A DNA stretch of 64,000 bases, from positions 13,453 to 77,452 of the forward strand of contig DAOWDN010000013.1 in NCBI GenBank assembly GCA_030639005.1. Direction: 5' to 3'. The notes beneath the pieces were generated by a model, which saw nothing but the letters and a program-made list of their open reading frames with translations, was not told where the DNA came from and searched no databases. Position numbers and translations under genes: made by a program. Shown in pieces: positions 1-64,000 of this stretch. Each line of letters starts with the position of its first letter. Within the stretch, counting starts at the first letter, position 1. This DNA comes from Bacteroidia bacterium (GTDB lineage Bacteria > Bacteroidota > Bacteroidia > Bacteroidales > GCA-2748055).

Positions 1-969
1 CTGCTCCTTACGCTGATCTCAGACATCATTGACCTGGCCAAAATTGAGAGCGGACAGGTCTCCATGAACTACGGCAGGCTGTCACTTTTTGAACTTATCA
101 ATGAGTTGAAGCAGCATGCCTACGATGAGGCAGAACGGCTGCAGAAAGAGAATTTAGAGATTACCTCGGTGGTGGAGGTGGATAACTGTGAAATGGAGAC
201 CGATGTACTGCGCATTACCCAGGTGATGAAAAACCTGATCAACAATGCTATCAAGTTCACCCCGGAGGGCAGTGTGGAGATTGGCTGCAGGATGGGTGAG
301 ACAGGACAAACTGTGGTGCTCTATGTGAAAGATACCGGGATCGGGATAGAACCGGAGCATTTTGAGGTGATTTTTGACCAGTTCAGACAGATCGACGGTT
401 CCAATACCCGGAAATTTGGCGGGACCGGGCTGGGACTGGCCATATGCAAAAACCTGGTGAGGCTGATGGGGGGCAGGATATGGGTGGAAGCGGAGCCCGG
501 GAGCGGATCTCTCTTCCAGGTGGAACTGCCACTCATGTCGTTCGGCATAAAAAAACAACATCAGCCGCCTGTGGACCAGGTTTCTGTTGCCAGAGAGTCA
601 AAGCTGGAGATTTCCGTTCTTGCTGTGGATGACGAACCCGATGCCCTGGAACTGTACCAGGCCATGCTGAATGGGATGGGTCACTCTGTGAGAACTGCCG
701 GCAACGGTTATGAAGCCCTCAGGATGCTGGAACAGTTTCCACTGCCCGACCTGGTTCTTATGGATGTACAAATGCCCGTATTGAGCGGGACCGATACCCT
801 GAAGATCATCCGAGAGCGGTACCCCGGTGTGAAGGTGGTGGCTCAATCGGCCCATGCACTGGTGGGGGACAGGGACAGGTTCCTGAAAGAGGGATATGAC
901 GACTACCTCCCCAAACCTTTTACCACGGAGCAGATGGATAAGGTGATCTCAAATCACCGGGGCAAATAA
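1..969 (+). CDS. Hybrid sensor histidine kinase/response regulator; 5' end lies outside the window
   Basis: Frame 1 is open from nt 1 ([19 protein letters not shown], end of a HisKA helix). HATPase_c boxes are [16 protein letters not shown] and [11 protein letters not shown]-terminal receiver domain follows ([21 protein letters not shown]). Confidence 0.85.
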
Positions 970-970
970 T

Positions 971-1012
971 CCCCTCCCCAGACGATTTCCCCCTCCCCAG
1001 GCGATTTCCCCC
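971..1012. repeat. 19-bp tandem direct repeat, about 2.2 copies (CTCCCCAGRCGATTTCCCC)
   Basis: Read directly. Units start at 974, 993 and (truncated) 1012, and the two full copies differ at one position (A/G). The repeat lies in the 65-nt spacer between the kinase stop and the symporter start. Confidence 0.8.
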
Positions 1013-1034
1013 TTTTCAAATATTTGCTACATTT

Positions 1035-2819
1035 ATGGGCATTATGCAAAAAATCAATGAATTTCTTCTATTCCTGAATGACTACCTGGGCGGGCACCAG
1101 TGGTTTGTCTTTTTCCTTCTGGGGACCGGTATTTTCTTCACCCTCTACCTGGGATTGCCCCAGTTCAGGTATTTCGGACATGCCATACGGATTGTAAAAG
1201 GGAGATACGACCGTGCGGAAGACATCGGTGACACCTCGCATTTCCAGGCGCTTACCACTGCATTATCGGGTACCGTGGGTACCGGAAACATTGCCGGTGT
1301 GGCACTGGCCATACACCTGGGCGGACCGGCGGCACTTTTCTGGATGCTGATGACTGCATTGTTTGGCATGTGTACCAAGTTTGTGGAGGTGACCATCTCT
1401 CATAAATACAGGGATATTCTGCCCGACGGTTCGATCTCGGGCGGACCCATGTACTATATGAAGAAACGTATGAACATCACCACCAGGAGAGGGAAGATCA
1501 TTAAGACAGGGGCCATCCTGGGTGGATTTTTTGCCTTTGCCACCATCCTCTCCTCCTTTGGAACCGGAAGCCTGCCTCAGATCAACAGCATCTCCGATTC
1601 AATGTTTACCTCCTTCGGGATTGAACATGCACTTACCGGAGGTGTGCTGGCGGTCCTGCTTGGACTGGTCATTATCGGGGGGATCAAACGGATTGCCAAG
1701 GTAACTTCCACCCTGGTGCCCATGATGGCATTTATCTACCTGTTGGGAGCCATCATTGTGATTGCCAGCAACTATCAGAATATTCTGCCCTCGCTGGGCT
1801 CCATCTTTACCGATGCCTTTACCGGCACCGCGGCCATAGGCGGATTCCTGGGAGCTGGTTTTGCATTCACCTTTAACAAGGGGGTGAACCGAGGGCTTTT
1901 CTCCAATGAGGCGGGACAGGGTTCTGCGCCCATTGCCCACAGTGCGGCCAAAGCACAGGAGCCTGTGTCGGAGGGCATGGTGGCCATCCTGGAACCCTTT
2001 ATCGATACCATCCTGATCTGTACCATCACCGGATTGGTGCTGCTCTCATCCGGAGTATGGAACGAGAAGATTGAAAATCGCTTTGAACAGGCCGATCTGC
2101 AGATCCTGGAGGGCACTTATCTGGAGAGTGATGTACAGGATCGCGTTATGCTTAGCAGGACTTTCAATAACGATACTACCGTGGCGCTATTCACAGGTTC
2201 GCTGCAGGTGGAAGAGGGAACCGTAGTTACCGACGGAATTACCCTTATCCATGCCGAATCTTTTGCCGACGATGTGGTGGTGACCCGAGGAAAAGAGAAA
2301 TTTACCGGCTCCATTCCTGTGGAGGACGGGATAGTTAAGTTCGGGGAAATGGACCGCGATGAAACGGGCAGCAAACGAAAACGAAAAGATAAACGCAAGG
2401 GAGAAGTCTATTTTACTGGCCAATCTCTGATCCACAGTGCACCGCTTACTACCGAGGCATTTAAACGGAGCTTCATGGGCGACTGGGGACAGTACATCGT
2501 CTCTATTGGATTGCTGCTTTTTGCCTTCTCCACGGCCATTTCATGGTCCTACTACGGGGGCAGGGCGGTTACCTACCTTTTCGGAACGAAATATGTGTTT
2601 ATCTACCGTATAATCTATGTGGCAGGTTTCTTTGTGGCCTCATTTACCGATACCACCATAGTATGGAACCTCTCATACATCACCATTGCCATTATGACCA
2701 TTCCCAACCTGTTTGGATTGCTGGTACTCAGGAAGGACATCAAGGGGACCATCGGCAAGTACTGGATCGACTTCAGGAAGGAGTGGCCGAAGGAGAAGCT
2801 CCCGATGGGGAATCGTTAA
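1035..2819 (+). CDS. Alanine/glycine:cation symporter (AGCS) family transporter with a large hydrophilic insertion
   Basis: Family-typical blocks are [54 protein letters not shown] and [13 protein letters not shown]. The protein is polytopic. At 594 aa it is much longer than the roughly 450-500 aa I associate with this family. Confidence 0.9.
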
Positions 2820-2822
2820 TGC

Positions 2823-4226
2823 TTACCTGGCATCGAGCAGCGCCACATTTTCTACGTGGTGTGTATGGGGAAACATATCCACCGGCTGGATGCTGGTGAC
2901 TTTGTAGGTTCTGGCCAGCAACTCCACATCCCTGGCCTGCGTGGCTGGATTGCAGGAGACATAGACAATCCGACGGGGAGCAATTTTCAGGATCTGCTCC
3001 ACCACCTTCGCATGCATTCCGGCCCTGGGCGGATCGGTAATGATCACATCCGGTTTTCCGTTCTCCCTGATAAAGGAGTCGGTGAAGATCTCTTTCATAT
3101 CCCCTGCAAAAAAGCTGGTGTTTTCAATTCCGTTGAGTGTTGAGTTGACCTTTGCATCTTCGATCGATTCGGGTACCGATTCAATGCCCACCACCCGGCT
3201 GGCACCACCGGCCATGAAATTGGCAATGGTTCCGGTTCCCGTGTAGAGGTCATAGAGTATCTCATTGCCGGTGAGACCGGCAAATTCCCGGGTCACCTGG
3301 TAAAGTTTCAGCGCCTGGTAAGAGTTGGTCTGGAAAAAGGATTTGGGACCGATCTTGAATTTGAGATCCTCCAGCTGTTCAAAAATATGGTCCCTGCCCG
3401 AATAGACAATGATCTCCTGGTCGTACAGGGTTTCGTTTTTCTTTGGATTGATCACGTACATCAGGCTGGTGAGATCCGGAAACTTGTTTTTTACCGCTTC
3501 CAGCACTTCGTAAACCTCTGGAACATCGAATTGCACCGACAGGATCACCATCACCTCACCCAGGGTGGAGTTGCGGATGATCAGGTTCCGCATCAGTCCC
3601 TCATTGGTACGGTGGTCATAAAATGTGAGTCCCATTTCAAGAGCCAGTTCCCTCAGGTAGTTGCGCACCTGGTTGGTGGGATCGCCCTGCAGGTAGCAGG
3701 TTTCCAGATCCACCACCTTGTCGAACCGTCCGGGTACATGCAGTCCCAATGCATTGGTATGCTCCCTGGGAGCATCGGAAGCCGCTTCATGATCGAGCAG
3801 CCAGCGGTGGTTGGAGAAGGTGTACTCCAGTTTGTTCCTGTAAAGAGTGGTGGGGTCTGAGGCCAGGATGGGCATCGATTGGGGAATCTCGACCCCTGCA
3901 ATGTGACGGAACGCGTCCACCACCTGCTGCTCCTTGTAGTGCAGCTGGCGGTCGTAAGGCAGGTGCTGCCATTTGCACCCCCCGCATACCCCGAAATGAT
4001 CACAAAACGGGTCGGTTCGCTGGTCGGAGAGCCGGTGGTATTTTACCACACGTGCCTCCATGTACCTGCCTTTTTTTCTGAATACCTGGAGGTCGGCCAC
4101 ATCGCCAGGTACAGCTTCCTTCACAAAGACCACCATGTTGTCGACCCGTGCAAGAGATTTCCCCTCGGCCCCAATGTTTTCAATGGTCACCTCTTCAAGG
4201 AGGGGTAGTTTTTTTCTTCTGCCCAA
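2823..4226 (-). CDS. rlmD: 23S rRNA (uracil-5-)-methyltransferase, RumA/RlmD family
   Basis: There is an N-terminal TRAM-like domain and an Fe-S cysteine cluster (CDHFGVCGGCKWQHL). SAM methyltransferase motifs are DLYTGTGTIANF, DPPRAGMH and YVSCNPATQARD. Confidence 0.85.
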   Translation of the reverse strand: MGRRKKLPLLEEVTIENIGAEGKSLARVDNMVVFVKEAVPGDVADLQVFRKKGRYMEARVVKYHRLSDQRTDPFCDHFGVCGGCKWQHLPYDRQLHYKEQQVVDAFRHIAGVEIPQSMPILASDPTTLYRNKLEYTFSNHRWLLDHEAASDAPREHTNALGLHVPGRFDKVVDLETCYLQGDPTNQVRNYLRELALEMGLTFYDHRTNEGLMRNLIIRNSTLGEVMVILSVQFDVPEVYEVLEAVKNKFPDLTSLMYVINPKKNETLYDQEIIVYSGRDHIFEQLEDLKFKIGPKSFFQTNSYQALKLYQVTREFAGLTGNEILYDLYTGTGTIANFMAGGASRVVGIESVPESIEDAKVNSTLNGIENTSFFAGDMKEIFTDSFIRENGKPDVIITDPPRAGMHAKVVEQILKIAPRRIVYVSCNPATQARDVELLARTYKVTSIQPVDMFPHTHHVENVALLDAR

Positions 4227-4312
4227 AATTTCTGTTTATTGAGAGAGCAAAAGTAGGATTACTGCATCACTTCTGCAATTGGGTCGATGAATTGTTCTAT
4301 TTTTGCCGGCGA

Positions 4313-6334
4313 ATGATTTCCATTGACAATATAACCATCCGGTTCGGAGCTTTTATTCTGTTTGACAGCATCAGTTTCCAGGTAAACCCTGGTGACCGCA
4401 TTGGATTGGTGGGGCGCAACGGGGCGGGGAAAACCACCATCCTGAACCTGATTGCCAGGTTACAGGAGGCAGATGAAGGCAGGGTGGTAAAGACCACAGG
4501 GAAGAGCGTGGGGTACCTGCCCCAGCAGATGAAGCACAGCAAGGGAAAATCGCTCTACCGTGAAGCTCTCAATGCCTTTGCTTCGGTGATTGCACTGAAA
4601 AAACGAATTGGTGTTATTACGGCTGAACTGGGTGAGAGAAGCGATTATGAATCGAAGGAGTACCTGGCACTGATTCAGGAGTTATCCAATGCCAACGAGC
4701 AGTTTGAACTGGAGGGGGGGCATTCCATTCATGCCGATGTGGAACAGACACTGGTGGGACTTGGATTTAAGAAAACTGATATGGATCGCCCAGTGCACGA
4801 GTTCAGCGGGGGGTGGCGCATGCGCATCGAGCTGGCCAAGATTCTATTAAGCCGGCCCGATTATATTCTGCTGGATGAGCCCACCAACCACCTGGATATT
4901 GAATCTATCCAGTGGCTGGAAAATTTCCTGGGCGCCTACCCGGGAGGGATCCTGATAATCTCGCACGACCGTGCTTTTCTCGACAGGGTGACCAACCGGA
5001 CCATTGAGCTTTCACTGGGAAAAATCTATGACTACAGGGTCTCTTACTCCAAGTATATACAGCTTAAGGAGGAGCGGATCACCGTGCAGAATGCTGCTTA
5101 TGAGAATCAGCAAAAGCTGATTCAGGATACGGAACAGTTCATCAACCGGTTCAGGTACAAAGCCACCAAGGCGGTCCAGGTACAGTCGCGCATCAAGCAG
5201 CTTGATAAGCTCGATCGCATCGAGGTGGAGAAGGAGGACGACCATGTGATGACCCTGAAGTTCCCCCCTGCAAAACGCTCCGGCACCATTGTGGTTGAGG
5301 CGGGCAACCTGAAGAAGAGTTTCGGGGAACATCTTGTACTGAACGGGGTGGACCTGGTGATAGAACGGGGCGAAAAAGTAGCTTTTGTCGGCAAAAACGG
5401 GGAGGGTAAGACCACCCTTTCCAGGATCCTGGTGGGAGAACTGGACCATGATGGCGGGTTGAAGATGGGCCACAATGTGGAACTGGGATACTTTGCCCAA
5501 AACCAGGATGAGATCATGGACGACAACCTCACTGTCCTTGAAACAGTGGACAGGGCTGCAGTGGGAGACATCCGGACAAAGATCCGGGATATACTGGGCG
5601 CTTTTCTCTTCGGCGGGGAAGATGTCGATAAGAAGGTAAAAGTGCTTTCGGGTGGAGAGCGTTCCAGGCTGGCCATGGCCAGGATGTTGCTGCAACCCTT
5701 CAACCTGCTGATTCTGGATGAGCCCACCAACCACCTGGACATGCGTTCAAAAGATATTCTGAAAAGTGCATTGCTCGCCTTTGATGGTACACTTATTGTG
5801 GTTTCTCATGACAGGGAGTTCCTGGACGGACTGGTCGATAAGGTATTTGAGTTCAGAGACAATAAAGTAAATGAGCACCTGGGGGGGATCTACGATTTTC
5901 TGCAGCGAAGGAAGCTCTCTTCCCTAAGGGAAGTAGAGCGCAAGGAGCAGCCGTCTTCACCAGGCCGGGAAGATGTGCAGTCAGGAGGAAAGGCTGGCAG
6001 AAAAGTAGCCGGCACATCCGAGGATCCTTCCTCCGGATCGCCGGAAACAGAGGATGTTGAACTACAGTCGAACAAGGCGCAGTATGCGGAAAAAAAGGCG
6101 CAGGAGAAGAAGATCCGGAAGATAGCCAACAGGGTAAAGTCGCTGGAGCACGAGATTGAGCATATCGAGGAGGAGTTGTCAAAAATGGATGAGATGCTGA
6201 TGAATCCAGAGAACATCAAAGGGATGGAGGTGTATGAGGAGTATGAGCAGCTCAAAAAGAAGCACGATGAGGCACTGGCTTCCTGGGAGAAGCAAACCCT
6301 TTTGCTTGAAAAGGTGGCAGGAAAAAGAAAATAG
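4313..6334 (+). CDS. ABC-F family ATPase (two ABC domains, no membrane domain) with a C-terminal coiled-coil extension
   Basis: Walker A motifs are GRNGAGKTT and GKNGEGKTT, and signature motifs are FSGGWRMR and LSGGERSR. Start chosen at ATG 4313 (MISIDNITIRFG) because the longer ORF from 4148 overlaps the rlmD start on the other strand. Confidence 0.9.
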   Translation: MISIDNITIRFGAFILFDSISFQVNPGDRIGLVGRNGAGKTTILNLIARLQEADEGRVVKTTGKSVGYLPQQMKHSKGKSLYREALNAFASVIALKKRIGVITAELGERSDYESKEYLALIQELSNANEQFELEGGHSIHADVEQTLVGLGFKKTDMDRPVHEFSGGWRMRIELAKILLSRPDYILLDEPTNHLDIESIQWLENFLGAYPGGILIISHDRAFLDRVTNRTIELSLGKIYDYRVSYSKYIQLKEERITVQNAAYENQQKLIQDTEQFINRFRYKATKAVQVQSRIKQLDKLDRIEVEKEDDHVMTLKFPPAKRSGTIVVEAGNLKKSFGEHLVLNGVDLVIERGEKVAFVGKNGEGKTTLSRILVGELDHDGGLKMGHNVELGYFAQNQDEIMDDNLTVLETVDRAAVGDIRTKIRDILGAFLFGGEDVDKKVKVLSGGERSRLAMARMLLQPFNLLILDEPTNHLDMRSKDILKSALLAFDGTLIVVSHDREFLDGLVDKVFEFRDNKVNEHLGGIYDFLQRRKLSSLREVERKEQPSSPGREDVQSGGKAGRKVAGTSEDPSSGSPETEDVELQSNKAQYAEKKAQEKKIRKIANRVKSLEHEIEHIEEELSKMDEMLMNPENIKGMEVYEEYEQLKKKHDEALASWEKQTLLLEKVAGKRK

Positions 6335-6348
6335 TTAATTTTATAAGC

Positions 6349-7647
6349 ATGGTAAGGAACGGTTTCTGGTTCATTTTATGTTGTGCCCTGGCCGGCATGA
6401 CAGCGGGATGTGCCTCGTCGGAAAAGGCAACTACAGAGAAGACCCAGGGGTCCATGGCCTCCCTTTACAATCCCAGCAGGCTTTCGTTGCATCCCGATTT
6501 TTCCATCTTTCACGAAAACAACAACTACTCGGTCCTCTACATCAGGGCCTATCCTTCCGAACTCAGGTTTAACCAGACCAACGAAGAGTCTGAATACCGG
6601 GCCCTACTGAAGGTTAAGTATGAATTGATTCACCTGGAAGAGTCGGGTAATGAGAATATACTGGTCGATTCGGCCTCGGTGGTGTATAAGTTGAGGCAAC
6701 GTGATGAGAGGAGTCCGGCCTTTTTCGCTTCACTCACCATCCCCGTCAGGCAGGGTCAAAGTTACCTGCTTAAGGTGGAGACAAGGGACCTGAACCGTGG
6801 GAGCATGGGACTGGAGTATCTCTATGTGGACAAAATCAACTCTTACAGTGCCCAGAATTTCAAGGTGGTATCCATGTTTTCGGGATATCCCAAATTCATG
6901 CGTTTCTTTCTTCCGGGAGAGCGGTTCAACGTGAGGTACCGCGACAAGTCGATCGACTCCATCTATGTAAACTTTTACAGACATGAAAGCGAATTGCCTC
7001 GTCCTCCCATCACAGCCACGTCGGACTATACCATGAACTACACCCCCGATACAAGTTTTGTATTTCCCCTGGTCGATACAGCGAACTACAACCTCAGGCG
7101 GGAGGGGATGTACCATATACAGGTGGATCAGGAGCGGGATGAGGGGCTTACCCTGCTGAATTTCGGGGGTTCCTTTCCCGATGTGAAGACCCCTGAAGAG
7201 TTGATGGAACCACTTTTCTATCTGGCCACGCTGGCCGAGTACAGGGACCTGCGAAAGGAATCCAACCGTAAGCTGGCAGTTGATAATTTCTGGTTAAAAA
7301 TTGGCAACAACATTGAGAAATCGAGGGAGCTGATACGGATCTACTACAACCGGGTGGTATATTCGAATCTCTATTTCACTTCCAATAAGGAGGGATGGAA
7401 AACTGACCAGGGGATGATCTTTATCCTGTTCGGACCTCCCAACCGGATCCAGATGACCGGAAACGGAGAAAGCTGGTACTACTATGCAAAGCGCAAAAGC
7501 AAAGCAGTGGAATTCAAATTCAGCCGCCAGCACGACGCCTATTCAATCCAGAACCTGGTGTGGAATAAAACCACCGAATCGCAGATGTACTGGAACGAGG
7601 CAGTCAGGTCGTGGAAAAGAGGAAAGGTATATTCAATGGGCTCCTGA
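6349..7647 (+). CDS. GWxTD domain-containing lipoprotein
   Basis: Lipoprotein-type signal (LAGMTAGCASS). The C-terminal block NKEGWKTDQGMIFILFGPPN contains the GWxTD motif. Confidence 0.8.
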   Translation: MVRNGFWFILCCALAGMTAGCASSEKATTEKTQGSMASLYNPSRLSLHPDFSIFHENNNYSVLYIRAYPSELRFNQTNEESEYRALLKVKYELIHLEESGNENILVDSASVVYKLRQRDERSPAFFASLTIPVRQGQSYLLKVETRDLNRGSMGLEYLYVDKINSYSAQNFKVVSMFSGYPKFMRFFLPGERFNVRYRDKSIDSIYVNFYRHESELPRPPITATSDYTMNYTPDTSFVFPLVDTANYNLRREGMYHIQVDQERDEGLTLLNFGGSFPDVKTPEELMEPLFYLATLAEYRDLRKESNRKLAVDNFWLKIGNNIEKSRELIRIYYNRVVYSNLYFTSNKEGWKTDQGMIFILFGPPNRIQMTGNGESWYYYAKRKSKAVEFKFSRQHDAYSIQNLVWNKTTESQMYWNEAVRSWKRGKVYSMGS

Positions 7648-8384
7648 TGGTAAAAACCGATCGTTATATCTTCGGTATTCATGCGGTCCATGAGGCTGTG
7701 GAAGCAGGAAAGGATGTGGATAAGGTACTGGTGAAAAGGGGGGCCGGATCAGATCTTCTGAAGAAGCTCCTGGGTACTTTACGAAGGATGGAAATACCTG
7801 TTCAGCAGGTTCCTGTTGAAAAGCTGAACAGGATCACAGGGAAGAACCACCAGGGGGTGATTGCCTATCTTTCGGAGATCTCCTATGTGGACATCACATC
7901 GCTGCTTCCTGCTGTTTTTGAATCGGGCGAAGATCCTCTGATCCTGTTACTCGACGGGGTATCGGATGTACGTAATTTCGGAGCCATTGCACGCAGTGCA
8001 GAGTGTGCCGGTGTGCACGCCATTGTGATCCCCTCATCGGGAAGTGCTGCTATCAATGCAGATGCCATAAAGACCTCGGCCGGGGCACTCCACAGGATTC
8101 CCGTTTGTCGTCACCGCGACCTGTATGCCGCAGCAAAGTTTCTGCAGGAGAGCGGTCTCAGGCTCTTTGCAGCCACTGAGAAAGCCGCCGATTCGATGCA
8201 TGATGCAGATTTGACCGGTCCGGCAGGGATCATCATGGGGGGTGAAGAGCGGGGCATTTCACCCGAGCTGCTCAGGCGTGCCGATGCATGGGTCTCCATT
8301 CCAATGAAAGGTACCATCGCCTCTCTGAACGTGTCTGTGGCCTCGGGGATTGTGCTGTTTGAGATACTTCGCCAGCGTGGATAA
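7647..8384 (+). CDS. rlmB: SpoU/TrmH-family 23S rRNA 2'-O-ribose methyltransferase (RlmB-like)
   Basis: SpoU motifs are LLLDGVSDVRNFGAIARSAECAG, IIMGGEERGIS and IPMKGTIASLNVSVASGI. ATG 7647 overlaps the upstream TGA (TGATG), and the N-terminus MVKTDRYIFGIHAV is typical of the family. Confidence 0.85.
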   Translation: MVKTDRYIFGIHAVHEAVEAGKDVDKVLVKRGAGSDLLKKLLGTLRRMEIPVQQVPVEKLNRITGKNHQGVIAYLSEISYVDITSLLPAVFESGEDPLILLLDGVSDVRNFGAIARSAECAGVHAIVIPSSGSAAINADAIKTSAGALHRIPVCRHRDLYAAAKFLQESGLRLFAATEKAADSMHDADLTGPAGIIMGGEERGISPELLRRADAWVSIPMKGTIASLNVSVASGIVLFEILRQRG

Positions 8385-8388
8385 CAGC

Positions 8389-8853
8389 CTATTCCAGGGG
8401 CAGTTGCCGGTTAAAACTCTCCTCCAGCGATATAAAGGTCTCTGTACGTGAAATCCCTTCGATGGCCTGCACCTTATTCACCAGAATGTGTTTCAGGTCC
8501 TCATTGTTCCTGGTAAAAATCTTGATAAAGATGGAGTATCCCCCGGTAATGTAATGGCACTGGGTAATTTCGGGAATATCTTTCAATTGTTCCACCACTT
8601 TGGGATAGAGACTGGCACTGTCCAGAAAAATTCCCACATAGGCGCAGGTGGCAAACCCGATCTTTTTGGGACTGATGCTGAATTCCGATCCGGTAATCAC
8701 ACCCATTTTTGTCAAGCGCTGAATCCGCTGGTGAATGGCGGCCCCTGAAACCTTACATTCCCTTGCAACTTCCAGGTAGGGGATCCTTGCGTTTTTTGTT
8801 ATCAGCGAAAGGATCTTGCGATCCAGTTCATCTAAATGGTGTGTCTCGTCCAT
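8389..8853 (-). CDS. Lrp/AsnC family transcriptional regulator
   Basis: N-terminal HTH (LDELDRKILSLITKNARIPYLEVARECKVSGAAIHQRIQRL) plus a C-terminal RAM/AsnC_trans_reg-like domain. Length is 154 aa. Confidence 0.9.
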   Translation of the reverse strand: MDETHHLDELDRKILSLITKNARIPYLEVARECKVSGAAIHQRIQRLTKMGVITGSEFSISPKKIGFATCAYVGIFLDSASLYPKVVEQLKDIPEITQCHYITGGYSIFIKIFTRNNEDLKHILVNKVQAIEGISRTETFISLEESFNRQLPLE

Positions 8854-8958
8854 AAGTCAGCACTTTGATGATTAGTTAAGAACCCCAAATGTAGTTACAA
8901 TTTGAAAGAACATCACCATGATTCATGTGATATTAAACATAATTGATTTAAAAAACTT

Positions 8959-10284
8959 TCAATGTAGTTTTCTGATCAGATTCAGGGAGAGTACAGCAAG
9001 GAGCGGGATGAACCAGATTATTTTGGTTCCAAGCCGGTCAATCGCATTGGCAAAAGTGCCACAGGTCCAGGCGTTGATCAGAATACCAAGGAGGACCATT
9101 GTACAGATGGCAGTGAACAGGTGATCCGGGGGGACTTTTCTGGTTTTGGCAAACAGAAGAACCAGGCTCAGCAGAGAGGCGGCCACCACCACCTGATGAA
9201 GCCTGATAATCCATGGAAGGTTTACCAGGGAGCTTTGGTTTTGCCTGGATGTTTCATAAGCGTTCAACTCATGGGGGACAAACAGCCCCATTCTCTCATG
9301 CAGCTTTGTACCCTCCGGGAAGGAGCCGTTGCCGTCGCCTATATTAAACCTGACCAGCTGACTTGCTGTAGCTTTCAGGGATTCCCTGATGTGGATGGCA
9401 ATGAACCTGGGGGAGGTAAAGGTCGCTTTAATGATCTGGTTGAACTCCTGTTTTGTCTCCTTTCTTCCTCCCATCTTCTGTAAAGGACCCGATTCAACCC
9501 ACAGAAATTGCCACGCAAATTCAGGAAGTGAATCTTTGTATGCACAGAGTTTGTAATCTTTAGTGGCGCAGTTTTCATCAAGATATTGTTTTACAATCCC
9601 GTGCTCCACAAAGGCTGCCATCAAAAAAATGTGTCTCGATTTTGACAGGGCAGATCCGGTTATGAAAATGGTTGCCAGCGAAAGGGTCAACAGAATGATC
9701 ATTGGACTGATCTTTAAGACACTTTTAAGTTTAAGCAACTTCACCTCTCTTGCGATTAAAACGGTGGTTAGGAAGGCCACATTAAAAGCGATATGAGACA
9801 GATGCATGGCAGCAGAAAGAAAAAACAGCAGGTAGAGAAACAGTTGTTCTCTCCGTGATAATCGTCCGGTAATTAATAGTATTGCGGTGAGGAACATGAT
9901 GGGTGTGAAAATGTCAGGCATGAGCTGGCTGGCGGTCCAGGATATACCGGTGAGCAGTGAGAGCGAAAGCACAATCACGAATCCATAAAAGTACCAGGTT
10001 CTGCTCTCAGTCAGAATTTCACGTACCAGGCGAAAAATAAGGTATGCCAGCAGCAGACACTGCAAGCCAATCACCGTCCACAAAGTCAATCCATTCAGGC
10101 TGCTGATACGCAGGAACAGTCCGTATGTTAGTGGCCGGTCAAAAGGCATCTCAAGGGTGAATCCCGAATCGAGGTAGGTGGCGGTGTCAGAGTAAACCAG
10201 GGGGTATCCGTTGAACACGGCAGGGATCATTAACGACACTGCAGCTCCAAAAAGAAACAGGTGACTTTTCAGCCTGGCATTCAT
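8959..10284 (-). CDS. Polytopic membrane protein of unknown function
   Basis: 441-aa ORF with many hydrophobic helices and one soluble loop. Its start overlaps the stop of the upstream MscS-like gene by 4 nt (ATGA). No motif recognised. Confidence 0.6.
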   Translation of the reverse strand: MNARLKSHLFLFGAAVSLMIPAVFNGYPLVYSDTATYLDSGFTLEMPFDRPLTYGLFLRISSLNGLTLWTVIGLQCLLLAYLIFRLVREILTESRTWYFYGFVIVLSLSLLTGISWTASQLMPDIFTPIMFLTAILLITGRLSRREQLFLYLLFFLSAAMHLSHIAFNVAFLTTVLIAREVKLLKLKSVLKISPMIILLTLSLATIFITGSALSKSRHIFLMAAFVEHGIVKQYLDENCATKDYKLCAYKDSLPEFAWQFLWVESGPLQKMGGRKETKQEFNQIIKATFTSPRFIAIHIRESLKATASQLVRFNIGDGNGSFPEGTKLHERMGLFVPHELNAYETSRQNQSSLVNLPWIIRLHQVVVAASLLSLVLLFAKTRKVPPDHLFTAICTMVLLGILINAWTCGTFANAIDRLGTKIIWFIPLLAVLSLNLIRKLH

Positions 10285-11537
10285 GTGGAGGTCAGTTTCT
10301 GGAAATCGCCACCAGAGGGATTCTGGAATACGCGGAGGCCGAATTCGGGCATAATGGCCAGGATGTGGTCAAAAATATCGGCCTGGATTGCTTCATAACT
10401 GGCCCATGCCTGGTCGTTGCTGAAGACATAGATCTCTATGGGCAGCCCTTTGTCGGTAGGCTGAAGGTGCCTCACCAGGAAGGTCATATCCTTGTGAATT
10501 TTCGGATGGTTATGCAGGTACTCTTCCAGGTATTTCCGGAAGGTGCCCAGGTTGGTCATTTTCCGGCCATTGGTCACCGTTTCTTCATCCAGACGAAGGG
10601 AGTTGTTGAATTCTGCAAGCTCCTTCTCTTTCAGGTTGATGTACTCCTTCAGCAGGTGGAACTTCCTGAATTTCTCGATCTGATCACTATCGAGGAACCC
10701 CACACTGTTCATATCGATGTTGAGGGAACGCTTGATTCTTCGTCCGCCCGAATCCTCCATTCCTTTCCAGTTATTGAAAGATTCAGATACCAGGGCGTAG
10801 GTGGGGATGGTGGCAATGGTTTTGTCCCAGTTCTGTACCTTCACCGTATTCAGACTGATATCGATCACATCCCCGTCAGCATTGTATTTGGGCATGGAGA
10901 TCCAGTCGCCCACATTGACCATTTTGTTGGCCGAAAGCTGGATGCTGGCCACAAAGCCCAGGATGGTGTCCTTAAAGACCAGCATCAGGACCGCTGCCAT
11001 GGCTCCCAGGCCTGCGAGCAGGACACTCGGAGCCTTATCACTGAAGATGGAGATGATCATGATCACGGCCACAAAGTAGAATATGATCTTCACCACCTGT
11101 ACAAACCCTTTAATGTTCCTGCCCGAAGAAATAGGTAGTTTCTGGTAGATCTCATGCAGTGCATTTAGAAAGGCATCAATCACCATCAGGACCACGATGA
11201 CCATGTAGGCCTGGGCTAGGTTTCCCAGGAATTTGACCAGTGTGGCTGCATCGAAAAGGTATTGAAGGGAAGCAAAGACAATCCATGCCGGGGCCAGGTG
11301 GGCCAGGCGGTTAAATACTTTTCGCCTCACAAATACATCGTCCCAGTCGTTTTTTGACCGTTTAGCCATCTTTTTGATGGACCCAATGATGATTTTTCTC
11401 ACAATAAAATCGGCCAGGATAGCCAGTCCTATTGTGATTAAAATGATGCTTGCGTTTTCGATAAAAACCACCAGACCCTCCGACATACCAGTACCGGTCA
11501 GTAGTTCGTTGTACCATTCAATCCAGCGTTCAATCAT
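10281..11537 (-). CDS. Mechanosensitive ion channel (MscS) family protein
   Basis: N-terminal TM helices are followed by an MscS beta-domain-like block (NVGDWISMPKYNADGDVIDISLNTVKVQNWDKTIATIPTYALVSESFNNW). Confidence 0.85.
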   Translation of the reverse strand: MIERWIEWYNELLTGTGMSEGLVVFIENASIILITIGLAILADFIVRKIIIGSIKKMAKRSKNDWDDVFVRRKVFNRLAHLAPAWIVFASLQYLFDAATLVKFLGNLAQAYMVIVVLMVIDAFLNALHEIYQKLPISSGRNIKGFVQVVKIIFYFVAVIMIISIFSDKAPSVLLAGLGAMAAVLMLVFKDTILGFVASIQLSANKMVNVGDWISMPKYNADGDVIDISLNTVKVQNWDKTIATIPTYALVSESFNNWKGMEDSGGRRIKRSLNIDMNSVGFLDSDQIEKFRKFHLLKEYINLKEKELAEFNNSLRLDEETVTNGRKMTNLGTFRKYLEEYLHNHPKIHKDMTFLVRHLQPTDKGLPIEIYVFSNDQAWASYEAIQADIFDHILAIMPEFGLRVFQNPSGGDFQKLTST

Positions 11538-11633
11538 GATTTACCCGTTTAAAATTCTTATACTAAATTATCAATATTAAATCAGGAATACCTCTTAACT
11601 TGCGATGATTCAAACATCCTAACTAAATAAACT

Positions 11634-12926
11634 ATGAAATACCTTTTTGCAATTCTGATTTGTCTTTCACTTTCAGCCATCTCTCCGGCTCAGGATGCTT
11701 CCCTGCCCCAGGAATTAGACTCCTGGTTTTCAGAGGGTGTAATACGGTTGGATGTGATATTTTCAGGAAAAGCTGATGAAACTTCCTATGCTTTGTCAGG
11801 GGTAAAAAGAGAACAGCATTACAGCGGACCGCACAGCAAGCTGGTGGACCCGTTCGATTACGGCGATCATAAGTTCGTGGTCAGGGATGCGGTATCGGGA
11901 GCACCCATTTTCAGTTACAGTTACTGCACCCTCTACAGCGAGTGGCAGACCACCACCGAGGCTCAGAGTGTGAGAAGAGCCTACCCGCATGTACTTCGGT
12001 TTCCCTGGCCAAAGAGTGAGGTGACCGTGGAGATCCATGACCGCGACAAGGTGGGTGAGTTTCAAAAGAGCTGGTCGGTCCATATAGATCCTGCTTCCAT
12101 CTTTTGTGATCCGGGGAATCCGCTGGTATACGAAACTGTCGACCTGGAGATCCATGGTGATGCCTCGGAGAAGGTCGATATTTTGTTTGTGGCTGAAGGC
12201 TACACCGAAGCAGAGATGGAGAAGTTTCTGAAGGATGCCGAACGCTCGGCCGGCTATATTTTTTCGGAGGAACCCTTTAAAAGTCATAGAGAGGAGTTCA
12301 ACATCAGGGCGGTCAAATCGGCCAGCAGAGATTCAGGTACAGATATTCCCGGTGAAGGGATATGGAAAAATACAGTAGTAAATTCATCATTCTACACCTT
12401 TGGCATTGAGAGGTATATGACCACAATGGATTTCAAATCGGTCTGTGATGTGGCAGCCAATGCGCACTATGACCAGATATATATACTGGTAAATACAGAT
12501 AAATACGGTGGTGGAGGCATCTACAACCACTATAGCATTTCCGCTGCCGATAATGAGGCGTCACGTGCTGTGGTGATTCACGAATTCGGGCATGCCTTTG
12601 GGGGACTCGCCGATGAATATTTCAACTCTTCCGTGGCCTACAACGACTTTTTTCCCCTGGAGGTAGAGCCCTGGAACCCCAACCTGACCACCCTGGTCGA
12701 TTTTGACTCCAAGTGGAAGGATATGGTGGGGGAGGAGATCCCTGTTCCTACTCCCGGGGAGGCTAAATTCCAGGAGCTTGTGGGTGTTTACGAAGGTGGA
12801 GGATATGTGGCAAAAGGGGTATTCAGACCCATGATCGACTGCAGGATGCATACCAATGATGCGGTCTTCTGTCCGGTCTGTTCCAAAGCGCTGAAGAAGA
12901 TGATTGCCCATTCCACAGGAGAGTAA
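11634..12926 (+). CDS. Peptidase M64 (IgA-peptidase-like) family zinc metalloprotease, secreted
   Basis: Signal peptide present. The HEFGHAFGGLADEY zinc-binding block and the preceding YGGGGIYN block are typical of M64. Confidence 0.8.
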   Translation: MKYLFAILICLSLSAISPAQDASLPQELDSWFSEGVIRLDVIFSGKADETSYALSGVKREQHYSGPHSKLVDPFDYGDHKFVVRDAVSGAPIFSYSYCTLYSEWQTTTEAQSVRRAYPHVLRFPWPKSEVTVEIHDRDKVGEFQKSWSVHIDPASIFCDPGNPLVYETVDLEIHGDASEKVDILFVAEGYTEAEMEKFLKDAERSAGYIFSEEPFKSHREEFNIRAVKSASRDSGTDIPGEGIWKNTVVNSSFYTFGIERYMTTMDFKSVCDVAANAHYDQIYILVNTDKYGGGGIYNHYSISAADNEASRAVVIHEFGHAFGGLADEYFNSSVAYNDFFPLEVEPWNPNLTTLVDFDSKWKDMVGEEIPVPTPGEAKFQELVGVYEGGGYVAKGVFRPMIDCRMHTNDAVFCPVCSKALKKMIAHSTGE

Positions 12927-12974
12927 ACAATTCTTTTTTATTACTTAACCTAATTGGAGGAGTGACATAATTTT

Positions 12975-12982
12975 TATATTTG
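12975..12982 (+). promoter_or_regulatory. Candidate Bacteroidota -7 promoter box (TATATTTG = TAnnTTTG)
   Basis: Exact match to the TAnnTTTG consensus, 28 nt upstream of GTG 13010. It overlaps the TTG start (12980) proposed by the ORF track. Confidence 0.3.
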
Positions 12983-13009
12983 TCGTTCAGCAATTTGCAA
13001 CCCGTTCCA

Positions 13010-13588
13010 GTGAAAAGGCTGTTGGATGAAGATATATTAGCCGGACTCAGAAAACGAGACAATCGTGTTCTGCAGTACATCTATAAGAACAGCTATAACC
13101 CTGTGAGGCAGCTGGTACTTCATAATGCTGGTTCCGAGAGCGATGCCGAGGATATCTTCCAGGAAGCTCTGATCGTGATTTTCAAGAAGTTAAAGGACGA
13201 GCAGGATTTTGAACTCAATGCGGCCTTCTCCACCTATCTCTACTCCATTGCCCGCTTGCTCTGGCTGAAACATCTGCGCAATATTAAGAAGATTGAGATC
13301 GATCCGTTGAACAGAGACATGGAGGAACGGATCGAGTTTGAAGAGCCGTCGCCGGTGCAGGACAAGGACCTGCGAATGGCCATCTACCAGCGTACACTGT
13401 TGAAAATTCCGGAGGACTGCCAGAAAATACTCCAGCTTACCGCTCAGGATCTCACCTCCTCAGAAATTGCAGAACAACTGGGATTCCGAAGCGAGGGTTA
13501 TGTTCGCAAGCGCCGTCATTTCTGCAAGGAGTACCTGATCAACAAGGTCAAGGAGGATCCCGACTACCAGGCCATGTTTATCGATTAA
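13010..13588 (+). CDS. Sigma-70 family RNA polymerase sigma factor (regions 2 and 4 only)
   Basis: Region 2-like DAEDIFQEALIVIFKKL...YLYSIARLLWLKHLR and region 4 HTH SSEIAEQLGFRSEGYVRKRRHFCKEYL. The ORF is open from TTG 12980. GTG 13010 (MKRLLDEDILAGLRKRD) is preferred because of the promoter box. No anti-sigma gene is adjacent. Confidence 0.7.
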   Translation: MKRLLDEDILAGLRKRDNRVLQYIYKNSYNPVRQLVLHNAGSESDAEDIFQEALIVIFKKLKDEQDFELNAAFSTYLYSIARLLWLKHLRNIKKIEIDPLNRDMEERIEFEEPSPVQDKDLRMAIYQRTLLKIPEDCQKILQLTAQDLTSSEIAEQLGFRSEGYVRKRRHFCKEYLINKVKEDPDYQAMFID

Positions 13589-13605
13589 GAGAAAATACAT
13601 CATAT

Positions 13606-15030
13606 TCAATCCAGAGTAACTTTATATTCCGGATTTAGAGAGGGCATCTGTGCATTGTTCTCTATCCGCCATGATTGCAGCTTCTGGCGCAGCTCTTCGG
13701 CTTTGCCGGAAAGCTCAGAAGCCAGATTGTGCGATTCGCTCAAGTCCTCTTTCAGGTTATACAGCTCCACCTCACCCGTCTCAAAGTACTCGATCAGTTT
13801 ATAATCTCCCTCCCTGATTACCCCTCCGGGCATCCCTATGTGATAATGGGGGTAGTGCCAGTAAAGGGTTTCGCGATCAATGGTTTCAGAATGTAAGAGG
13901 TGGGACAGCAAACAGGTACCCTCAATTTCATGATTGATGCTTACTCCGGCCACCTCAGCAAGGGTGGGATATAGGTCTGTACTGATAATGATCTCCCCGG
14001 ATGTGCGGTTCCCATCAATGCTTCCTGGCCACCAGATAATGGCAGGGATCCTCAGGCCGCCCTCATAAAGAGTCCCCTTACCCTCGCGAAGGGGGTGGTT
14101 CCATGAGGCTCTGATATATCGCATATCCTGTTTGCCCCTCAGAAGAAGGCCTCCGTTATCGGAAGTAAATACCACCAGGGTATTTTCCGACAGGTCATTT
14201 TCTTCCAGGAACTGAATGATCCGGCCCACATTCTCATCCACCGCTTCGGTCATGGCCAGGAAATGGGGATTTCTGAGGATGGAATCGTTCCGATGAGGGG
14301 CCAGTTTCGCTTCATATTTTTTAACCAGGTCGGGCCTGCCCTCCAGGGGGGTATGCACATTGTAGAACGGGAGGTAGAGAAAGAAAGGTTCCTCCCTTTC
14401 CTCACCCATAAACCGGATCGCTTCATTGGTGAGCCGGTCGGTAAGGTAGAGACTGTCGCCTGTGAGTTTCAAGGGGGTAATGGTGTCGATGCGACCCTCC
14501 CGGGTATAGGGATAGTAGTAGGAGGGGGGACTTCCCTTTCGGTATCCGGCCACATTCAGATCAAATCCCTGTTCGGTGGGCAAATATCCCTCTCCACCCA
14601 GGTGCCATTTACCAATGGACGCCGTTACATAACCCGCTTCTGACAGTTTTTCGGCAAGGGTGATCTCCTCCAGGGGCAATTGCTGATTGAACCGGGGGAC
14701 CACGAACTTCTCATTGGGCCGGGGACCATCCCGGTAATCCTGGTTGCCCGGAATCCAGTCGGTGATATTTACCACCACCGGATTTTTCCCGGTCATCAGT
14801 GAGGCCCTTGTGGGGGAGCAGACCGTGCAGGAGGCATAGGCCGTGGTGAAAAGGATTCCTTCAGAGGCCAACCGATCAATATTGGGGGTCTCCACCAGTT
14901 TGTTTCCATAACAGTGCAGGTCGGAATACCCCAGGTCGTCCACCACGATCAGGAGGATGTTAGGTGGATCCTGGTTCTGGCTGCATGAACAGAGGGAAAT
15001 GATCAAAGAAAAAACTAGTAGAATACGCAT
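13606..15030 (-). CDS. Sulfatase (arylsulfatase A family), secreted
   Basis: Signal or lipoprotein N-terminus. The formylglycine motif is CSPTRASLMTG inside CTVCSPTRASLMTGK, with IVVDDLGYSD near the N-terminus. Confidence 0.9.
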   Translation of the reverse strand: MRILLVFSLIISLCSCSQNQDPPNILLIVVDDLGYSDLHCYGNKLVETPNIDRLASEGILFTTAYASCTVCSPTRASLMTGKNPVVVNITDWIPGNQDYRDGPRPNEKFVVPRFNQQLPLEEITLAEKLSEAGYVTASIGKWHLGGEGYLPTEQGFDLNVAGYRKGSPPSYYYPYTREGRIDTITPLKLTGDSLYLTDRLTNEAIRFMGEEREEPFFLYLPFYNVHTPLEGRPDLVKKYEAKLAPHRNDSILRNPHFLAMTEAVDENVGRIIQFLEENDLSENTLVVFTSDNGGLLLRGKQDMRYIRASWNHPLREGKGTLYEGGLRIPAIIWWPGSIDGNRTSGEIIISTDLYPTLAEVAGVSINHEIEGTCLLSHLLHSETIDRETLYWHYPHYHIGMPGGVIREGDYKLIEYFETGEVELYNLKEDLSESHNLASELSGKAEELRQKLQSWRIENNAQMPSLNPEYKVTLD

Positions 15031-15111
15031 GGCATATTGGTTAAAGTTACTAACCAGATTAAGTTAGTAATATTCAGCTATCCAGCCATTCAAACTGAAG
15101 GAAATCAGCAC

Positions 15112-17514
15112 CTATTCATACCTCAGGCTGTCGGCCGGATTGATCCGGGATGCACGGAAAGTGTGGTAGAGCATGCTTCCATAAGCAATGGCCATGGTGA
15201 TTCCAAAGGCTGCCAGATAGGGCCAGATTGAAAATTCGGCCTTGTAAGGGAACGACTGGAGCCATTGCCGATTCACAAAGTACACAGCGGGCCACGAAAC
15301 CAGGTTGGCGATGACAACCAGGTGGATGAACTCTTTAGAAAACAGTTTTGAGATGGATACAAAATTGGCACCCAGGACCTTTCGTAGTCCCACTTCACGG
15401 GTCCTTAAGGAAGTGGTATAGGCAATCAGTCCATACAATCCGAGAGCTGCAATGATATTTACCAGGAAGGCTATATAGAGAATGATCTTTGACATAAGCC
15501 GCTCCTCCTCATACATGTCGTTGTGATATTCATCCACAAACTCATAGTCAAAGGCCTGATCGGGGAAGATGGCCAGGAACTCTTCCTGGATATAATCCCT
15601 GATGCCCGAAACATCAGAAGCGTTAAAACGAACCGATAAGCTTTGCCCGGTCTGCGCTTCATTATATAGCCTGAGCATCAACGGGGTGATGGTGTTGTGG
15701 ACCGACAGGAAATGAAAATCATCAATGATGCCCACAATGGTGGCCTGGTCCCCTACAATTCCCCCCCGGTAATCTCCGCTATAGCGCAACTTTTTTCCAA
15801 TGGGATCTTCCATTCCTATCCTTGCAAGGGCAGCTTGGTTCAGGATTACCCGGTTGCCTGCAGCTTCAGTTCCTTGTTGCTTACCGGTAAACCCTGTCCC
15901 TTCGGCCAGCCTCATCTGGTAAATGTCCAGGTAGTGGTGATCTGTATAGTTCACATTCATTCTGATAAATTCATCTTCCTGTGCCCCATCCCAGGATACT
16001 CTGGTCCAGTTGGTCGATTCACACACAGGGTAATCGTGGACTGTGGATTCGACAATGCCAGTGTGACCGTAAAGGATCTCTTGCAAACGTTCAATTTTTA
16101 CCATGGAGGTATCGGCGAATTCCACCCTGAGCACTCCTTCGGGATTGTATCCAAGGTCCTTATTCATCATAAAGTTAGCCTGCCTGAGCACCCCGAACAT
16201 TCCTATAATTAGCGCGGTGGAAATGAAAAACTGGATCCCGATAAGTGTTTTTCTAAGCATTGGATTTTTGTTTCCCCTGGAAATCTGCTGATGCAGGAAC
16301 TCGCTCGGTTGGGACCTGGAGATAAGCCATGCAGGGTAAGCCCCTGAAAGCAAGCCAGTGAGCAATCCTGCTCCCAGGATAAGCAACAACAGGGGATAAT
16401 TGGACAGGTACTGGAAATCGAGCGACCGGTTTACAAGTTTATTAAACAGGGGAAGGAATGATTCAAAGAGTACAAATCCAATAAGGATGGCCAGCAGGGT
16501 CATCACCAGTGATTCTGACAGGTACTGGATGAGGAGGATTCGCTTGCTGGCTCCGTTCATTTTCCGGAGACATACCTCGCTGGCCCGGACCGTGGTATAA
16601 GCAATGGCCAGATTGGTGAAATTGATCCCTGCCATAAACAGAATGAAAATGGCCAGGGTCATCAGAATGTATAAATTCCGGATAGATGACCTGACAGCAT
16701 AATCACTGGCTGCGTCTGAGTAGAGATGGATATCCAGCAAAGGACGGGCATAAAGTTCATTGCGTGTATCCTCCTGAAAGTGTTTGTTCAAGAGGTGTTT
16801 GATCTTCTTGTTGAACTCATCAATGTTATGTCCCTCCTCGAGCATAACATAGCATCTCACCCAGTTGTTCCACCAGGAGGTAAATATGTTCTGTCCGTTA
16901 CCATATAAATAATTCAGTGTTTCTACAGATATAAGCGCGTCAAAATCGATGTGCGAGTTTTCCGGCACATCCTCAAGTACGGCAGTTATTTTCATAAGGG
17001 TGCCATTCGCATCATAGGATTTTCCAAGCACATCGGAAGTTCCATAAAGCTTCCTGGCAGTACTTTCGGTCAGGACCATGTTCATGGGCTCCCTGAGAGC
17101 TGTTTCGGGATCTCCGTGCATAAGTGGAAAGCTGAATGAAGTGAGGAAATTGTGCTCCACGAAAAGCAGGTTGCTGACAAAAGGATTCCCTTCCTCAGGG
17201 ATCAGTTCCACCTCTTGCTCCACAAAACGCATGGATGCCTCCACTTCTGGAAAATCATTTTCTAAAACCTGCCATAGAGGTTCAGGGGTACCCACCATTT
17301 TTTCCATCCGGTTTCCTTCATCCATGATCTGCTCAATGCGGTAAATTCTATCGGCATTCTCATGAAACTTATCAAAGCTAAATTCGAACTGGATGTATAA
17401 GGCCAGTGCAATGAATACTGAGATGCCCAGGGCCAGTCCAAGAGTGTTAACCAGGGAGAATGATCTGTGACGTACCAGTACCCGGAATGAGGACTTAATG
17501 AAGCTTCTCCACAT
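15112..17514 (-). CDS. FtsX-like ABC transporter permease (MacB-type, two FtsX domains)
   Basis: About 800 aa with an N-terminal TM, a large periplasmic domain, 3 TM, a second periplasmic domain and 3 TM. The ORF is open to ATG 17547, but that codon lies inside a sigma-54 promoter match. ATG 17514 (MWRSFIKSSFRVLVRH) is the family-typical N-terminus. Confidence 0.8.
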   Translation of the reverse strand: MWRSFIKSSFRVLVRHRSFSLVNTLGLALGISVFIALALYIQFEFSFDKFHENADRIYRIEQIMDEGNRMEKMVGTPEPLWQVLENDFPEVEASMRFVEQEVELIPEEGNPFVSNLLFVEHNFLTSFSFPLMHGDPETALREPMNMVLTESTARKLYGTSDVLGKSYDANGTLMKITAVLEDVPENSHIDFDALISVETLNYLYGNGQNIFTSWWNNWVRCYVMLEEGHNIDEFNKKIKHLLNKHFQEDTRNELYARPLLDIHLYSDAASDYAVRSSIRNLYILMTLAIFILFMAGINFTNLAIAYTTVRASEVCLRKMNGASKRILLIQYLSESLVMTLLAILIGFVLFESFLPLFNKLVNRSLDFQYLSNYPLLLLILGAGLLTGLLSGAYPAWLISRSQPSEFLHQQISRGNKNPMLRKTLIGIQFFISTALIIGMFGVLRQANFMMNKDLGYNPEGVLRVEFADTSMVKIERLQEILYGHTGIVESTVHDYPVCESTNWTRVSWDGAQEDEFIRMNVNYTDHHYLDIYQMRLAEGTGFTGKQQGTEAAGNRVILNQAALARIGMEDPIGKKLRYSGDYRGGIVGDQATIVGIIDDFHFLSVHNTITPLMLRLYNEAQTGQSLSVRFNASDVSGIRDYIQEEFLAIFPDQAFDYEFVDEYHNDMYEEERLMSKIILYIAFLVNIIAALGLYGLIAYTTSLRTREVGLRKVLGANFVSISKLFSKEFIHLVVIANLVSWPAVYFVNRQWLQSFPYKAEFSIWPYLAAFGITMAIAYGSMLYHTFRASRINPADSLRYE

Positions 17515-17535
17515 GATAGTTGTTTTCAAGGAGAA

Positions 17536-17551
17536 AGCAATTGGCATGCCA
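17536..17551 (-). promoter_or_regulatory. Sigma-54 (-24/-12) promoter candidate for the FtsX permease gene
   Basis: The minus strand reads TGGCATGCCAATTGCT, i.e. TGGCAT-N5-TTGC. This is one mismatch from TGGCAC-N5-TTGC, and the GG and GC are correctly spaced. A sigma-54-dependent activator gene lies divergently about 130 nt away. Confidence 0.55.
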
Positions 17552-17610
17552 ACATTGTTATAATCAGATAATCAGTAATGTATGACTATTCCGTCTTGAA
17601 AATATTTGTA

Positions 17611-17643
17611 TATTTGTTTCATAATTGAACATTATTTGTTTCA
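17611..17643. promoter_or_regulatory. Two 11-bp direct repeats (TATTTGTTTCA) spaced 22 bp start-to-start; candidate activator sites or promoter boxes
   Basis: Exact copies at 17611-17621 and 17633-17643, lying 60-95 bp upstream of the sigma-54 -24 element. The first overlaps a TATATTTG (TAnnTTTG) box at 17609-17616 that could instead drive the divergent regulator gene. Confidence 0.35.
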
Positions 17644-17677
17644 AAAGCGAACAAAGCAGTTTCAATCATAGGACTTT

Positions 17678-19033
17678 ATGCTGGGCGATTTATTGATAAT
17701 CGACGATGATAATGCAGTGCTGGAATCGTTGGAATTGCTTCTCCGGAGCGAATCAAAGGGTGTGGTAACCCTGTCGGATCCCAAAAGGTTGAATGCGGTA
17801 CTGGAGAGCCAATCTTTCGACTCTGTATTGCTCGATATGAATTTTACTGCGGGGCGAAATACCGGGAATGAAGGCATTTTCTGGCTGAGGGAGATACTGA
17901 AGTCAGATCCGGATCTATCGGTGATTATGATCACTGCTTACGGAGATGTGGACCTGGCGGTGAAAGCTATGAAGATAGGCGCTTTTGATTATGTTCAGAA
18001 ACCATGGAAGAGTGAAAAGCTGATTTCTTCTCTGAATGCGGCCTGCCGGCTTACCTCTTCCAGAAGAAAGGTGAAGCAGCTGGAAGTCAGGAAAGAAGTG
18101 CTCCAGGAGGATGCTGCTAGACAGTACCCCGGGATTATTGGTCAGTCACTCCGGATCCGGGAGGTGCATCAGACCATTAGCAAAGTCGCAAAAACAGATA
18201 CCACTGTGCTGATCCAGGGAGAGAATGGAACAGGAAAGGAATTGATTGCCTGGGAAATTCACAGGCAGTCAATTCGAAAAGGCCAGCTATTTGTTACCGT
18301 TGATCTGGGTTCCTTAAGTGCTACTCTGTTTGAAAGTGAGCTGTTCGGTCATAAAAAGGGAGCCTTCACCGATGCAAAGAATGACCGTACAGGACGGTTT
18401 GAGGCAGCCAGCGGGGGTACACTTTTCCTGGACGAGATCGGGAATGTACCTCTGCATCTTCAACCCAAACTTCTCTCGGTACTGCAGAAGGGGGAAATTG
18501 TCCCGGTAGGATCGCATAAAGCGGTTCCAGTGGATGTGCGGATTGTTTCGGCCACGAACCAGGATATTGAACAGATGGTAAACAAAGGGCTTTTCAGAGA
18601 GGATCTGTTCTACAGGATCAATACCATCAGGATCGAGTCTCCTGCACTTAGAGACAGGGGGGAGGACATTGGAGTGCTGGCCGGGCATTTCCTCGAGAGC
18701 TTCAGTAGGAAATACGGGAAACACAATTTACGCCTGAGTAACAAGGCACTTGAAAAACTCTACCGGCATCCATGGCCGGGCAACATCCGGGAACTACAAC
18801 ATGCCATGGAGAATGTGGTAATCATGTCTGAGACAGATACCATTCAACCCGAAGAGATTACCCTTTCCAATCACATGCGCATCGACGAATCGAGCCTGAA
18901 CCTGGAGCATGTTGAACGAAACACCATTCGTAAGGCCCTTACGAAATACAGTGGAAATTATGCAAGCATTGCTTCTGAACTCGGAATCTCCCGCACCACT
19001 TTGTACCATAAAATAAGGAAATATGGTTTATAA
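17678..19033 (+). CDS. Sigma-54-dependent response regulator (NtrC family: REC + AAA+ + Fis-type HTH)
   Basis: REC domain (LLIIDDDNAV, LLDMNF, KPW). AAA+ Walker A is GENGTGKE, and the sigma-54 contact loop is GAFTDA (GAFTGA variant). C-terminal HTH is ASELGISRTTLYHKIRKYG. Confidence 0.9.
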   Translation: MLGDLLIIDDDNAVLESLELLLRSESKGVVTLSDPKRLNAVLESQSFDSVLLDMNFTAGRNTGNEGIFWLREILKSDPDLSVIMITAYGDVDLAVKAMKIGAFDYVQKPWKSEKLISSLNAACRLTSSRRKVKQLEVRKEVLQEDAARQYPGIIGQSLRIREVHQTISKVAKTDTTVLIQGENGTGKELIAWEIHRQSIRKGQLFVTVDLGSLSATLFESELFGHKKGAFTDAKNDRTGRFEAASGGTLFLDEIGNVPLHLQPKLLSVLQKGEIVPVGSHKAVPVDVRIVSATNQDIEQMVNKGLFREDLFYRINTIRIESPALRDRGEDIGVLAGHFLESFSRKYGKHNLRLSNKALEKLYRHPWPGNIRELQHAMENVVIMSETDTIQPEEITLSNHMRIDESSLNLEHVERNTIRKALTKYSGNYASIASELGISRTTLYHKIRKYGL

Positions 19034-20390
19034 TAGTTTTCAAACCAGTATACTGACCAGGATCATTTTGCTAGTGGTTAATTTGATGGCCCTTTCTTAT
19101 CTAATTATCCGGCAGGAACGTTTTTTTACTATCATTTTCCTGGCCCTTCTGGTCGTCATTCAGATCATCCTGTTGTTTCTCTACCTGAACAGAACCAATC
19201 GAAACCTGGCCAGGTTCTTATTGCTTCTAACCCATGAGGATACCTCTGTGATCCAGTGGAAGGAGAAAGTGGAAAAGACCTTTCGCGGACTTCATCACAG
19301 TTTCAGGAAGGTGAATGAAGAGATTAACCGGATCAGGATGGAGAAGGAGAAAGGGTCCATTCTGCTGGAAGGAATCATTCAGCACATGGAGGCCGGGATC
19401 ATAGTCATGGATGAATCGGGCCTCATTGAAGTGATTAATGTTCCTGCAATGCAGGCTCTGGGGATAAACCGGCTTGAACACGTCGATGAACTGGATAGCC
19501 TTCAGGAAGGGATGTCAGGTCTTTTATCCGGTATGAGATTTGATTCAGGGAATGTGATAGCCTACCGGAGAGCCGGTCAGGAAGAGTCCCATTTACTTGT
19601 CAGGGTTTCTTTGTTGAAGCTGGAGGACCGGACCCTGAAGATTTATTCCATACAGGATATCAGGACTCAACTGGAAGCCAATGAGATAGAATCGTGGCAA
19701 AAGATGACCAGAGTGCTTTCCCACGAGATATCCAACTCAGTTACTCCCATATCTACCCTGGGCGATGGAATTCACATGAAGCTAAAGCAGGGTCGGTATG
19801 ACAAAGGAGGCAGGTTGATCATTGGAAAAGATGCAGCAAAGGATCTTCTTCATGGCTCTGACTTAATCCAGCAGCGAAGCAATGCCCTGGTAGAGTTTAT
19901 GGAGCACTATAAGAACTTTTCAAGGTTGCCTGATCCGGTACCGGGAAAGATTGTATTATCTGACTTTTTTGAAGCTCTTGAACTGTTGTTCAGGGAAGAT
20001 ATGAAGAAGGCAGGGATCAGGTTTGAATTCGAACTGGCCGATCCGACTCTTGCGATCCGTGGAGATCAGAATCTAATCGAACAGGCATTCATTAACCTGG
20101 TACGGAATTCTATAGAGGCACTGGAGGGTCGTAATGACGGCTTTGTACAGATCAAAGCAGCAAAACAACAGAACCTTCATGTAAGCCTGGAGGTCCATGA
20201 CAACGGACCGGGTATTTCACCGGAGATACAGTCCCAGGTTTTCACACCGTTTTTTACCACCAAATCCGGAGGGACAGGGATCGGTATGAGCATCGTCAGG
20301 AAAATTGTGGTAATGAGTGGCGGCACCATCACCATCAATTCAGAATCCGGACACGGAACCGATGTGACAGTGAGCTTGTCTCTGTACTAA
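19023..20390 (+). CDS. Sensor histidine kinase (NtrB/AtoS-like), membrane-anchored
   Basis: Two N-terminal TM helices. H-box is LSHEISNSVTPI, with N box LVRNSIEA, G1 HDNGPGI and G2 GGTGIGMSIV. It overlaps the regulator gene by 11 nt. Confidence 0.85.
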   Translation: MVYNSFQTSILTRIILLVVNLMALSYLIIRQERFFTIIFLALLVVIQIILLFLYLNRTNRNLARFLLLLTHEDTSVIQWKEKVEKTFRGLHHSFRKVNEEINRIRMEKEKGSILLEGIIQHMEAGIIVMDESGLIEVINVPAMQALGINRLEHVDELDSLQEGMSGLLSGMRFDSGNVIAYRRAGQEESHLLVRVSLLKLEDRTLKIYSIQDIRTQLEANEIESWQKMTRVLSHEISNSVTPISTLGDGIHMKLKQGRYDKGGRLIIGKDAAKDLLHGSDLIQQRSNALVEFMEHYKNFSRLPDPVPGKIVLSDFFEALELLFREDMKKAGIRFEFELADPTLAIRGDQNLIEQAFINLVRNSIEALEGRNDGFVQIKAAKQQNLHVSLEVHDNGPGISPEIQSQVFTPFFTTKSGGTGIGMSIVRKIVVMSGGTITINSESGHGTDVTVSLSLY

Positions 20391-20404
20391 ACCTGTGTTA
20401 AGAT

Positions 20405-21550
20405 CTAGTTGATGGCGGGAATGATGTAGGTATTGAGCAGACGTTCCGGGGTGCTCCACTGGAGATCATCACCTTCCTCAAATCTGTTATTGAAAACCAC
20501 CACAAGGTTGTGTTCAGGTACTATCATGATCCATTGTCCACCATAGCCAACAGCTGAGTAGAGCCCAAAATCACTTACCCAGAACTGGTATCCATAGTAG
20601 TTGTCCGGAATGTATTTTCTGGGCATATGTTTTTGTTGGGAGGTTTCTATCCAAGTTTCTGGGACGATCTGTTCCCCATCCCATTTTCCGTTTTTCAGGT
20701 AGAGGTAGCCGAACCTGGCCATGTCGCGTGGCGTCAAGCGCACCCCCGATCCGCCGAAAGCAATATCCTCATCATTTATGGGCCAGTAGTACTCATCAAT
20801 GCCCAGTGGGGTGAGTAGATTTTGAAGGGCAAACGAATCGGTTCGGATCCCGGTCACCTCCTGCACCATTCCTGAAAGCACAAGCGAGATTCCCGAGTTA
20901 TAACTGAACTCCTCACCCGGTGCATAAATGGTGGTCTGGTCAAGCACAAATCCTACCCTGTACCCGTCATCGGCCCATTGCCTGTAGGAGTTCCTGTCGT
21001 CGTCATAAGGAAAATCCATTTCATACCATTCCAACCCGGCACTCATGGTGAGCAGGTGATGCAGGCTGATGTTCTCTTTGTCTGCTGAAAGGTTTTGAAA
21101 TTCATGATCCGAAAAGTACTCTGTCATCTTATCGTCCACACTCCTGATCAGGCCTCTCTCCAGTGCAATCCCAATCATGGCCGAGATAAGGCTTTTTGTG
21201 CAGGAATAGATGCGGTGAAGATCATCCTGACCATAATCGTCGGAATAGTATTGCTCCGCAACGATATACCCGTCTTTCACCACCAAAATGCTTTGGAACT
21301 CAATATGCATCTCCAGCAGCAACCTGATCTCTTCATTGAGCTCTTTCAGTTTTTTTGGATCCATCCCCACCTCTTCCGGATCACATTTTTTCCATGCTTC
21401 GGTGGGCCAGTAAGCTCCCTGGTAGTCACCGGTGGAGATGAAATCGGATGCAGGGAATATGGGATGGTCATCATACTTTTCACATCCCGATGAATGGGAG
21501 AGGAGCAGCATGGCGACCATCAGCAGGATGATATGTTTCAAAGTCTTCAT
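20405..21550 (-). CDS. Serine hydrolase (beta-lactamase/transpeptidase-like family), secreted lipoprotein
   Basis: Lipoprotein signal (LLSHSSGC), SxxK motif (SCTKS) and a YxN-like FSYNSG. It starts 3 nt after the TonB-receptor stop. Confidence 0.85.
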   Translation of the reverse strand: MKTLKHIILLMVAMLLLSHSSGCEKYDDHPIFPASDFISTGDYQGAYWPTEAWKKCDPEEVGMDPKKLKELNEEIRLLLEMHIEFQSILVVKDGYIVAEQYYSDDYGQDDLHRIYSCTKSLISAMIGIALERGLIRSVDDKMTEYFSDHEFQNLSADKENISLHHLLTMSAGLEWYEMDFPYDDDRNSYRQWADDGYRVGFVLDQTTIYAPGEEFSYNSGISLVLSGMVQEVTGIRTDSFALQNLLTPLGIDEYYWPINDEDIAFGGSGVRLTPRDMARFGYLYLKNGKWDGEQIVPETWIETSQQKHMPRKYIPDNYYGYQFWVSDFGLYSAVGYGGQWIMIVPEHNLVVVFNNRFEEGDDLQWSTPERLLNTYIIPAIN

Positions 21551-21553
21551 GGT

Positions 21554-24175
21554 CTAGAACTGTATTCTGTAAGTTAGAAACAATAGAAAGGGATTCTGAT
21601 ACTCAGCATAGAAGTCATCGATGTTGTTATCCCAATATTCGGTACGCATGTTTTGGCGGTTCAGAACATTCAACAGATCCACAGTCCACTCGCCTGTGTA
21701 CCTGGGTCGGTTTCTCCTGAATTTTATCATAAGATCGATCCGGAAATAATCCGACACCTTTTCGCTGAAACCATTGTCCCATAGTCTGACAGTGGACCGG
21801 GTGGCAATGGAGGCCTCTCTGTCGATGGGCAGATATCGCATTCCTCCTGCAAAGATATACCTGGAGCTGATCCCAAAGGTGTGCTGTTTGCCGCTCCCTA
21901 TTTTGAACTCCTTACCGATGAGTCCGTTGGAAGCATAAGAACCATTGTACTTGCTATTGAGCAACTCTCCCAGTTTGTTTTCATATTTTGAATCATAGAT
22001 GGTTCCATTTAACATAAAATGGAATCCATTGGTCATATACCTCTCCAGTGATACCTCGAACCCTGTGTTGTAACCCGAGCCATAGTTGGTGAGGATATTT
22101 CCTTCGAATCCAAAATCGAAGTTCTGAGTGGAAAAATAGGGAGGGAAGGGATAAGCAGGTATATCGTAAAGGTCCTGGTAATAGGCTTCAGTTTTCAGAT
22201 GCATATGCTGACCCATCCTGTAATTGTACGCCAGTACATAGTGCCTCGCTTTTGATAACTCCAAATCCATGTTCGGATTGATCACAACGCCATCATGTAG
22301 CGTGAACTCGCCGGTATAGAGGGTCATAGACTCTTTCCTGCTGTGGATTCCGAAACCGGCGCTGATTGTATGCCGTGGATGTAAGTTCCACTGCAGTCCC
22401 AGCCGGGGTTCAACGGAAAAATTATTATTGAGGTAGAACTGGATAAAATGCATACCGGTGTTCACAGTAAATGTTTCGCCAATTCGATACCTCCAGTTTG
22501 CAAAAGCTTGCAGAGTTCCAGCGTGTTCAGAGCCATCCACATAAATGTGTTCGTAGTTCTGGATTTGATAAGCGGGGTTCACCGGATCGGAAAACCAGTT
22601 GAACAGGGTGTCGGAATACCAGCTCATGTGGGAATCGTTCCAAGCCATTTCATAAATGATACCGGCTTTCAGTTTATGCCTGTTACTGATTTTTCGGTTC
22701 ACTACGAAGGAGCCCTTGGCCGTGTAGTCAGCAATGTTGGTAGTCCAGATCCGGTTGATGGGCGATTCTGCTGTCCCGATATTCACATCACTGTCCCAGG
22801 TGTAGGTCCTGCCCGAAACGGCAAGCACAGTTCGCAAATGGGTCTTTGGATTTACGGTGAGGCTATTGGTGATTCCTACTGTGGCCATGTCGGAATTCTG
22901 TTCATAACCGCTGGCTCCGGTTTCATGGCTAAGTCCCCCGATACCAAACAAGGTGAAAACTCCCAGCTTCTTTGTGGGGTGGTAGATTTTGAAAGATAGG
23001 TCCTGAAAATCTGGGACACTCTGCAGGTTTACCCCAAATTTCTGAATGATTTTCAGGGTACTGTAACGGTACTGTGCAATGTAGGTGGTGTTAGTTTTTT
23101 TATTTATGGGGCCCTCTATCATGGCTTCGGTTCCCAGCAGACCAATCTGGAAGGTTGTCTCATGCTTTTCGTTGTTGCCCGAACGCAAGCGAAGATCAAA
23201 CACTCCGGACAGCGCATTGCCATATTCTGAAGGAAAGGCCCCGGTCAGGAAATCGGAATTTGCCAGCATGTTGTTACTAACCACATTGACCCCACCTCCT
23301 GAGGCACCTATGTCTGAAAAGTGATTCAGATTTGGAATCTCGATACCTTCCAGGCGCCATTGAAGGCCTTTGGGACTATTGCCACGGATCACAATGTGGT
23401 TCTGTCCGTCGTTGGTAGAGACCACACCCGGGAATGAAACCGCAGCACGTGAAATGTCTGATAGCGATCCCGGATAATTCTCAACCTCATAGGCGGAAAA
23501 ACTTCTTCCACTCACCACCGACAATTCGTTGATGGGAAGCGATCTCTCTTTCCGGGATGTAATTTTCACCTCAGAGATGGCGTATACAGACTCCTCCATC
23601 TCCAGATTGGCCACAAACTCCTTTCCCGTAGTAACCTGGAAATTAGACAGGGTCTTCGATTCATATCCTATGTAGGAACACTGAATGTTGTGTCTCCCCA
23701 CTTGAACATCATTAAATCTGAAGTATCCGCTCTCATCGGTAGTGGTCCCTTCTTCGGGCTCTTCTGATCCCAACAGAACATTGGCTCCCACCAGTGGCAG
23801 TTTCGTATCCAGATCGAGGATCCTGCCCTTTACAGTTTGCTTAGGTTTCTCTTTTGGTGGTTTCGATGGAGGGACAATAAGGATCTTATTTCCTTTTTCA
23901 ACATAGGTAAGGGAATCATCCTTGAACATATCCTCCAGGTGTTCCCGCACACTTCTTTTCCCCTCTGTGACATGATAGATTCGCTCGACAGGTACCTCGC
24001 GGCCATAGCTAAAAGTAAAACCGCCGGTAGTCTCCATGGCCGAAAGCATGAAATGGATGGTCACTGTTTGCTCCCTGAATCGAACTTCTGAATCCAGGAT
24101 ACTGGTCTGTGCCCGGGCAGGCTGGAACACCAGTGCAAGCAAGAAGACAATTCCTATGGAGGTCCACGGTTTCAT
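21554..24175 (-). CDS. TonB-dependent receptor with N-terminal signalling (STN-like) and carboxypeptidase-regulatory-like domains
   Basis: Signal peptide, an N-terminal extension, a CarboxypepD_reg-like block (VKGRILDLDTKLPLVGANVLL), plug and barrel, and a C-terminal aromatic residue (TYRIQF). It follows a FecR gene. Confidence 0.85.
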   Translation of the reverse strand: MKPWTSIGIVFLLALVFQPARAQTSILDSEVRFREQTVTIHFMLSAMETTGGFTFSYGREVPVERIYHVTEGKRSVREHLEDMFKDDSLTYVEKGNKILIVPPSKPPKEKPKQTVKGRILDLDTKLPLVGANVLLGSEEPEEGTTTDESGYFRFNDVQVGRHNIQCSYIGYESKTLSNFQVTTGKEFVANLEMEESVYAISEVKITSRKERSLPINELSVVSGRSFSAYEVENYPGSLSDISRAAVSFPGVVSTNDGQNHIVIRGNSPKGLQWRLEGIEIPNLNHFSDIGASGGGVNVVSNNMLANSDFLTGAFPSEYGNALSGVFDLRLRSGNNEKHETTFQIGLLGTEAMIEGPINKKTNTTYIAQYRYSTLKIIQKFGVNLQSVPDFQDLSFKIYHPTKKLGVFTLFGIGGLSHETGASGYEQNSDMATVGITNSLTVNPKTHLRTVLAVSGRTYTWDSDVNIGTAESPINRIWTTNIADYTAKGSFVVNRKISNRHKLKAGIIYEMAWNDSHMSWYSDTLFNWFSDPVNPAYQIQNYEHIYVDGSEHAGTLQAFANWRYRIGETFTVNTGMHFIQFYLNNNFSVEPRLGLQWNLHPRHTISAGFGIHSRKESMTLYTGEFTLHDGVVINPNMDLELSKARHYVLAYNYRMGQHMHLKTEAYYQDLYDIPAYPFPPYFSTQNFDFGFEGNILTNYGSGYNTGFEVSLERYMTNGFHFMLNGTIYDSKYENKLGELLNSKYNGSYASNGLIGKEFKIGSGKQHTFGISSRYIFAGGMRYLPIDREASIATRSTVRLWDNGFSEKVSDYFRIDLMIKFRRNRPRYTGEWTVDLLNVLNRQNMRTEYWDNNIDDFYAEYQNPFLLFLTYRIQF

Positions 24176-24182
24176 ATATACT

Positions 24183-25142
24183 CTATTCAGGTAAGGAAAA
24201 AATTACTTTTTCATCTTCATAGCTGTATTCCAGTCCCAATACCATGGATATTTCATCCAGGACACTTTCCATATCCTGGTTATCCAGGGTTGAGGTGAAC
24301 GATAGTTCCTCATGGACACTCTTGTGAAGGACGATTTCTATCTCATAATGTGCCTGAAGTTGCCTGAAGACCTCCGCGATGTTTTCATGGTCAAAAATGA
24401 GCTTCCCTGTCTTCCAGCTCAGGAAATTCCTGTCCACTGTATCGTCTCGTATGACACTACCCTCAGTTAGAGTTGCCTGTTCATCTTTTACCAGGATGAT
24501 TTCATCAGATCGATCTAAACTGGATGAAAAGGCCACCCTGCCTTCTATGACCTGAACTGAAATTGATTCACCGGATTCGTTCGTACTGATATTAAAGGAA
24601 GTTCCCAGGACCCGTATCAGGGCTCTCTGATCCACATCCACTATGAAAGGTAAGGCAGGATTGCTGACTACCTCGAAGAAGGCCTCACCTATGAGCTTCA
24701 ACTCCCTTTGCCTGCGTCTGAATTTCTCAGGATAGATCAGCTTTGTCTGTTTATTCAATGTGACCGAGGATCCATCCGGAAGCAACACCTCCTTCATTTG
24801 ATCTCCCGATTGTACAGCAATCATATCAGGTGTGAGGTCCAGGTACTTTTGTGCCAGGAACCCCACTCCCAGGAGCAGGATGACGGCAGCAGCCGTCCGC
24901 CAGACCGGATTGAAGATCCTCGAAGCTGAGCTTCGAGGAATCTTCGATCCATTTCTTATTTTTAATGGTGCTCGCTTACCCCGCAGTAGAGCTACGGGGA
25001 ATGCGCAAGCGGGATTCAGTCGTCTGGATTTTTCATATCCAATTCTCCCCCGAACCTTTTGCCAGTCCTCCTCTATGTCAATGGACTGGAAGGTTCCCAG
25101 GTTGTTGAATAAGTGTTCTTCAAAGTCTTTTTTAGGTTTCAT
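24183..25142 (-). CDS. FecR family anti-sigma factor / transmembrane sensor
   Basis: One central TM helix (AAAVILLLGVGFLA) and a FecR-like periplasmic domain (LIGEAFFEV..., VLGTSFNI). It sits between an ECF sigma gene and a TonB receptor gene. Confidence 0.85.
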   Translation of the reverse strand: MKPKKDFEEHLFNNLGTFQSIDIEEDWQKVRGRIGYEKSRRLNPACAFPVALLRGKRAPLKIRNGSKIPRSSASRIFNPVWRTAAAVILLLGVGFLAQKYLDLTPDMIAVQSGDQMKEVLLPDGSSVTLNKQTKLIYPEKFRRRQRELKLIGEAFFEVVSNPALPFIVDVDQRALIRVLGTSFNISTNESGESISVQVIEGRVAFSSSLDRSDEIILVKDEQATLTEGSVIRDDTVDRNFLSWKTGKLIFDHENIAEVFRQLQAHYEIEIVLHKSVHEELSFTSTLDNQDMESVLDEISMVLGLEYSYEDEKVIFSLPE

Positions 25143-25199
25143 GGTCCTGTGGTTTCTAATTACAGGACAACCGGGAGCAGGAATGCACGTAGTTGTAAA

Positions 25200-25733
25200 T
25201 TAATAATCCAGTTTTTCCCTCAGGACTTTTAGTGCATTGGAGATTTGAGTCTCTACCGTTCGTTTGGATATCTCCAGCTGTTCGGCTATCTCTCCATTGG
25301 AGAGACCGGAAACTCTGCTCATGTTGAATATCCTCCTGCACTGGGGCGGTAGTTGATCTACCACTTTGAAAATCATATGCTCCAGTTCGGTTTCTCTGAT
25401 TTTGTCTTCGAGGTTTTCAGAGAAATTTTGTTCAGGTTTCATCCGGTCGTGGTGCATCTTTTGCACCTGCTGATGTTTTATCTGGTTCAGGCACCGGTTC
25501 CTTACTGACTGGTACAGGTATGATTTAATTGAAGTTGTAATCACCAGGGTTTTGCGTTTCTCATACAGGTGAACGAACAGATCCTGAACTATCTCTTTGG
25601 CAGTTTCAAGATCGTGGACATAGCTGTTGGCGAATACCGATAGTGGCTGGTAAAATTCCTTGAAAAGCTGGTCATATGCACTTTCACGACCCGATCGGAG
25701 GCCTTTGATCATATGAATTTCACTGTTCTTCAA
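25200..25733 (-). CDS. ECF-type RNA polymerase sigma-70 factor
   Basis: 177 aa. Region 2 is AKEIVQDLFVHLYEK...YLYQSVRNRCLN and region 4 HTH is SNGEIAEQLEISKRTVETQISNALKVLRE. Confidence 0.9.
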   Translation of the reverse strand: MKNSEIHMIKGLRSGRESAYDQLFKEFYQPLSVFANSYVHDLETAKEIVQDLFVHLYEKRKTLVITTSIKSYLYQSVRNRCLNQIKHQQVQKMHHDRMKPEQNFSENLEDKIRETELEHMIFKVVDQLPPQCRRIFNMSRVSGLSNGEIAEQLEISKRTVETQISNALKVLREKLDY

Positions 25734-25837
25734 GAAGCCTGGTTATTTCTATGGAACCAGTGAAAGTTACGAAATCGAGTGACTTATTTACTCAGATTCT
25801 CTGATAATTGTCAGAAGTAATGTAAGTAGGCTGGAGC

Positions 25838-28690
25838 TTACTGATCGGCATGTTGCTTAGCCCTGGATCTCCTGAATTGCATGTACAACATGAATCCTAT
25901 AAACACTGTGATCACAATCATCCAGTAAGCAAATCCCGATTTACTGTAGATGGGACTGCTGTCGCCAAGAACCACGAAACCCGACCAGAAATAGGGATTT
26001 GAGGTAAGGTCGTCTGCCAGTTCCAGATAGTCGATTTTAGCGAGCCGCATGGCCTCCTGTTTACTTTTTCCTTTTTTAAGATATTTATAAAAGGAGGTCA
26101 TCAGTTCTGAACTGGATTTATCAGCAACCTGCCAGAGAGTCATAACGATGGAAGGGCATCCTGCATAAATGAATCCCCTTGCCAGGCTCATCATTCCTTC
26201 CCCCTTCTGCATTTTGCCAAAGCCGCTGTTACAGGAGCTTAATACCGCCATCTCGGCGTTCAGCTTCAGATTGTAAATCTCATAGGCATACAGCTTGTTG
26301 TCTTCAATGGTATCTCCCAGTTCAACATTGGAGAAGGCCAGCAATGAATAGAGGGGATCATCGTCCCTCATAATGGTGTGCATGGCCAGGTGTAAGACAT
26401 TGTAATCTGAGGCGTACTTCTTAAAATTGGCTTCGGTGGCCCGTTCATTAATAAAAACATCTGAAGGAACTGTTTCGTCGATGCTCTGCACCTCCTTAAG
26501 GGTCCCCACCAGGGGCACCATGTATTTTCCATCTCCTATGACCTGGCGCATCAGTATGGAGTCCAGTTCATATACCGGATTGTTGTACATGGGAGCAAAA
26601 GCAAGAACCTTGTTCTGGGGAGACTTTGATTTCAGCCGTTTGCTGAACATTAAGGTCGATGAGTGTGAATAACCGATCGAATACTCTTTGATTATGTAGG
26701 GCAGGGTCATGTAGTTGATGTATTCTGTATCCGTAGCCTCCATCACAAGACTTTCAAAGGGAATATAGGTGATGGCTCCGTCAGGTACTATGGTCAGGTT
26801 CTTCCGGTCGGTATATTCAAGACATGGTTCCACTAGAATCTTGTAAAACTTTTGACCCAGCTCCACAAATTTTTTATACGAATCGTGCACCCCTCCACTA
26901 AAATTCTGGTTTTGCAGAATCAGGTAATATTCGAGACATTCATTTGCAAATTCAGGTTCAACCGTCTGAGAGAACACATTGATCCCTTTCCGGTCGATCA
27001 CGTAGGTAATCAGCAATGTATCTGAAAGTACATATTCAATCAACGCATCCCTGTAGGGTAACTGATCCTGTATATCCTCCAGGGTAACAAATTTCGGATT
27101 GTATTTCAATTCATAATACTTTGCATTGTTCTGTTCTATTTCCTGTTTCAGATCATTATAGTCATCCTTAAGGTGGAACAACTTTTCCTTTAGAGATTCA
27201 ATTTGCCCGTTATCAGGATCCTCAGAAATTTGTTGTTTATAAAGGAATTCTTCGTATGCCTGAATTTCACCAACGATGCGGTTTTCCTTTTCCCTGATAT
27301 CTACTGGAAGGTCAGAGAACTGCATAGCTTCGATCTCTTTAATTTCGCTATACAACGCAAAAGATTTACTAGTTTCTGCAAACTTAAAAGATTGATTTAA
27401 GTACTCTGTGTTACCTGTCTGTTCATATAGCAACTTAGCTACATACACTGCCTCGAAATATATTTCAAGGACTTGAGATGTTGCGAAAAGTTTACTGTTC
27501 TCATCACCCATTGCTAACTTCATATAATTTACAGTTTCAATGGCCCTTTTGTATGATTCGTATGATGCAGTTAGGTTCTCAAATAGGTTTGATTGCCTAT
27601 ACTGTTCCAGTAATATCTTACTTTTTAATACGTATAGGTCTGGCAATGTAGTTGTATACTCATTTCTCTCTGCAATACTATTGTCTCCAAATGATAAGCT
27701 TTGTAAAAAGCCTTGAAGATTTTCAATACCAATATTTACTATTTTCAGTGCTTTCTCCAGATCTCCTAATCTTTGATGAATTGATGCAGAGCGATAGATT
27801 ATATCTGAGTGGAAGGTAATTTTACCTTTTGTTGATGATGGATCTAATGATTCAATATATAAGATCGCATTATCACATTCTTTTAGTCCTTGTTGGTACC
27901 TCCCATATAGAATATAAAAGTCAATATATGCATAGTAGAAAATCATCATTTGGTTAATATATTCGCTAATATCTTCTTGTTCATCAATGATTCTCTGAGC
28001 TTCCGAGAAATGGTATAGTGCTTGTTGGTAATTATCTAGCTGCGAGTAGGAGGTTCCATTTGTTATATGCAACCTATGTTCTAAAAAAGGATCATCATTG
28101 ATACTTGGAATGTCTATTAAAGACATTTTCTCTTCAGCTAATTCGTATAATTCTAGCTCTAATAAAAGTTTTATGTAGTTAGAGTAGACAAAAGTAAAAT
28201 CAGGATCTGATTGATACCCATTATTAATTAAAAAGTCAATAGAGTATTCATAATATTCTTTTGTCCTATAATAGTCTCCTTTCTCTTTATAAATGTTGCC
28301 TTTATTATGATATAATCTGCCAAATGCTTTGTGATTCGGACTATGCTTTTTTAGGATTTGTTCGGCATTATTATAACAATTAAGAGCTGCATCATTGTCG
28401 TGAATTCTCCTATAAAAGGAAGCTAGTGAAATATAGTTATTTGCTACTCTATCATCTATCTCATAATCACTTGTAGTATAAGCAAGATCAATAGCTTTTT
28501 TTAAGAAGTATTCCGCTGAATCTAAATTAATGTTGTATAGAATGTATTCATATCCCTTAAATCCATATTCCCAGATTAATAGAATATCTGTTGAATCCTT
28601 TCTAGGCTCTTCCTGTGATTGGGCAGGTAAGTAAGGGAAGGCCAGAAGCAGAATTACAATTGTATATCTAATGCTGGAAATTGTAATCAT
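25838..28690 (-). CDS. TPR-repeat / CHAT-domain protein with C-terminal TM helix
   Basis: Signal peptide, then about 500 aa of TPR-like repeats. The C-terminal CHAT block contains HLAMHT and LSSCNSGFGKMQKGEGMMSLARGFIYAGCPSIVMTLWQV (His/Cys dyad context). A final TM helix is present. Confidence 0.85.
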   Translation of the reverse strand: MITISSIRYTIVILLLAFPYLPAQSQEEPRKDSTDILLIWEYGFKGYEYILYNINLDSAEYFLKKAIDLAYTTSDYEIDDRVANNYISLASFYRRIHDNDAALNCYNNAEQILKKHSPNHKAFGRLYHNKGNIYKEKGDYYRTKEYYEYSIDFLINNGYQSDPDFTFVYSNYIKLLLELELYELAEEKMSLIDIPSINDDPFLEHRLHITNGTSYSQLDNYQQALYHFSEAQRIIDEQEDISEYINQMMIFYYAYIDFYILYGRYQQGLKECDNAILYIESLDPSSTKGKITFHSDIIYRSASIHQRLGDLEKALKIVNIGIENLQGFLQSLSFGDNSIAERNEYTTTLPDLYVLKSKILLEQYRQSNLFENLTASYESYKRAIETVNYMKLAMGDENSKLFATSQVLEIYFEAVYVAKLLYEQTGNTEYLNQSFKFAETSKSFALYSEIKEIEAMQFSDLPVDIREKENRIVGEIQAYEEFLYKQQISEDPDNGQIESLKEKLFHLKDDYNDLKQEIEQNNAKYYELKYNPKFVTLEDIQDQLPYRDALIEYVLSDTLLITYVIDRKGINVFSQTVEPEFANECLEYYLILQNQNFSGGVHDSYKKFVELGQKFYKILVEPCLEYTDRKNLTIVPDGAITYIPFESLVMEATDTEYINYMTLPYIIKEYSIGYSHSSTLMFSKRLKSKSPQNKVLAFAPMYNNPVYELDSILMRQVIGDGKYMVPLVGTLKEVQSIDETVPSDVFINERATEANFKKYASDYNVLHLAMHTIMRDDDPLYSLLAFSNVELGDTIEDNKLYAYEIYNLKLNAEMAVLSSCNSGFGKMQKGEGMMSLARGFIYAGCPSIVMTLWQVADKSSSELMTSFYKYLKKGKSKQEAMRLAKIDYLELADDLTSNPYFWSGFVVLGDSSPIYSKSGFAYWMIVITVFIGFMLYMQFRRSRAKQHADQ

Positions 28691-28918
28691 TGGTAATTAT
28701 TAAGAGTATAAATGAAAGAATTAATAGCATATGAAGCAAGAAATATAATTAATTTAATAAAAATGGCATATGCACAACATTCACAAAAACAGACAGATAC
28801 AAAGGTTGATAAATTATTCTTGAAATAAGTTCATTTTTCTGGGTAACGTTTCATGCTTTTCTGGAATTAACACTTGAAAACAAGAACAAACTTAGGTTGA
28901 ACCCCTAATTGAAAAGCC

Positions 28919-29038
28919 ATGAAAACTGTAGATTTTAAATCCTTCGCAAAAGATGCTATCCAGGAAAAAGAATTGAACTACCTCAAAGGAGGGAAAGGAG
29001 ATCCTGTAGATGATTTGCTAGATCCCCAAAGGAACTAG
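28919..29038 (+). CDS. Possible small secreted-peptide precursor with double-glycine-type leader (39 aa)
   Basis: Translation by hand gives MKTVDFKSFAKDAIQEKELNYLKGG/KGDPVDDLLDPQRN. The ...ELxxLKGG end resembles double-glycine leaders of Bacteroidota small peptides. It is too short for the ORF track, and no promoter box or processing gene was seen. Confidence 0.35.
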   Translation: MKTVDFKSFAKDAIQEKELNYLKGGKGDPVDDLLDPQRN

Positions 29039-29319
29039 TTGAGCATCCCAGGATATTAGATAGAACATGAAGCCGGTCCAAGGACCGCAGACATTTTGTA
29101 CCGTTGATTTGAATCTGGCGATAGTAGGCCGGGTACAGTGAAGCGGAAGGAGAATCCGGAAACGGAAGTTCCTGCATTTAGGTGTACATGTATGTGCACA
29201 CACTCTGGAAAGTATGCAAGCGTGCATACTTGTGCCAGGGAGATAAGGTACCAGATGGTATGGTCAGCTTTGGTTGTACCTGGTCCCTGAATCCTTGTAA
29301 CCAATTAATATTTAATGAT

Positions 29320-30075
29320 ATGAAACGAGACAGGCACATTTTACAAAAGTACCTGGACAACGAGCTCTCAGAGAAGGAGTTGGCCAGGTTTGAGCAGGAG
29401 CTCAACGCCAGTCCGGATTTGTTGGTAGATCTTGACCTTTACAAAGAGGTTGATGAAGCCATTGCCGATACGGAAGTATTGGATTTCCGGGCCCAGTTGA
29501 CAGACCTGCGGGACGAAACACGTAGATCGGAGACCGGACGAAGGGTTTTTCGGTTTACGCGGCCATGGCATTATGCAGCATCGGCAGCATTGGCGCTGCT
29601 GGTGGCAATTGGCCTGGCCACTGTACTTGGACGACCATTATCTAATAATGATCTGTTTGCCAAGTACATGAAACCTTATGAGTTGGTACTTACCAATCGT
29701 TCAGTGGATAATGAAGCCACACAACTCTGGCTGAATCAGGCTCAGGATTATTACCAGAGAGGGGAATTTGAAAAAGCCATTGAATGTTTTGATGAGGTCC
29801 TCGAAATTAACGCAGGAAAAGTGGAGGCTGACTTCTATATGGGGGTATCCTATATGGAGATTGAACAGCACCAGGATGCCAGTGAATCCTTTACCAGGGT
29901 TATTGAGCACAACGACAACCTGTTTATCCAGAAATCCGAATGGTTCCTTGCGGGATGTTTGCTGGCCATGGATGAAACGGATCGTGCACGGAGGCAACTT
30001 GCCCTGATTGCATCGTCGTCCAACCATTATTACAGCAAAGATGCTGCAAAGATCCTGAAGAGGATGAAGCGCTAA
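29320..30075 (+). CDS. Single-pass membrane protein with anti-sigma-like N-terminus and periplasmic TPR domain
   Basis: ATG 29320 gives MKRDRHILQKYLDNELSEKELARFEQEL (anti-sigma-factor-like), a TM helix (AASAALALLVAIGLATVL) and TPR repeats (YYQRGEFEKAIECFDEVLEIN...). The upstream part of the ORF from 29182 looks non-coding. Confidence 0.6.
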   Translation: MKRDRHILQKYLDNELSEKELARFEQELNASPDLLVDLDLYKEVDEAIADTEVLDFRAQLTDLRDETRRSETGRRVFRFTRPWHYAASAALALLVAIGLATVLGRPLSNNDLFAKYMKPYELVLTNRSVDNEATQLWLNQAQDYYQRGEFEKAIECFDEVLEINAGKVEADFYMGVSYMEIEQHQDASESFTRVIEHNDNLFIQKSEWFLAGCLLAMDETDRARRQLALIASSSNHYYSKDAAKILKRMKR

Positions 30076-30110
30076 TTCGTCCAGACCACCTCGGAGGGAG
30101 AGTGGTTGAT

Positions 30111-31007
30111 ATGCTAATTGAAATATTGTTGAATAGGGTGATGGGAGAAAAGCCGGACTATAACGAGCTTCTGGAGTATACGAAGCAGCTGGAGAAGAAA
30201 GTAGCCGGGCTGGAGGATACACTGAAACAGTTTCAGTCCGACGGAACCAGGGTGAAGACCAGGTTCCTCTCCAACATCTCGCACGAGATCAGGACTCCCA
30301 TGAATGCCATTATTGGATTTTCTCACCTTCTTGGTGACGACGATGTGGATGGCAATCAGCGTGAAGCTTACATTAATCACATCACCCGAAACAGCAATTC
30401 GCTCTTAAACATGATGGACAACCTGATTGATCTTACCCTGATCGAGACAGGAAACCTTCAACTGAATGAGGATGAAGTTGAGATCTATAAGTTGTTGAAG
30501 GAGTTATACAATCAGTATAACCTTGACAGATACAGGGCAAACAGGGAAAGGGTAGCATTGCTATTAAATGTGAGAGAGGCATTTAAAGAAGCAAGGATAA
30601 TTACGGATAGGCAGCGCCTGTCGAGAGTGTTAAGTTGCCTGATCGAAAATTCCCTTACCCAGACCAATAAAGGAGTCGTAGAATTTGGCGCATCGTTCGC
30701 CGATAAAAATACACTGATTTTTACCATCAAAGACAGCAGCAACATGCTGCTGCAGGAGAGAGTCAGGAAGATCTTTGAAACAACTGAAAAAGAAGAGGAC
30801 TGGTACAATACCTCCGATACGATCGGACTCGGTTACAAGTTAGCCAGCGGGCTGGTCAAGGCCATGAAAGGAGAGATCCTGGTCAAGGACAGTTCATTTA
30901 AGGGTATTACCATTGAGTTTTCAATTCCTATAAGGACAGTCACTCCAAAGTATTATCACTCTGGAGAAGTAGACAGGATTGAAGTTGAACGTTCACAGAA
31001 AGAATGA
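30111..31007 (+). CDS. Soluble histidine-kinase-like protein (coiled coil + HisKA + HATPase-like domain with degenerate G1 box)
   Basis: H-box is FLSNISHEIRTPMNAIIGF and the N box is LIENSLTQT. The G1 position reads KDSSNM instead of DxGxG, and the G2 remnant is TIGLGYKL. No TM or sensor domain. A GTG at 30102 is also possible. Confidence 0.7.
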   Translation: MLIEILLNRVMGEKPDYNELLEYTKQLEKKVAGLEDTLKQFQSDGTRVKTRFLSNISHEIRTPMNAIIGFSHLLGDDDVDGNQREAYINHITRNSNSLLNMMDNLIDLTLIETGNLQLNEDEVEIYKLLKELYNQYNLDRYRANRERVALLLNVREAFKEARIITDRQRLSRVLSCLIENSLTQTNKGVVEFGASFADKNTLIFTIKDSSNMLLQERVRKIFETTEKEEDWYNTSDTIGLGYKLASGLVKAMKGEILVKDSSFKGITIEFSIPIRTVTPKYYHSGEVDRIEVERSQKE

Positions 31008-31071
31008 ACCGATACTGGTTTGATGCCTCTGCCAAAAATTAATTAGGGTTTAGTTTTTTGTTTTCAAGTTT

Positions 31072-31479
31072 TCAAAATGGCAGGTCATCAAATCCGGAAT
31101 CATTCTCGGGTGGATTGGAAGGGAAGGGAGCATCCTGGCTCTGTGAATTGTCCTGAACCGGAGCAGCTGACTCGGTAGATTCGTTCGAAAGTTTCTCGAT
31201 GCGCCAGGCTTCAAGATTGGTGAAGTAGGAGACCTGGCCATCCTTTTCCCACTTTCGTCCTCTCAGGTTGAAGGATACTTTAATGGTATCATCAATGTTA
31301 AACTGATCAAGCAGTGAACATTTATCCTGGGTGGACTGGAATTTGATGAAATCGACGAATTCATACCCGGTTGTACCAGTTGATTTGATCTCCAGGATAA
31401 ATTCACGTTTCTGAAAACGATCAGAGACTTTTTGGGTTTCGTATTTTTCTGCAAGACGGCCGTTAATCTCGAAGCTCAT
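31072..31479 (-). CDS. DUF3127 domain protein
   Basis: The N-terminal 100 aa (MSFEINGRLAEKYETQKVSDRFQKREFILEI...FNLRGRKWEKDG) match my memory of the Bacteroidota DUF3127 OB-like family. The C-terminal tail is acidic and low in complexity. Confidence 0.7.
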   Translation of the reverse strand: MSFEINGRLAEKYETQKVSDRFQKREFILEIKSTGTTGYEFVDFIKFQSTQDKCSLLDQFNIDDTIKVSFNLRGRKWEKDGQVSYFTNLEAWRIEKLSNESTESAAPVQDNSQSQDAPFPSNPPENDSGFDDLPF

Positions 31480-31562
31480 ATTTAGATTTCTTTTTCAGTT
31501 AGGATTCAAATTGAAAGATAGTGTTTATTGAAGAAAGCCAGAATCCGATCTCTAGGATCAAC

Positions 31563-31597
31563 AAAAAAGGCTGTTCGCTTGGCGGACAGCCTTTTTT
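31563..31597 (-). terminator. Rho-independent terminator hairpin downstream of the FKBP gene
   Basis: A-run, then a 10-bp GC-rich stem (GGCTGTTCGC/GCGGACAGCC, one mismatch) with a 3-nt loop, then a T-run. A/T runs on both sides would allow function in either direction. Confidence 0.6.
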
Positions 31598-31617
31598 AAC
31601 ATTAGTGTGGCTATTGC

Positions 31618-32340
31618 CTACTTTATTTCGAGCAATTCAACTTTAAAGATAAGTGCTGAATTTGCAGGAATAGGGCCTCCTCCTCTTGATCCATATCCCA
31701 GGTTGGAAGGGATGTAGAACATATAGGTTGATCCTACAGGCATCAGTTGGAGTCCTTCGGTCCATCCCGGAATCACACCATTAAGCGGAAATGAAACAGT
31801 GTCACCCGTATCATAGCTGCTGTCGAAAACAGTACCATCGATCAGGGTACCTTCATAGAAAACAGATACAGTAGATGTATCTTTGGGCATGGGGCCATCG
31901 CCTTTGGTGACGATCTCATATTGTAAACCTGATTCGGTAGTGATGATTCCCTCCTTTTTTCCATTCTCCTCAAGAAAAGTGATTCCATCTTCCATAGTTT
32001 TCATGGACTCATCTTCGGCCTTCTGGGCTTCTTGTGCTTGAAGAGAAGAAGTTAGTTCGCCGAAAATAGCATTGGCAGTCACCGGGTCATAAGCAGATGT
32101 ATCTTTCAGAACCTGTACCAATCCTGAAGCGAGAATGTCAGCATCGATTTCCCAGGGAGCCTGCTCTACGCTATAGCCCCAGTTAACACCAAGGAAATAA
32201 TTTAGTGAGTCGTTCTTGGTCTTCAGGGTGATTTGCGATTCCGACTTGATACCGCCCGATGTTCCGGTTCCGATAAAATATCCTACAGCCATTGCTGCAA
32301 CTGCCACTACAATGAGTGTGATAATCTGTTTGTTATTCAT
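31618..32340 (-). CDS. FKBP-type peptidyl-prolyl cis-trans isomerase (Mip/FklB-like), membrane-anchored or secreted
   Basis: N-terminal hydrophobic helix and a C-terminal FKBP_C block (VSVFYEGTLIDGTVFDSSYDTGDTVSFPLNGVIPGWTEGLQLMPVGSTYMFYIPSNLGYG). Confidence 0.9.
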   Translation of the reverse strand: MNNKQIITLIVVAVAAMAVGYFIGTGTSGGIKSESQITLKTKNDSLNYFLGVNWGYSVEQAPWEIDADILASGLVQVLKDTSAYDPVTANAIFGELTSSLQAQEAQKAEDESMKTMEDGITFLEENGKKEGIITTESGLQYEIVTKGDGPMPKDTSTVSVFYEGTLIDGTVFDSSYDTGDTVSFPLNGVIPGWTEGLQLMPVGSTYMFYIPSNLGYGSRGGGPIPANSALIFKVELLEIK

Positions 32341-32400
32341 GTGAGTTATTGTTTAGAAATAATGACTGCGAAGATAGAAGAAATATTATACACCACATAA

Positions 32401-33060
32401 TTATATTCTTGTGGCCCTGATCATCTCCCATTTGCCAGGTGGGCCTGGGACCTTCTCGATGTTGAATCCGCAGGAAATCAACGTTCTGCGGACTACTCCC
32501 TTTGACGAGTAAGTTACAAGTATAGCACCCGGACGGGTCGATTTTCGTATGATAGAGAATACGTCAGCGGACCACAACGCTGGTTGTTTATCGGGCGAGA
32601 ATGCATCAAAGTAGACCAGGTCGAAGTTGCCGGGAGGGTTCATCGATCTGAAATCAGACTCCTCTTTGAAGAGGGTAAAGCGATCTGAAAGTTGAACAGG
32701 AGTTTCCCATTCAGCATCGTGCATCAGATTCAGGAAGCCGTCGGGAATATCATCAAGGCACTGCTCGAAATTGAGTTGTGAATATTCGGCTCTGTTCAGA
32801 GGGTATTTTTCAACGGCATGATAATGGACCTTCAGGTTTGCCTGGTTTGCGAACCACATGGTCAGGAGCGCATTGAGCCCGGTGCCAAATCCGATTTCCA
32901 GAATTCTCAGCGCAGGTTTAGAGATGGTGTGTAAACCCTGTTTGATAAAGACATGCATCGATTCCTGCAAGGCACCGTGGGTGGAATGGTACGGTTCATC
33001 CAGTTTGTCCACATAGAGTGTATGGGAACCATCTTCAGTGAGGCGGAGGGATCTCTCCAT
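32401..33060 (-). CDS. mnmD: SAM-dependent tRNA (mnm5s2U34) methyltransferase, MnmC-methyltransferase-domain-only type (MnmD-like)
   Basis: Motifs are LRILEIGFGTGLNALLT and DLVYFDAFSPDKQPALWS. Start taken at MERSLRLTEDGSHTLYV, though the ORF extends 10 codons further to 33090. Confidence 0.7.
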   Translation of the reverse strand: MERSLRLTEDGSHTLYVDKLDEPYHSTHGALQESMHVFIKQGLHTISKPALRILEIGFGTGLNALLTMWFANQANLKVHYHAVEKYPLNRAEYSQLNFEQCLDDIPDGFLNLMHDAEWETPVQLSDRFTLFKEESDFRSMNPPGNFDLVYFDAFSPDKQPALWSADVFSIIRKSTRPGAILVTYSSKGVVRRTLISCGFNIEKVPGPPGKWEMIRATRI

Positions 33061-33129
33061 CTGGTAAAAATACTCAATGTTTATAAACAAGCTGTTTGAC
33101 CATATGAAATCGTGCTATACTTGTAATAG

Positions 33130-34344
33130 ATGAAAACCAGGTTCTATATTGAGAAACGGAATGATGAAGCAGGTAGATTGCTGGTGGAGGAGCGACCTGT
33201 TTTTATGAGTGTCTCCTTCAGAGGGAACCGTGTAATCATTGGAACCGGAATCAAAGCGGATATGAACGGATGGGATCCGGACCTGCAGCGGGTGAATCTA
33301 TCCTATCCGGGTTCGCACGGTTTTAATAGCTGGTTGTCAACTCTTCAGGAGACTGCTGAAAGAGCAATGGATGCCTTGCAACACTCAGGAAATGAAGTGA
33401 ATGCAGAAAGTTTTCGCAACCTGTTTCAAAAGCTGAAGCCTGAGTACTCAAGCGGTTTTTTCGATATTTTCTTCCAGTTTATGGATTCAGGAATGTCCCG
33501 CTGGAGCAACAGCACCTATCGCAAAGTGAGGACCATATATAAGCTGCTTCGCGAATTTGAGGATCAAACCGGTTTCCGGATCTCTTTCGAAAACCTGGAT
33601 GCACAATTTCTGGAAGACTTCACAGCCTTTTGCACCCAAAAGGGATATAAAAATTCGACCACCTCTAAAGCAGTCAGCATACTGGTCTGGTTCCTCAACT
33701 GGGCCAGCAACAACAGGTTCAATGTCTACAGGGAGTACAGGCAGTTTTATAAAATGATGGTGCCTTTGCAGGAGACGACACGGAACATGCTCTCATTAAA
33801 ATGGGATGAACTGATCAAATTAAAGGAATTCACTCCTGAACATCACATGATGAAAAGAGCAAGGGATCTGTTCTGTTTCATGTGCTTTTCAGGAGTAAGA
33901 TTTTCAGAACTTCAGCTATTGAAAAAGGAGGATCTGAATGCAGAGGAGGTAATAATAAGGAAACAGGGTGGCCGGGTGAGAAGGATTCCGTTAAATAAGT
34001 ATGGCAGTGATATCTACCGGGCTTACGAGAACAAGTATTACCTGAACAACACTGCATTCCCTTCCATGAGCATTATCACCATGAACAAATACCTGAGAAT
34101 GATGGGTAAGGAGTCGGGACTGAACCGAGAGGTTCTCTCCGCCAGTGTGGGGGGTGAGAGGGTACCACTTCATATGCGGTTAACTGCCGGTATAGCCGTG
34201 AACACCTTTATTGCAAATGCCCTTAAGCTGAATGTTCCTGCAGAAATAATTGCCGAATTTACGGGGATCCGGAACGACAGCCGGGTACGCCGGATTAAAT
34301 TGGATCTTGCAGGAGATGAGATCCTTAAGTTTGACCGGAGTTAG
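33130..34344 (+). CDS. Tyrosine-recombinase (phage integrase)-like protein lacking the catalytic tyrosine
   Basis: Bacteroidota-integrase architecture: an Arm-type N-terminus (MKTRFYIEKRNDEAGRLLVEERPVFMSVSFRG), a SAM-like core-binding domain and the catalytic-domain Arg-I context (FSGVRFSELQLLKKEDL). The last 80 residues contain no Tyr, and the HxxR and GH positions are substituted. Confidence 0.75.
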   Translation: MKTRFYIEKRNDEAGRLLVEERPVFMSVSFRGNRVIIGTGIKADMNGWDPDLQRVNLSYPGSHGFNSWLSTLQETAERAMDALQHSGNEVNAESFRNLFQKLKPEYSSGFFDIFFQFMDSGMSRWSNSTYRKVRTIYKLLREFEDQTGFRISFENLDAQFLEDFTAFCTQKGYKNSTTSKAVSILVWFLNWASNNRFNVYREYRQFYKMMVPLQETTRNMLSLKWDELIKLKEFTPEHHMMKRARDLFCFMCFSGVRFSELQLLKKEDLNAEEVIIRKQGGRVRRIPLNKYGSDIYRAYENKYYLNNTAFPSMSIITMNKYLRMMGKESGLNREVLSASVGGERVPLHMRLTAGIAVNTFIANALKLNVPAEIIAEFTGIRNDSRVRRIKLDLAGDEILKFDRS

Positions 34345-34428
34345 TATCTCTAAAGGCCATTTTTTCCCCTTCTTACAACAATCACGTGCCGATTCTGTTT
34401 CACTTAGGATATTCGAACAGGAAGCATT

Positions 34429-36540
34429 ATGCATTTTAGAACCACCATCCTCACTTTTCTTTTAACGGTCATTCTTAATACTGCCTGTACCTCACAAAAC
34501 AGAAAATCCATGGATGATCATCCACATACCAATGCCCTGATCAACGAGACCAGTCCTTACCTCCTCCAGCATGCCCACAACCCCGTAAACTGGTATCCCT
34601 GGGGAGAGGCTGCACTGGAAAAAGCGGTCCGGGAAGATAAACTGATCCTCATTAGCATCGGGTATTCCTCCTGTCACTGGTGCCATGTAATGGAGCATGA
34701 GAGCTTTGAAGATAGTTTGGTGGCTCAATTGATGAATGAGCACTTTGTTAGTATCAAGGTGGACAGGGAGGAGCGGCCAGATATTGATCATATCTATATG
34801 ACCGCCGTGCAAATGCTGAACCAACAGGGAGGCTGGCCCTTAAACTGCATTGCCCTTCCCGATGGAAAGCCAATCTGGGGAGGTACCTATTTTCCAAAAG
34901 AGCAATGGATGGAGGTACTAAATCAGGTTCAGCAGTATTACCGGAAAAATCCCGATATGACCAGGCAGTACGCTGCGGATCTGGCCGAGGGAATTCGGCA
35001 GAATTCCATTTTCAAGGCAGAGACCCTGGCGCAGACAGCTACACATGAAGAGATCCACAAGACAGTAAACTTATGGTCGAACCAATTTGATCATGAATAT
35101 GGAGGTCAAAAGGGATCTCCCAAATTTCCCATACCCGTTAATCTGGAATTTCTCTTGCATTATGGGTACCAGTACGGGAACCAGGAAATACTGAACCATG
35201 TGGACCTGACCCTGACTAGCATGGCCAGGGGGGGTATTTACGACCAGGTAGGGGGAGGTTTTGCCAGGTATTCGGTGGATCCAATTTGGAAGGTTCCTCA
35301 CTTTGAGAAAATGCTATATGACAACGCACAGCTTATCAAGCTCTATTCCAGGGCTTACCAGCTATTTGGCAAAGATACCTATGCACAGGTGATCAGGCAA
35401 AGCATTGAATTTATTCAAAGGGAGATGCTTTCCATTGAGGGTGCCTTTTTTTCTGCTCTGGATGCTGACAGCGAAGGGGAGGAAGGTAAGTACTATGTAT
35501 GGAACAAAGATGAACTGGAAGATTTGCTGGCAGGGGATTTTGAACTTTTCTCGGAGTTTTACAACATCAATGCCACCGGACTCTGGGAGCACAATAGGTA
35601 TATCCTCTACCGGACCTCCGATCCTGAGACCTTTGCAGTGGAGCGGGGCCTCGATGCTCAGTGGTTTAAAGAAAAAATTAAGCAATGGAATGAGATCCTG
35701 CTATCTGCCAGGAGTGAGCGTGTGCCTCCCGGACTCGATGATAAATCCCTTACATCCTGGGGATCCATGATGATTTCAGCTCTGGTTCAGGCTTATGATG
35801 CCCTGGGAGACCCGCAATACCTTGACCTGGCCATTGCCAGTGCCCGTTTGATCAGGGAAAAGCTATGGTCAGAAGCTCATGTCCTTTACCGAAACTATAA
35901 GGAAGGACACCGTTCCATTCCCGCATTTCATATCGACTATGCACTATACATTGAAGCTTGCCTTGACCTGTATTCCTCGAGCCTGTACCCGGAGTGGCTG
36001 GATCTGGCAGCGGAACTCACTGAGGCCACCATGGAACAGTTTTATGACCCGGGCACAGATATGTTCAATTACAATGGGAGGAACTCCGAGATTCTGATTG
36101 CCAATAATGTGGAAACCCAGGACAATGTGATCCCATCTTCCAATTCGGTAATGGCCCATAATTTGTTCCGATTGGGCCATCTGCTGGTTAAACGGGAATA
36201 TTTGGACCTGTCAGACTCCATGATGAAACAAATGCAGGGACGCTTTGATCAATATCCCCAGGGATTTTCCAATTGGGGCAGGCTGATCCTTATGAACCTG
36301 AATCCATTTTATGAGATTGTTGTTGTCGGGCCATCCGCCAGATCCATGATGGGATTGCTCACCGTTGAATACCTCCCCCATGCTTTGGTGGCAGGCAGCA
36401 CAAGCGCCTCTACCCTTCCCCTTTTCCAGAACCGGTTTGATAGTGAAAATACACGGATCTTTGTGTGCCGCGACAATGTTTGTCAGTTGCCTGTGGAAAA
36501 TCCTGAGGAGGCAAAAAGAATCTTCCATATTCAGTTCTGA
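34429..36540 (+). CDS. Thioredoxin-domain protein of the DUF255/YyaL family (thioredoxin fold + (alpha/alpha)6 domain), lipoprotein signal
   Basis: [28 protein letters not shown]...[17 protein letters not shown] is the hallmark N-terminal block. Length is 703 aa. Confidence 0.85.
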
Positions 36541-36598
36541 GTGCGATCTGTAAGCTTTTCGGAATATCTGCGACCTATCTGATATAAAACATCAAGAT

Positions 36599-37597
36599 AT
36601 GAGGACGATAGCAATTCTTACCATCGTAGCCGGGTTCATTGTTTCCGGAGGCTGCGATACCCTTAGCGATTCAGATCAGGACAATGTATACAAGGATCCG
36701 TTTCAACCGATCGAATGGGAAGAGGATGTGACCGGACAGTTACTTCCATTTGAATTAATTCAAAATCCCGGACATTTCCGTGCAAATGAGATTGATTATT
36801 TGGATGATAATGAATTGGTTTTCATAAGCAAAATCAGTGGATCTGTATTTGCCTATCCACTTCGGTTCATGGGTGTTGAGGTTGTCAATGAAAATACTGA
36901 CGGGGTGCTTACGGCGGTTACTTATTGCCCCTTAACCAGGAGTGCTATTGCGTGGAACAGGGTACTGGGGAGCGACACCTTGTTGCTCACAGCCTCAGGA
37001 TATCTTTTAAGGGATAACCTGATGCCACTGGATCTGAACTCAGGCAGCATATGGTCCCAGATGAGGCTGGTGGGAATGCGTGGAAAGCACAATAAGATGA
37101 TTGTTGAGACTGTGCCTTTATTCGAAACCTCCTGGAAGACTGTCAAAGTATATTTTCCCGATGCGGCGGTTTTTACCAGCGGGAGTATGCAAAAATCAGC
37201 ATCTGAAGTAAATAATTACAGTTCCGGGGAGGCATTTACCGGCAGGCAATTTGGTATTTTGAGCCGTGACAATGTGGAACTATTCAACGCTGATTTGTTT
37301 TCCAGCGGGATAAAATTGTATATGACTATCATTCAACCCGGCGGAAATGTTGTGGTTGCGGGAAGCTCCGATCACCATTATATTGCAGCATTTAGGACAA
37401 GCTATACGATGCAGCCTGTGCAAAGTGAATTTCCAATAATCATGAGAGATGAAACCGGAACAAGCTGGAATATCTTTGGAGAGGCGGTGGAAGGAGAGCG
37501 AGAAGGGGAGCAACTTGAATCCCCAGTATTTTATATAGCAGCAGACTGGGCCTGGGAGCTTCTATTGGGCAATACATCAGTATTTAATCCTTCTTAG
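36599..37597 (+). CDS. DUF3179 domain protein, lipoprotein
   Basis: AYPLRFMGVEVVNENTDGVLTAVTYCPLTRSAIAWNR...LTASGYLLRDNLMPLDLNSGSIWSQ matches the DUF3179 core as I remember it. Confidence 0.65.
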   Translation: MRTIAILTIVAGFIVSGGCDTLSDSDQDNVYKDPFQPIEWEEDVTGQLLPFELIQNPGHFRANEIDYLDDNELVFISKISGSVFAYPLRFMGVEVVNENTDGVLTAVTYCPLTRSAIAWNRVLGSDTLLLTASGYLLRDNLMPLDLNSGSIWSQMRLVGMRGKHNKMIVETVPLFETSWKTVKVYFPDAAVFTSGSMQKSASEVNNYSSGEAFTGRQFGILSRDNVELFNADLFSSGIKLYMTIIQPGGNVVVAGSSDHHYIAAFRTSYTMQPVQSEFPIIMRDETGTSWNIFGEAVEGEREGEQLESPVFYIAADWAWELLLGNTSVFNPS

Positions 37598-38336
37598 GCA
37601 GATACTCCTCAAAGATTTTATTCATTGACCTGAAGATGTTGTAGGGGCCTTTCCCGTGGAGTTCCTCAATTTGTCCGATGAGTTGTGAAATGCGTTCACG
37701 CTGGGTCCGATCCTCATGGGGACAGCTCTTTTCGACCTTAACCAGGTCGTTCAGTCCGGCATAATCCTCCAGCATCCTTTCATCCAGGTCCATCATAGGC
37801 CGTATCAGCTGCATGCGGCCTTCGAACATCTCCAGGGAATAGGGGAGGGAGCTGATAGAACCGTGGTAAATCATATTAAGTAGCAGGGTTTCCACTGCAT
37901 CGTTGCGGTGGTGCCCCAGTGCAAGTTTGTTGCAATTCATCTCCCTGGTCAGCTTAAACAGCTCCTTTCGCCGGTTCCAGGAACAGATAAAACAAGCTGT
38001 CTTTGATGGGTCTTTTTCAAGGTCGGGTTCGATGGAACGGTAGTGGAGGGGAACATCAAGACCTTGACAGAATGCAGTGAGTTTCTCACGGTCTATCTCA
38101 TACCCGATCCCGGTGGCTTCAACGTGTGCAGCAGTAAGGCTGAAGTCAAAGGGTACAGCCCTTTTCCTTTCCGCCAGCACCTCCAGGAGGATCATGGAAT
38201 CTTTGCCACCCGACAATCCCACCAGGATATGATCACCCTCTTCGATCATCTGGTGGTCCCTCATGGTGGTCCCCAGTTTTCGGCAGATTTTCTTGAATAG
38301 CTTCTCCGACTGGATCTGTTCCGGTGATTTCTCCAT
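37584..38336 (-). CDS. PP-loop ATPase, tRNA 2-thiocytidine synthetase (TtcA)-like
   Basis: PP-loop VGLSGGKDS, CxxC (CFICSWNRRKELF) and LALGHHRNDAVETLLLN. The 3' end overlaps the convergent DUF3179 gene by 14 nt. Confidence 0.75.
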   Translation of the reverse strand: MEKSPEQIQSEKLFKKICRKLGTTMRDHQMIEEGDHILVGLSGGKDSMILLEVLAERKRAVPFDFSLTAAHVEATGIGYEIDREKLTAFCQGLDVPLHYRSIEPDLEKDPSKTACFICSWNRRKELFKLTREMNCNKLALGHHRNDAVETLLLNMIYHGSISSLPYSLEMFEGRMQLIRPMMDLDERMLEDYAGLNDLVKVEKSCPHEDRTQRERISQLIGQIEELHGKGPYNIFRSMNKIFEEYLPKKD

Positions 38337-38393
38337 ACGGTCAGGATATGATCACAAACTTACTGAAAAGAGCGCAGGCCGGGATCCTGACCC

Positions 38394-39482
38394 CTATGAC
38401 AGTTTCTTAATGATGGCCCTGAGCTTATCCATTTTTTCTTCCCCATCCTGTGTCAATTTCAGCTGGGCTCTGGTCCTGATCAGGTTATGCTCAGAATGCT
38501 TGACCTTATAGTATATATCTCCATCCAGGTAATCGATCAGGAAACGCACAGCTTGCATATAAGGGAACAGAAGACCTGCATAGAGCAGAGAATCCTTTTC
38601 AGTATCTGAAAGGATATCCCGGGTGGAGTCCAGGAAACCGGAGGCGAAAGCTTCATAAAGTTCCAGGTCCATGCTGACCCTGTCAAGGTTGGCATCATCC
38701 TCTTCCCCGGTATTGGTCAGCGTCCTGATTCCGTCACCAAAATCGGAAGTCACATAACCGGGTTGAATGGTATCCAAATCGATGACACACATACCTTTCC
38801 TGTTTGTATCAAACAATACGTTGCTAATTTTGGTGTCGTTATGGGTAATTCGAAGTGGAATTGCACCTTTTTCCCCCAGTTCATGTATGGTGAGCATCAT
38901 TTTGGAACGGGATTCCACATAGTCGACCTCTTTTTTCACTGCTTTCAGTCGACCTGCTGTATCCTTACGAATACTTTCTGCCAGCTGGATCAGCCTCCAT
39001 TTCATATTATGGAAATCCGGAATAATGGTTCCCACCTCGCCTGTCTGGAGGTCGTTCAACATGGTCGTAAATTTCCCGAAGGTACGTGCTCCTTCATAAG
39101 CAATGGCCGGATCGGTAGTACTGTCGAAAACCAGGTGGTCTTCAATAAAACGAAGTACCCTCCAGTAGTTACCATCCGGATCCTTGAAATAGGACTTGCC
39201 ATCTATGGCCGGAATGATCGTCAGGCTGCGCCTTTCAATCTCTTCGGGGAATTCCTTTTTAATTTTGGCTCTTACATGATTCGTCACCAGTACCAAATTT
39301 TGCATCAACAGCTCCACATCCTTGAACACAAAGTGATTCACCCTTTGCAGTAGGTAATCGGGATGACCCGGTGTATTGTTGACCATGCGGTAGCTGTCAT
39401 TGATGTGCCCCCCGCCATGAACTTTCACTTTGCCTATGGTACCTTCCGTGGTAAATTGTCCGGCAATATCTTCTACTATCAT
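38394..39482 (-). CDS. Aminoglycoside-phosphotransferase-fold sugar kinase (NahK/AmgK-like anomeric N-acetylhexosamine kinase candidate)
   Basis: APH catalytic loop HNDTKISNVLFD (HxDxxxxN), the metal-binding motif VIDLDT, and about 360 aa. Specificity is inferred only from family resemblance and neighbours. Confidence 0.65.
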   Translation of the reverse strand: MIVEDIAGQFTTEGTIGKVKVHGGGHINDSYRMVNNTPGHPDYLLQRVNHFVFKDVELLMQNLVLVTNHVRAKIKKEFPEEIERRSLTIIPAIDGKSYFKDPDGNYWRVLRFIEDHLVFDSTTDPAIAYEGARTFGKFTTMLNDLQTGEVGTIIPDFHNMKWRLIQLAESIRKDTAGRLKAVKKEVDYVESRSKMMLTIHELGEKGAIPLRITHNDTKISNVLFDTNRKGMCVIDLDTIQPGYVTSDFGDGIRTLTNTGEEDDANLDRVSMDLELYEAFASGFLDSTRDILSDTEKDSLLYAGLLFPYMQAVRFLIDYLDGDIYYKVKHSEHNLIRTRAQLKLTQDGEEKMDKLRAIIKKLS

Positions 39483-39487
39483 AGTTT

Positions 39488-40336
39488 CTAATTCATTTGA
39501 GAAATACAGAGCGCGGCTGCGCCATAGAGTCCGGCATTATCCAACTGTGCAGGAACAAGTTCTACCTTGCTGCTGATCATCGGTACAAGGAATTTGTCCA
39601 CTTCCTCACGAAGGGATTTTTCCAGCAGGTCCCAGGAATTGGCCACCGATCCACCTATCACAAAGGCCTCAGGAGCCAGGACGTACATCACAATTCTGAG
39701 AAGCTCACCGATGTTGTGCGCCAGCTCGTCAAACACGGCCAGGGCTTCCTGGTCGCCGGCCTTGGCTTTTTTGTAAAGTTCAGTACCGGTGGTCTTGTAC
39801 TTGTTCTTGAACAGGGCGGCACTGCATATATCTTCCGAGATGCCTCCGTGGAAGGGAACACATCCCAGCTCACCGGCTCCACCCATGAGTCCGGTATGGA
39901 TTTTCCGGTTGAGGATGATGCCTCCGCCCAGCCCGGTTCCCAGGGTTACGCCGACCAGGTTATTGTACTTTTTCCCGGCACCGAAATAGGTTTCCCCCAG
40001 GGCAAAACAGTTGGCGTCGTTGTTCTGAAACGTGGGCAGCTTAAAGTGTTCTTCCACCCTGGGTTTGATGGCGAAGCCATTGAACGACGAGATGTTATTG
40101 ATCTGCAGGATCTCCCCGCTTTCAACGTTCATAAAACCGGGCATTCCGATCCCGATGCCCACCACCTCGTCGCTCATCACCTTTCCGATCACCTCGTAAA
40201 GTGATTCCATAATCTCTTCGGCTGGGCGTTCGGCCCCGGTGGGAACCTCCGCCTTTTCTAACATCTCGCTTTCAGAGAACCGGGCAGCCACAATGGATGT
40301 GCCGCCGATATCAACACCTATATATAGTTTGCTCAT
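39488..40336 (-). CDS. ROK family sugar kinase
   Basis: IGVDIGGTSIV, GVTLGTGLGGGII and the glycine-rich ROK core. There is no N-terminal HTH, so this is a kinase rather than a repressor. Confidence 0.85.
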   Translation of the reverse strand: MSKLYIGVDIGGTSIVAARFSESEMLEKAEVPTGAERPAEEIMESLYEVIGKVMSDEVVGIGIGMPGFMNVESGEILQINNISSFNGFAIKPRVEEHFKLPTFQNNDANCFALGETYFGAGKKYNNLVGVTLGTGLGGGIILNRKIHTGLMGGAGELGCVPFHGGISEDICSAALFKNKYKTTGTELYKKAKAGDQEALAVFDELAHNIGELLRIVMYVLAPEAFVIGGSVANSWDLLEKSLREEVDKFLVPMISSKVELVPAQLDNAGLYGAAALCISQMN

Positions 40337-41583
40337 TATTTCTTAGTTCTGATTTTATGCCCGGATATGGCAAAATAAAGGATAAAAATGTAGCAGGGAA
40401 CCATCACCCAGTAGGCAGTCTGGTAGTTAGCCACTACTGCCATTTCGGTGGTTTTAACAGCATCCACAATGGTGCCGAAAATCAGAGGAACGACTGCTCC
40501 ACCCACAATGGCCATTACCAGCAGGGATGCACCAGCTTTGGTAAATTTACCCAGGTCCTTCAAGGCAAGGGGCCAGATGGCGGGCCACATCAGTGAGTTG
40601 GAAAAACTGGCAAACAGCAGGGCGTAAAAAGCATATTGTGCCGGCAGGTAAATCAGTAAAAGCGAAGCTCCTATACCCAGGATCGCAAATGAAATTAAGG
40701 CTTTCTGCTGTGAAATGAATCGTGGAATGGCGATCACACCGAAAATATAACCAGCCACCAGTCCAATGGTTACAAATTTGGAATAACCTTGCAGGTTATC
40801 TACATCTCCGAAGGTGGCCCTTGCGAAATCAATAATAGAGGCCATGGGAAGTGTTTCAATACCCACGTAAACAAAAAGAGCAAATACCCCCAAAAGCAGG
40901 TGAGGGAACTGTAGAATACTGGTTTTACCTGCTGCATAGGACGATTCGGTTGCTTCACCTTCCTCATCTTCGCCTTCAGCCTTCACCTCCGGAAGCGGAG
41001 CGAAATAGACAAATATACCCAGGACCACCATGATTCCGGTTACAATATAGAAGGGCATGATGATGTCCTCCACTCTCACATCGGCAAGATCGATAAACAA
41101 GCCCAGGAACAGGGGGGCCATCCACCAGGCCATCTTATTCATGATCCCCATCAGGCTCATGCGGACCGCCGCAGTGTTTTCCGGTCCCAGGATGGTGATG
41201 TAGGGATTGACTGCTCCCTGCAACAAGGTGTTACCGATACCTCCCACGAAGAGTGCCACCAGGAACAGCGGGAAACTTACCGCATTGGAGGACGGAACGA
41301 ACAGCCACATACCCAGCGCCATTATAAAAAATGCGATCATCATGGCCCTGCGGTACCCGATTTTCTTAATCACCCATCCGGTAGGTCGTCCAAAGATCAC
41401 GAATGCCGAAAAGATAGCTGCGGTAACCAGGTAGGATTGTCCGGTGGTCAGGTTAAATGCAGACCGAAGTGCGGGGGTCAGGAAGCCACTGATACCTATT
41501 CCAAAACCGATCACAAAAAAGACAATACCAACAATCATCAACGGGATCACCGGTCCGACTTTATACTTGGAAGAATTGCTCAT
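40336..41583 (-). CDS. MFS sugar transporter (FucP/GluP-type)
   Basis: 12 predicted TM helices and a FucP-like N-terminus (PLMIVGIVFFVIGFGIGISGFLTPALRSAFNLT). It shares 1 nt with the ROK gene start. Confidence 0.8.
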   Translation of the reverse strand: MSNSSKYKVGPVIPLMIVGIVFFVIGFGIGISGFLTPALRSAFNLTTGQSYLVTAAIFSAFVIFGRPTGWVIKKIGYRRAMMIAFFIMALGMWLFVPSSNAVSFPLFLVALFVGGIGNTLLQGAVNPYITILGPENTAAVRMSLMGIMNKMAWWMAPLFLGLFIDLADVRVEDIIMPFYIVTGIMVVLGIFVYFAPLPEVKAEGEDEEGEATESSYAAGKTSILQFPHLLLGVFALFVYVGIETLPMASIIDFARATFGDVDNLQGYSKFVTIGLVAGYIFGVIAIPRFISQQKALISFAILGIGASLLLIYLPAQYAFYALLFASFSNSLMWPAIWPLALKDLGKFTKAGASLLVMAIVGGAVVPLIFGTIVDAVKTTEMAVVANYQTAYWVMVPCYIFILYFAISGHKIRTKK

Positions 41584-41741
41584 TGCAGGAAGATTTAGAA
41601 ATTTAGTTAGTAAAAGTAATGGCCGTAAATTTAATCTTTTATTGATTATCTCAAATTATTTAAACACATATTGGCTATTGGAAAGCTTACCTTGGATAAG
41701 TACATTTACCAATCCTTTGTTTCACATTAATTTTTGATTGT

Positions 41742-42650
41742 ATGCGTTCGACACTTTTGATCCTTGCAGCAGGTATGGGAAGCCGCTATGGAGGAATGAA
41801 ACAGGTGGATCCATTTGGACCTTCAGGAGAAACCATAACCGATTACTCCATTTATGATGCCCTCCATGCCGGATTTGAGCGGTTTGTTTTTGTGATTTCT
41901 CCAAAAATGGAAGAAGATTTCAAGACCTCTTATGTAAAAAAGTTTCCCTCACACCTGGAAGTGGATTATGTAATCCAGTCCATCGATGACCTGCCTGATG
42001 GCTTTTCGCTGCCTGCAGACCGGGTGAAACCTTGGGGTACCGCGCATGCTGTGCTTATGGCCAAAGACGCCATCAACGAGCCCTTTGCAGTAATCAATGC
42101 AGATGATTACTATGGCCGGAAATCCTACAAGATCATGCAGCATTTTCTTGCCCTGGTTTCCAAAACAGGCGTTGGTCACTACTGTATGGTAGGATTTGAA
42201 CTGCAGAAAACTGTCTCGGAGCATGGCTCTGTGGCCCGTGGGATTTGCCAGGTAGATGAACAGGGTTACCTGGCAGGCATCACTGAACGCACAAAAATAT
42301 TTCTGAAAGATGGGGGAATTGTGCATGAAAATGAAGACGGGTCGGTTCATCCACTCGATCCCATGTCGACCGTCTCCATGAACCTCTTTGGATTCACGCC
42401 CGATTTCTTTCACCATATTGAAGAGAATTTCAAGGGATTTCTGAAAGAGAATAATGATAAGCCCAAAGCTGAACTGTACATTCCTTATGTGGTGGATAAC
42501 CTGATCAAAGCCGGAACATCAAAGATGTCGGTTCTGCAGACTCCGGAGTCATGGTTCGGGGTTACCTACCAGGATGATAAGCCCAAGGTGCTTGCAGCCA
42601 TCCGAAAACTGGTGGATGACGGAACCTACCCCGAATCCCTTTGGGAATAG
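41742..42650 (+). CDS. Sugar-1-phosphate nucleotidyltransferase-like protein
   Basis: N-terminal NTP-transferase signature LILAAGMGSRYGG, plus WGTAHAV and the NADDYYG acidic motif. The substrate is not readable from sequence. Confidence 0.7.
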   Translation: MRSTLLILAAGMGSRYGGMKQVDPFGPSGETITDYSIYDALHAGFERFVFVISPKMEEDFKTSYVKKFPSHLEVDYVIQSIDDLPDGFSLPADRVKPWGTAHAVLMAKDAINEPFAVINADDYYGRKSYKIMQHFLALVSKTGVGHYCMVGFELQKTVSEHGSVARGICQVDEQGYLAGITERTKIFLKDGGIVHENEDGSVHPLDPMSTVSMNLFGFTPDFFHHIEENFKGFLKENNDKPKAELYIPYVVDNLIKAGTSKMSVLQTPESWFGVTYQDDKPKVLAAIRKLVDDGTYPESLWE

Positions 42651-42720
42651 TTTACAGCACGGCATCTTCTCAACCACTAACATATTAACATACTAACTTA
42701 AACTTACTAACCTTTTACCT

Positions 42721-44076
42721 ATGCAACGACGAGAATTTATCAAGGCAGGTATGGTGGCCGGAGCGGCTGCTGCTCTTCCGTTTCCTGTATTCGGAAAGAG
42801 TGCCGGCGAAAAGGTGCGAATTGGTTTTATCGGGGTGGGATTGCGTGGCAGGAACCACCTGAACAATCTGCTGCAGCGGGATGATGTGATTGTCCCGGCC
42901 ATCTGCGATCTGGATCCCAATGCCCTGGAGGAGGCACAGGTACTGATTAAAAAGGGAGGGCAACAGAAAGCCGAAGAGTATGGCGGGGATGCTTATGCCT
43001 ATCGCGATATGTTGCAGCGGTCCGACCTGGAGGGGGTTATCATTTGTACCCCGTGGTTGTGGCACACCCGAATGACGGTCGATGCCATGCGTGCAGGTAA
43101 ATATGCGGGAGTGGAGGTTTCAGCCGCAAATACCATGGAGGAGTGCTGGGACCTGGTCAACACCTACGAGGAGACCGGTGTGCCGGTGATGATCCTGGAG
43201 AATGTATGTTACCGGAGAGATGTGATGGCTGTGCTTCAGATGGTGCGCGAGAATCTTTTTGGTGAATTGATCCATGCCCGGTGCGGCTATCAGCACGATT
43301 TGCGTGGAGTGAAATTTAATGACGGCATCACTGCTTACGGAGATGGGGTGGAGTTTGGAGAGAAGGGATTTTCTGAATCGGCTTGGCGCACATATCACTC
43401 TCTCTACCGGAATGGCGATGTTTATCCAACCCATGGGGTGGGACCGGTGGCCACCATGTTCGACATAAATCGTGGAAACAGGTTCTCATCGCTTACTTCC
43501 AGTGCCACCAAAGCCATCGGTCTGAACCGATACATAGTAAACCATCCCAAGGGGGGACCCCATCATCCCAACGCTTCCCTGAAATGGAAGCAGGGAGATG
43601 TGATCACTTCCACCATTGAGACCAGTAAGGGGGAGACCATCATTGTGACCCACGACTGCAATTCACCTCGTCCCTATTCACTTGGTTTCAGGGTCCAGGG
43701 AGCTGGCGGTATCACCGAGTTTGATGACCACACAAAAAGGATCTATGTCGAAGGAGTGAGCCCGTCCCACGGATGGGAGGAGATGGATACCTACCTTGAG
43801 AAGTACGATCATCCCTTGTGGAAAAAGCACGGGGAGTATGCCACTGGCAGCGGTCATGGGGGAATGGATTTCTTTGTTGATCATGCCTTTGTGGAAGTTG
43901 TAAAACGGAAGCTGGAATCGCCACTGGATGCATATGATGCTGCTGCATGGAGCGCCATTACACCCCTGTCGGAACTCTCTATCGAAAACAATGGGGAGCC
44001 CCAGGATTTCCCCGATTTCACCAGAGGAAGGTGGATGAATCGGAAGCCGGTATTTGCACTGGGAGACGATTTCTAA
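42721..44076 (+). CDS. Tat-exported Gfo/Idh/MocA-fold NAD-dependent glycosidase, GH109 (alpha-N-acetylgalactosaminidase)-like
   Basis: Twin-arginine signal MQRREFIKAGMVAGAAAALP, Rossmann motif RIGFIGVGLRGRNH, and the size and layout typical of GH109. Confidence 0.75.
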   Translation: MQRREFIKAGMVAGAAAALPFPVFGKSAGEKVRIGFIGVGLRGRNHLNNLLQRDDVIVPAICDLDPNALEEAQVLIKKGGQQKAEEYGGDAYAYRDMLQRSDLEGVIICTPWLWHTRMTVDAMRAGKYAGVEVSAANTMEECWDLVNTYEETGVPVMILENVCYRRDVMAVLQMVRENLFGELIHARCGYQHDLRGVKFNDGITAYGDGVEFGEKGFSESAWRTYHSLYRNGDVYPTHGVGPVATMFDINRGNRFSSLTSSATKAIGLNRYIVNHPKGGPHHPNASLKWKQGDVITSTIETSKGETIIVTHDCNSPRPYSLGFRVQGAGGITEFDDHTKRIYVEGVSPSHGWEEMDTYLEKYDHPLWKKHGEYATGSGHGGMDFFVDHAFVEVVKRKLESPLDAYDAAAWSAITPLSELSIENNGEPQDFPDFTRGRWMNRKPVFALGDDF

Positions 44077-44079
44077 GGA

Positions 44080-45012
44080 GTGCACATGGGCCATTCCAGG
44101 ATCAATATTTCAGCGCTTGCAATCACCTCATGTTTGTTATGGTCCACTGCATTTGCAGGAGTAAAGATTGGTCTGCAGTATGCCACACCCCTGCAATTTG
44201 CAGGCACCCGGTTTTTCATTGCCGGATTACTGGTTTTTCCATTGGCATATAGAATCAATCCCCGTTATTTCAGTATCGTCAGGAACAATCTGAAGATGAT
44301 CCTGCTTTTTGCATTTCTACAGACCTTCCTGCAGTATACCATGTTTTATACAGGGATCAATATGATTCCAGGTGCGGTGGCAGCCATTGTTATCGGTTCG
44401 CAGCCTTTTTTTATTGCGCTGGTGGCCAATTTCATGATGCCAGGCGACCGGATGACCCTGGTAAAGTTCCTGGTGATCCTTTTCGGAATCATGGGAGTGG
44501 CGCTGGTGATCCTGGGGAAAGACCCCCAGTCGGCCACCGGACATATTGCACTGGCAGGGGTCCTCCTAATGCTGGGGATCAATGTGCTTTCTGGATTTAC
44601 AAATGTACTTGTGGCCAGGGAGAAAGGGATGATCCCGCCCCTTGTCATAAGCTCGGCTTCAATGATCATTGGTGGGGCGGGCCTTTTCCTATTTTCTCTT
44701 CCTCTGGAGGGATTTCATTTTGGCACCAGGCCTCCTATCTATTTCATATCGCTTACCTGGTTGAGTCTTTTGTCGGCAGTAGCCATATCCATCTGGATTA
44801 TTTTGCTTAAGAGGCCCGGGATCGTTGTTTCTGACCTGAATATGTGGAAATTTCTGATCCCCCTTTTTGGAGCTGTTTTCAGCTGGATATTGCTGCCCGG
44901 CGAACAACCTCAGGTGGTGACCATTGTGGGGATGATTATTATTACTTCCGCACTTGTAGTTTCAAACCTGGTTCAGAAGAAAAATCGCTCTTTCATTCAA
45001 GAAAAAGCATAA
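44080..45012 (+). CDS. DMT-superfamily (EamA-like) transporter
   Basis: Ten hydrophobic helices in two EamA-like halves. It starts 3 nt after the GH109-like gene. Confidence 0.8.
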   Translation: MHMGHSRINISALAITSCLLWSTAFAGVKIGLQYATPLQFAGTRFFIAGLLVFPLAYRINPRYFSIVRNNLKMILLFAFLQTFLQYTMFYTGINMIPGAVAAIVIGSQPFFIALVANFMMPGDRMTLVKFLVILFGIMGVALVILGKDPQSATGHIALAGVLLMLGINVLSGFTNVLVAREKGMIPPLVISSASMIIGGAGLFLFSLPLEGFHFGTRPPIYFISLTWLSLLSAVAISIWIILLKRPGIVVSDLNMWKFLIPLFGAVFSWILLPGEQPQVVTIVGMIIITSALVVSNLVQKKNRSFIQEKA

Positions 45013-45032
45013 CTTTATCTGGTCGTTTTGCC

Positions 45033-47078
45033 ATGAGAATTCGGACAGTAACATATCTGTTTGTGATAGCATTTTTTCCGCTATCGAACCTGCACGCCCA
45101 GCAGGTTCCTCTGGCAGTAAAGGGAGTGTTGGACCTTACAGAATACGATTTCAAAACTAACGGCTCCCTGGAGATCAGGGGTGAATTTGAGTTCTACTGG
45201 AACCAGATGTTAAATCCCGCCGATGACATTTTCTCAGGCGAGATGATCTACATGGAGGTTCCGGGATCGTGGTTCAGTTTGAAAGATGAGTATCCCCAGT
45301 TGACCCGCTATGGATTTGCCACCTACAGGCTCATGCTTCTGTTACCGGCCGGTATGAACGACATAGCTATAAAGATCGACGATGTCTATTCTGCATCGGG
45401 CTATTTTCTAAACGGGAAGGCCATAGACTACCTCGGATTTCCGGGTGTCAACAAGTTCCAGACGGTAACCCGGTACAGCAGGCCGGTCATGACTGGTACA
45501 GTAGATGTTCAGGAAGTGGAGCTTTTAATCAAAGTCTCAAATTTCGATCACCGGCTCAGCGGCATTGTGGGTGGAATTAGAATCGGAAACGTGACCCAGG
45601 TAAAGGAAGAGCGAACCCGGGAGCTGTTCAGGGGGCATTTCCTGATCGGGGCCTTACTGATCATTGCCATCTATTTCCTGGGGTTGTACCTGATACGGAG
45701 CGAGCATTACAGGCTCTATTTTTCACTCATTTGCTTCTTAATGGCGCTAAGGGTGGTTATGCTCATGGAACTACCGGTCATAAGCAGCCTGAATCTCAAC
45801 GGGCTCACTACAGCCCGACTTGATTATCTCAATGTCTATTTCTTTGCACCCTTCTTCACCTTGATGATCCGTTCCATATTTCCCATTGAGTTTCCCCGGC
45901 TGATTTTCCGGATAATCATCTGGATCTCTGTGGTTTTTATTGCAATTGTGATTGTGTCGCCCATCAGTCTCTTCTCTTTTTCACTTCCCTATTTCTTCGG
46001 ATTCTTCCTCCTGATCAGTCTTGTGTTCCTCTATGTGATCATGATGGCCTGGATCCGAGGCAGGAGCCATGCCCCTTCATTTACGCTTGGACTGCTTATA
46101 CTATTTGCAGGTACCTTGAACGACATGCTGAATGAAATCAATGTCATCGATACCACTTATGTGGTTTATTATACCATGTTTATCTACCTGCTGATATATG
46201 CTTATATCTTTGCTGATAAATCAAACTTCCTGCAGAGGAAGGCGCAGAAGCTGGCCGATGAGGTGAGCGAGGTGAAAAACCACCTGGAGGATCTGGTGGA
46301 GGAGCGAACCACCGAGCTACAGTCTGTATCACGCGAACTGGAGCGGCAGAAGAAGAAACTGGAGTCAACCAACCATGACCTGGTGGAATCTATGAACGCC
46401 AGGAACAGGTTATTTGCCATTATTGGTCACGATGTACGAGCCCCCATCGGGTATAACCTGCAGGCCCTGGAGATGCTCATCGATAAACCCGGAATTCCGG
46501 CGAAAGAGCGCAACGAATTGCTGAAGATGATGGCCAGTGCATCTGAGGTTACCTACAACCTGCTGGATAACCTGCTGGTATGGGGCAGGTCGCAGACCGG
46601 AAAACTCAAGGCTACTCCGGTGAAGGTGCAACTGATGGAGTTGATTCACGAAAGTCTCGAACTGATCAACATCGGGCTGAAAGAGAAGAATCTGAAGGTG
46701 GAGGTAGAAGTGGACGAGGATCACTACCTGGAAGCTGACAGGGACCAGCTCTATATAGTGATCAGGAACCTGGTCAGCAATGCCATGAAATTTACACCTG
46801 AAAAAGGGAGTATCCATATCTCATCCAGGAAACAACAGGGTCAGGTGATTATCTCCATCCGCGATTCAGGGATTGGTATCCCCGAGTCGATTCAGGATAA
46901 ATTGCTGGATGCACGCTCTCATGTCTCCACCAACGGCACCAGGGGAGAGAAGGGATCCGGACTGGGGCTCAAGATCAGTCACGAGATTGTTGAGGTCAAC
47001 AACGGGTGGATGACCATTGAAAGTGAGTCGGGGAAAGGCACCACCATTACCATTGGGATCAAGGCATCACGTAAGTAA
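45033..47078 (+). CDS. 7TM-DISM-type sensor histidine kinase
   Basis: Signal peptide, an extracellular 7TMR-DISMED2-like domain and seven TM helices. A coiled coil follows, then HisKA (FAIIGHDVRAPIG) and HATPase (VIRNLVSNAMKFT, IRDSGIGI, GSGLGLKI). Start at ATG 45033, because the longer ORF overlaps the EamA gene. Confidence 0.8.
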   Translation: MRIRTVTYLFVIAFFPLSNLHAQQVPLAVKGVLDLTEYDFKTNGSLEIRGEFEFYWNQMLNPADDIFSGEMIYMEVPGSWFSLKDEYPQLTRYGFATYRLMLLLPAGMNDIAIKIDDVYSASGYFLNGKAIDYLGFPGVNKFQTVTRYSRPVMTGTVDVQEVELLIKVSNFDHRLSGIVGGIRIGNVTQVKEERTRELFRGHFLIGALLIIAIYFLGLYLIRSEHYRLYFSLICFLMALRVVMLMELPVISSLNLNGLTTARLDYLNVYFFAPFFTLMIRSIFPIEFPRLIFRIIIWISVVFIAIVIVSPISLFSFSLPYFFGFFLLISLVFLYVIMMAWIRGRSHAPSFTLGLLILFAGTLNDMLNEINVIDTTYVVYYTMFIYLLIYAYIFADKSNFLQRKAQKLADEVSEVKNHLEDLVEERTTELQSVSRELERQKKKLESTNHDLVESMNARNRLFAIIGHDVRAPIGYNLQALEMLIDKPGIPAKERNELLKMMASASEVTYNLLDNLLVWGRSQTGKLKATPVKVQLMELIHESLELINIGLKEKNLKVEVEVDEDHYLEADRDQLYIVIRNLVSNAMKFTPEKGSIHISSRKQQGQVIISIRDSGIGIPESIQDKLLDARSHVSTNGTRGEKGSGLGLKISHEIVEVNNGWMTIESESGKGTTITIGIKASRK

Positions 47079-47167
47079 ATTTACCATGAAAGAAATGCGG
47101 GACCCTTAGAAGCCTCTGATGTCGATGGAGATCAGGGAATTATTACGGTCCGGAAACAGATAAAGGA

Positions 47168-47491
47168 TCAGACAAATTTCACAGCCGTCCCATACACCAG
47201 GATCTCAGCTGCGCCCTGCATCACCGCACTGGTGGTATACCTCAGGTTAACCACAGCATCGGCATTGAGCCCTGCAGCCTCCTGTATTAACCTTTTGGTG
47301 GCAATGGCCCTGGCCTCGTTCAGCATTTCCGAATAGCCTCTGAGTTCTCCGCCCACTATCGATTTCAGTGTGTTCCCGATGTCCCGTCCCAGGTGCTTTG
47401 ACTGGATCATTGAACCTTTTACAAGACCTATCAACTCATACTTCTGACCGGGTATACTTTCAGTGTTGTAGATGGGTATCATCTTTTCCAT
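47168..47491 (-). CDS. YbjQ/UPF0145 family protein
   Basis: 107 aa. GELRGYSEMLNEARAIATKRLIQEAAGLNADAVVNLRY is typical of UPF0145. Confidence 0.85.
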   Translation of the reverse strand: MEKMIPIYNTESIPGQKYELIGLVKGSMIQSKHLGRDIGNTLKSIVGGELRGYSEMLNEARAIATKRLIQEAAGLNADAVVNLRYTTSAVMQGAAEILVYGTAVKFV

Positions 47492-47531
47492 TTCCCAAGA
47501 ATTTTATGTTTAAATTACTAAATTTATCAGC

Positions 47532-47834
47532 ATGAGAGTAATCACCATTAAATCTGTTGAGGTTCTTGATGAAGCTCTTCAGATCGAGGTTCACTATTGT
47601 TTTGGAATGGAACAACATACCGACTATGTATTTAAACCCAGGGGCGAGGAGTTGTACTCAGCCACCATTGTGATGGAGGAGAGCGATCATGTGATAAAGC
47701 AGGTGAGGGAGGCCACTGAATCTTGTCCCGGTCATGAGTTCATACTAGACGACCTGGACATGGACTCTAACATTGTAACCACCTACAGGTTTAAAAACGG
47801 GGAGGTTCTCGAAAAGAAGTCTAATATTTCGTAA
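47532..47834 (+). CDS. Hypothetical protein (100 aa)
   Basis: ORF only. No motif recognised. Confidence 0.4.
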   Translation: MRVITIKSVEVLDEALQIEVHYCFGMEQHTDYVFKPRGEELYSATIVMEESDHVIKQVREATESCPGHEFILDDLDMDSNIVTTYRFKNGEVLEKKSNIS

Positions 47835-48048
47835 GGTCGTCCTTCTCCTCTTCGTCGATCTCCTTCAATCGTTCCAGGTAGACCGAGATCAGGGCAATGA
47901 TGATGACAAGGGGAGTGAGTAGCAAAATAAGGGTCCAGAAGACCCCCAGCCCTTCTTTAATAAATACCACGACCAGGCTCCCGGCCTGGACCAGGATGAA
48001 AAATATGACCAGGATCAGTACCATGGTAGGTCCGAATCTTTTATCCAT
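47821..48048 (-). CDS. Small two-TM membrane protein (75 aa)
   Basis: Two clear hydrophobic helices and an acidic C-terminus. It lies 11 nt downstream of the GH2 gene on the same strand. Confidence 0.45.
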   Translation of the reverse strand: MDKRFGPTMVLILVIFFILVQAGSLVVVFIKEGLGVFWTLILLLTPLVIIIALISVYLERLKEIDEEEKDDLTKY

Positions 48049-48059
48049 AGTTCTCGTTT

Positions 48060-50480
48060 TTACTCTTTGGATTTGATCTTTACCGTCGAGGGTCTGAGTC
48101 CGTCAGCCGAGGCACTGATGATCAGGTCACCCGGTTCACTTCCGGCCTGGAGGATCAGAAGTTGTTTCCCTTTCCTGACCTCTTTTGAGGAGGATCCATA
48201 TGGTGTATGATCGGCCAGATCGCCATTATCGATGGCCCTGATCCTACCCGGACCTTCCAGCTGGTAATTGACCAGGTGCTTGCTTCCAGGATTGAGTTCA
48301 CCAGTGCTGTCGACCACACTGGTGGTAATATGGACAATGCGGCTCTCACTTCTTACCTGTTTCCGGTCGGGCTGCATGGCCAGGGCATAGGCTGGAGATG
48401 AGGAGATCAGGGTATCAGATACCATTTGTGTTGTTCCCCTGTCATCAAGGTAATAAGCATGAGCCACCAGTTCTCCTGATTCGTAGGGGACAGTTGTCTT
48501 GATCACACCATCTGGAAATCTCTCTTTCTCAAGGGTATGTATCAACCTGTTATTCAAAGAAAGTTCCACCCTGCTGCAGTTGGTAAATATCACCACCTCT
48601 TTGGGTGTAGTATCGTTCATAAAGCTCCAGTGATCGACCAGTGGGGCTCCCACCCAGCTTGTTTGCCAGCTGGTAAGCTTATTCAGGGAATCGGCCAGGA
48701 GAGAATCTTTTACAGTAAGTTTTACCATGGGATCGTCAAGGTACTGAGAGGCGATATACCAGGCGTGGGGTTTGATAAATCCGTTGGTCTCCATCAGACC
48801 ATTCCTTAAACCGCGGTCGGGCCATCCGGCCGATTCGCCCAGGTAGTCGATGCCTGCCCAGATAAACTGTCCCGCTACAAATTCGTCCATATCGTTCCAG
48901 GAGTTGTCGGTATAGTCGATCACCTGGTAATCCTCTTTCCGGAGGGTTCCGTACGCTTTTGTTTCGGTGGCAATAAAGACCAGGTCGGGGTACTCTGCAT
49001 GCCAGGTTCTGAATGAGTCGCTCCGGTAGTTGTAGGATACCACCGGGGAGACATGCATCAGGCTGCTGGGGACCTCGTCTCTGCGATCAGCGTTTCCGGG
49101 ATGAAGGGCAGCAGTGACCATCCTGGTGGAATCGATCGATAACACAAGCTCTTTCAATTTGCTGTACATAGTCACGCCGTCTGCCGGAATGATCAATTGC
49201 TCCAGGGTTTCATTGCCCACACTCCAGAGAACCACCGATGGGTGGTTCCTGTCCCGCCGTATAAAATTAGACAGATCGGTCTGGTAGCTCTCCTCCAGGC
49301 TATAGTCCTCCGCAGCGCCAAGCCAGGGCTGCTCCCATTTATCATACATCTCATCAATGACCAGGAATCCCATTCGGTCGCATAGGTCCAGTACTTCCGG
49401 GGCATGCGGATTGTGAGCAAGCCTCAATGCGTTTACACCCAATTCTTTTAAGAGGCCAAGTCTTCTTTCCCAGACCTCACGGGGGACCGCTGCGCCAAGT
49501 TCTCCTCCATCGTGATGAATGCATACTCCCTTCATGACCACCTTCTTCCCGTTCAGTACGAAGCCGCGATCGGGATCAAACTCCGCCGAACGTATTCCAT
49601 GCTTGAGACTGACGTGATCGAGCTGTTTGTTCCTGTCCATCAGGTAGCAGTGTACTGTATAAAGTTCCGGGGTATCGGGCGACCATAACCTGGGATCCTC
49701 AATGATGAACGTACGCTTGTTCATGCCACTGCTTCCCGACTCCAGGTGTTCACTGCTATTTCCGTCGGCCAGCAGCTTTCCGCCCGGACCAACAATGTCG
49801 TATTTGACCTCAAATCGACGGGCTTTTCGGCCGTTGTTCCTGAACTCTATGGAGATATCCAGAAGGGCCCTGCCGGCACTGTCGATCCGTGAACTCACAG
49901 CCTGTCCCCATACAGGCGTATGCAGCTCATTGGTGGTGATCAGCCTTACGTGCCTGTATATGCCTCCGCCAGAATACCAGCGGTCGATGGGCAGTTTACT
50001 GCAATCGGTCCTGACCGCAATTACATTGAGTGTATCCATGCGGATCAGTGAGGAGATGTCGTGATAGAAACTGGAGTAGCCATAGATCTGTTTCCCCAGG
50101 TGTGTACCGTTAAAGAAGACATCGGCATTCATCTGTACCCCTTCAAAAAGAAGGTAAAACTGTTTCGTGTCCTCATACTCGGTCAGGTCGATGGTTTTCC
50201 GGTACCAGCCAATGCCTTCAGGGTAGAAACCTCCCGGCTTACCGGAAGGATTGTTCTGGTGTACAGGTTGCTCTACCATCCAGTCGTGGGGAAGTGAAAG
50301 ATATCTCCAGCCCGAATCGTCATATTGTGGTCCGGCTGCACCCTTTGGGTCCCCCATTGTAAATCTCCAGTTCAGATCGATGGTGGTATCGATACGGGGC
50401 AAGGCCTGCCGGGTACGGTAGATAACGAGGGTGGCTAAAATAAATACGATGCCAAATATGATCCAGTGTATTACTTTCAT
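48060..50480 (-). CDS. Glycoside hydrolase family 2 enzyme (beta-galactosidase-like)
   Basis: GH2 sugar-binding N-domain (WRYLSLPHDW), a TIM barrel with NALRLAHNPHAPEVLDLCDRMGFLVIDE, and the acid/base context WSVGNE. Confidence 0.9.
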   Translation of the reverse strand: MKVIHWIIFGIVFILATLVIYRTRQALPRIDTTIDLNWRFTMGDPKGAAGPQYDDSGWRYLSLPHDWMVEQPVHQNNPSGKPGGFYPEGIGWYRKTIDLTEYEDTKQFYLLFEGVQMNADVFFNGTHLGKQIYGYSSFYHDISSLIRMDTLNVIAVRTDCSKLPIDRWYSGGGIYRHVRLITTNELHTPVWGQAVSSRIDSAGRALLDISIEFRNNGRKARRFEVKYDIVGPGGKLLADGNSSEHLESGSSGMNKRTFIIEDPRLWSPDTPELYTVHCYLMDRNKQLDHVSLKHGIRSAEFDPDRGFVLNGKKVVMKGVCIHHDGGELGAAVPREVWERRLGLLKELGVNALRLAHNPHAPEVLDLCDRMGFLVIDEMYDKWEQPWLGAAEDYSLEESYQTDLSNFIRRDRNHPSVVLWSVGNETLEQLIIPADGVTMYSKLKELVLSIDSTRMVTAALHPGNADRRDEVPSSLMHVSPVVSYNYRSDSFRTWHAEYPDLVFIATETKAYGTLRKEDYQVIDYTDNSWNDMDEFVAGQFIWAGIDYLGESAGWPDRGLRNGLMETNGFIKPHAWYIASQYLDDPMVKLTVKDSLLADSLNKLTSWQTSWVGAPLVDHWSFMNDTTPKEVVIFTNCSRVELSLNNRLIHTLEKERFPDGVIKTTVPYESGELVAHAYYLDDRGTTQMVSDTLISSSPAYALAMQPDRKQVRSESRIVHITTSVVDSTGELNPGSKHLVNYQLEGPGRIRAIDNGDLADHTPYGSSSKEVRKGKQLLILQAGSEPGDLIISASADGLRPSTVKIKSKE

Positions 50481-51142
50481 GATTGGCTGCCGGACTTTAT
50501 TACTTGTTCGAATCGGTCGATAAACTTATGGATGGTATCAAAATGTGCTGCTTTTAACCTTCTGTTCACAGCAGGTTGTGAGATTCCCAGGAGCTGGCTG
50601 ATCTCCACCTGATTTTTCCCGGTCAGGTTCAGGAACATGGCTTCAGCCTGTTCATCCGACCAGTCGTGGATCAGGATATCCATAAAACTACAGCTTAATG
50701 CAAACTCTTCGTTCAGTGCTTTCACCGGTGTGATGACAGAGATCCGCTGGTTTCGTTTCATCTTCCCTATGCCGCTGGTGGCTTTTCTGAAGGCGGTTCC
50801 GTCCGATTCTCTCAGGTGATCCTGTGCAAACTCCACGGGCCCGATTCCCTGGCATACCCTCAGGTCGAGTCGTTCCGAGAGCTCCTTATGGGAGAGGAAT
50901 CTGAAGGCGCTGAACAACATGATCAGCGAACGCATGGAGTGAACCGGCGAATCGGAGAGAGCCAGGAACTCATCCATCCTGATGATTTCATACCTGAGCT
51001 TTCTCTCTTCAGGGACCATCCTGTTGACGGCCTGGAAAGAGGCCCTGATCAGGTCAGGAATCTTACTGAACTGTTCATCAGTGACCCTGGCACCAGGGGC
51101 AAGTTCTCCCGCGACAACAGCGTAATGTGCCTTATTCGTCAT
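50477..51142 (-). CDS. Hypothetical protein with C-terminal sigma-70-region-4-like HTH
   Basis: The HTH is NQVEISQLLGISQPAVNRRLKAAH. The stop overlaps the GH2 start (ATGA). The N-terminal 150 aa are unassigned. Confidence 0.55.
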   Translation of the reverse strand: MTNKAHYAVVAGELAPGARVTDEQFSKIPDLIRASFQAVNRMVPEERKLRYEIIRMDEFLALSDSPVHSMRSLIMLFSAFRFLSHKELSERLDLRVCQGIGPVEFAQDHLRESDGTAFRKATSGIGKMKRNQRISVITPVKALNEEFALSCSFMDILIHDWSDEQAEAMFLNLTGKNQVEISQLLGISQPAVNRRLKAAHFDTIHKFIDRFEQVIKSGSQS

Positions 51143-51593
51143 TCCAATTTTAAATAAATGTATTTCGGGTGAATCGGGTTTTATTATGTAAAAAAGTTAG
51201 ATGCCAAATTTATAACAATATACGCTTATAATCCAAAAGTGTTAAGAAAATATTGCATAATGGTGCAGCATAGAGCTTGGGGAGCGATTTGTTAATAGAT
51301 TAAAAATCAGCAATATCTAATCCCAACCTCGTTTTGATTAGATTAATTCTGAATAACTTTTCTCAGCCAGCGGAACTGCTTTTGTAGCTTTTTTGATGTC
51401 GTTTGTCGAAATAATGGTAGGATGTCTAATTCTTGTAGGAAGCCATGTTCCCATCTCCTTTCTTTGTATACGAGAGGTCAGAAAAACTCACAAAAAGTGA
51501 TGACAAAAAAATTGTTGGCAAGCTTTGGCATGGCGACGCGCTGATGGCGTATGACATTACTTTTTAAATATCTTTGATTGAATATGCCTCTGC

Positions 51594-52637
51594 ATGACAA
51601 CAAAATGGAATAATACCGTCTTTAATATCGTATTCTGGCTGGCCTATTTTCTCTATGCCTGGCTGACCATGGCTTCCATTTACAATGAGTACCAGCGTTA
51701 CCTGATTAATGCTGCGGTACTCGTTCCCATCACAGCATCGGCTGCTGTGTTTACCGTGCATTTCCTGTTCAGGGTGCTTTATCAGAGGAACAGAAAAATC
51801 CTGTTCTGGACCGGGCTCTTCCTGAGTATGTTTGTCTTTATTCTAATCAGGCGTAGTTTCAATTATTTTTACACCTACCCATTGTATTATCCGGAGGCGC
51901 TGGAGACCATGTCTTTCTGGTTTTTGCCTAAGTTAATTATCGAGGGAGTGAATATCTACCTTTTTGTCGGCCTCTACAGCATGTTCTATTTTATCAAGGC
52001 GTGGTACGACCAGGAACGCCTGTCACATACTCTGAAGCAGGAGAAGGCCGAAGCTGAACTGAAGTTGCTGAAATCGCAGGTGCAACCACACTTCATTTTC
52101 AACACACTTAATAACATCTACTCCTACGCAGTTCAGAAAAATGAAAAAACCGCAGATCTCATCCTCCAATTATCCTCCTTTCTTAGCTATGGGTTGTATG
52201 AGAGCAAGCCAGAGTTGGTGCCCCTTCAGAAGGAGATCGATGTGATCAGATCTTACATTGAACTGGAAAGGATCAGGTATGGAGATCGCCTGGATGCTTC
52301 CATCAACGTTTTCGACAATGTGGACCAAACACTAATTTCTCCACTGCTCCTGTTGCCCCTGGTAGAGAACAGTTTTAAGCACGGATTTACTTCTTCGATC
52401 GATAAATGTTGGATCAGACTAGATATCTCCTGTTCCAGGGAAGAGCTGGTGGTGAAGATTGAAAACAGCATCGGAGAGGAGCAGGAGAAGAGTGAGTCAG
52501 ACAATGGGGGACTAGGACTGATGAACTTGCGGCGAAGGCTTGAAATCTTATATCCATCGAAACATGAGTTCAGAACGAAAATAGTGAAAGACTCATTTCT
52601 TGCAGTTTTAAAAATCAAAATAAAGCGTCATGGTTAG
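51594..52637 (+). CDS. LytS/YehU-type sensor histidine kinase (His_kinase PF06580-like)
   Basis: N-terminal TM helices, the hallmark QVQPHFIFNTLNNIYS, and a HATPase tail (LLLLPLVENSFKHG, GGLGLMNLRRRL). Confidence 0.85.
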   Translation: MTTKWNNTVFNIVFWLAYFLYAWLTMASIYNEYQRYLINAAVLVPITASAAVFTVHFLFRVLYQRNRKILFWTGLFLSMFVFILIRRSFNYFYTYPLYYPEALETMSFWFLPKLIIEGVNIYLFVGLYSMFYFIKAWYDQERLSHTLKQEKAEAELKLLKSQVQPHFIFNTLNNIYSYAVQKNEKTADLILQLSSFLSYGLYESKPELVPLQKEIDVIRSYIELERIRYGDRLDASINVFDNVDQTLISPLLLLPLVENSFKHGFTSSIDKCWIRLDISCSREELVVKIENSIGEEQEKSESDNGGLGLMNLRRRLEILYPSKHEFRTKIVKDSFLAVLKIKIKRHG

Positions 52638-53352
52638 ATGCCTGATCGTTGATGATGAACCCCCGGCCAGGGAACTAATAGCTTCTTACATCTCAAGGCT
52701 GAACGACCTGGTACTGGTGGAGCAGTGCGGAAATGCACTGGAAGCATTCAGTTGCTTGCAGAACCAGACCATCGATCTGATGTTTCTTGATATTCAGATG
52801 CCGAAGATGACCGGTTTGGAGCTAATCAAGTCGCTCCACAATCCACCGAAAATCATCCTGACCACCGCTTACAAGGAGTATGCCAGTGAAGGCTTCGACC
52901 TGGATGTGCTGGATTACCTGGTAAAACCCATTCCGTTCGAGCGCTTTATGAGATCGGTGGCCAAGTACCACCAGTATACCAACAGGACTGTGGAAGAGGC
53001 CCCCCTGGAGAGCACCTACGACAGGGCCTATCTCTTTGTGAAGGTAAACAAGGAACAAGTAAAGCTGTATTTCAAAGAGATTATTGTCATTGAGAGCATG
53101 AAAGATTATATCAGGATTACCACACACGACGCCTCCTTTGTGACATACAGCCGTCTCTCTTACATGGACGAAGTACTTCCTGAGACACGGTTTGTACGTA
53201 TTCATAAATCATACATCATTGCGTTAAGTGAGGTTAAGTCATACCGAAATGACTCAGTGACAGTGGGAGATTCCACATATCCTGTTGGAAGGATCTACAA
53301 GAAGAGGTTCCAGGATGCACTATTAAGCTATCAGAATGGAGTAAGAGAGTAG
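52630..53352 (+). CDS. LytTR-family DNA-binding response regulator
   Basis: REC domain (CLIVDDEPPA, FLDIQMPKMTG, KPI) plus a LytTR domain (IIVIESMKDYIRITTHD...FVRIHKSYII). It overlaps the kinase gene by 8 nt. Confidence 0.9.
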   Translation: MVRCLIVDDEPPARELIASYISRLNDLVLVEQCGNALEAFSCLQNQTIDLMFLDIQMPKMTGLELIKSLHNPPKIILTTAYKEYASEGFDLDVLDYLVKPIPFERFMRSVAKYHQYTNRTVEEAPLESTYDRAYLFVKVNKEQVKLYFKEIIVIESMKDYIRITTHDASFVTYSRLSYMDEVLPETRFVRIHKSYIIALSEVKSYRNDSVTVGDSTYPVGRIYKKRFQDALLSYQNGVRE

Positions 53353-53416
53353 ATTAGACTAATTATGAATAACTGTGTCTGACCTGACAGCACGGCGCTT
53401 TAAACACTTTTAGTAC

Positions 53417-53424
53417 TATTTTTG
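53417..53424 (+). promoter_or_regulatory. Candidate Bacteroidota -7 promoter box (TATTTTTG = TAnnTTTG) upstream of the propeller cluster
   Basis: Exact consensus match 35 nt upstream of ATG 53459, in the only sizeable gap (106 nt) before the nine-gene cluster. Confidence 0.3.
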
Positions 53425-53458
53425 AGCACTTACAAAACGTGATCAACATGAATAAAGG

Positions 53459-54670
53459 ATGATGAAGAAATTAACTTTAATTATACTCTGCCTGACCGCA
53501 GTTTTGTCGGGTTATTCACAGGATCCAACCAGTTGGAGGGGACCCACCCGTGACGGGATCTATCCCGAAACCGGATTGATGAAAGAGTGGCCTGCAGACG
53601 GACCGGAAGTTCTGTGGAGTTTCGAAGGATTGGGAAAGGGTCACTCCTCGGCCATCGTGGACAATGGTTTTGTCTATGTCACCGGGATGATTAACGAGCA
53701 AGGCTACCTTTTTAAGTTTGATCTGAAAGGAAAACTGGTATATAAAAAGACTTATGGTCCCGAATTCGCAGAGAGTTACGTAGGAACCCGGGGTACACCG
53801 ACTATTGTTGGTGAAAAGGTTTACCTTATGAGTGGACACGGAAAACTCTACTGCCTCGATGGAGGAAAGGGGACGATCCTTTGGAGCAAAGATCTCTTTA
53901 AGGATTTCGATGGAAAAATTATCGGGTGGGGAATGAATGAAACACCTGTGGTGGATGGCGATGTGGTATATATTACCCCGGGAGGGAGAAAGTACAATTT
54001 GGTGGCCCTGGACCGCCACTCCGGAAAACTGATCTGGAGTTCCCCCGGTAAGGGTGAACTGACAGCATACAGCACACCACTTCTGTTTGAACACAATGGA
54101 AGAAAAATGTTGGCCACCCACTACGAATCTCATCTGGTGGGATTTGATGCAAGCACAGGCAAGATGCTCTGGTCGCAGCACCAGCCCAACGAATATTCGG
54201 TACACCCAAATACACCTGTCTACCGCGATGGAATGCTATTCTACCTGAGTGGATACGGTAGGGGGGGTGGCATGCTGAAGATTGCTCCGGATGGCAATTC
54301 GGCATCGCGAGTATGGACCCACAAAAAGATGGACAGCCGCATGGGAGGTGCAGTGCTGGTGGATGGCTACATATATGGTTCTGGCGACAGCAGGCTCTGG
54401 TGCTGCTTTGACTGGAAGAGCGGCAAGGAGATGTATACCTCCAAGGATATCGGCAATGGCGTGGTGATTTATGCCGACGGAATGCTTTATTGCTACAGCC
54501 AGAGGGGCGAACTGGCCCTGGTCGAACCCGATCCTGCAGGCTTTAAAGTGGTCAGCAAGACCAAAGTGCTGCTGGGTTCCGAGCAACACTGGGCCCATCC
54601 GGTCATCTATGGGGGGGTGCTCTATGTTAGGCATGGCAAAGCGTTAATAGCTTATAAAGTCAAAAGCTGA
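53459..54670 (+). CDS. Secreted PQQ-like/BamB-type beta-propeller repeat protein, paralogue 1
   Basis: Signal peptide, then SWRGPTRDGIYPETGLMKEWPADGPEVLW. Repeated (V/I)Y(V/I)..G.L.(A/C)(L/F)D..(T/S)G...W blade motifs run throughout. It is alignable by eye with the next two ORFs. Confidence 0.85.
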   Translation: MMKKLTLIILCLTAVLSGYSQDPTSWRGPTRDGIYPETGLMKEWPADGPEVLWSFEGLGKGHSSAIVDNGFVYVTGMINEQGYLFKFDLKGKLVYKKTYGPEFAESYVGTRGTPTIVGEKVYLMSGHGKLYCLDGGKGTILWSKDLFKDFDGKIIGWGMNETPVVDGDVVYITPGGRKYNLVALDRHSGKLIWSSPGKGELTAYSTPLLFEHNGRKMLATHYESHLVGFDASTGKMLWSQHQPNEYSVHPNTPVYRDGMLFYLSGYGRGGGMLKIAPDGNSASRVWTHKKMDSRMGGAVLVDGYIYGSGDSRLWCCFDWKSGKEMYTSKDIGNGVVIYADGMLYCYSQRGELALVEPDPAGFKVVSKTKVLLGSEQHWAHPVIYGGVLYVRHGKALIAYKVKS

Positions 54671-54691
54671 AAGTCTGTAAAGCTGAAAGTC
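54656..54691. repeat. AAAGTC/AAAGCT-rich direct repeats at the paralogue 1/2 junction
   Basis: AAAGCTGAAAGTC occurs twice (54663 and 54679, 16-nt period). The 13-mers AAAGTCAAAAGCT (54656) and AAAGTCTGTAAAG (54670) recur at 61758 and 61807. Confidence 0.8.
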
Positions 54692-54693
54692 AT

Positions 54694-55935
54694 ATGATGA
54701 GATTTATAATCGCGACGGTGGTCGTGATCGCATTTACACAAAACCTCCTGGCACAGGATGTGCAGTGGAGAGGGCCCAACAGGGACGGGATCTATGCCGA
54801 TACCGGTTTGTTGAAAGAGTGGCCCGAAGAGGGACCTGAGGTATTGTTTGTGGCTGAGGATCTGGGCAGGGGTTTTTCTTCGGCAGTAGCCACCAGTGAT
54901 ATGATTTATGCGTCAGGCATCAGGGATACCCTCGAGTACCTTACAGCTCTGAACCTGAATGGGGAGAAGTTGTGGGAGAAACCAATCGGTCGTTGCTGGA
55001 ACCAGTCTTTCCCCGAAACCCGGAGTACACCAACGGTGGAAGGTAACAGATTATATATGTTGACCGGCATGGATATGATGGTCTGTTTCCATGCGCTTAC
55101 CGGGGAGGTAATCTGGAGTGTGGACCTGCATGAGGTGTATGGTTCGCGCTGGGATATGTTTGGGGTTTCGGAATCGGTGCTGATTGTGGGAGACAAGGTG
55201 ATTACCACCCCGTGTGGGGAGTTAACCACGGCCATTGCCCTGGATAAAATGACCGGGGAGCTTATCTGGAAATCCAGGTCCATGGACGCCAGCCGTGGCA
55301 ATTTGTCCCCCATCCTGATTGAGCATTGTGGAAAAGAGTATGTCATCACTTCCACCCAGACTCATATGATAGGAGTCGATCCGGAGAATGGAGAGATTCT
55401 CTGGGACTACCACTACAACTTTCTGAATTCGGCACATGAGAATACGACCATCCTGGCCAATACGCCCATTTATAACGATTCCTGCGTATGGATCTCCAAC
55501 GGTTGGGATGTGCCATCAGTGATGCTTGAGATTGCTCCCGACGGGCGATCCGTTTCGGAGAAGTTCAGGGACCAGACCTTTGACAACCAGAATCACGGTG
55601 TGGTACTGGTGGACGGCTACCTCTACGGCTCCAATTTTACAGGGAGAAACAGCGGTAAATGGGTCTGCATGAACTGGAATACAGGGGAGATTGTTTGGAT
55701 CGGTGATTTTTACAACAAGGGGCCCTCTGTTTATGCCGATGGCATGCTCTACATCTATGAAGAGAAGCGGGGCAACATGGGACTGGTAAAAGCCGATCCC
55801 AAGAAATTTGAATTGGTCAGTTCATTCCGGCATTACGAAGGAAGTGGCCCGCACTGGGCACGTCCCACCATCTTCAATCAGATGTTGCTGGTGAGGCATG
55901 GAGAAAAATTAACAGCCTATAAAATAGGCAGTTAG
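54694..55935 (+). CDS. Secreted PQQ-like/BamB-type beta-propeller repeat protein, paralogue 2
   Basis: Signal peptide, then QWRGPNRDGIYADTGLLKEWPEEGPEVLF. It shares NQSFPETRSTPTVEG with paralogue 3 (NRSFPETRSTPTIED). Confidence 0.85.
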   Translation: MMRFIIATVVVIAFTQNLLAQDVQWRGPNRDGIYADTGLLKEWPEEGPEVLFVAEDLGRGFSSAVATSDMIYASGIRDTLEYLTALNLNGEKLWEKPIGRCWNQSFPETRSTPTVEGNRLYMLTGMDMMVCFHALTGEVIWSVDLHEVYGSRWDMFGVSESVLIVGDKVITTPCGELTTAIALDKMTGELIWKSRSMDASRGNLSPILIEHCGKEYVITSTQTHMIGVDPENGEILWDYHYNFLNSAHENTTILANTPIYNDSCVWISNGWDVPSVMLEIAPDGRSVSEKFRDQTFDNQNHGVVLVDGYLYGSNFTGRNSGKWVCMNWNTGEIVWIGDFYNKGPSVYADGMLYIYEEKRGNMGLVKADPKKFELVSSFRHYEGSGPHWARPTIFNQMLLVRHGEKLTAYKIGS

Positions 55936-55962
55936 TAGTTTATAGTTAACGAATAAAGAGAT

Positions 55963-57222
55963 ATGAGATACAGGAAATTTGCAGTAGTGACGGCAGCGGT
56001 ATGGATACTGGCTTTGTTGACCATCGCACAGATCCAGGCACAGGATACACAGTGGAGGGGGGCCAACAGGGATGGAAAATATCCCGATTCCGGATTGCTG
56101 AAAAGCTGGCCGGAGAGTGGCCCGGAACTGATCCTTAAGAAGGATGATCTGGGCAATGGATACTCTTCCCCCATAGTTTATGAAGGAATGATCTACATCA
56201 GCGGGAGGCGTCAGGAGGAGGATGTCATCACCAAACTTGACCTTCAGGGAAACATTCTGTGGGAAACCGTGTATGGGAAAGCCTGGAATAGGAGCTTTCC
56301 CGAAACCAGAAGCACACCTACTATTGAAGATGGACGAATTTACATCATGGGCGGACTGGGAACCATAGTGTGCATGGATACTGAGAAAGGGGAGATCCTC
56401 TGGCAGGTGAATACCCATGAGGAGCACGGGGGTGAATTTCATCGCTGGGGAATGACCGAATCGCTTCTGTTGACTGGCAGTGTAGTAATCTCTTCGCCCA
56501 CAGGGGAACAGACAGCTGTGGTTGCCCTGGATAAAAAGGACGGATCTCTTTTATGGAAATCCAAACCCCAGGGAGGGGTAAGATCCTACGTATCCCCCAT
56601 GCTGATCGAACACAATGGTACGAGGATGGTTCTGATCACCTCCAGCGAAGATTTTCTGGCAGTGGATCCCGAAACAGGAGAGGTATTCTGGAGCATCGAC
56701 CTGGTTATGGAATACGGTTTCGATGGCCGCAGGAACAATACCAACACCCCTCTTTTCCATAACGGAGAAATTTTTACCACCAGCGGTTATGATGCTTCCG
56801 CAGTAATGATAAAGCTATCTAAAGACGGGAAAGATGCTGAGGTCAAATGGAGCAACGACGTCCTTGATACCCACCATGGGGGCGTGGTGCTGCTGGATGG
56901 CTTCATCTATGGTTCCAACTGGCTCAACAACGGCAACGGAAACTGGGTTTGCCTGGAGTGGGAGTCCGGGAAGGTTATGTACGAGGAGAAGTGGTTCAAC
57001 AAGGGATCCATCATCTACGCAGACGGACTTCTTTATATCTTTGAGGAGAAGAACGGAAACATTGGATTGCTTGAACCAAGCCCCGAAGGTTTCGAACTGA
57101 TCAGCTCCTTTTTGCCTGAAGGTGGAACAGGACCCTGGTGGGTACACATGACCATCTATGAGAAGAAGCTGTTTGTGAGGCACGGAGCAACGCTTTTTGT
57201 GTATGATATAGAAAAGAGTTAA
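55963..57222 (+). CDS. Secreted PQQ-like/BamB-type beta-propeller repeat protein, paralogue 3
   Basis: Signal peptide, then QWRGANRDGKYPDSGLLKSWPESGPELIL. It is colinear with paralogues 1 and 2. Confidence 0.85.
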   Translation: MRYRKFAVVTAAVWILALLTIAQIQAQDTQWRGANRDGKYPDSGLLKSWPESGPELILKKDDLGNGYSSPIVYEGMIYISGRRQEEDVITKLDLQGNILWETVYGKAWNRSFPETRSTPTIEDGRIYIMGGLGTIVCMDTEKGEILWQVNTHEEHGGEFHRWGMTESLLLTGSVVISSPTGEQTAVVALDKKDGSLLWKSKPQGGVRSYVSPMLIEHNGTRMVLITSSEDFLAVDPETGEVFWSIDLVMEYGFDGRRNNTNTPLFHNGEIFTTSGYDASAVMIKLSKDGKDAEVKWSNDVLDTHHGGVVLLDGFIYGSNWLNNGNGNWVCLEWESGKVMYEEKWFNKGSIIYADGLLYIFEEKNGNIGLLEPSPEGFELISSFLPEGGTGPWWVHMTIYEKKLFVRHGATLFVYDIEKS

Positions 57223-57263
57223 AGGGTTAGTGAGGTAGTAGAGTGAGGATAAATACGACAAAT

Positions 57264-58670
57264 ATGGTGACCGGGTTGCTGCTGCTTATGGGAGTGGTTT
57301 CCATGGGTTGGTGGCTGGCAAAGGACCCGGTGAGTGAATTTGTGACCACCCAGCCCGGACTGGATAACCGCGGAGAGGGCGGGGTGGTGGCCGATATCGA
57401 TATCGGGGCCTATTTTGAGTCGCTCGGCACCCTCGATTCGGATCTGCAGGAGACATGGCCCAGGTTTCGGGGAGAGCAGTTCGACAACATCAGCCGCTCA
57501 CAAGTCAGGTTGATTGAGAAGTTTCCTGACGGGGGACCGGTAGTGAAGTGGGAAGTTTCCCTGGGGGAGGGCCACGCAGGTGCAGCCATCTACAAGGGAG
57601 CAGTCTACGTAATGGATTACGATGAGGAGCAGCGGGCTGACCTGCTGCGGGCCTATGTCCTGGAAACCGGGGAGGAGCTCTGGGTGCGGGGGTACAAGAT
57701 CAACCTGAAAAGGAACCATGGCATGTCACGTACCGTCCCGGCCGTTACAGAGGAGCATATCCTTACCATTGGTCCACGCAGCCATGTGATGTGTGTGCGT
57801 CGTGTGGACGGGGAGTTTCTCTGGGGACTGAATGTTGAGAAAGATTATGAGGCTGAAATTCCACTCTGGTATACGGGACAATGTCCCCTTATCCACCAAG
57901 GCAAAGCAGTGATAGCCACCGGAGGCACCTCCCTGCTGGTTGCCCTCGATATGGAAAGTGGTGAGATACTCTGGGAGACCCCCAATGAGAAGGGGTGGCA
58001 GATGTCGCACTCCTCGGTGATGCCATACGAATTCGGGGGAAAGCTTATGTATGTGTACAGTGCCTACGGAGGGGTATTCGGTGTGGAAGCTGAAGGTCCC
58101 GATGCCGGCAAGATCCTCTGGGAAACAACTGCCTGGAACCACCAGGTGGTGGCTCCCTCACCGGTATGCATGCCCGACGGAAAGGTATTTCTTACTGCCG
58201 GTTATGGCGCGGGTGCCATGGTATTACAGCTCTCTCCTGCCGGGGAGGGATTCAGTGTGGAGGTGCTTAGCGAGTACACACCCAAAGAGGGACTTGCCTG
58301 CGAACAGCAGACCCCGGTGGAATTCAACGGGCACCTGCTGGGGATCCTCCCCAAGGATGCCGGTCCGCTCAGGAACCAGTTGATCTGTGTGCATCCCGAC
58401 AACTTTAGCAAGGTGATCTGGTCGAGCGGCCAGGACAAACGGTTTGGACTGGGGCCCTACATGATCGCTGACAACAAACTCTTTATATTGAGTGACGATG
58501 CCACACTGACCATAGTCAGGCCCAGCACAAGCCAGTACCTGGAGCTGGACAGTTACAGGGTACTGGAGGGGTACGATGCCTGGGGTCCGCTGGCCATTGC
58601 CGACGGGTACCTGGTGATGCGTGATTCGAAAACCATGGTGTGTCTCGATATGGCCGCATCACGGCAGTGA
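57264..58670 (+). CDS. Membrane-anchored PQQ-like beta-propeller repeat protein, paralogue 4
   Basis: N-terminal TM helix (MVTGLLLLMGVVSMGWWLA), then WPRFRGEQFDN and propeller blade motifs. The ORF is open from GTG 57243, but ATG 57264 is preferred. Confidence 0.8.
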   Translation: MVTGLLLLMGVVSMGWWLAKDPVSEFVTTQPGLDNRGEGGVVADIDIGAYFESLGTLDSDLQETWPRFRGEQFDNISRSQVRLIEKFPDGGPVVKWEVSLGEGHAGAAIYKGAVYVMDYDEEQRADLLRAYVLETGEELWVRGYKINLKRNHGMSRTVPAVTEEHILTIGPRSHVMCVRRVDGEFLWGLNVEKDYEAEIPLWYTGQCPLIHQGKAVIATGGTSLLVALDMESGEILWETPNEKGWQMSHSSVMPYEFGGKLMYVYSAYGGVFGVEAEGPDAGKILWETTAWNHQVVAPSPVCMPDGKVFLTAGYGAGAMVLQLSPAGEGFSVEVLSEYTPKEGLACEQQTPVEFNGHLLGILPKDAGPLRNQLICVHPDNFSKVIWSSGQDKRFGLGPYMIADNKLFILSDDATLTIVRPSTSQYLELDSYRVLEGYDAWGPLAIADGYLVMRDSKTMVCLDMAASRQ

Positions 58671-58690
58671 ACAATGAAAAAGAGAACAGG

Positions 58691-59677
58691 ATGAAAAAGA
58701 GAGGTTTGACAATCGTAATTCTGGTGATCCTGACTGTGATAATCGGGGTGATTGTGGTTGATTTTCTGAACAACCGGCCCGATCGCAGGGGAGAGAATCC
58801 CTATGCCCTGGAGGTGGACCAGTACAAAGTGGTAGACCCGGAGCTGATTTCCCATAAGGAGACCCGGAACTTTGATCTGGGACTGCTGATCGCCTCCGAC
58901 ATGAGCCTGTATGACCGGGCCCTTTATGTTTCAGGAAACTCATCGCTGGTGGTGATCCCCCTGGATGGCAGACCGGCTACCATGCATGAGATTCTGCCAC
59001 GGGCTACCTGCCTTGAGGTGGACCAGGGGAATATCTTTGTAGGTTTCTCCACCTATGTGGCAAAGTACAGCCATGAGGGAGAGCTGTTGCAGGAGTGGCC
59101 CCACCTGGGCGAAAGCACAGTGATCACCAATCTGGCCATCAAGGAGGATAAAGTATTTGTAGCCGATGCCGGCAACCGGCGCATAGTGATCTTCAACCGC
59201 GAAGGTGAGCAGGAGGGAGAATTTGAGGGGAAGGCCGAATCTGAAGCAGGACATGGATTTATTATTCCCAGTGCCAATTTCGACCTGGCGGTGAACAGCT
59301 TTGGGGAATTGTGGGTGGTGAACACGGGTAAACATGCCCTGGAGAATTACAGCGATGACGGACGGATGCGGGGTTACTGGGATAAGGCTTCCTTTGATAT
59401 TGATGGATTCATGGGATGTTGCAATCCTGCACGCATAACGGTTATGGAGGATGGCTCCTTTGTGACCAGTGAGAAGGGAATTGTCAGGATAAAAATTTAT
59501 GATCAGTCTGGAGAACTGATCAGTGTGGTGGCACCACCTGCTCTCTTTAAGAAAGAGAGGAGTGCCAATGAAGAGGGAAAAGCACCGGAGGTTTGCGTAG
59601 ATGAGAACGGAGTGGTTTACGCACTAGATTTTGACAGAGATGTGATCAGAGTTTTTGAACCGATTGAATCAGAATAG
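58691..59677 (+). CDS. Membrane-anchored NHL-repeat beta-propeller protein
   Basis: N-terminal TM helix (LTIVILVILTVIIGVIVV) and NHL-type blades (VFVADAGNRRIVIFNREGE, ELWVVNTGKHALENYSDDG, VVYALDFDRDVIRVFE). Start at ATG 58691. Confidence 0.8.
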   Translation: MKKRGLTIVILVILTVIIGVIVVDFLNNRPDRRGENPYALEVDQYKVVDPELISHKETRNFDLGLLIASDMSLYDRALYVSGNSSLVVIPLDGRPATMHEILPRATCLEVDQGNIFVGFSTYVAKYSHEGELLQEWPHLGESTVITNLAIKEDKVFVADAGNRRIVIFNREGEQEGEFEGKAESEAGHGFIIPSANFDLAVNSFGELWVVNTGKHALENYSDDGRMRGYWDKASFDIDGFMGCCNPARITVMEDGSFVTSEKGIVRIKIYDQSGELISVVAPPALFKKERSANEEGKAPEVCVDENGVVYALDFDRDVIRVFEPIESE

Positions 59678-59687
59678 TCAGAAAAGC

Positions 59688-59900
59688 ATGGACAGAAGAG
59701 ACTTTGTACAAAAAATTGGCAGGGGAAGCTTGCTGGCGGCAATGGCTGCTGTGGCAGGGATCCTACTGGCCCGCAGACAGGTGGTTCCCGACCAGGAGTG
59801 CAACGATAGAAAGCAATGCAGAGAGTGCCCGAGCTTGTCGCAATGCCAGTTGCCAGAAGCCATAACTACTCGCGATCATGGAGAAGAAGGACAAGGATAA
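59688..59900 (+). CDS. Small (70 aa) twin-arginine-signal protein with a C-x5-C-x2-C-x5-C motif
   Basis: MDRRDFVQKIGRGSLLAAMAAVAGILLA is a Tat-type RRxFxxK n-region plus h-region. The mature part QVVPDQECNDRKQCRECPSLSQCQLPEAITTRDHGEEGQG has four Cys. It starts 10 nt after the NHL gene and overlaps the ferredoxin gene by 23 nt. Confidence 0.6.
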   Translation: MDRRDFVQKIGRGSLLAAMAAVAGILLARRQVVPDQECNDRKQCRECPSLSQCQLPEAITTRDHGEEGQG

Positions 59901-60468
59901 GGATAAGGGATACAACAGGCGATCGTTTATCAACAACGGGGTGAGGCTTGCCCTGGGTGTATCGGTGGTGGGCACTGCTGCGTTTACCCTGCAGCGTTCC
60001 GCTTCCGGGAAAGACTATGTATGGCAGATCGATCCCTTTAAATGTACCCAGTGCGGACGGTGTGCCACCGAATGTGTGAAGGCCGAATCGGCGGTGAAGT
60101 GTGTCCACGCTTACGCTCTGTGTGGGTACTGCGATTTGTGTGGTGGCTATTTCAAGCCGGGTGCCAAGTTGCAGACCGGTGCTGAAAACCAGCTCTGTCC
60201 CACCGCAGCCATCCAGCGGAAGTTTATCGAGGAGCCCTATTTTGAATACATTATCGACGAAGAGCTTTGCATTGGTTGTGCCAAATGTGTGAAGGGGTGT
60301 TCCGCCTTCGGGAACGGATCGCTCCACTTACAAATCAGACACGATCTCTGTCTCAACTGCAATCAGTGCTCCATAGCCACCAACTGTCCGTCTGATGCCA
60401 TCAGCCGGGTGCCGGCCAGTGAACCATACATCATTAAAGGTAATTTCACCACCGAGGAGGAGAGTTAA
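59878..60468 (+). CDS. Twin-arginine-signal poly-[4Fe-4S] ferredoxin (NapG/MauM-like)
   Basis: Tat motif NRRSFINNGVRLALGVSVVGTAAF. Cys motifs are CTQCGRCATEC, C-x7-CGYCDLCGG, CIGCAKCVKGC and CLNCNQCSIATNCP. Confidence 0.8.
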   Translation: MEKKDKDKDKGYNRRSFINNGVRLALGVSVVGTAAFTLQRSASGKDYVWQIDPFKCTQCGRCATECVKAESAVKCVHAYALCGYCDLCGGYFKPGAKLQTGAENQLCPTAAIQRKFIEEPYFEYIIDEELCIGCAKCVKGCSAFGNGSLHLQIRHDLCLNCNQCSIATNCPSDAISRVPASEPYIIKGNFTTEEES

Positions 60469-60469
60469 T

Positions 60470-61831
60470 ATGCTGAAAAAAATCCCCAACCTTGCTCTCA
60501 TACTTATTCTTTTTGCACTGTTGACAGGCAGTTTCCTCCAGGCCCAGCAACGCTTTCCAAAACCTGAGTTCGATACGGGATATGTGCAGCCCGATCCCAC
60601 CACCCCTGAACCGAGGGCTATGGCGCTGGAATATTTCGATGTGTTGGTGCTGCTGGCAGTACTGTCTCTGGCCTCGTGGCTGGCAGTGAAGAAGCGGTCG
60701 AGGCGCGGTTTGCTCTGGTTGTCCGTGTTTTCGCTGATCTATTTCGGATTTTACCGCGACGGATGTATTTGTTCCATTGGGGCAATACAGAATGTGGCAC
60801 TCTCAATCTTCGATCCGGGGTATGCCATCTCCATCACTGCACTGCTCTTTTTTATTCTGCCCCTCCTCTTTGCCCTTTTCTTCGGGCGCACCTTCTGCGC
60901 GGCAGCCTGTCCGCTTGGAGCCATACAGGATCTTGTGGTGATCAATCCCGTTTCAATCCCCAGCTGGATCAGGAAAACCCTCGGGTTTATCCCGGTGATC
61001 TATCTGGCTCTGTCGGTTTTGTTTGCAGCTACCGGAAGCGATTTTATCATCTGCAGGTACGATCCCTTTGTGGGGATTTTCCGTATGGACGGTCCTTTCT
61101 TAATGATTTTCCTGGGGATCACTTTCCTGCTGCTGGGGATGTTCTATGCCCGGCCCTACTGCAGGGTGTTTTGTCCCTACGGGGTGCTGCTGAGCTGGAT
61201 GTCAAAGTTCTCAAAATGGCACCTCTCCATCACTCCTTCGGAGTGCATCAAATGCAAACTGTGTAAAGATTCCTGTCCTTTCGATGCCATCGAAGTACCG
61301 GTAGAACAAGCTTACAGGACACCGGAAGTTTCCAGAAAGAACCTGAAAAGATTTATTCTCTATATAGGGCTGATCCCGGTGCTGATCCTGCTGGGTGGAT
61401 GGATCGGTTCAAAATCTCATATTTTCCTGAGCCGCGTTCACCCCGATGTCTACCTGGCCGAACTGATGATCAGTCAACCCGAACTGAAAGAGGATGAGGA
61501 GAACCTGGATATCCAGGCCTTTCTGGAATCGGGCGATACTTTTGAGCAGCTGGTTGACCAGGCTGCAGTGATCCGGGAGAAGTTCAGGAAAGGTAGCTTG
61601 GTCATGGGAGGGTTTATAGGACTGGCCCTGGGTATTACACTGATGAACCAGGTGGTGTTCCGGCGCCGGGAGGATTACGAACCCCACAAGGGGGATTGTT
61701 TCTCCTGTGGCCGTTGCATGGATTACTGCCCCATAGACAGTCAAAAGTCAAAAGGCGAAAGTCAAAAGCTAAATGTCGAAAGTCTAAAGCTAAAAGTCGA
61801 AAATCAAAAGTCTGTAAAGTCAAAAGGATGA
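60470..61831 (+). CDS. Integral-membrane polyferredoxin (NapH/MauN-like, two CX3CP motifs plus two 4Fe-4S motifs)
   Basis: N-terminal signal or TM helix and multiple TM helices. CX3CP motifs are FCAAACPLG and YCRVFCPYG. CxxCxxCxxxCP motifs are CIKCKLCKDSCP and CFSCGRCMDYCP, and they are separated by two extra predicted helices. Start at ATG 60470, 1 nt after the ferredoxin stop. Confidence 0.8.
   Translation: MLKKIPNLALILILFALLTGSFLQAQQRFPKPEFDTGYVQPDPTTPEPRAMALEYFDVLVLLAVLSLASWLAVKKRSRRGLLWLSVFSLIYFGFYRDGCICSIGAIQNVALSIFDPGYAISITALLFFILPLLFALFFGRTFCAAACPLGAIQDLVVINPVSIPSWIRKTLGFIPVIYLALSVLFAATGSDFIICRYDPFVGIFRMDGPFLMIFLGITFLLLGMFYARPYCRVFCPYGVLLSWMSKFSKWHLSITPSECIKCKLCKDSCPFDAIEVPVEQAYRTPEVSRKNLKRFILYIGLIPVLILLGGWIGSKSHIFLSRVHPDVYLAELMISQPELKEDEENLDIQAFLESGDTFEQLVDQAAVIREKFRKGSLVMGGFIGLALGITLMNQVVFRRREDYEPHKGDCFSCGRCMDYCPIDSQKSKGESQKLNVESLKLKVENQKSVKSKG
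61739..61826. repeat. Tandem 21-23-nt AAAGTC/AAAGCT repeats (about 3 full units plus partials) forming the 3' end of the polyferredoxin gene
   Basis: Units are GAAAGTCAAAAGCTAAATGTC (61757), GAAAGTCTAAAGCTAAAAGTC (61778) and GAAAATCAAAAGTCTGTAAAGTC (61799). They encode ESQKLNV/ESLKLKV/ENQKSVKS. Two 13-mers are shared with 54656-54682. Confidence 0.8.
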
Positions 61832-63681
61832 AAAATAATTTGGATCAGGAACAAAGAATATCGCTGGCCCACAGGGTGGCGCTGATTTCCGGGATCTTCT
61901 GCGGGGTGGTGGCCCTGCTGCTGATATTGAACTTCTGGCACATGAAGCAGCATGAACCGCTGGAGAGCAAAACCATCGAAGTGCTGGTGGAAAGGCTGTC
62001 CAGTGAACCCGGTAATGAGGAGCTTAAGGAGGAGATCCGCAGCTTCGACCTGCTGGCACGCAAAGCCTACTTCACCAGCCGGTGGCAGGTAAAAACAGGT
62101 ACCTGGCTCTTGTTGTTCGGCGGCATTGTAATGGCTGCTTCACTGAAGGTATATACCGATTTACGGGCCAGGATCGAAGCGCCCGAAAAAGTAACAGAAG
62201 AGCTGCTTCGTGCCAGGGCTAATTCCCAGTACTGGCTGATGGTGGCCGGGGGACTCATCCTGGGTTTCTCGCTGGTGGCAGGATACCTGAGTAACGACTA
62301 CCTGAAGGAGTATCAGGCCATGGGTGTTGTGGAAGAGACAGAACAGCCGCAGGATGGGATTGAGGTAATCAAAGTTTTCCCCGCCCAAGAGTCAGCCGAT
62401 ACCTTGGGAAGTGATTCCGCCATTGAACAGGAGGGTGCATCCGGAGCTGAGGCAATCGAAGGTGCCGGAGATGAGACAGAAACTGCCACACAACCGGTTG
62501 CAGTTCAAACAACATCCCGGTTTAATCGTGATGATTTCAAAACGAACCAGGCCACGTTCAGGGGATACATGGGGCAGGGGGTTTCCTATCACAAAAATAT
62601 CCCGGAAAAGTGGAACGGCTCCACCGGAGAAAATATCAAATGGAAGGTGGCCTTCTCCAAACCCGGGTACAACACCCCGGTGATCTGGGACGATAAACTC
62701 TTTATCTCAGGAGGTGATGCTGCCTCAAGGGTCGTGGCATGCTATAACCGGAACAACGGTCAACTACTGTGGGAGAAGGAGGTGACAGGCATTCCCGGAT
62801 CACCTGCAGCGATGCCGAGGGTGACCGACGATACGGGACTGGCTGCCCCCACCATGGCGGTGGACGGCAATCGGGTCTATGCCATTTTTGCCACTGGCGA
62901 TGTAGTTGCATTCGACCTGCAGGGCAACAAAATCTGGGGCCGCAACCTGGGGGTTCCAAATAACCATTACGGACACTCCTCTTCGCTACAGGTATGGGAG
63001 AACAAACTGGTGGTGCAGTATGATACCAATACCAGGGGCAGGATGCTGGCCCTAAATACTGCCAACGGTGAGACTCTCTGGGATGTGGAACGTCCGGTTC
63101 ATATCTCCTGGGCCTCCCCGGCGCTGATCGAAGTGAACGGGAAGATCCAGGTGATCACCACTGCTGATCCTTATGTGTCGGGGCATGATCTGGAAACAGG
63201 GGCTGAAATCTGGAAGGTGGAGGCGATGATGGGCGAAGTGGGACCCTCCGTGGCCTATGAGGACGGACTGGTGTATGCCACCAACGAGTATGCCCGCCTG
63301 GTTGCCGTGGAGCCCAAGCCGGGAGCCGAGTTTACCTGGGAGGACGATGAGTACCTGTCCGAAGCGGCCAGTCCGGTGGCTTACAACGGATTGCTTTATC
63401 TGGCCACCAGTTATGGAGTGCTTGTCTGTTACGATGCCCTTACCGGGGAGAAGCAGTGGGAGAAAGAGTATAATGAAGGATTCTATTCTTCCCCGATGAT
63501 CGCCGATGGAAAACTGTATATCATCGACCTGGATGGTGTGACCCACATTATCAAGGCCGATCGTTCAGGCACCGTGGTTGCAGATCCCGAACTGGGCGAA
63601 GGTGGTTTTGCACTCCCGGTATTTGCAGACGGAGTGATCTACCTCAGGGGCATGGAGCATTTGTATTGTGTTGGGGAATAA
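61828..63681 (+). CDS. PQQ-like beta-propeller repeat protein fused to a 3-TM N-terminal domain and an acidic linker, paralogue 5
   Basis: ATG 61828 overlaps the upstream stop (ATGA). Three hydrophobic helices are followed by an acidic low-complexity linker (EETEQPQDG...EGAGDETETATQP). Then come FRGYMGQG and propeller blades (LFISGGD, VYAIFATGDVVAFDLQGNKIW, LYLATSYGVLVCYDALTGEKQW). Confidence 0.8.
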   Translation: MKNNLDQEQRISLAHRVALISGIFCGVVALLLILNFWHMKQHEPLESKTIEVLVERLSSEPGNEELKEEIRSFDLLARKAYFTSRWQVKTGTWLLLFGGIVMAASLKVYTDLRARIEAPEKVTEELLRARANSQYWLMVAGGLILGFSLVAGYLSNDYLKEYQAMGVVEETEQPQDGIEVIKVFPAQESADTLGSDSAIEQEGASGAEAIEGAGDETETATQPVAVQTTSRFNRDDFKTNQATFRGYMGQGVSYHKNIPEKWNGSTGENIKWKVAFSKPGYNTPVIWDDKLFISGGDAASRVVACYNRNNGQLLWEKEVTGIPGSPAAMPRVTDDTGLAAPTMAVDGNRVYAIFATGDVVAFDLQGNKIWGRNLGVPNNHYGHSSSLQVWENKLVVQYDTNTRGRMLALNTANGETLWDVERPVHISWASPALIEVNGKIQVITTADPYVSGHDLETGAEIWKVEAMMGEVGPSVAYEDGLVYATNEYARLVAVEPKPGAEFTWEDDEYLSEAASPVAYNGLLYLATSYGVLVCYDALTGEKQWEKEYNEGFYSSPMIADGKLYIIDLDGVTHIIKADRSGTVVADPELGEGGFALPVFADGVIYLRGMEHLYCVGE

Positions 63682-63704
63682 AATTTGCAAGGCAAATTTT
63701 ATTC
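63676..63704 (+). terminator. 13-bp perfect hairpin spanning the stop codon of paralogue 5 (possible intrinsic terminator)
   Basis: GAATAAAATTTGC-aag-GCAAATTTTATTC. The stem is AT-rich and its distal arm ends in TTTTATTC. A second short hairpin, GCTTGC-tgc-GCAAGC, lies at about 63714-63728. Confidence 0.4.
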
Positions 63705-63756
63705 GCTTAGAAGCTTGCTGCGCAAGCGTGAGTAAGTTAGGAGTTAATAGAATAAG

Positions 63757-64000
63757 GTGGAGATTGAAATAAGAGATATAGATGCGATGGTGGAGGAACT
63801 GGGAGGCGGGCAGAGCTCTGTCATACCCATTCTGCAAGCCATCCAGGAGCGGTACAACTACCTGCCCGAAGAGGCATTGCGCAGGGTGTGTGAGATTTCT
63901 GAGATCACCGCGGCTCAGATAGTGGGGGTAGCCAGTTTCTATTCCCAGTTCAGGTTTACCCCGGCCGGTGACCACATGATCAAGGTATGTGTGGGCACTG
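63757..64000 (+). CDS. NuoE/HoxE-like [2Fe-2S] thioredoxin-fold subunit of an NADH-linked oxidoreductase/hydrogenase; 3' end outside the window
   Basis: Hand translation gives VEIEIRDIDAMVEELGGGQSSVIPILQAIQERYNYLPEEALRRVCEISEITAAQIVGVASFYSQFRFTPAGDHMIKVCVGT. This is the characteristic NuoE block ending in the first cluster Cys (VCxGT). The start may be GTG 63757 or ATG 63787. Confidence 0.75.
   Translation, partial: MEIEIRDIDAMVEELGGGQSSVIPILQAIQERYNYLPEEALRRVCEISEITAAQIVGVASFYSQFRFTPAGDHMIKVCVGT

Follow-up and report, generated by a model that had tools for sequence, protein, structure and literature searches.

The described systems closest to the locus analyzed here are NapGH/NosGH and other NapH-like systems, in which a Tat-exported multi-cluster ferredoxin accompanies a polytopic CX3CP polyferredoxin that has two [4Fe-4S] motifs on the cytoplasmic side. 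NapF is a cytoplasmic iron-sulfur protein. The Fe-S clusters of NapH are cytoplasmic and NapG is periplasmic (PMC5449189), NapH needs its Cys motif I to interact with the NapF protein (PMC5928378), and the NapH family is used modularly with the periplasmic propeller enzymes NirS, ExaA, and NosZ (Meheust et al. 2021, PMC8238504). In the mau cluster, a NapGH-like pair (MauM/MauN) adjoins a beta-propeller and a small Tat-targeted Cys-rich polypeptide. A second family of interest is that of the electron-bifurcating Bfu enzymes of the NfnABC/Stn type (PMC9304861, PMC10482914, PMC12018979). Finally, tetrathionate hydrolase (PDB 6L8A/7CQY), a cofactor-less periplasmic propeller enzyme, and BamB have an eight-blade PQQ_2-type fold. 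The locus described below shares features with all of these.

The window is the whole stretch of Bacteroidia bacterium DNA that was analyzed, 64,000 nucleotides long. Its + strand has nine ORFs, g1 to g9, between 53459 and 63681 (Table 1), with successive spacers of +23, +27, +20 (or +41), +20, +10, −23, +1, and −4 nt, which confirms the nine co-directional genes and the spacer range (−23 to about +41 nt) of a preliminary description of the sequence. The products are three secreted PQQ_2 paralogs, two membrane-anchored PQQ_2 propellers, one anchored NHL propeller, a small four-Cys peptide, a Tat ferredoxin, and a NapH-like polyferredoxin. Profile-HMM searches fit this list: g1–g4 and g9 are all PQQ_2 (PF13360) by Pfam, g5 matches NHL weakly, g7 matches Fer4, g8 matches Fer4_5 and Fer4, and g6 has no Pfam match. 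A motif scan found CxxCH in none of the nine products, as had been noted by eye.

Table 1. Features of the window, with the most plausible start of each gene
Feature	Positions	Strand	Basis or detail
His_kinase (PF06580) and LytTR response-regulator pair	51594–53352	+	Pfam; immediately 5′ of cluster
TATTTTTG, Bacteroidota −7-like box	53417–53424	+	35 nt 5′ of g1; seen in sequence
g1, secreted PQQ_2 eight-blade-type propeller	53459–54670	+	PF13360, E 5e-24
g2, secreted PQQ_2 propeller paralog	54694–55935	+	PF13360
g3, secreted PQQ_2 propeller paralog	55963–57222	+	PF13360
g4, N-terminal TM anchor and most conserved propeller	57243 (or 57264)–58670	+	PF13360; AlphaFold
g5, TM-anchored six-blade NHL propeller	58691–59677	+	weak NHL Pfam match; AlphaFold; Foldseek
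g6, small Tat-like signal/anchor peptide, C-x5-C-x2-C-x5-C	59688–59900	+	sequence, alignments
g7, Tat-exported ferredoxin, 16 conserved Cys, four cluster motifs	59878–60468	+	RRSF motif; multiple Fer4
g8, NapH-like membrane polyferredoxin	60470–61831	+	two Fer4_5 (CX3CP) units and Fer4
g9, three-TM domain fused to PQQ_2 propeller	61828–63681	+	PF13360, E 5e-29
13-bp A/U-rich hairpin	63676–63704	+	arms 63676–63688 and 63692–63704
NuoE-NuoF fusion (BfuC-BfuB-like), 5′ end	63757–64000	+	cut by window end

The TAnnTTTG box pointed out upstream of g1 is present, but such boxes are not enriched in the window (38 seen versus 33 by chance) and the box alone is therefore no evidence. The His_kinase/LytTR pair is a possible regulator of the cluster. 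It is not present in the closest relatives, and six loci of the Draconibacterium group have a 34%–43% identical regulator pair within the cluster, at the g1/g2 junction.

These nine genes form the first part of a conserved cluster that extends beyond them. The hairpin said to follow the last gene is real (−23.6 kcal/mol, z = −4.1), but it overlaps the stop codon of g9, lacks a U-tract 3′ of its stem, and is followed by further genes of the cluster; it may be an attenuator or a processing or stability element and not the terminus of the unit. In its final 244 bases the window enters a NuoE-NuoF fusion gene that runs past the window end, so the nine-gene extent first proposed was too short; the 81 aa of the NuoE-like ORF that fall within the window share 64% identity with the N-terminus of the 780-aa NuoEF protein of a related locus, L001. 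In related loci, g9 is invariably flanked by g8 and the NuoEF gene; its median distance from the latter is 36 nt (64 loci), and the g9 and NuoEF reading frames overlap in L087, L088, and L092. The corresponding gap in the window is 75 nt and holds the stable hairpin; together these could terminate some transcripts.

In Bacteroidota the order of the cluster is [g1–3] g4 g5 g6 g7 g8 g9 NuoEF GltD-like d3 GT4 ABC, where d3 is a further propeller gene, GT4 codes for a glycosyltransferase, and ABC stands for a MacB-type transporter (ABC ATPase and FtsX/MacB permease). This order is kept in essentially all of 80 species-level Bacteroidota loci of sufficient length, these being the best 80 genome matches and all from one phylum. 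Median intergenic gaps among related Bacteroidota loci are 11 to 57 nt. The core of the cluster (g4, g5, (g6), g7, g8, g9, NuoEF, and a BfuA/GltD-like subunit) is found in at least four phyla, namely Bacteroidota and, rearranged, Spirochaetota (L084), Kiritimatiellae (L088), and Planctomycetota (L090), and in rearranged form also in further lineages (L085, with a GC of 0.42, L087, with 0.73, L091, and L092), the GC of loci with the cluster ranging from 0.35 to 0.73. The co-occurrence of propellers and Fe-S genes on which the preliminary description had staked its interpretation thus holds, with one order in about 80 Bacteroidota genomes and others elsewhere, and Rosetta-stone fusions of g4 with g5 and of g6 with g7 also link the parts into a set. 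The earlier failure to recognize a characterized system likewise stands: none matching the cluster was found in Pfam, NCBIfam, PDB, or the literature searched.

The conserved cytoplasmic pair that follows g9 most resembles, by sequence, the electron-bifurcating NfnABC/Stn (Bfu) enzymes. The L001 NuoEF protein has 2Fe-2S_thioredx, Complex1_51K, NADH_4Fe-4S, and Fer4_21 domains, and so the cofactor domains of BfuBC; its best PDB matches are NfnB (9n5u_B, 2e-213) and StnB (8oh5_B). It carries both of the extra cluster domains, [2Fe-2S] and 2x[4Fe-4S], that are typical of bifurcating enzymes and diagnostic of a bifurcating BfuB (criterion of PMC9304861). Its partner, a GltD-like Fe-S flavoprotein, has its best matches in the first 300 residues of StnA and NfnA, their [2Fe-2S] plus GltD part. 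Contrary to the known enzymes, BfuC and BfuB are fused here, the BfuA-like subunit is about half as long as StnA/NfnA and has lost its NADPH domain in some lineages, and the genes sit among membrane and periplasmic genes. Membrane-bound Bfu complexes have been predicted (Mbh-Bfu and Nuo-Bfu), but their membrane modules are different.

The Fe-S proteins g7 and g8 share with NapGH the architecture described above and the association with periplasmic propellers, yet the label NapGH/MauMN-like holds as an analogy and not as family membership: g8 scores 41 bits against the NapH/MauN model TIGR02163 (cut-off 213), and g7 is not matched by the NCBIfam model for NapG/MauM at E ≤ 0.01. Unlike NapH, g8 has a cleavable signal followed by a periplasmic segment, QRFPxPEF..Y..P, that is invariant in cross-phylum alignments, and two additional TM segments between its two Fe-S motifs. 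Hydropathy gives about seven TM segments, and the positive-inside rule would place the two CX3CP and two CxxCxxCxxxCP motifs on the cytoplasmic side and the invariant C99, C101, and C195 in periplasmic loops. The locus also differs from NapGH/NosGH systems in lacking an FMN-binding domain, ApbE, and cytochrome c, in having client propellers without a recognizable cofactor, and in its conserved donor-side partner, the NuoEF/Bfu flavoprotein, whose presence favors a cytoplasmic NAD(P)H/ferredoxin donor over quinol.

RRxF occurs in both g6 and g7. The alignment of g6 conserves only its four Cys and the first Arg, the second varying between R, K, and N, and its score against TIGR02811 is 25 bits, under the cut-off of 48. 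The same module is fused to the N-terminus of g7 in L085 and L087, is a separate uncalled ORF in the Planctomycetota and Kiritimatiellae loci, and is absent from that of Spirochaetota; g6 appears to be a module split off from the periplasmic ferredoxin. The idea that this 70-aa peptide is a free cofactor-bearing subunit like MauA was rejected, as it is the N-terminal four-Cys module of the ferredoxin in other lineages. The peptide of the mau cluster bears TTQ, whereas this one has four conserved Cys only; the mau accessory genes are absent here, and there is no match to the Pfam families of the MADH heavy or light chains.

Among the propeller groups, only g4 with its NHL partner g5 has what seems, from alignments, to be enzyme-like conservation, which narrows the earlier view of the propellers as one group of clients. 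The AlphaFold model of g4 (pLDDT 87) has a TM helix at 5–26 and eight blades, and that of g5 (pLDDT 81) has a helix at 3–27, with NHL domains as the top Foldseek matches; a hydropathy scan agrees with both anchors, as did the preliminary description. In g4 orthologs, 138 of 475 residues are at least 95% conserved, including KRNHGMSRT, TGQCP, MSHSS, and EQQT, and H159, Q213, H256, R136, and R460 are retained down to about 30% identity. In g5, a vicinal Cys-Cys (G-C-C-N-P) is invariant, and CCNP and VTxEKG remain so across distant homologs and g4-g5 fusions (P0243, P0255, P0283, P0280, P0312, and about ten more). Such high conservation of loop motifs looks catalytic rather than scaffolding, and g4 is a candidate catalytic subunit. 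The other anchored PQQ_2 protein, g9, has conserved NHYGHxSS and TSYG motifs.

We favor, with a probability of roughly 0.55, a single redox complex that spans the membrane and connects NAD(P)H and ferredoxin with a catalytic pair, g4/g5, in the periplasm. The nine genes would code for the membrane and periplasmic half of this machine, and the cytoplasmic half would start at NuoEF. The Bfu-type flavoprotein, made of the NuoE-NuoF fusion and the BfuA/GltD-like Fe-S subunit, would handle NAD(P)H and probably ferredoxin, and would dock at the cytoplasmic 2x[4Fe-4S] face of g8. Electrons may cross the membrane through g8, between its CX3CP motifs inside and three invariant Cys outside, and pass to g7, with its four clusters and the extra four-Cys module of g6, and then to the tethered propellers. 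There, g4 and its obligate partner g5, with the vicinal Cys-Cys, would be the likely catalytic site, g9 an additional tethered propeller, and the soluble g1–g3 and downstream d3 accessory substrate-binding or specificity subunits. The membrane-to-periplasm module serving propellers that was first proposed is thus partly supported, within a larger unit to which the NuoEF and BfuA/GltD-like partner is added. Some observations run against a single machine. In L086, g4, g5, and the Bfu pair are present and g7/g8 were not found within 10 kb, and in L089 g4 is an orphan. The gap and hairpin after g9 point the same way, as do the failure to find a cofactor or metal site in any propeller, where Foldseek matched only generic propellers, and the absence of the GltD (NADPH) domain from the BfuA-like subunit of L085 and L087. 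GT4 and the MacB-type transporter, although co-conserved, play no part in the model, and the Bfu pair might simply be a neighboring Nfn transhydrogenase of the ordinary kind.

This last point leads to the best-surviving alternative, an unlikely one: g8 would oxidize menaquinol and pass electrons through g7 to the propellers, in the way of NapGH and NosGH, the NuoEF/GltD-like pair being an independent soluble Nfn/Stn transhydrogenase. Published descriptions present NapGH as a quinol dehydrogenase (PMC5449189, PMC5928378), g8 has the 4-TM core, CX3CP motifs, and 2x[4Fe-4S] architecture of NapH, the pair has the full domain complement of NfnABC/Stn, which is a soluble enzyme, and in the window the hairpin stands between g9 and the NuoE-like gene. 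However, the adjacency of g9 and NuoEF is kept in at least four named phyla despite rearrangement, often with overlapping frames, and in Bacteroidota the pair has propeller genes at either flank. In L085 and L087, where the BfuA-like subunit lacks the NADPH/FAD domain, there can therefore be no transhydrogenase. Given the conserved NuoE-NuoF and BfuA/GltD-like partner, a quinol-oxidizing donor in the style of NapGH is no longer the default.

It is clearly improbable that electrons flow inward, from propeller dehydrogenases oxidizing a periplasmic donor, through g7 and g8, to a Bfu enzyme reducing NAD(P)+ and/or ferredoxin, possibly with a scavenged quinone such as PQQ or a redox-active Cys-Cys as cofactor. 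PQQ methanol dehydrogenase has a vicinal Cys-Cys, and one is invariant in g5; here, however, it is located in the NHL protein and not in a propeller of PQQ type. As members of the PQQ_2 superfamily, the propellers partially match PQQ alcohol dehydrogenase models, but they were rejected as PQQ dehydrogenases at 22–53 bits against a cut-off of 480 (TIGR03075), and their PF01011 matches span only about 40 residues. Two published findings agree with inward flow: in 172 genomes NapH-like proteins are paired with ExaA, a PQQ enzyme (PMC8238504), and Bfu enzymes are reversible (PMC9304861). Against it, NAD+ or ferredoxin could not be reduced from a PQQ-level potential.

A role in envelope biogenesis or maintenance, where the redox chain would power maturation or repair of a component made by GT4 and handled by the MacB-type transporter, with the propellers as BamB-like scaffolds or chaperones, is very improbable. 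Bacteroidota, L085, and L087 all retain GT4, d3, and the transporter genes, even where their order differs (GT4 leads the cluster in L085 and comes ahead of d3 in L087), and L087 adds FGE-sulfatase and AhpC/TSA genes. Yet GT4 and ABC are absent from L088 and L092, whose clusters are otherwise complete, and the conservation of the g4/g5 loop motifs does not look like that of a scaffold. BamB is among the closest solved folds: for g1 it is the PDB sequence match next after tetrathionate hydrolase (1e-9), which is also the best fold match for g4, and Foldseek retrieves both at a TM of about 0.6, along with NHL domains. However, likeness to the two is limited to 14%–16% identity and a TM of about 0.55–0.6. 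BamB identity was rejected at 25–93 bits against a cut-off of 285, and g1–g3 have no lipobox in their sequence, in line with the early doubt about a BamB label. These three share the opening W-R-G-x-x-R-D-G ... W-P-x-x-G-P-E, as first reported, are 37%–38% (g1 versus g2 and g3) and 43% (g3 versus g2) identical, and range from one to three copies in related loci.

In the source databases the propellers are annotated as BamB or "PQQ-binding-like" and g8 as 4Fe-4S binding or NosR/NirI. Taken with the confinement of the best 80 genome matches to one phylum, such labels would suit ordinary BamB-family or uncharacterized propellers and unrelated Fe-S neighbors inherited together vertically, a scarcely credible view already contradicted by the recurrence of the set, reordered and fused, in distant phyla over the GC range given above.

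For the single membrane-spanning complex, the most likely direction of electron flow would be outward. In fermentative anaerobes the machine would then serve as an electron sink, or as the reductase of a small molecule in the periplasm.

All nine forward-strand genes attributed to this region (g1 to g9) are present, and with the most plausible starts they are separated by gaps of −23 to +41 nt, as had been described. In Pfam/NCBIfam searches, PF13360 (PQQ_2) is matched by g1, g2, g3, g4, and g9, and NHL is a weak match for g5; the remaining genes code for a small four-cysteine peptide (g6), a Tat ferredoxin (g7), and a NapH-like membrane polyferredoxin (g8). The propellers g1 to g3 are paralogues (mutual identity 37–43%) and share the opening WRGxxRDG...WPxxGPE already recognized by eye, and the reported lack of CxxCH motifs holds for all nine products. 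The TAnnTTTG box, a possible promoter element, does lie 35 nt upstream of g1 (TATTTTTG), but its frequency in the window is not above chance, and because the motif is not enriched it was rejected as evidence. The 13-bp hairpin following g9 is confirmed, with a folding energy of −23.6 kcal/mol (z −4.1). It is not a canonical intrinsic terminator, because no U-tract follows it and the downstream genes are conserved. A NuoE-like ORF begins 75 nt past the stop codon of g9 (52 nt past the hairpin) and leaves the window unfinished. The nine genes had been taken as the complete unit; the conserved cluster is larger, and in relatives it continues with a NuoE-NuoF fusion (NuoEF) and further genes.

Scanning one genome per species with an alignment of g8 confirmed over 573 loci. 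Of the 80 best, nearly all carry the label Bacteroidota, with one record under the title Chlorobiota, and among them are the cultured Draconibacterium orientale DSM 25947, D. sediminis, and Maribellus sp. CM-23. Propellers and iron-sulfur genes keep each other's company as predicted: a tblastn map shows a common gene order in essentially every sufficiently long locus. The order opens with one to three copies of g1/g2/g3, followed by g4, g5, g6, g7, g8, and g9, the NuoE-NuoF-2x[4Fe-4S] fusion of 780 aa (d1), a [2Fe-2S]/GltD-like Fe-S flavoprotein of 521 aa (d2), a further secreted PQQ_2 propeller (d3), a GT4 glycosyltransferase, and a LolD/MacB-like ABC ATPase with an FtsX/MacB permease. Intergenic gaps are small by median, the one between g9 and NuoEF being 36 nt (64 loci). 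The GT4 proteins of distant lineages share a C-x-N-C-x-R-D motif at the N-terminus. Elsewhere in the window, a sulfatase adjoins a stand-alone permease of the same type as the one ending the conserved cluster in relatives.

Positions of features in the window and in related loci
Sequence	Positions	Strand	Feature
Window	13606-17547	−	Sulfatase and adjoining MacB_PCD/FtsX permease
Window	25838-28690	−	950-aa TPR-CHAT protein
Window	26000-30000		GC down to 0.39, vs ~0.47-0.52 elsewhere
Window	48060-50480	−	GH2 glycosidase
Window	50477-51142	−	221-aa protein, weak C-terminal HTH
Window	51594-53352		His_kinase (PF06580)/LytTR pair, immediately upstream of g1
Window	53459-63681	+	g1 to g9
Window	61740-61831		Lys-rich C-terminal tail of g8 (...KLNVESLKLKVENQKSVKSKG)
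L001	18315-19610		GT4
L032	3450-5223		His_kinase/LytTR pair between g1 and g2
L085	6127-7425		GT4
L087	2291-5498		AhpC/TSA redoxin, extra propeller, and FGE-sulfatase-domain protein preceding the cluster (high GC)
L087	14950-16236		GT4

The His_kinase/LytTR two-component pair found here upstream of g1 is absent from the closest relatives of the window, and a pair 34–43% identical to it lies between g1 and g2 in six loci of the Draconibacterium group, which suggests that the cluster acquired this regulator on more than one occasion. In the closest relatives, the gene of the 221-aa HTH protein takes the place of the pair directly upstream of the cluster. This gene and the neighboring GH2 gene, both divergent from the cluster, are kept in position in 13–15 close relatives (78–86% and 64–78% identity, respectively). 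Farther away, the TPR-CHAT stretch may have been acquired horizontally.

With g4 as a HMMER query against 1.8 billion cluster representatives, the family amounts to 340 clusters (50% identity) at E < 1e-30, with members that, by source names, fall in Spirochaetota, Lentisphaerae, Planctomycetota, and Kiritimatiellae. The same gene set is also found beyond Bacteroidota, rearranged and with some genes fused, in line with the co-occurrence that the preliminary description made a condition. The gene content of these loci defines a conserved core of g4, g5, (g6), g7, g8, g9, NuoEF, and a BfuA/GltD-like subunit; the g1–g3 paralogues, d3, GT4, and ABC are frequent accessories. The additional neighbors of L087 and a hemerythrin gene near the L085 cluster are not conserved elsewhere. 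The g4-type propeller also occurs in fusions with squalene-hopene-cyclase-like alpha/alpha toroid domains, HEAT repeats, and an M56 membrane domain of the BlaR1 type (P0244, P0258, P0264, P0272); the propeller is therefore reused in other contexts.

Gene content of related loci
Locus	Group or GC	Genes
L084	Spirochaetota	g1, g4, g5, g7, g8, then contig end
L085	GC 0.42	GT4 first, g2/3, g4, g5, g6-g7 fusion, g8, g9, NuoEF, short BfuA-like, d3, ABC
L086		g4, g5, Bfu pair; g7/g8 not nearby
L087	GC 0.73	AhpC, propeller, FGE-sulfatase, g4-g5 fusion, g6-g7 fusion, g8, g9, NuoEF, short BfuA-like, GT4, d3, ABC
L088	Kiritimatiellae	g4, g5, g6, g7, g8, g9, NuoEF, GltD-like; cluster ends there
L089	Lentisphaerae	Orphan g4
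L090	Planctomycetota	g1, g4, g5, g6, g7, g8, then contig end
L091, L092		Same core genes

The cytoplasmic partner resembles the electron-bifurcating flavoenzymes of the Bfu family. The window has the first 81 residues only; domains were assigned in the L001 orthologue, which contains 2Fe-2S_thioredx (9–152), a 2Fe-2S ferredoxin-like stretch (183–255), Complex1_51K, NADH_4Fe-4S, and Fer4_21 (727–777). The closest PDB matches of the fusion are NfnB of the archaeal NfnABC (2e-213) and then StnB, and the product of the following gene aligns to residues 1–300 of StnA and NfnA. An additional [2Fe-2S] and a C-terminal 2x[4Fe-4S] domain are marks of the bifurcating BfuBC core (PMC9304861), and NuoEF bears both. 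In L085 and L087 the second subunit lacks its GltD/NADPH part, and the universal element is thus BfuBC with an Fe-S BfuA-like subunit.

The iron-sulfur proteins had been described as NapGH/MauMN-like, and this stands for their architecture but not for family membership. The multi-cluster ferredoxin g7 has a Tat motif (RRSF at residue 14) and 16 conserved Cys in four motifs, sufficient for four [4Fe-4S] clusters, as in NapG/MauM; the curated NapG/MauM model is absent from its 17 NCBIfam matches at E ≤ 0.01. As in NapH/MauN, g8 has a four-TM core, two Fer4_5 (CX3CP) units, and two classical C-terminal [4Fe-4S] motifs; it is weakly related to NapH/MauN and NosR, scoring 41 bits with TIGR02163 (E 1.5e-10) against a cut-off of 213. 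It is homologous to NapH/MauN yet outside the curated family. Its CX3CP motifs FCAAACP and YCRVFCP and the two CxxCxxCxxxCP motifs after them, CIKCKLCKDSCP and CFSCGRCMDYCP, which are parted by two extra TM segments, are invariant across phyla, as are a periplasmic segment after the signal (QRFPxPEF..Y..P), a G-C-[IV]-C loop, and an [IV]-C-x-Y-D-P-F loop. The Lys-rich tail of g8 is missing in most orthologues. From hydropathy and the positive-inside rule, we infer that the CX3CP and 4Fe-4S motifs all face the cytoplasm and that C99, C101, and C195 face the periplasm. NapF is a cytoplasmic Fe-S protein. Cys motif I of NapH is required for interaction with NapF (PMC5928378), so that docking of a cytoplasmic partner on this family has a precedent, and the published topology of NapH agrees with the arrangement proposed for g8 (PMC5449189).

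The small peptide g6 has no assigned family. Its match to TIGR02811 (“formate dehydrogenase region TAT target”) reaches 25 bits against a cut-off of 48, covers the signal-peptide region only, and was rejected. The element consists of a Tat-like signal or anchor followed by C-x5/6-C-x2-C-x5-C and a C-x-L-P-x-A tail, and in L085 and L087 it forms the N-terminus of the g7 ferredoxin. Conservation among g6 orthologues is limited to the four Cys and the first Arg; in place of the second Arg there is R, K, or N. From the fusions and this pattern of conservation, g6 is a split-off module of the periplasmic ferredoxin, probably cluster-binding, and not a MauA-like cofactor subunit.

Among the propellers g4 is the most conserved, with at least 95% conservation at 138 of 475 residues; H159, Q213, H256, R136, and R460 are retained down to ~30% identity. 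AlphaFold models it (pLDDT 87) as a propeller of eight blades attached to a TM helix, and the secondary-structure string would place the conserved motifs in loops preceding the inner strand of successive blades, i.e., around the central channel. The model of g5 (pLDDT 81) is a six-blade NHL propeller, in which a vicinal Cys pair, C243/C244 in the motif G-C-C-N-P, is invariant. The g5 NHL domain is found at the C-terminus of five g4 homologues in the representative search, and a later search gave about ten full-length homologues of this kind; g4 and g5 thus act together. Foldseek matched the g4 model to tetrathionate hydrolase, BamB, and PQQ dehydrogenases (TM ~0.55–0.6) and the g5 model to generic NHL proteins, and gave no enzyme-specific pocket for either; PDB sequence searches with g4, g7, and g8 returned generic ferredoxin or propeller matches only.

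Doubts about the default BamB label were well founded. The eight-blade fold is shared (target-normalised TM of the g4 model to BamB structures ~0.7), but g1–g4 and g9 score 25–93 bits with TIGR03300 and NF008351, missing the cut-offs of 285 and 423 by a wide margin, and BamB identity was rejected. By eye, g1–g3 have no [GAS]-C lipobox, their SPI-type signals seemingly ending in ...A|Q or ...S|Q, and g4 and g9 are TM-anchored, unlike a lipoprotein. PQQ dehydrogenase identity was rejected on 22–53 bits with TIGR03075 (cut-off 480) and on PF01011, matched over stretches of ~40 residues of the 595-position model and never at full length with the PQQ/Ca-binding region; a Pfam scan of the ~30 ORFs in these 64 kb found no pqq-like ORF. 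Methylamine dehydrogenase was rejected because no product matches Me-amine-dh_H or Me-amine-dh_L and g6 conserves only four Cys. Tetrathionate hydrolase is the best PDB sequence match of g1 (1e-9) and the best fold match of g4 (E 6e-16, TM 0.6, only 14% identity). A sulfur-compound substrate, considered from this similarity and from the low-potential thiosulfate couple, is unsupported at such identity. Detoxification of periplasmic O2/ROS, considered from the AhpC (L087) and hemerythrin (L085) neighbors, was rejected because these are not conserved.

The closest known kinds are the Bfu family and the modular, NapH-like systems of extracytosolic electron transfer, whose partners include the propellers NosZ, NirS, and ExaA (PMC8238504). 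The cluster differs from them in lacking cytochromes and flavinylated domains (no FMN_bind or ApbE match in the nine products or d1–d5), in its non-NapG ferredoxin with an extra four-Cys module, in the extended architecture of its NapH-like protein, in clients without a recognisable cofactor, and in the Bfu module embedded in it. The gene combination had not been recognized as a characterized system, and indeed the literature searched, which gave general background only (PMC8238504, PMC9304861, PMC5449189, PMC5928378), holds no system of NapH-like protein, NuoF/Bfu, and PQQ/NHL propellers.

In the most likely model, in which complex assembly, flow direction, catalytic site, and substrate are inferred, one membrane-spanning complex would connect the NAD(P)H/ferredoxin pool of the cytoplasm with tethered propellers, namely the g4/g5 pair and g9. 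Electrons would pass from the Bfu module to g8, then to g6/g7, and then to the propellers, the soluble ones being accessory subunits. Tentatively, with a probability of about 30%, this is an undescribed respiratory or fermentative complex in which a haem-free, all-iron-sulfur transmembrane conduit links a Bfu module to a new periplasmic terminal oxidoreductase, made of an eight-blade propeller free of cofactors together with an NHL propeller whose vicinal disulfide is redox-active. It would be widespread among anaerobes that degrade polysaccharides (Bacteroidota, Spirochaetota, Kiritimatiellota, Planctomycetota), and fermenters would gain from it a low-potential electron sink (or source) in the periplasm; the substrate would be one to which no enzyme family has yet been assigned.

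A rival reading takes g7 and g8 as a quinol-fed NapGH-like module, whose architecture they have, and the Nfn-type neighbor as unrelated; NuoEF and its partner belong to the conserved core. Another reverses the flow, with periplasmic dehydrogenases as the source. Outward flow, with the complex as an electron sink or a periplasmic reductase of fermenting anaerobes, is favored for two reasons: the usual task of Bfu enzymes in fermenters is to dispose of NADH and of reduced ferredoxin, and the hosts look like saccharolytic anaerobes; a sulfatase, a GH2, and a GH109 are encoded nearby in the window. The cluster could also be an envelope-maturation machine working with GT4 and ABC, both of them accessories, and absent from the Kiritimatiellae cluster. 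That the genes form no functional unit is contradicted by the cross-phylum synteny and the fusions.

The model of a Bfu module coupled to periplasmic propellers is directly testable, because the cultured D. orientale, D. sediminis, and Maribellus sp. have the cluster. If it holds, Bfu-type enzymes would have a third kind of membrane setting, in addition to the predicted Mbh-Bfu and Nuo-Bfu complexes, and electrons of cytoplasmic NAD(P)H/ferredoxin would have a haem- and flavin-free route to the periplasm. A function would also follow for the very many proteins that at present carry the label “BamB” or “PQQ-binding-like propeller.” Since the hosts are abundant anaerobes of sediments, digesters, and sludge, the substrate could be relevant to the turnover of carbon or sulfur.

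Follow-up and report, generated by a model that had tools for sequence, protein, structure and literature searches.

Several described systems resemble parts of the locus analysed here. Rieske proteins (PetA) are inserted by the Tat system and keep their uncleaved N-terminal twin-arginine signal as an anchor, with the cofactor domain in the periplasm, according to an excerpt of PMC3623810. In the NapG/NapH and MauM/MauN pairs, a poly-[4Fe-4S] ferredoxin exported by Tat is teamed with a membrane polyferredoxin that has C-x3-C-P motifs, and the clients are nitrate reductase or amine dehydrogenase. To our knowledge, no small Cys4 anchor subunit has been described for the Nap or Mau systems. Very small proteins with comparable layouts include the formate dehydrogenase region TAT target (TIGR02811), which has a Tat signal and about 66-70 aa, and the FeoB-associated Cys-rich membrane protein (PF12669), which has one N-terminal helix and a Cys-rich tail. 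Endonuclease III and MutY bind a [4Fe-4S] cluster via C-x6-C-x2-C-x5-C (PMC11138216).

The window, the whole stretch of 64,000 nucleotides of Bacteroidia DNA that was analysed, encodes a cassette of five genes in the order propeller, NHL propeller, peptide, exported ferredoxin and NapH-like protein (Table 1). The last two genes encode a pair of the NapGH and MauMN type, and the peptide resembles the N-terminus of the NapG-like ferredoxin; however, the clients here would be propellers. The literature was searched for NapH/NapG with beta-propeller or NHL and for NapH-like or NapG-like with Planctomycetes, and nothing relevant was found. By analogy, the peptide is closest in its apparent mode of action to a Rieske-type Tat signal anchor that has been combined with a minimal Cys4 centre and placed in a NapGH/MauMN-like setting, although the likeness to Rieske proteins extends only to the proposed mode of insertion. 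The peptide has neither the Rieske fold nor the Cys/His [2Fe-2S] ligands, its ligand set being four Cys; it gives no Pfam Rieske match, no sequence relation was detected, the exported part would comprise only ~40 residues, and the second Arg of the signal is relaxed. The peptide belongs to none of the families tested. The favoured reading, to which a probability of roughly one half is given, is that the peptide is an N-in/C-out, Tat-type signal-anchored Cys4 accessory subunit of a NapGH-like module and probably binds Fe-S.

Table 1. The peptide gene, its parts and the neighbouring genes of the cassette (window coordinates).
Feature	Position	Strand	Remarks
PQQ_2/BamB-like propeller with N-terminal anchor ('prop4')	57243..58670	+	Pfam PQQ_2; first gene of the conserved five-gene core
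Membrane-anchored NHL-type propeller	58640..59677	+	Directly upstream of the peptide gene; weak NHL match; start codon uncertain
Small-protein (peptide) gene	59688..59900	+	ORF and translation: 70 aa plus stop; ATG at 59688, stop ends at 59900
n-region, residues 1-12 (MDRRDFVQKIGR)	59688..59723	+	Tat-type R-R-x-F motif; conserved Arg at position 12
Uncharged hydrophobic stretch, residues 13-28	59724..59771	+	Predicted helix; proposed uncleaved signal anchor
Basic c-region and short linker, residues 29-37 (RRQVVPDQE)	59772..59798	+	
Cys4 motif, C38-x5-C44-x2-C47-x5-C53	59799..59846	+	
L-P-E-A motif, 3' of Cys4	59850..59861	+	P56 conserved; preceded by Gln (QLPEA)
C-terminal tail	59862..59897	+	Acidic in the window copy; read from sequence
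NapG-like Tat ferredoxin	59878..60468	+	196 aa; Pfam Fer4 families; four Cys groups for [4Fe-4S] clusters
NapH-like membrane polyferredoxin	60470..61831	+	Likely start is Met26 of the ORF opening at 60395

Among the neighbours, the ferredoxin has invariant R14, R15 and 16 Cys (31/31 sequences with RR in the ferredoxin alignment). The NapH-like protein matches Fer4_5 and NapH/MauN below cut-off (41 vs. 213 bits for NapH/MauN); its start was placed from aligned starts, and an invariant QQRFPKPEF..GY.QP segment follows its Sec-type signal. Apparent fusions of NapH with a propeller were discarded as artefacts, the tblastn alignments having run through stop codons. The NHL protein carries a G-C-C-N-P motif that is at least 93% conserved over 105 sequences, and a prop4-type propeller lies upstream of NHL in both phyla identified as carriers, Bacteroidota and Planctomycetota.

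The gene order is conserved well beyond the window. In a sample of 301 genomes from the order of the window, a profile of close relatives gave matches at E ≤ 0.01 in 34; the weakest few matches sit in frames of 190-230 aa and may represent the signal of the ferredoxin itself. In all 19 order-level loci fetched, the ferredoxin gene comes next after the peptide gene, with a gap of -22 to 155 nt. NHL precedes the peptide in 17 of the 19; L010 stops at a contig edge, and L012 has another propeller-like protein in place of NHL, with what we take, from reading the sequence rather than from a tool, to be a T9SS-type C-terminus. A profile match was also obtained in 40 of 301 sampled Planctomycetota genomes, 4 of these matches being the ferredoxin's own signal. 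All 30 Planctomycetota loci fetched carry the peptide, 26 of them in the order NHL-peptide-ferredoxin. In L049, NHL and the peptide gene are 0.9 kb apart, L032 has the peptide gene before NHL, and two loci end at a contig edge; where the DNA reaches both sides, the peptide gene is directly before the ferredoxin gene in 27 of 28. A further set was seeded with the ferredoxin and not conditioned on the peptide, and comprises the best 80 of more than 581 genome loci, all from Bacteroidota and with six cultured species. Here a peptide ORF is directly upstream in 78 of the 79 loci with enough DNA, and ~750 bp upstream in the remaining one. Whether homologues neighbour NapG/NapH-like genes was a check suggested with the original prediction, and these counts show that they do so consistently.

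The peptide is nevertheless an accessory, not a core, part of the cassette, because four Planctomycetota operons lack the gene. Of 41 Planctomycetota genomes in the sample with a strong ferredoxin orthologue (E ≤ 1e-74), 33 have the peptide. G856, G903, G978 and G983 encode propeller-NHL-ferredoxin-NapH-propeller with ~100 nt from NHL to ferredoxin and no Cys4 motif in the stretches fetched, and in G767, G815, G834 and G853 the ferredoxin is found in another context. The NapH N-terminal motif of the peptide-less operons is similar though degenerate, and nothing in it was diagnostic.

Both ends could be called in 61 of the 80 ferredoxin-seeded loci, the ferredoxin starts having been set by rule. 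In 46 of the 61, the two reading frames overlap at the peptide stop and the ferredoxin start; another 5 are separated by 0-30 nt and 10 by more. The overlap in the window had been taken to suggest stoichiometric co-production. Overlap is indeed the usual arrangement, but co-production itself is deduced from it, and the gene is missing in four operons. The same observations, together with the likeness of the peptide to the ferredoxin's own signal, could be accounted for by an assembly or escort factor that aids cofactor loading, Tat targeting or docking of the ferredoxin and is absent from the finished complex. Such a role is improbable. The Tat chaperones NapD, TorD and DmsD stay soluble in the cytoplasm and have neither signal nor anchor, and an invariant Cys4 domain beyond the anchor is hard to square with a cytoplasmic escort.

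Small proteins are often overlooked or left as 'hypothetical', and the peptide belongs to a large and widespread family without a name, present in two phyla and with sharply defined features. A full profile search of 1.84 billion representatives yielded 534 cluster representatives at E ≤ 0.001. Among the 150 matches listed are 146 small proteins, of which 138 have exactly C-x5-C-x2-C-x5-C and 143 have C-x(3-6)-C-x2-C-x5-C, the five beyond the 138 deviating in the first spacing alone. The exact spacing is likewise found in 75 of 78 ferredoxin-seeded neighbour peptides. R3 and all four Cys are invariant, and F6, R12 and P56 at least 90% conserved, in an alignment of 125 sequences; its rows were chosen for carrying the motif, and 138 of 146 is the unselected measure. 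The four Cys singled out in the original prediction are thus a conserved property of the family. A word-indexed search added 14 relatives with 74-81% identity, every one with four Cys, and in a 15-row alignment of close relatives G24 within the hydrophobic stretch is invariant. The x-x-P following Cys4 is present in 132 of 145 representatives, yet in just 45 of 78 ferredoxin-seeded neighbours.

Existing models and annotations do not describe this family. All 10 clusters looked up are 'hypothetical protein' or unnamed, and the ESM Atlas search returned only 'hypothetical protein' clusters. Pfam gave no match for the window copy and noise only across the 125 members, with TAT_signal matching 2 members at E 0.22. 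The commonest match, FeoB_associated (PF12669), covers 6 of the 125 members with a best E of 0.0045, and the Cys pattern and gene context differ from those of that family. No Fer4 model is among the 25 Pfam families most matched by the 125 members; the peptide spacing, C-x5-C-x2-C-x5-C, is not the C-x2-C-x2-C-x3-C-P of the Fer4 group. A PDB sequence search with the 125-sequence alignment gave only chance-level rows (E 0.23 and 0.53). No fused forms were seen among proteins of 162-2000 aa, which is weak evidence. No NCBIfam model covers the peptide, and TIGR02811 alone touches it, below cut-off (21.4 bits against 48.45, E 2.3e-4). The match aligns the signal part only (residues 2-42 with model positions 10-50), and no formate dehydrogenase genes are among the neighbours scanned; the analogy once drawn with Tat peptides of formate dehydrogenase regions extends to the signal alone. 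A second analogy compared the peptide with the small subunits of quinoprotein amine dehydrogenases (MauA; QHNDH gamma), and it fails for want of both Trp and maturation genes. The post-helix part of the window copy contains no Trp and one His, Trp occurs in 8 of 137 members, and no MauG or radical SAM maturation family was found among nine neighbours scanned. The earlier statement that the peptide is not of the TTQ/CTQ type is therefore upheld.

The ORF at 59688-59900 is a genuine gene under purifying selection. The dN/dS of the peptide gene is 0.24 and 0.24 in comparisons with two close relatives and 0.13 between these two relatives. The ORF itself, its ATG 10 nt past the NHL stop at 59677 and the overlap of its last 23 nt with the ferredoxin start (ATG 59878) were all reproduced from the sequence as first described. 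A chance ORF, or a mere 5' leader of a ferredoxin gene whose true start lies upstream, is very hard to credit. It is true that the ORF is short and that support for its product comes from sequence and not from the protein level. However, the frame differs from that of the ferredoxin, whose own start is conserved, the ATG at 59878 agreeing with the aligned starts of 30 homologues. The Cys are invariant and the synteny is kept across two phyla, and the family comprises 534 representatives.

The N-terminus of the peptide resembles a Tat signal in layout. The window copy opens with MDRRDFVQK, and its D-R-R-D-F-V n-region bears out the earlier description as a textbook Tat n-region, which does not extend to the family as a whole. 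Downstream of the invariant R3, the second position of the Arg pair gives RR in 86, RK in 43 and another pair in 8 of 137 representatives; the 78 ferredoxin-seeded neighbour peptides have RR in 30, RK in 39 and RN, RI, RL or RQ in 9, whereas the ferredoxins of the same seeded loci have RR in 78 of 80 by pattern. A relaxed second Arg is unusual for a strict Tat substrate. F6 is nonetheless conserved, the uncharged stretch is 16 residues long in 86 of 137 members, and R or K follows it in 132 of 137; in the window copy, RR begins the segment after the stretch. The window genome encodes the export machinery, with one TatC and two TatA/B/E matches over cut-off, and other ORFs with Tat signals in this genome align to the family profile over its first ~26 positions. 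According to an excerpt of PMC5539426, positive charges in the c-region block Sec, and a single Arg can suffice for Tat given a more hydrophobic signal. The hydrophobic stretch of the peptide has a mean Kyte-Doolittle value of 1.91, vs. 1.56 for the ferredoxin signal. The idea that greater hydrophobicity offsets the loss of RR was rejected, since RR and RK members are alike (1.89 vs. 1.93, p 0.49, with p-values that overstate because the sequences are related). Tat dependence of the peptide is likely. The family would offer a natural case of a Tat-like signal in which the twin arginine is relaxed while that of its neighbour is kept, which bears on the strictness of the RR rule.

RR is relaxed in 48 of 78 neighbours but kept in the ferredoxin, which could also mean that the N-terminus is a degenerate Tat relic and that the peptide is an N-in anchor inserted by Sec/YidC. 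The Cys domain would then cross the membrane unfolded, hold two disulfides or Zn or another metal, and serve only in docking or tethering of the ferredoxin or the propellers. The fairly hydrophobic anchor, the short exported part of about 40 aa and the lack of matches to Fe-S models fit this alternative, which is considered unlikely. R3, F6 and R12 remain conserved, and the residues that follow the hydrophobic stretch carry an average net charge of +3.4 in the family, which is unfavourable for Sec/YidC translocation. The Cys spacing is like a known [4Fe-4S] loop rather than a zinc ribbon, which usually has paired C-x2-C. Moreover, the basic residue directly after the stretch is a feature that disfavours Sec, as described in part of PMC5539426.

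Three explanations had been offered for Tat export of so small a protein: loading of a cofactor in the cytoplasm, hitch-hiking with a partner and an uncleaved signal that acts as a membrane anchor. Hitch-hiking is unnecessary because the ferredoxin bears its own invariant RR signal. The uncleaved anchor is the best fit. Only 8 of 137 members have small residues at -3/-1 where the hydrophobic stretch ends, the other 129 having no such site, and the absence of a signal-peptidase site from most members favours an uncleaved N-in/C-out anchor. AlphaFold2, run on the peptide alone with the 125-sequence alignment, predicts one confident helix for residues 3-28 (block pLDDT 83-93), and positive charge is greater on the N-flank than on the C-flank in 182 of 219 sequences. 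These features, and the higher hydrophobicity of the stretch relative to the ferredoxin signal, also favour the anchor, whereas the 16-residue stretch is short for a membrane span and counts against it. The acidic tail first reported is present in the window copy but peculiar to its lineage and not conserved, the tails of the family being mostly basic. A cleaved, soluble periplasmic protein, in which the ~40-residue Cys4 peptide is a free electron carrier or metal-binding peptide, would agree with the Tat-like layout and with the eight members that do have small -3/-1 residues. It is quite improbable, given the members without a site and the fixed length of the stretch, which with the invariant G24 of the close relatives fits a persisting, packed helix.

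The proposed anchor is followed, after a median of 9 residues, by four invariant Cys within 16 residues. Their spacing differs by a single residue from that in the loop of endonuclease III and MutY, whose C-x6-C-x2-C-x5-C is matched precisely by 3 of 146 representatives of the family. These two enzymes are cytoplasmic DNA glycosylases with another fold and no homology to the peptide, and the near-equal spacing is a lead on ligand geometry, not a test. On the strength of the Cys pattern, the Cys4 centre probably binds Fe-S. The Cys domain is modelled by AlphaFold2 with a pLDDT of 57-62, too weak for a fold search. A thiol-disulfide relay is a different possibility of low probability. In this alternative the C-x2-C pair would be redox-active, alone or beside a cluster as in ferredoxin:thioredoxin reductase, and would hand on reducing equivalents from the ferredoxin module to the conserved vicinal Cys-Cys of NHL. 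The C-x2-C pair is invariant, the G-C-C-N-P motif of NHL is highly conserved, and the two genes are adjacent in most loci. However, no thioredoxin-like fold or matching family was found, and all four Cys are invariant and not one pair.

The peptide profile matches the N-terminus of the ferredoxin, which suggests that the family arose by partial duplication of that N-terminus, probably comprising the signal and the start of the first Cys motif. Comparison of the two families with hhalign gave 97.4% and E 1.1e-11 over ferredoxin residues 5-68, a match that spans the signal, the basic residue and only the first C-x2-C of the ferredoxin; the signal region, in which even unrelated Tat signals look alike, accounts for much of the score. 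In the window genome, the ferredoxin ranks second among the profile matches with 15.2 bits, ahead of three matches with 11.3, 9.9 and 9.4; no ORF with only a Tat-type n-region and hydrophobic stretch exceeds 9.4. Separately, a record of 139 aa from a 762-bp contig (P0111) contains a peptide-like segment and a ferredoxin-like C-x2-C-x2-C-x3-C segment; as a single short record, it was given no weight. Within the Planctomycetota, a subgroup (loci L039, L043, L050 and L055) has C-x2-C-x2-C-x2-C-P, which is near the ferredoxin motif.

In the proposed mechanism, the peptide would be a single-pass small membrane protein whose Tat-type N-terminus (R-[RK]-x-F, 16-residue stretch, basic residue) stays uncleaved as an anchor, with the N-terminus in the cytoplasm and the ~40-residue C-terminal part facing the periplasm. 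The four Cys would hold a single metal centre, most probably a [4Fe-4S] cluster that is acquired in the cytoplasm ahead of Tat-dependent insertion, as with Rieske proteins. As an accessory subunit of the NapH-like/NapG-like iron-sulfur module, the peptide may either tether the exported ferredoxin at the membrane or add a relay centre near the membrane surface. We infer Tat dependence, retention of the signal, topology and cofactor from the features described above, and association with the ferredoxin or the NapH-like protein from gene order only. A three-chain co-fold with alignments, in which the peptide was the partner of the ferredoxin and the NapH-like protein, gave ipSAE values of 0.00 and 0.00 and was run without controls; it speaks neither for nor against binding. 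A bolder and tentative version holds that the peptide is a Tat-inserted, membrane-tethered mini-ferredoxin, born from a NapG-like signal and first Cys motif, with a ~40-residue ectodomain that carries one [4Fe-4S] cluster ~ten residues from the membrane. It would relay electrons between the NapH-like/NapG-like module and the anchored propellers, and represent a new class of respiratory small subunit. If this doubtful version were true, few known Fe-S proteins or Tat substrates would be smaller than the peptide. Should the peptide carry a cluster at all, it would be a new element in NapGH-type electron transfer across the membrane, and it provides a handle on the propeller/NapGH-like cassette.

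Within the Bacteroidota, the family is found mainly in the order of the window and in a few Lewinellaceae, Phaeodactylibacter and Cytophagales records (ferredoxin-seeded loci). A phylum-wide Bacteroidota sample gave matches in 3 of 401 genomes, including the window's own, the other two being marginal (E about 1e-3) and partial. Cultured carriers are Mariniphaga anaerophila DSM 26910, Draconibacterium orientale DSM 25947, D. sediminis, Sunxiuqinia elliptica, Maribellus mangrovi and Gaoshiqia sediminis. Among four RNA runs, positions 59487-59751, which include the peptide start, lie outside the contig cover and are uninformative on expression. A 448-nt contig covering 59752-60199, with the same boundaries in X11 and X9, joins the Cys half of the peptide to the ferredoxin start. 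The libraries are labelled metatranscriptomes, and the contig is a weak hint of co-transcription of peptide and ferredoxin, with DNA carry-over possible and the RNA label of X9 guessed. The cassette is common to Bacteroidota and Planctomycetota from cold-seep and marine-sediment samples, and near-identical DNA is present in metagenomes of the same kinds, where 12 runs contain at least half of the sampled words and two of these may be the source sample.

The small Cys4 gene is not a fixed component of the operon. In four Planctomycetota genomes (G856, G903, G978 and G983; loci L140, L141, L143 and L150–L153) the operon reads propeller, NHL, ferredoxin, NapH, propeller and lacks the small gene. 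In these four genomes the spacing between the NHL and ferredoxin genes is a mere 100 nt or so. Gene order also varies: in the Planctomycetota locus L032 (G922), the small gene lies 5' of the NHL gene. At locus L012 (G200), from the same order as the window, a propeller-like protein of at least 489 aa takes the place of the NHL protein upstream of the small gene; from its sequence we read its C-terminus as probably T9SS-type.

The small protein itself differs in a subgroup of Planctomycetota (L039, L043, L050, L054 and L055), which carries extra cysteines arranged along the lines of C-x5-C-x2-C-x2-C-x2-C-P, with ..P.C.PE after it. This pattern is closer to a ferredoxin motif.

The NHL-type protein contains a vicinal Cys-Cys pair within F257-x-G259-C260-C261-N262-P263, a segment whose named residues are at least 93% conserved among 105 sequences from Bacteroidota and Planctomycetota. 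It is conceivable that the pair forms a site, either redox-active or metal-binding, which is served by the Fe-S module of NapG-like Tat ferredoxin and NapH-like polyferredoxin. The latter has a Sec-type signal followed by the invariant segment QQRFPKPEF..GY.QP, and an invariant G-C-x-C motif at residues 98–101. In addition, the C-x3-C-P and Fer4 motifs occur twice each in this protein.

The five-gene core is flanked by further propeller genes (table). The likely start of the fifth propeller, the ATG at 61828, overlaps the stop of the NapH-like gene. The LytS-type kinase and LytTR regulator genes lie directly 5' of the propeller operon, and it is possible that their products regulate it.

Features of the window around the small gene
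Feature	Position	Remarks
LytS-type histidine kinase (PF06580) and LytTR response regulator	51594–53352	Same strand as propeller operon
Three PQQ_2/BamB-like propeller paralogues	53459–57222	Sec signal; upstream of five-gene core
NHL-type propeller	58640–59677	
NapH-like protein	60470–61831	Likely start at Met26 of listed ORF
Fifth propeller	61828–63681	Anchored by multiple helices; downstream of five-gene core
Thioredoxin-like [2Fe-2S] ferredoxin, NuoE/HoxE type (PF01257)	63757–63999	Begins at the window's end
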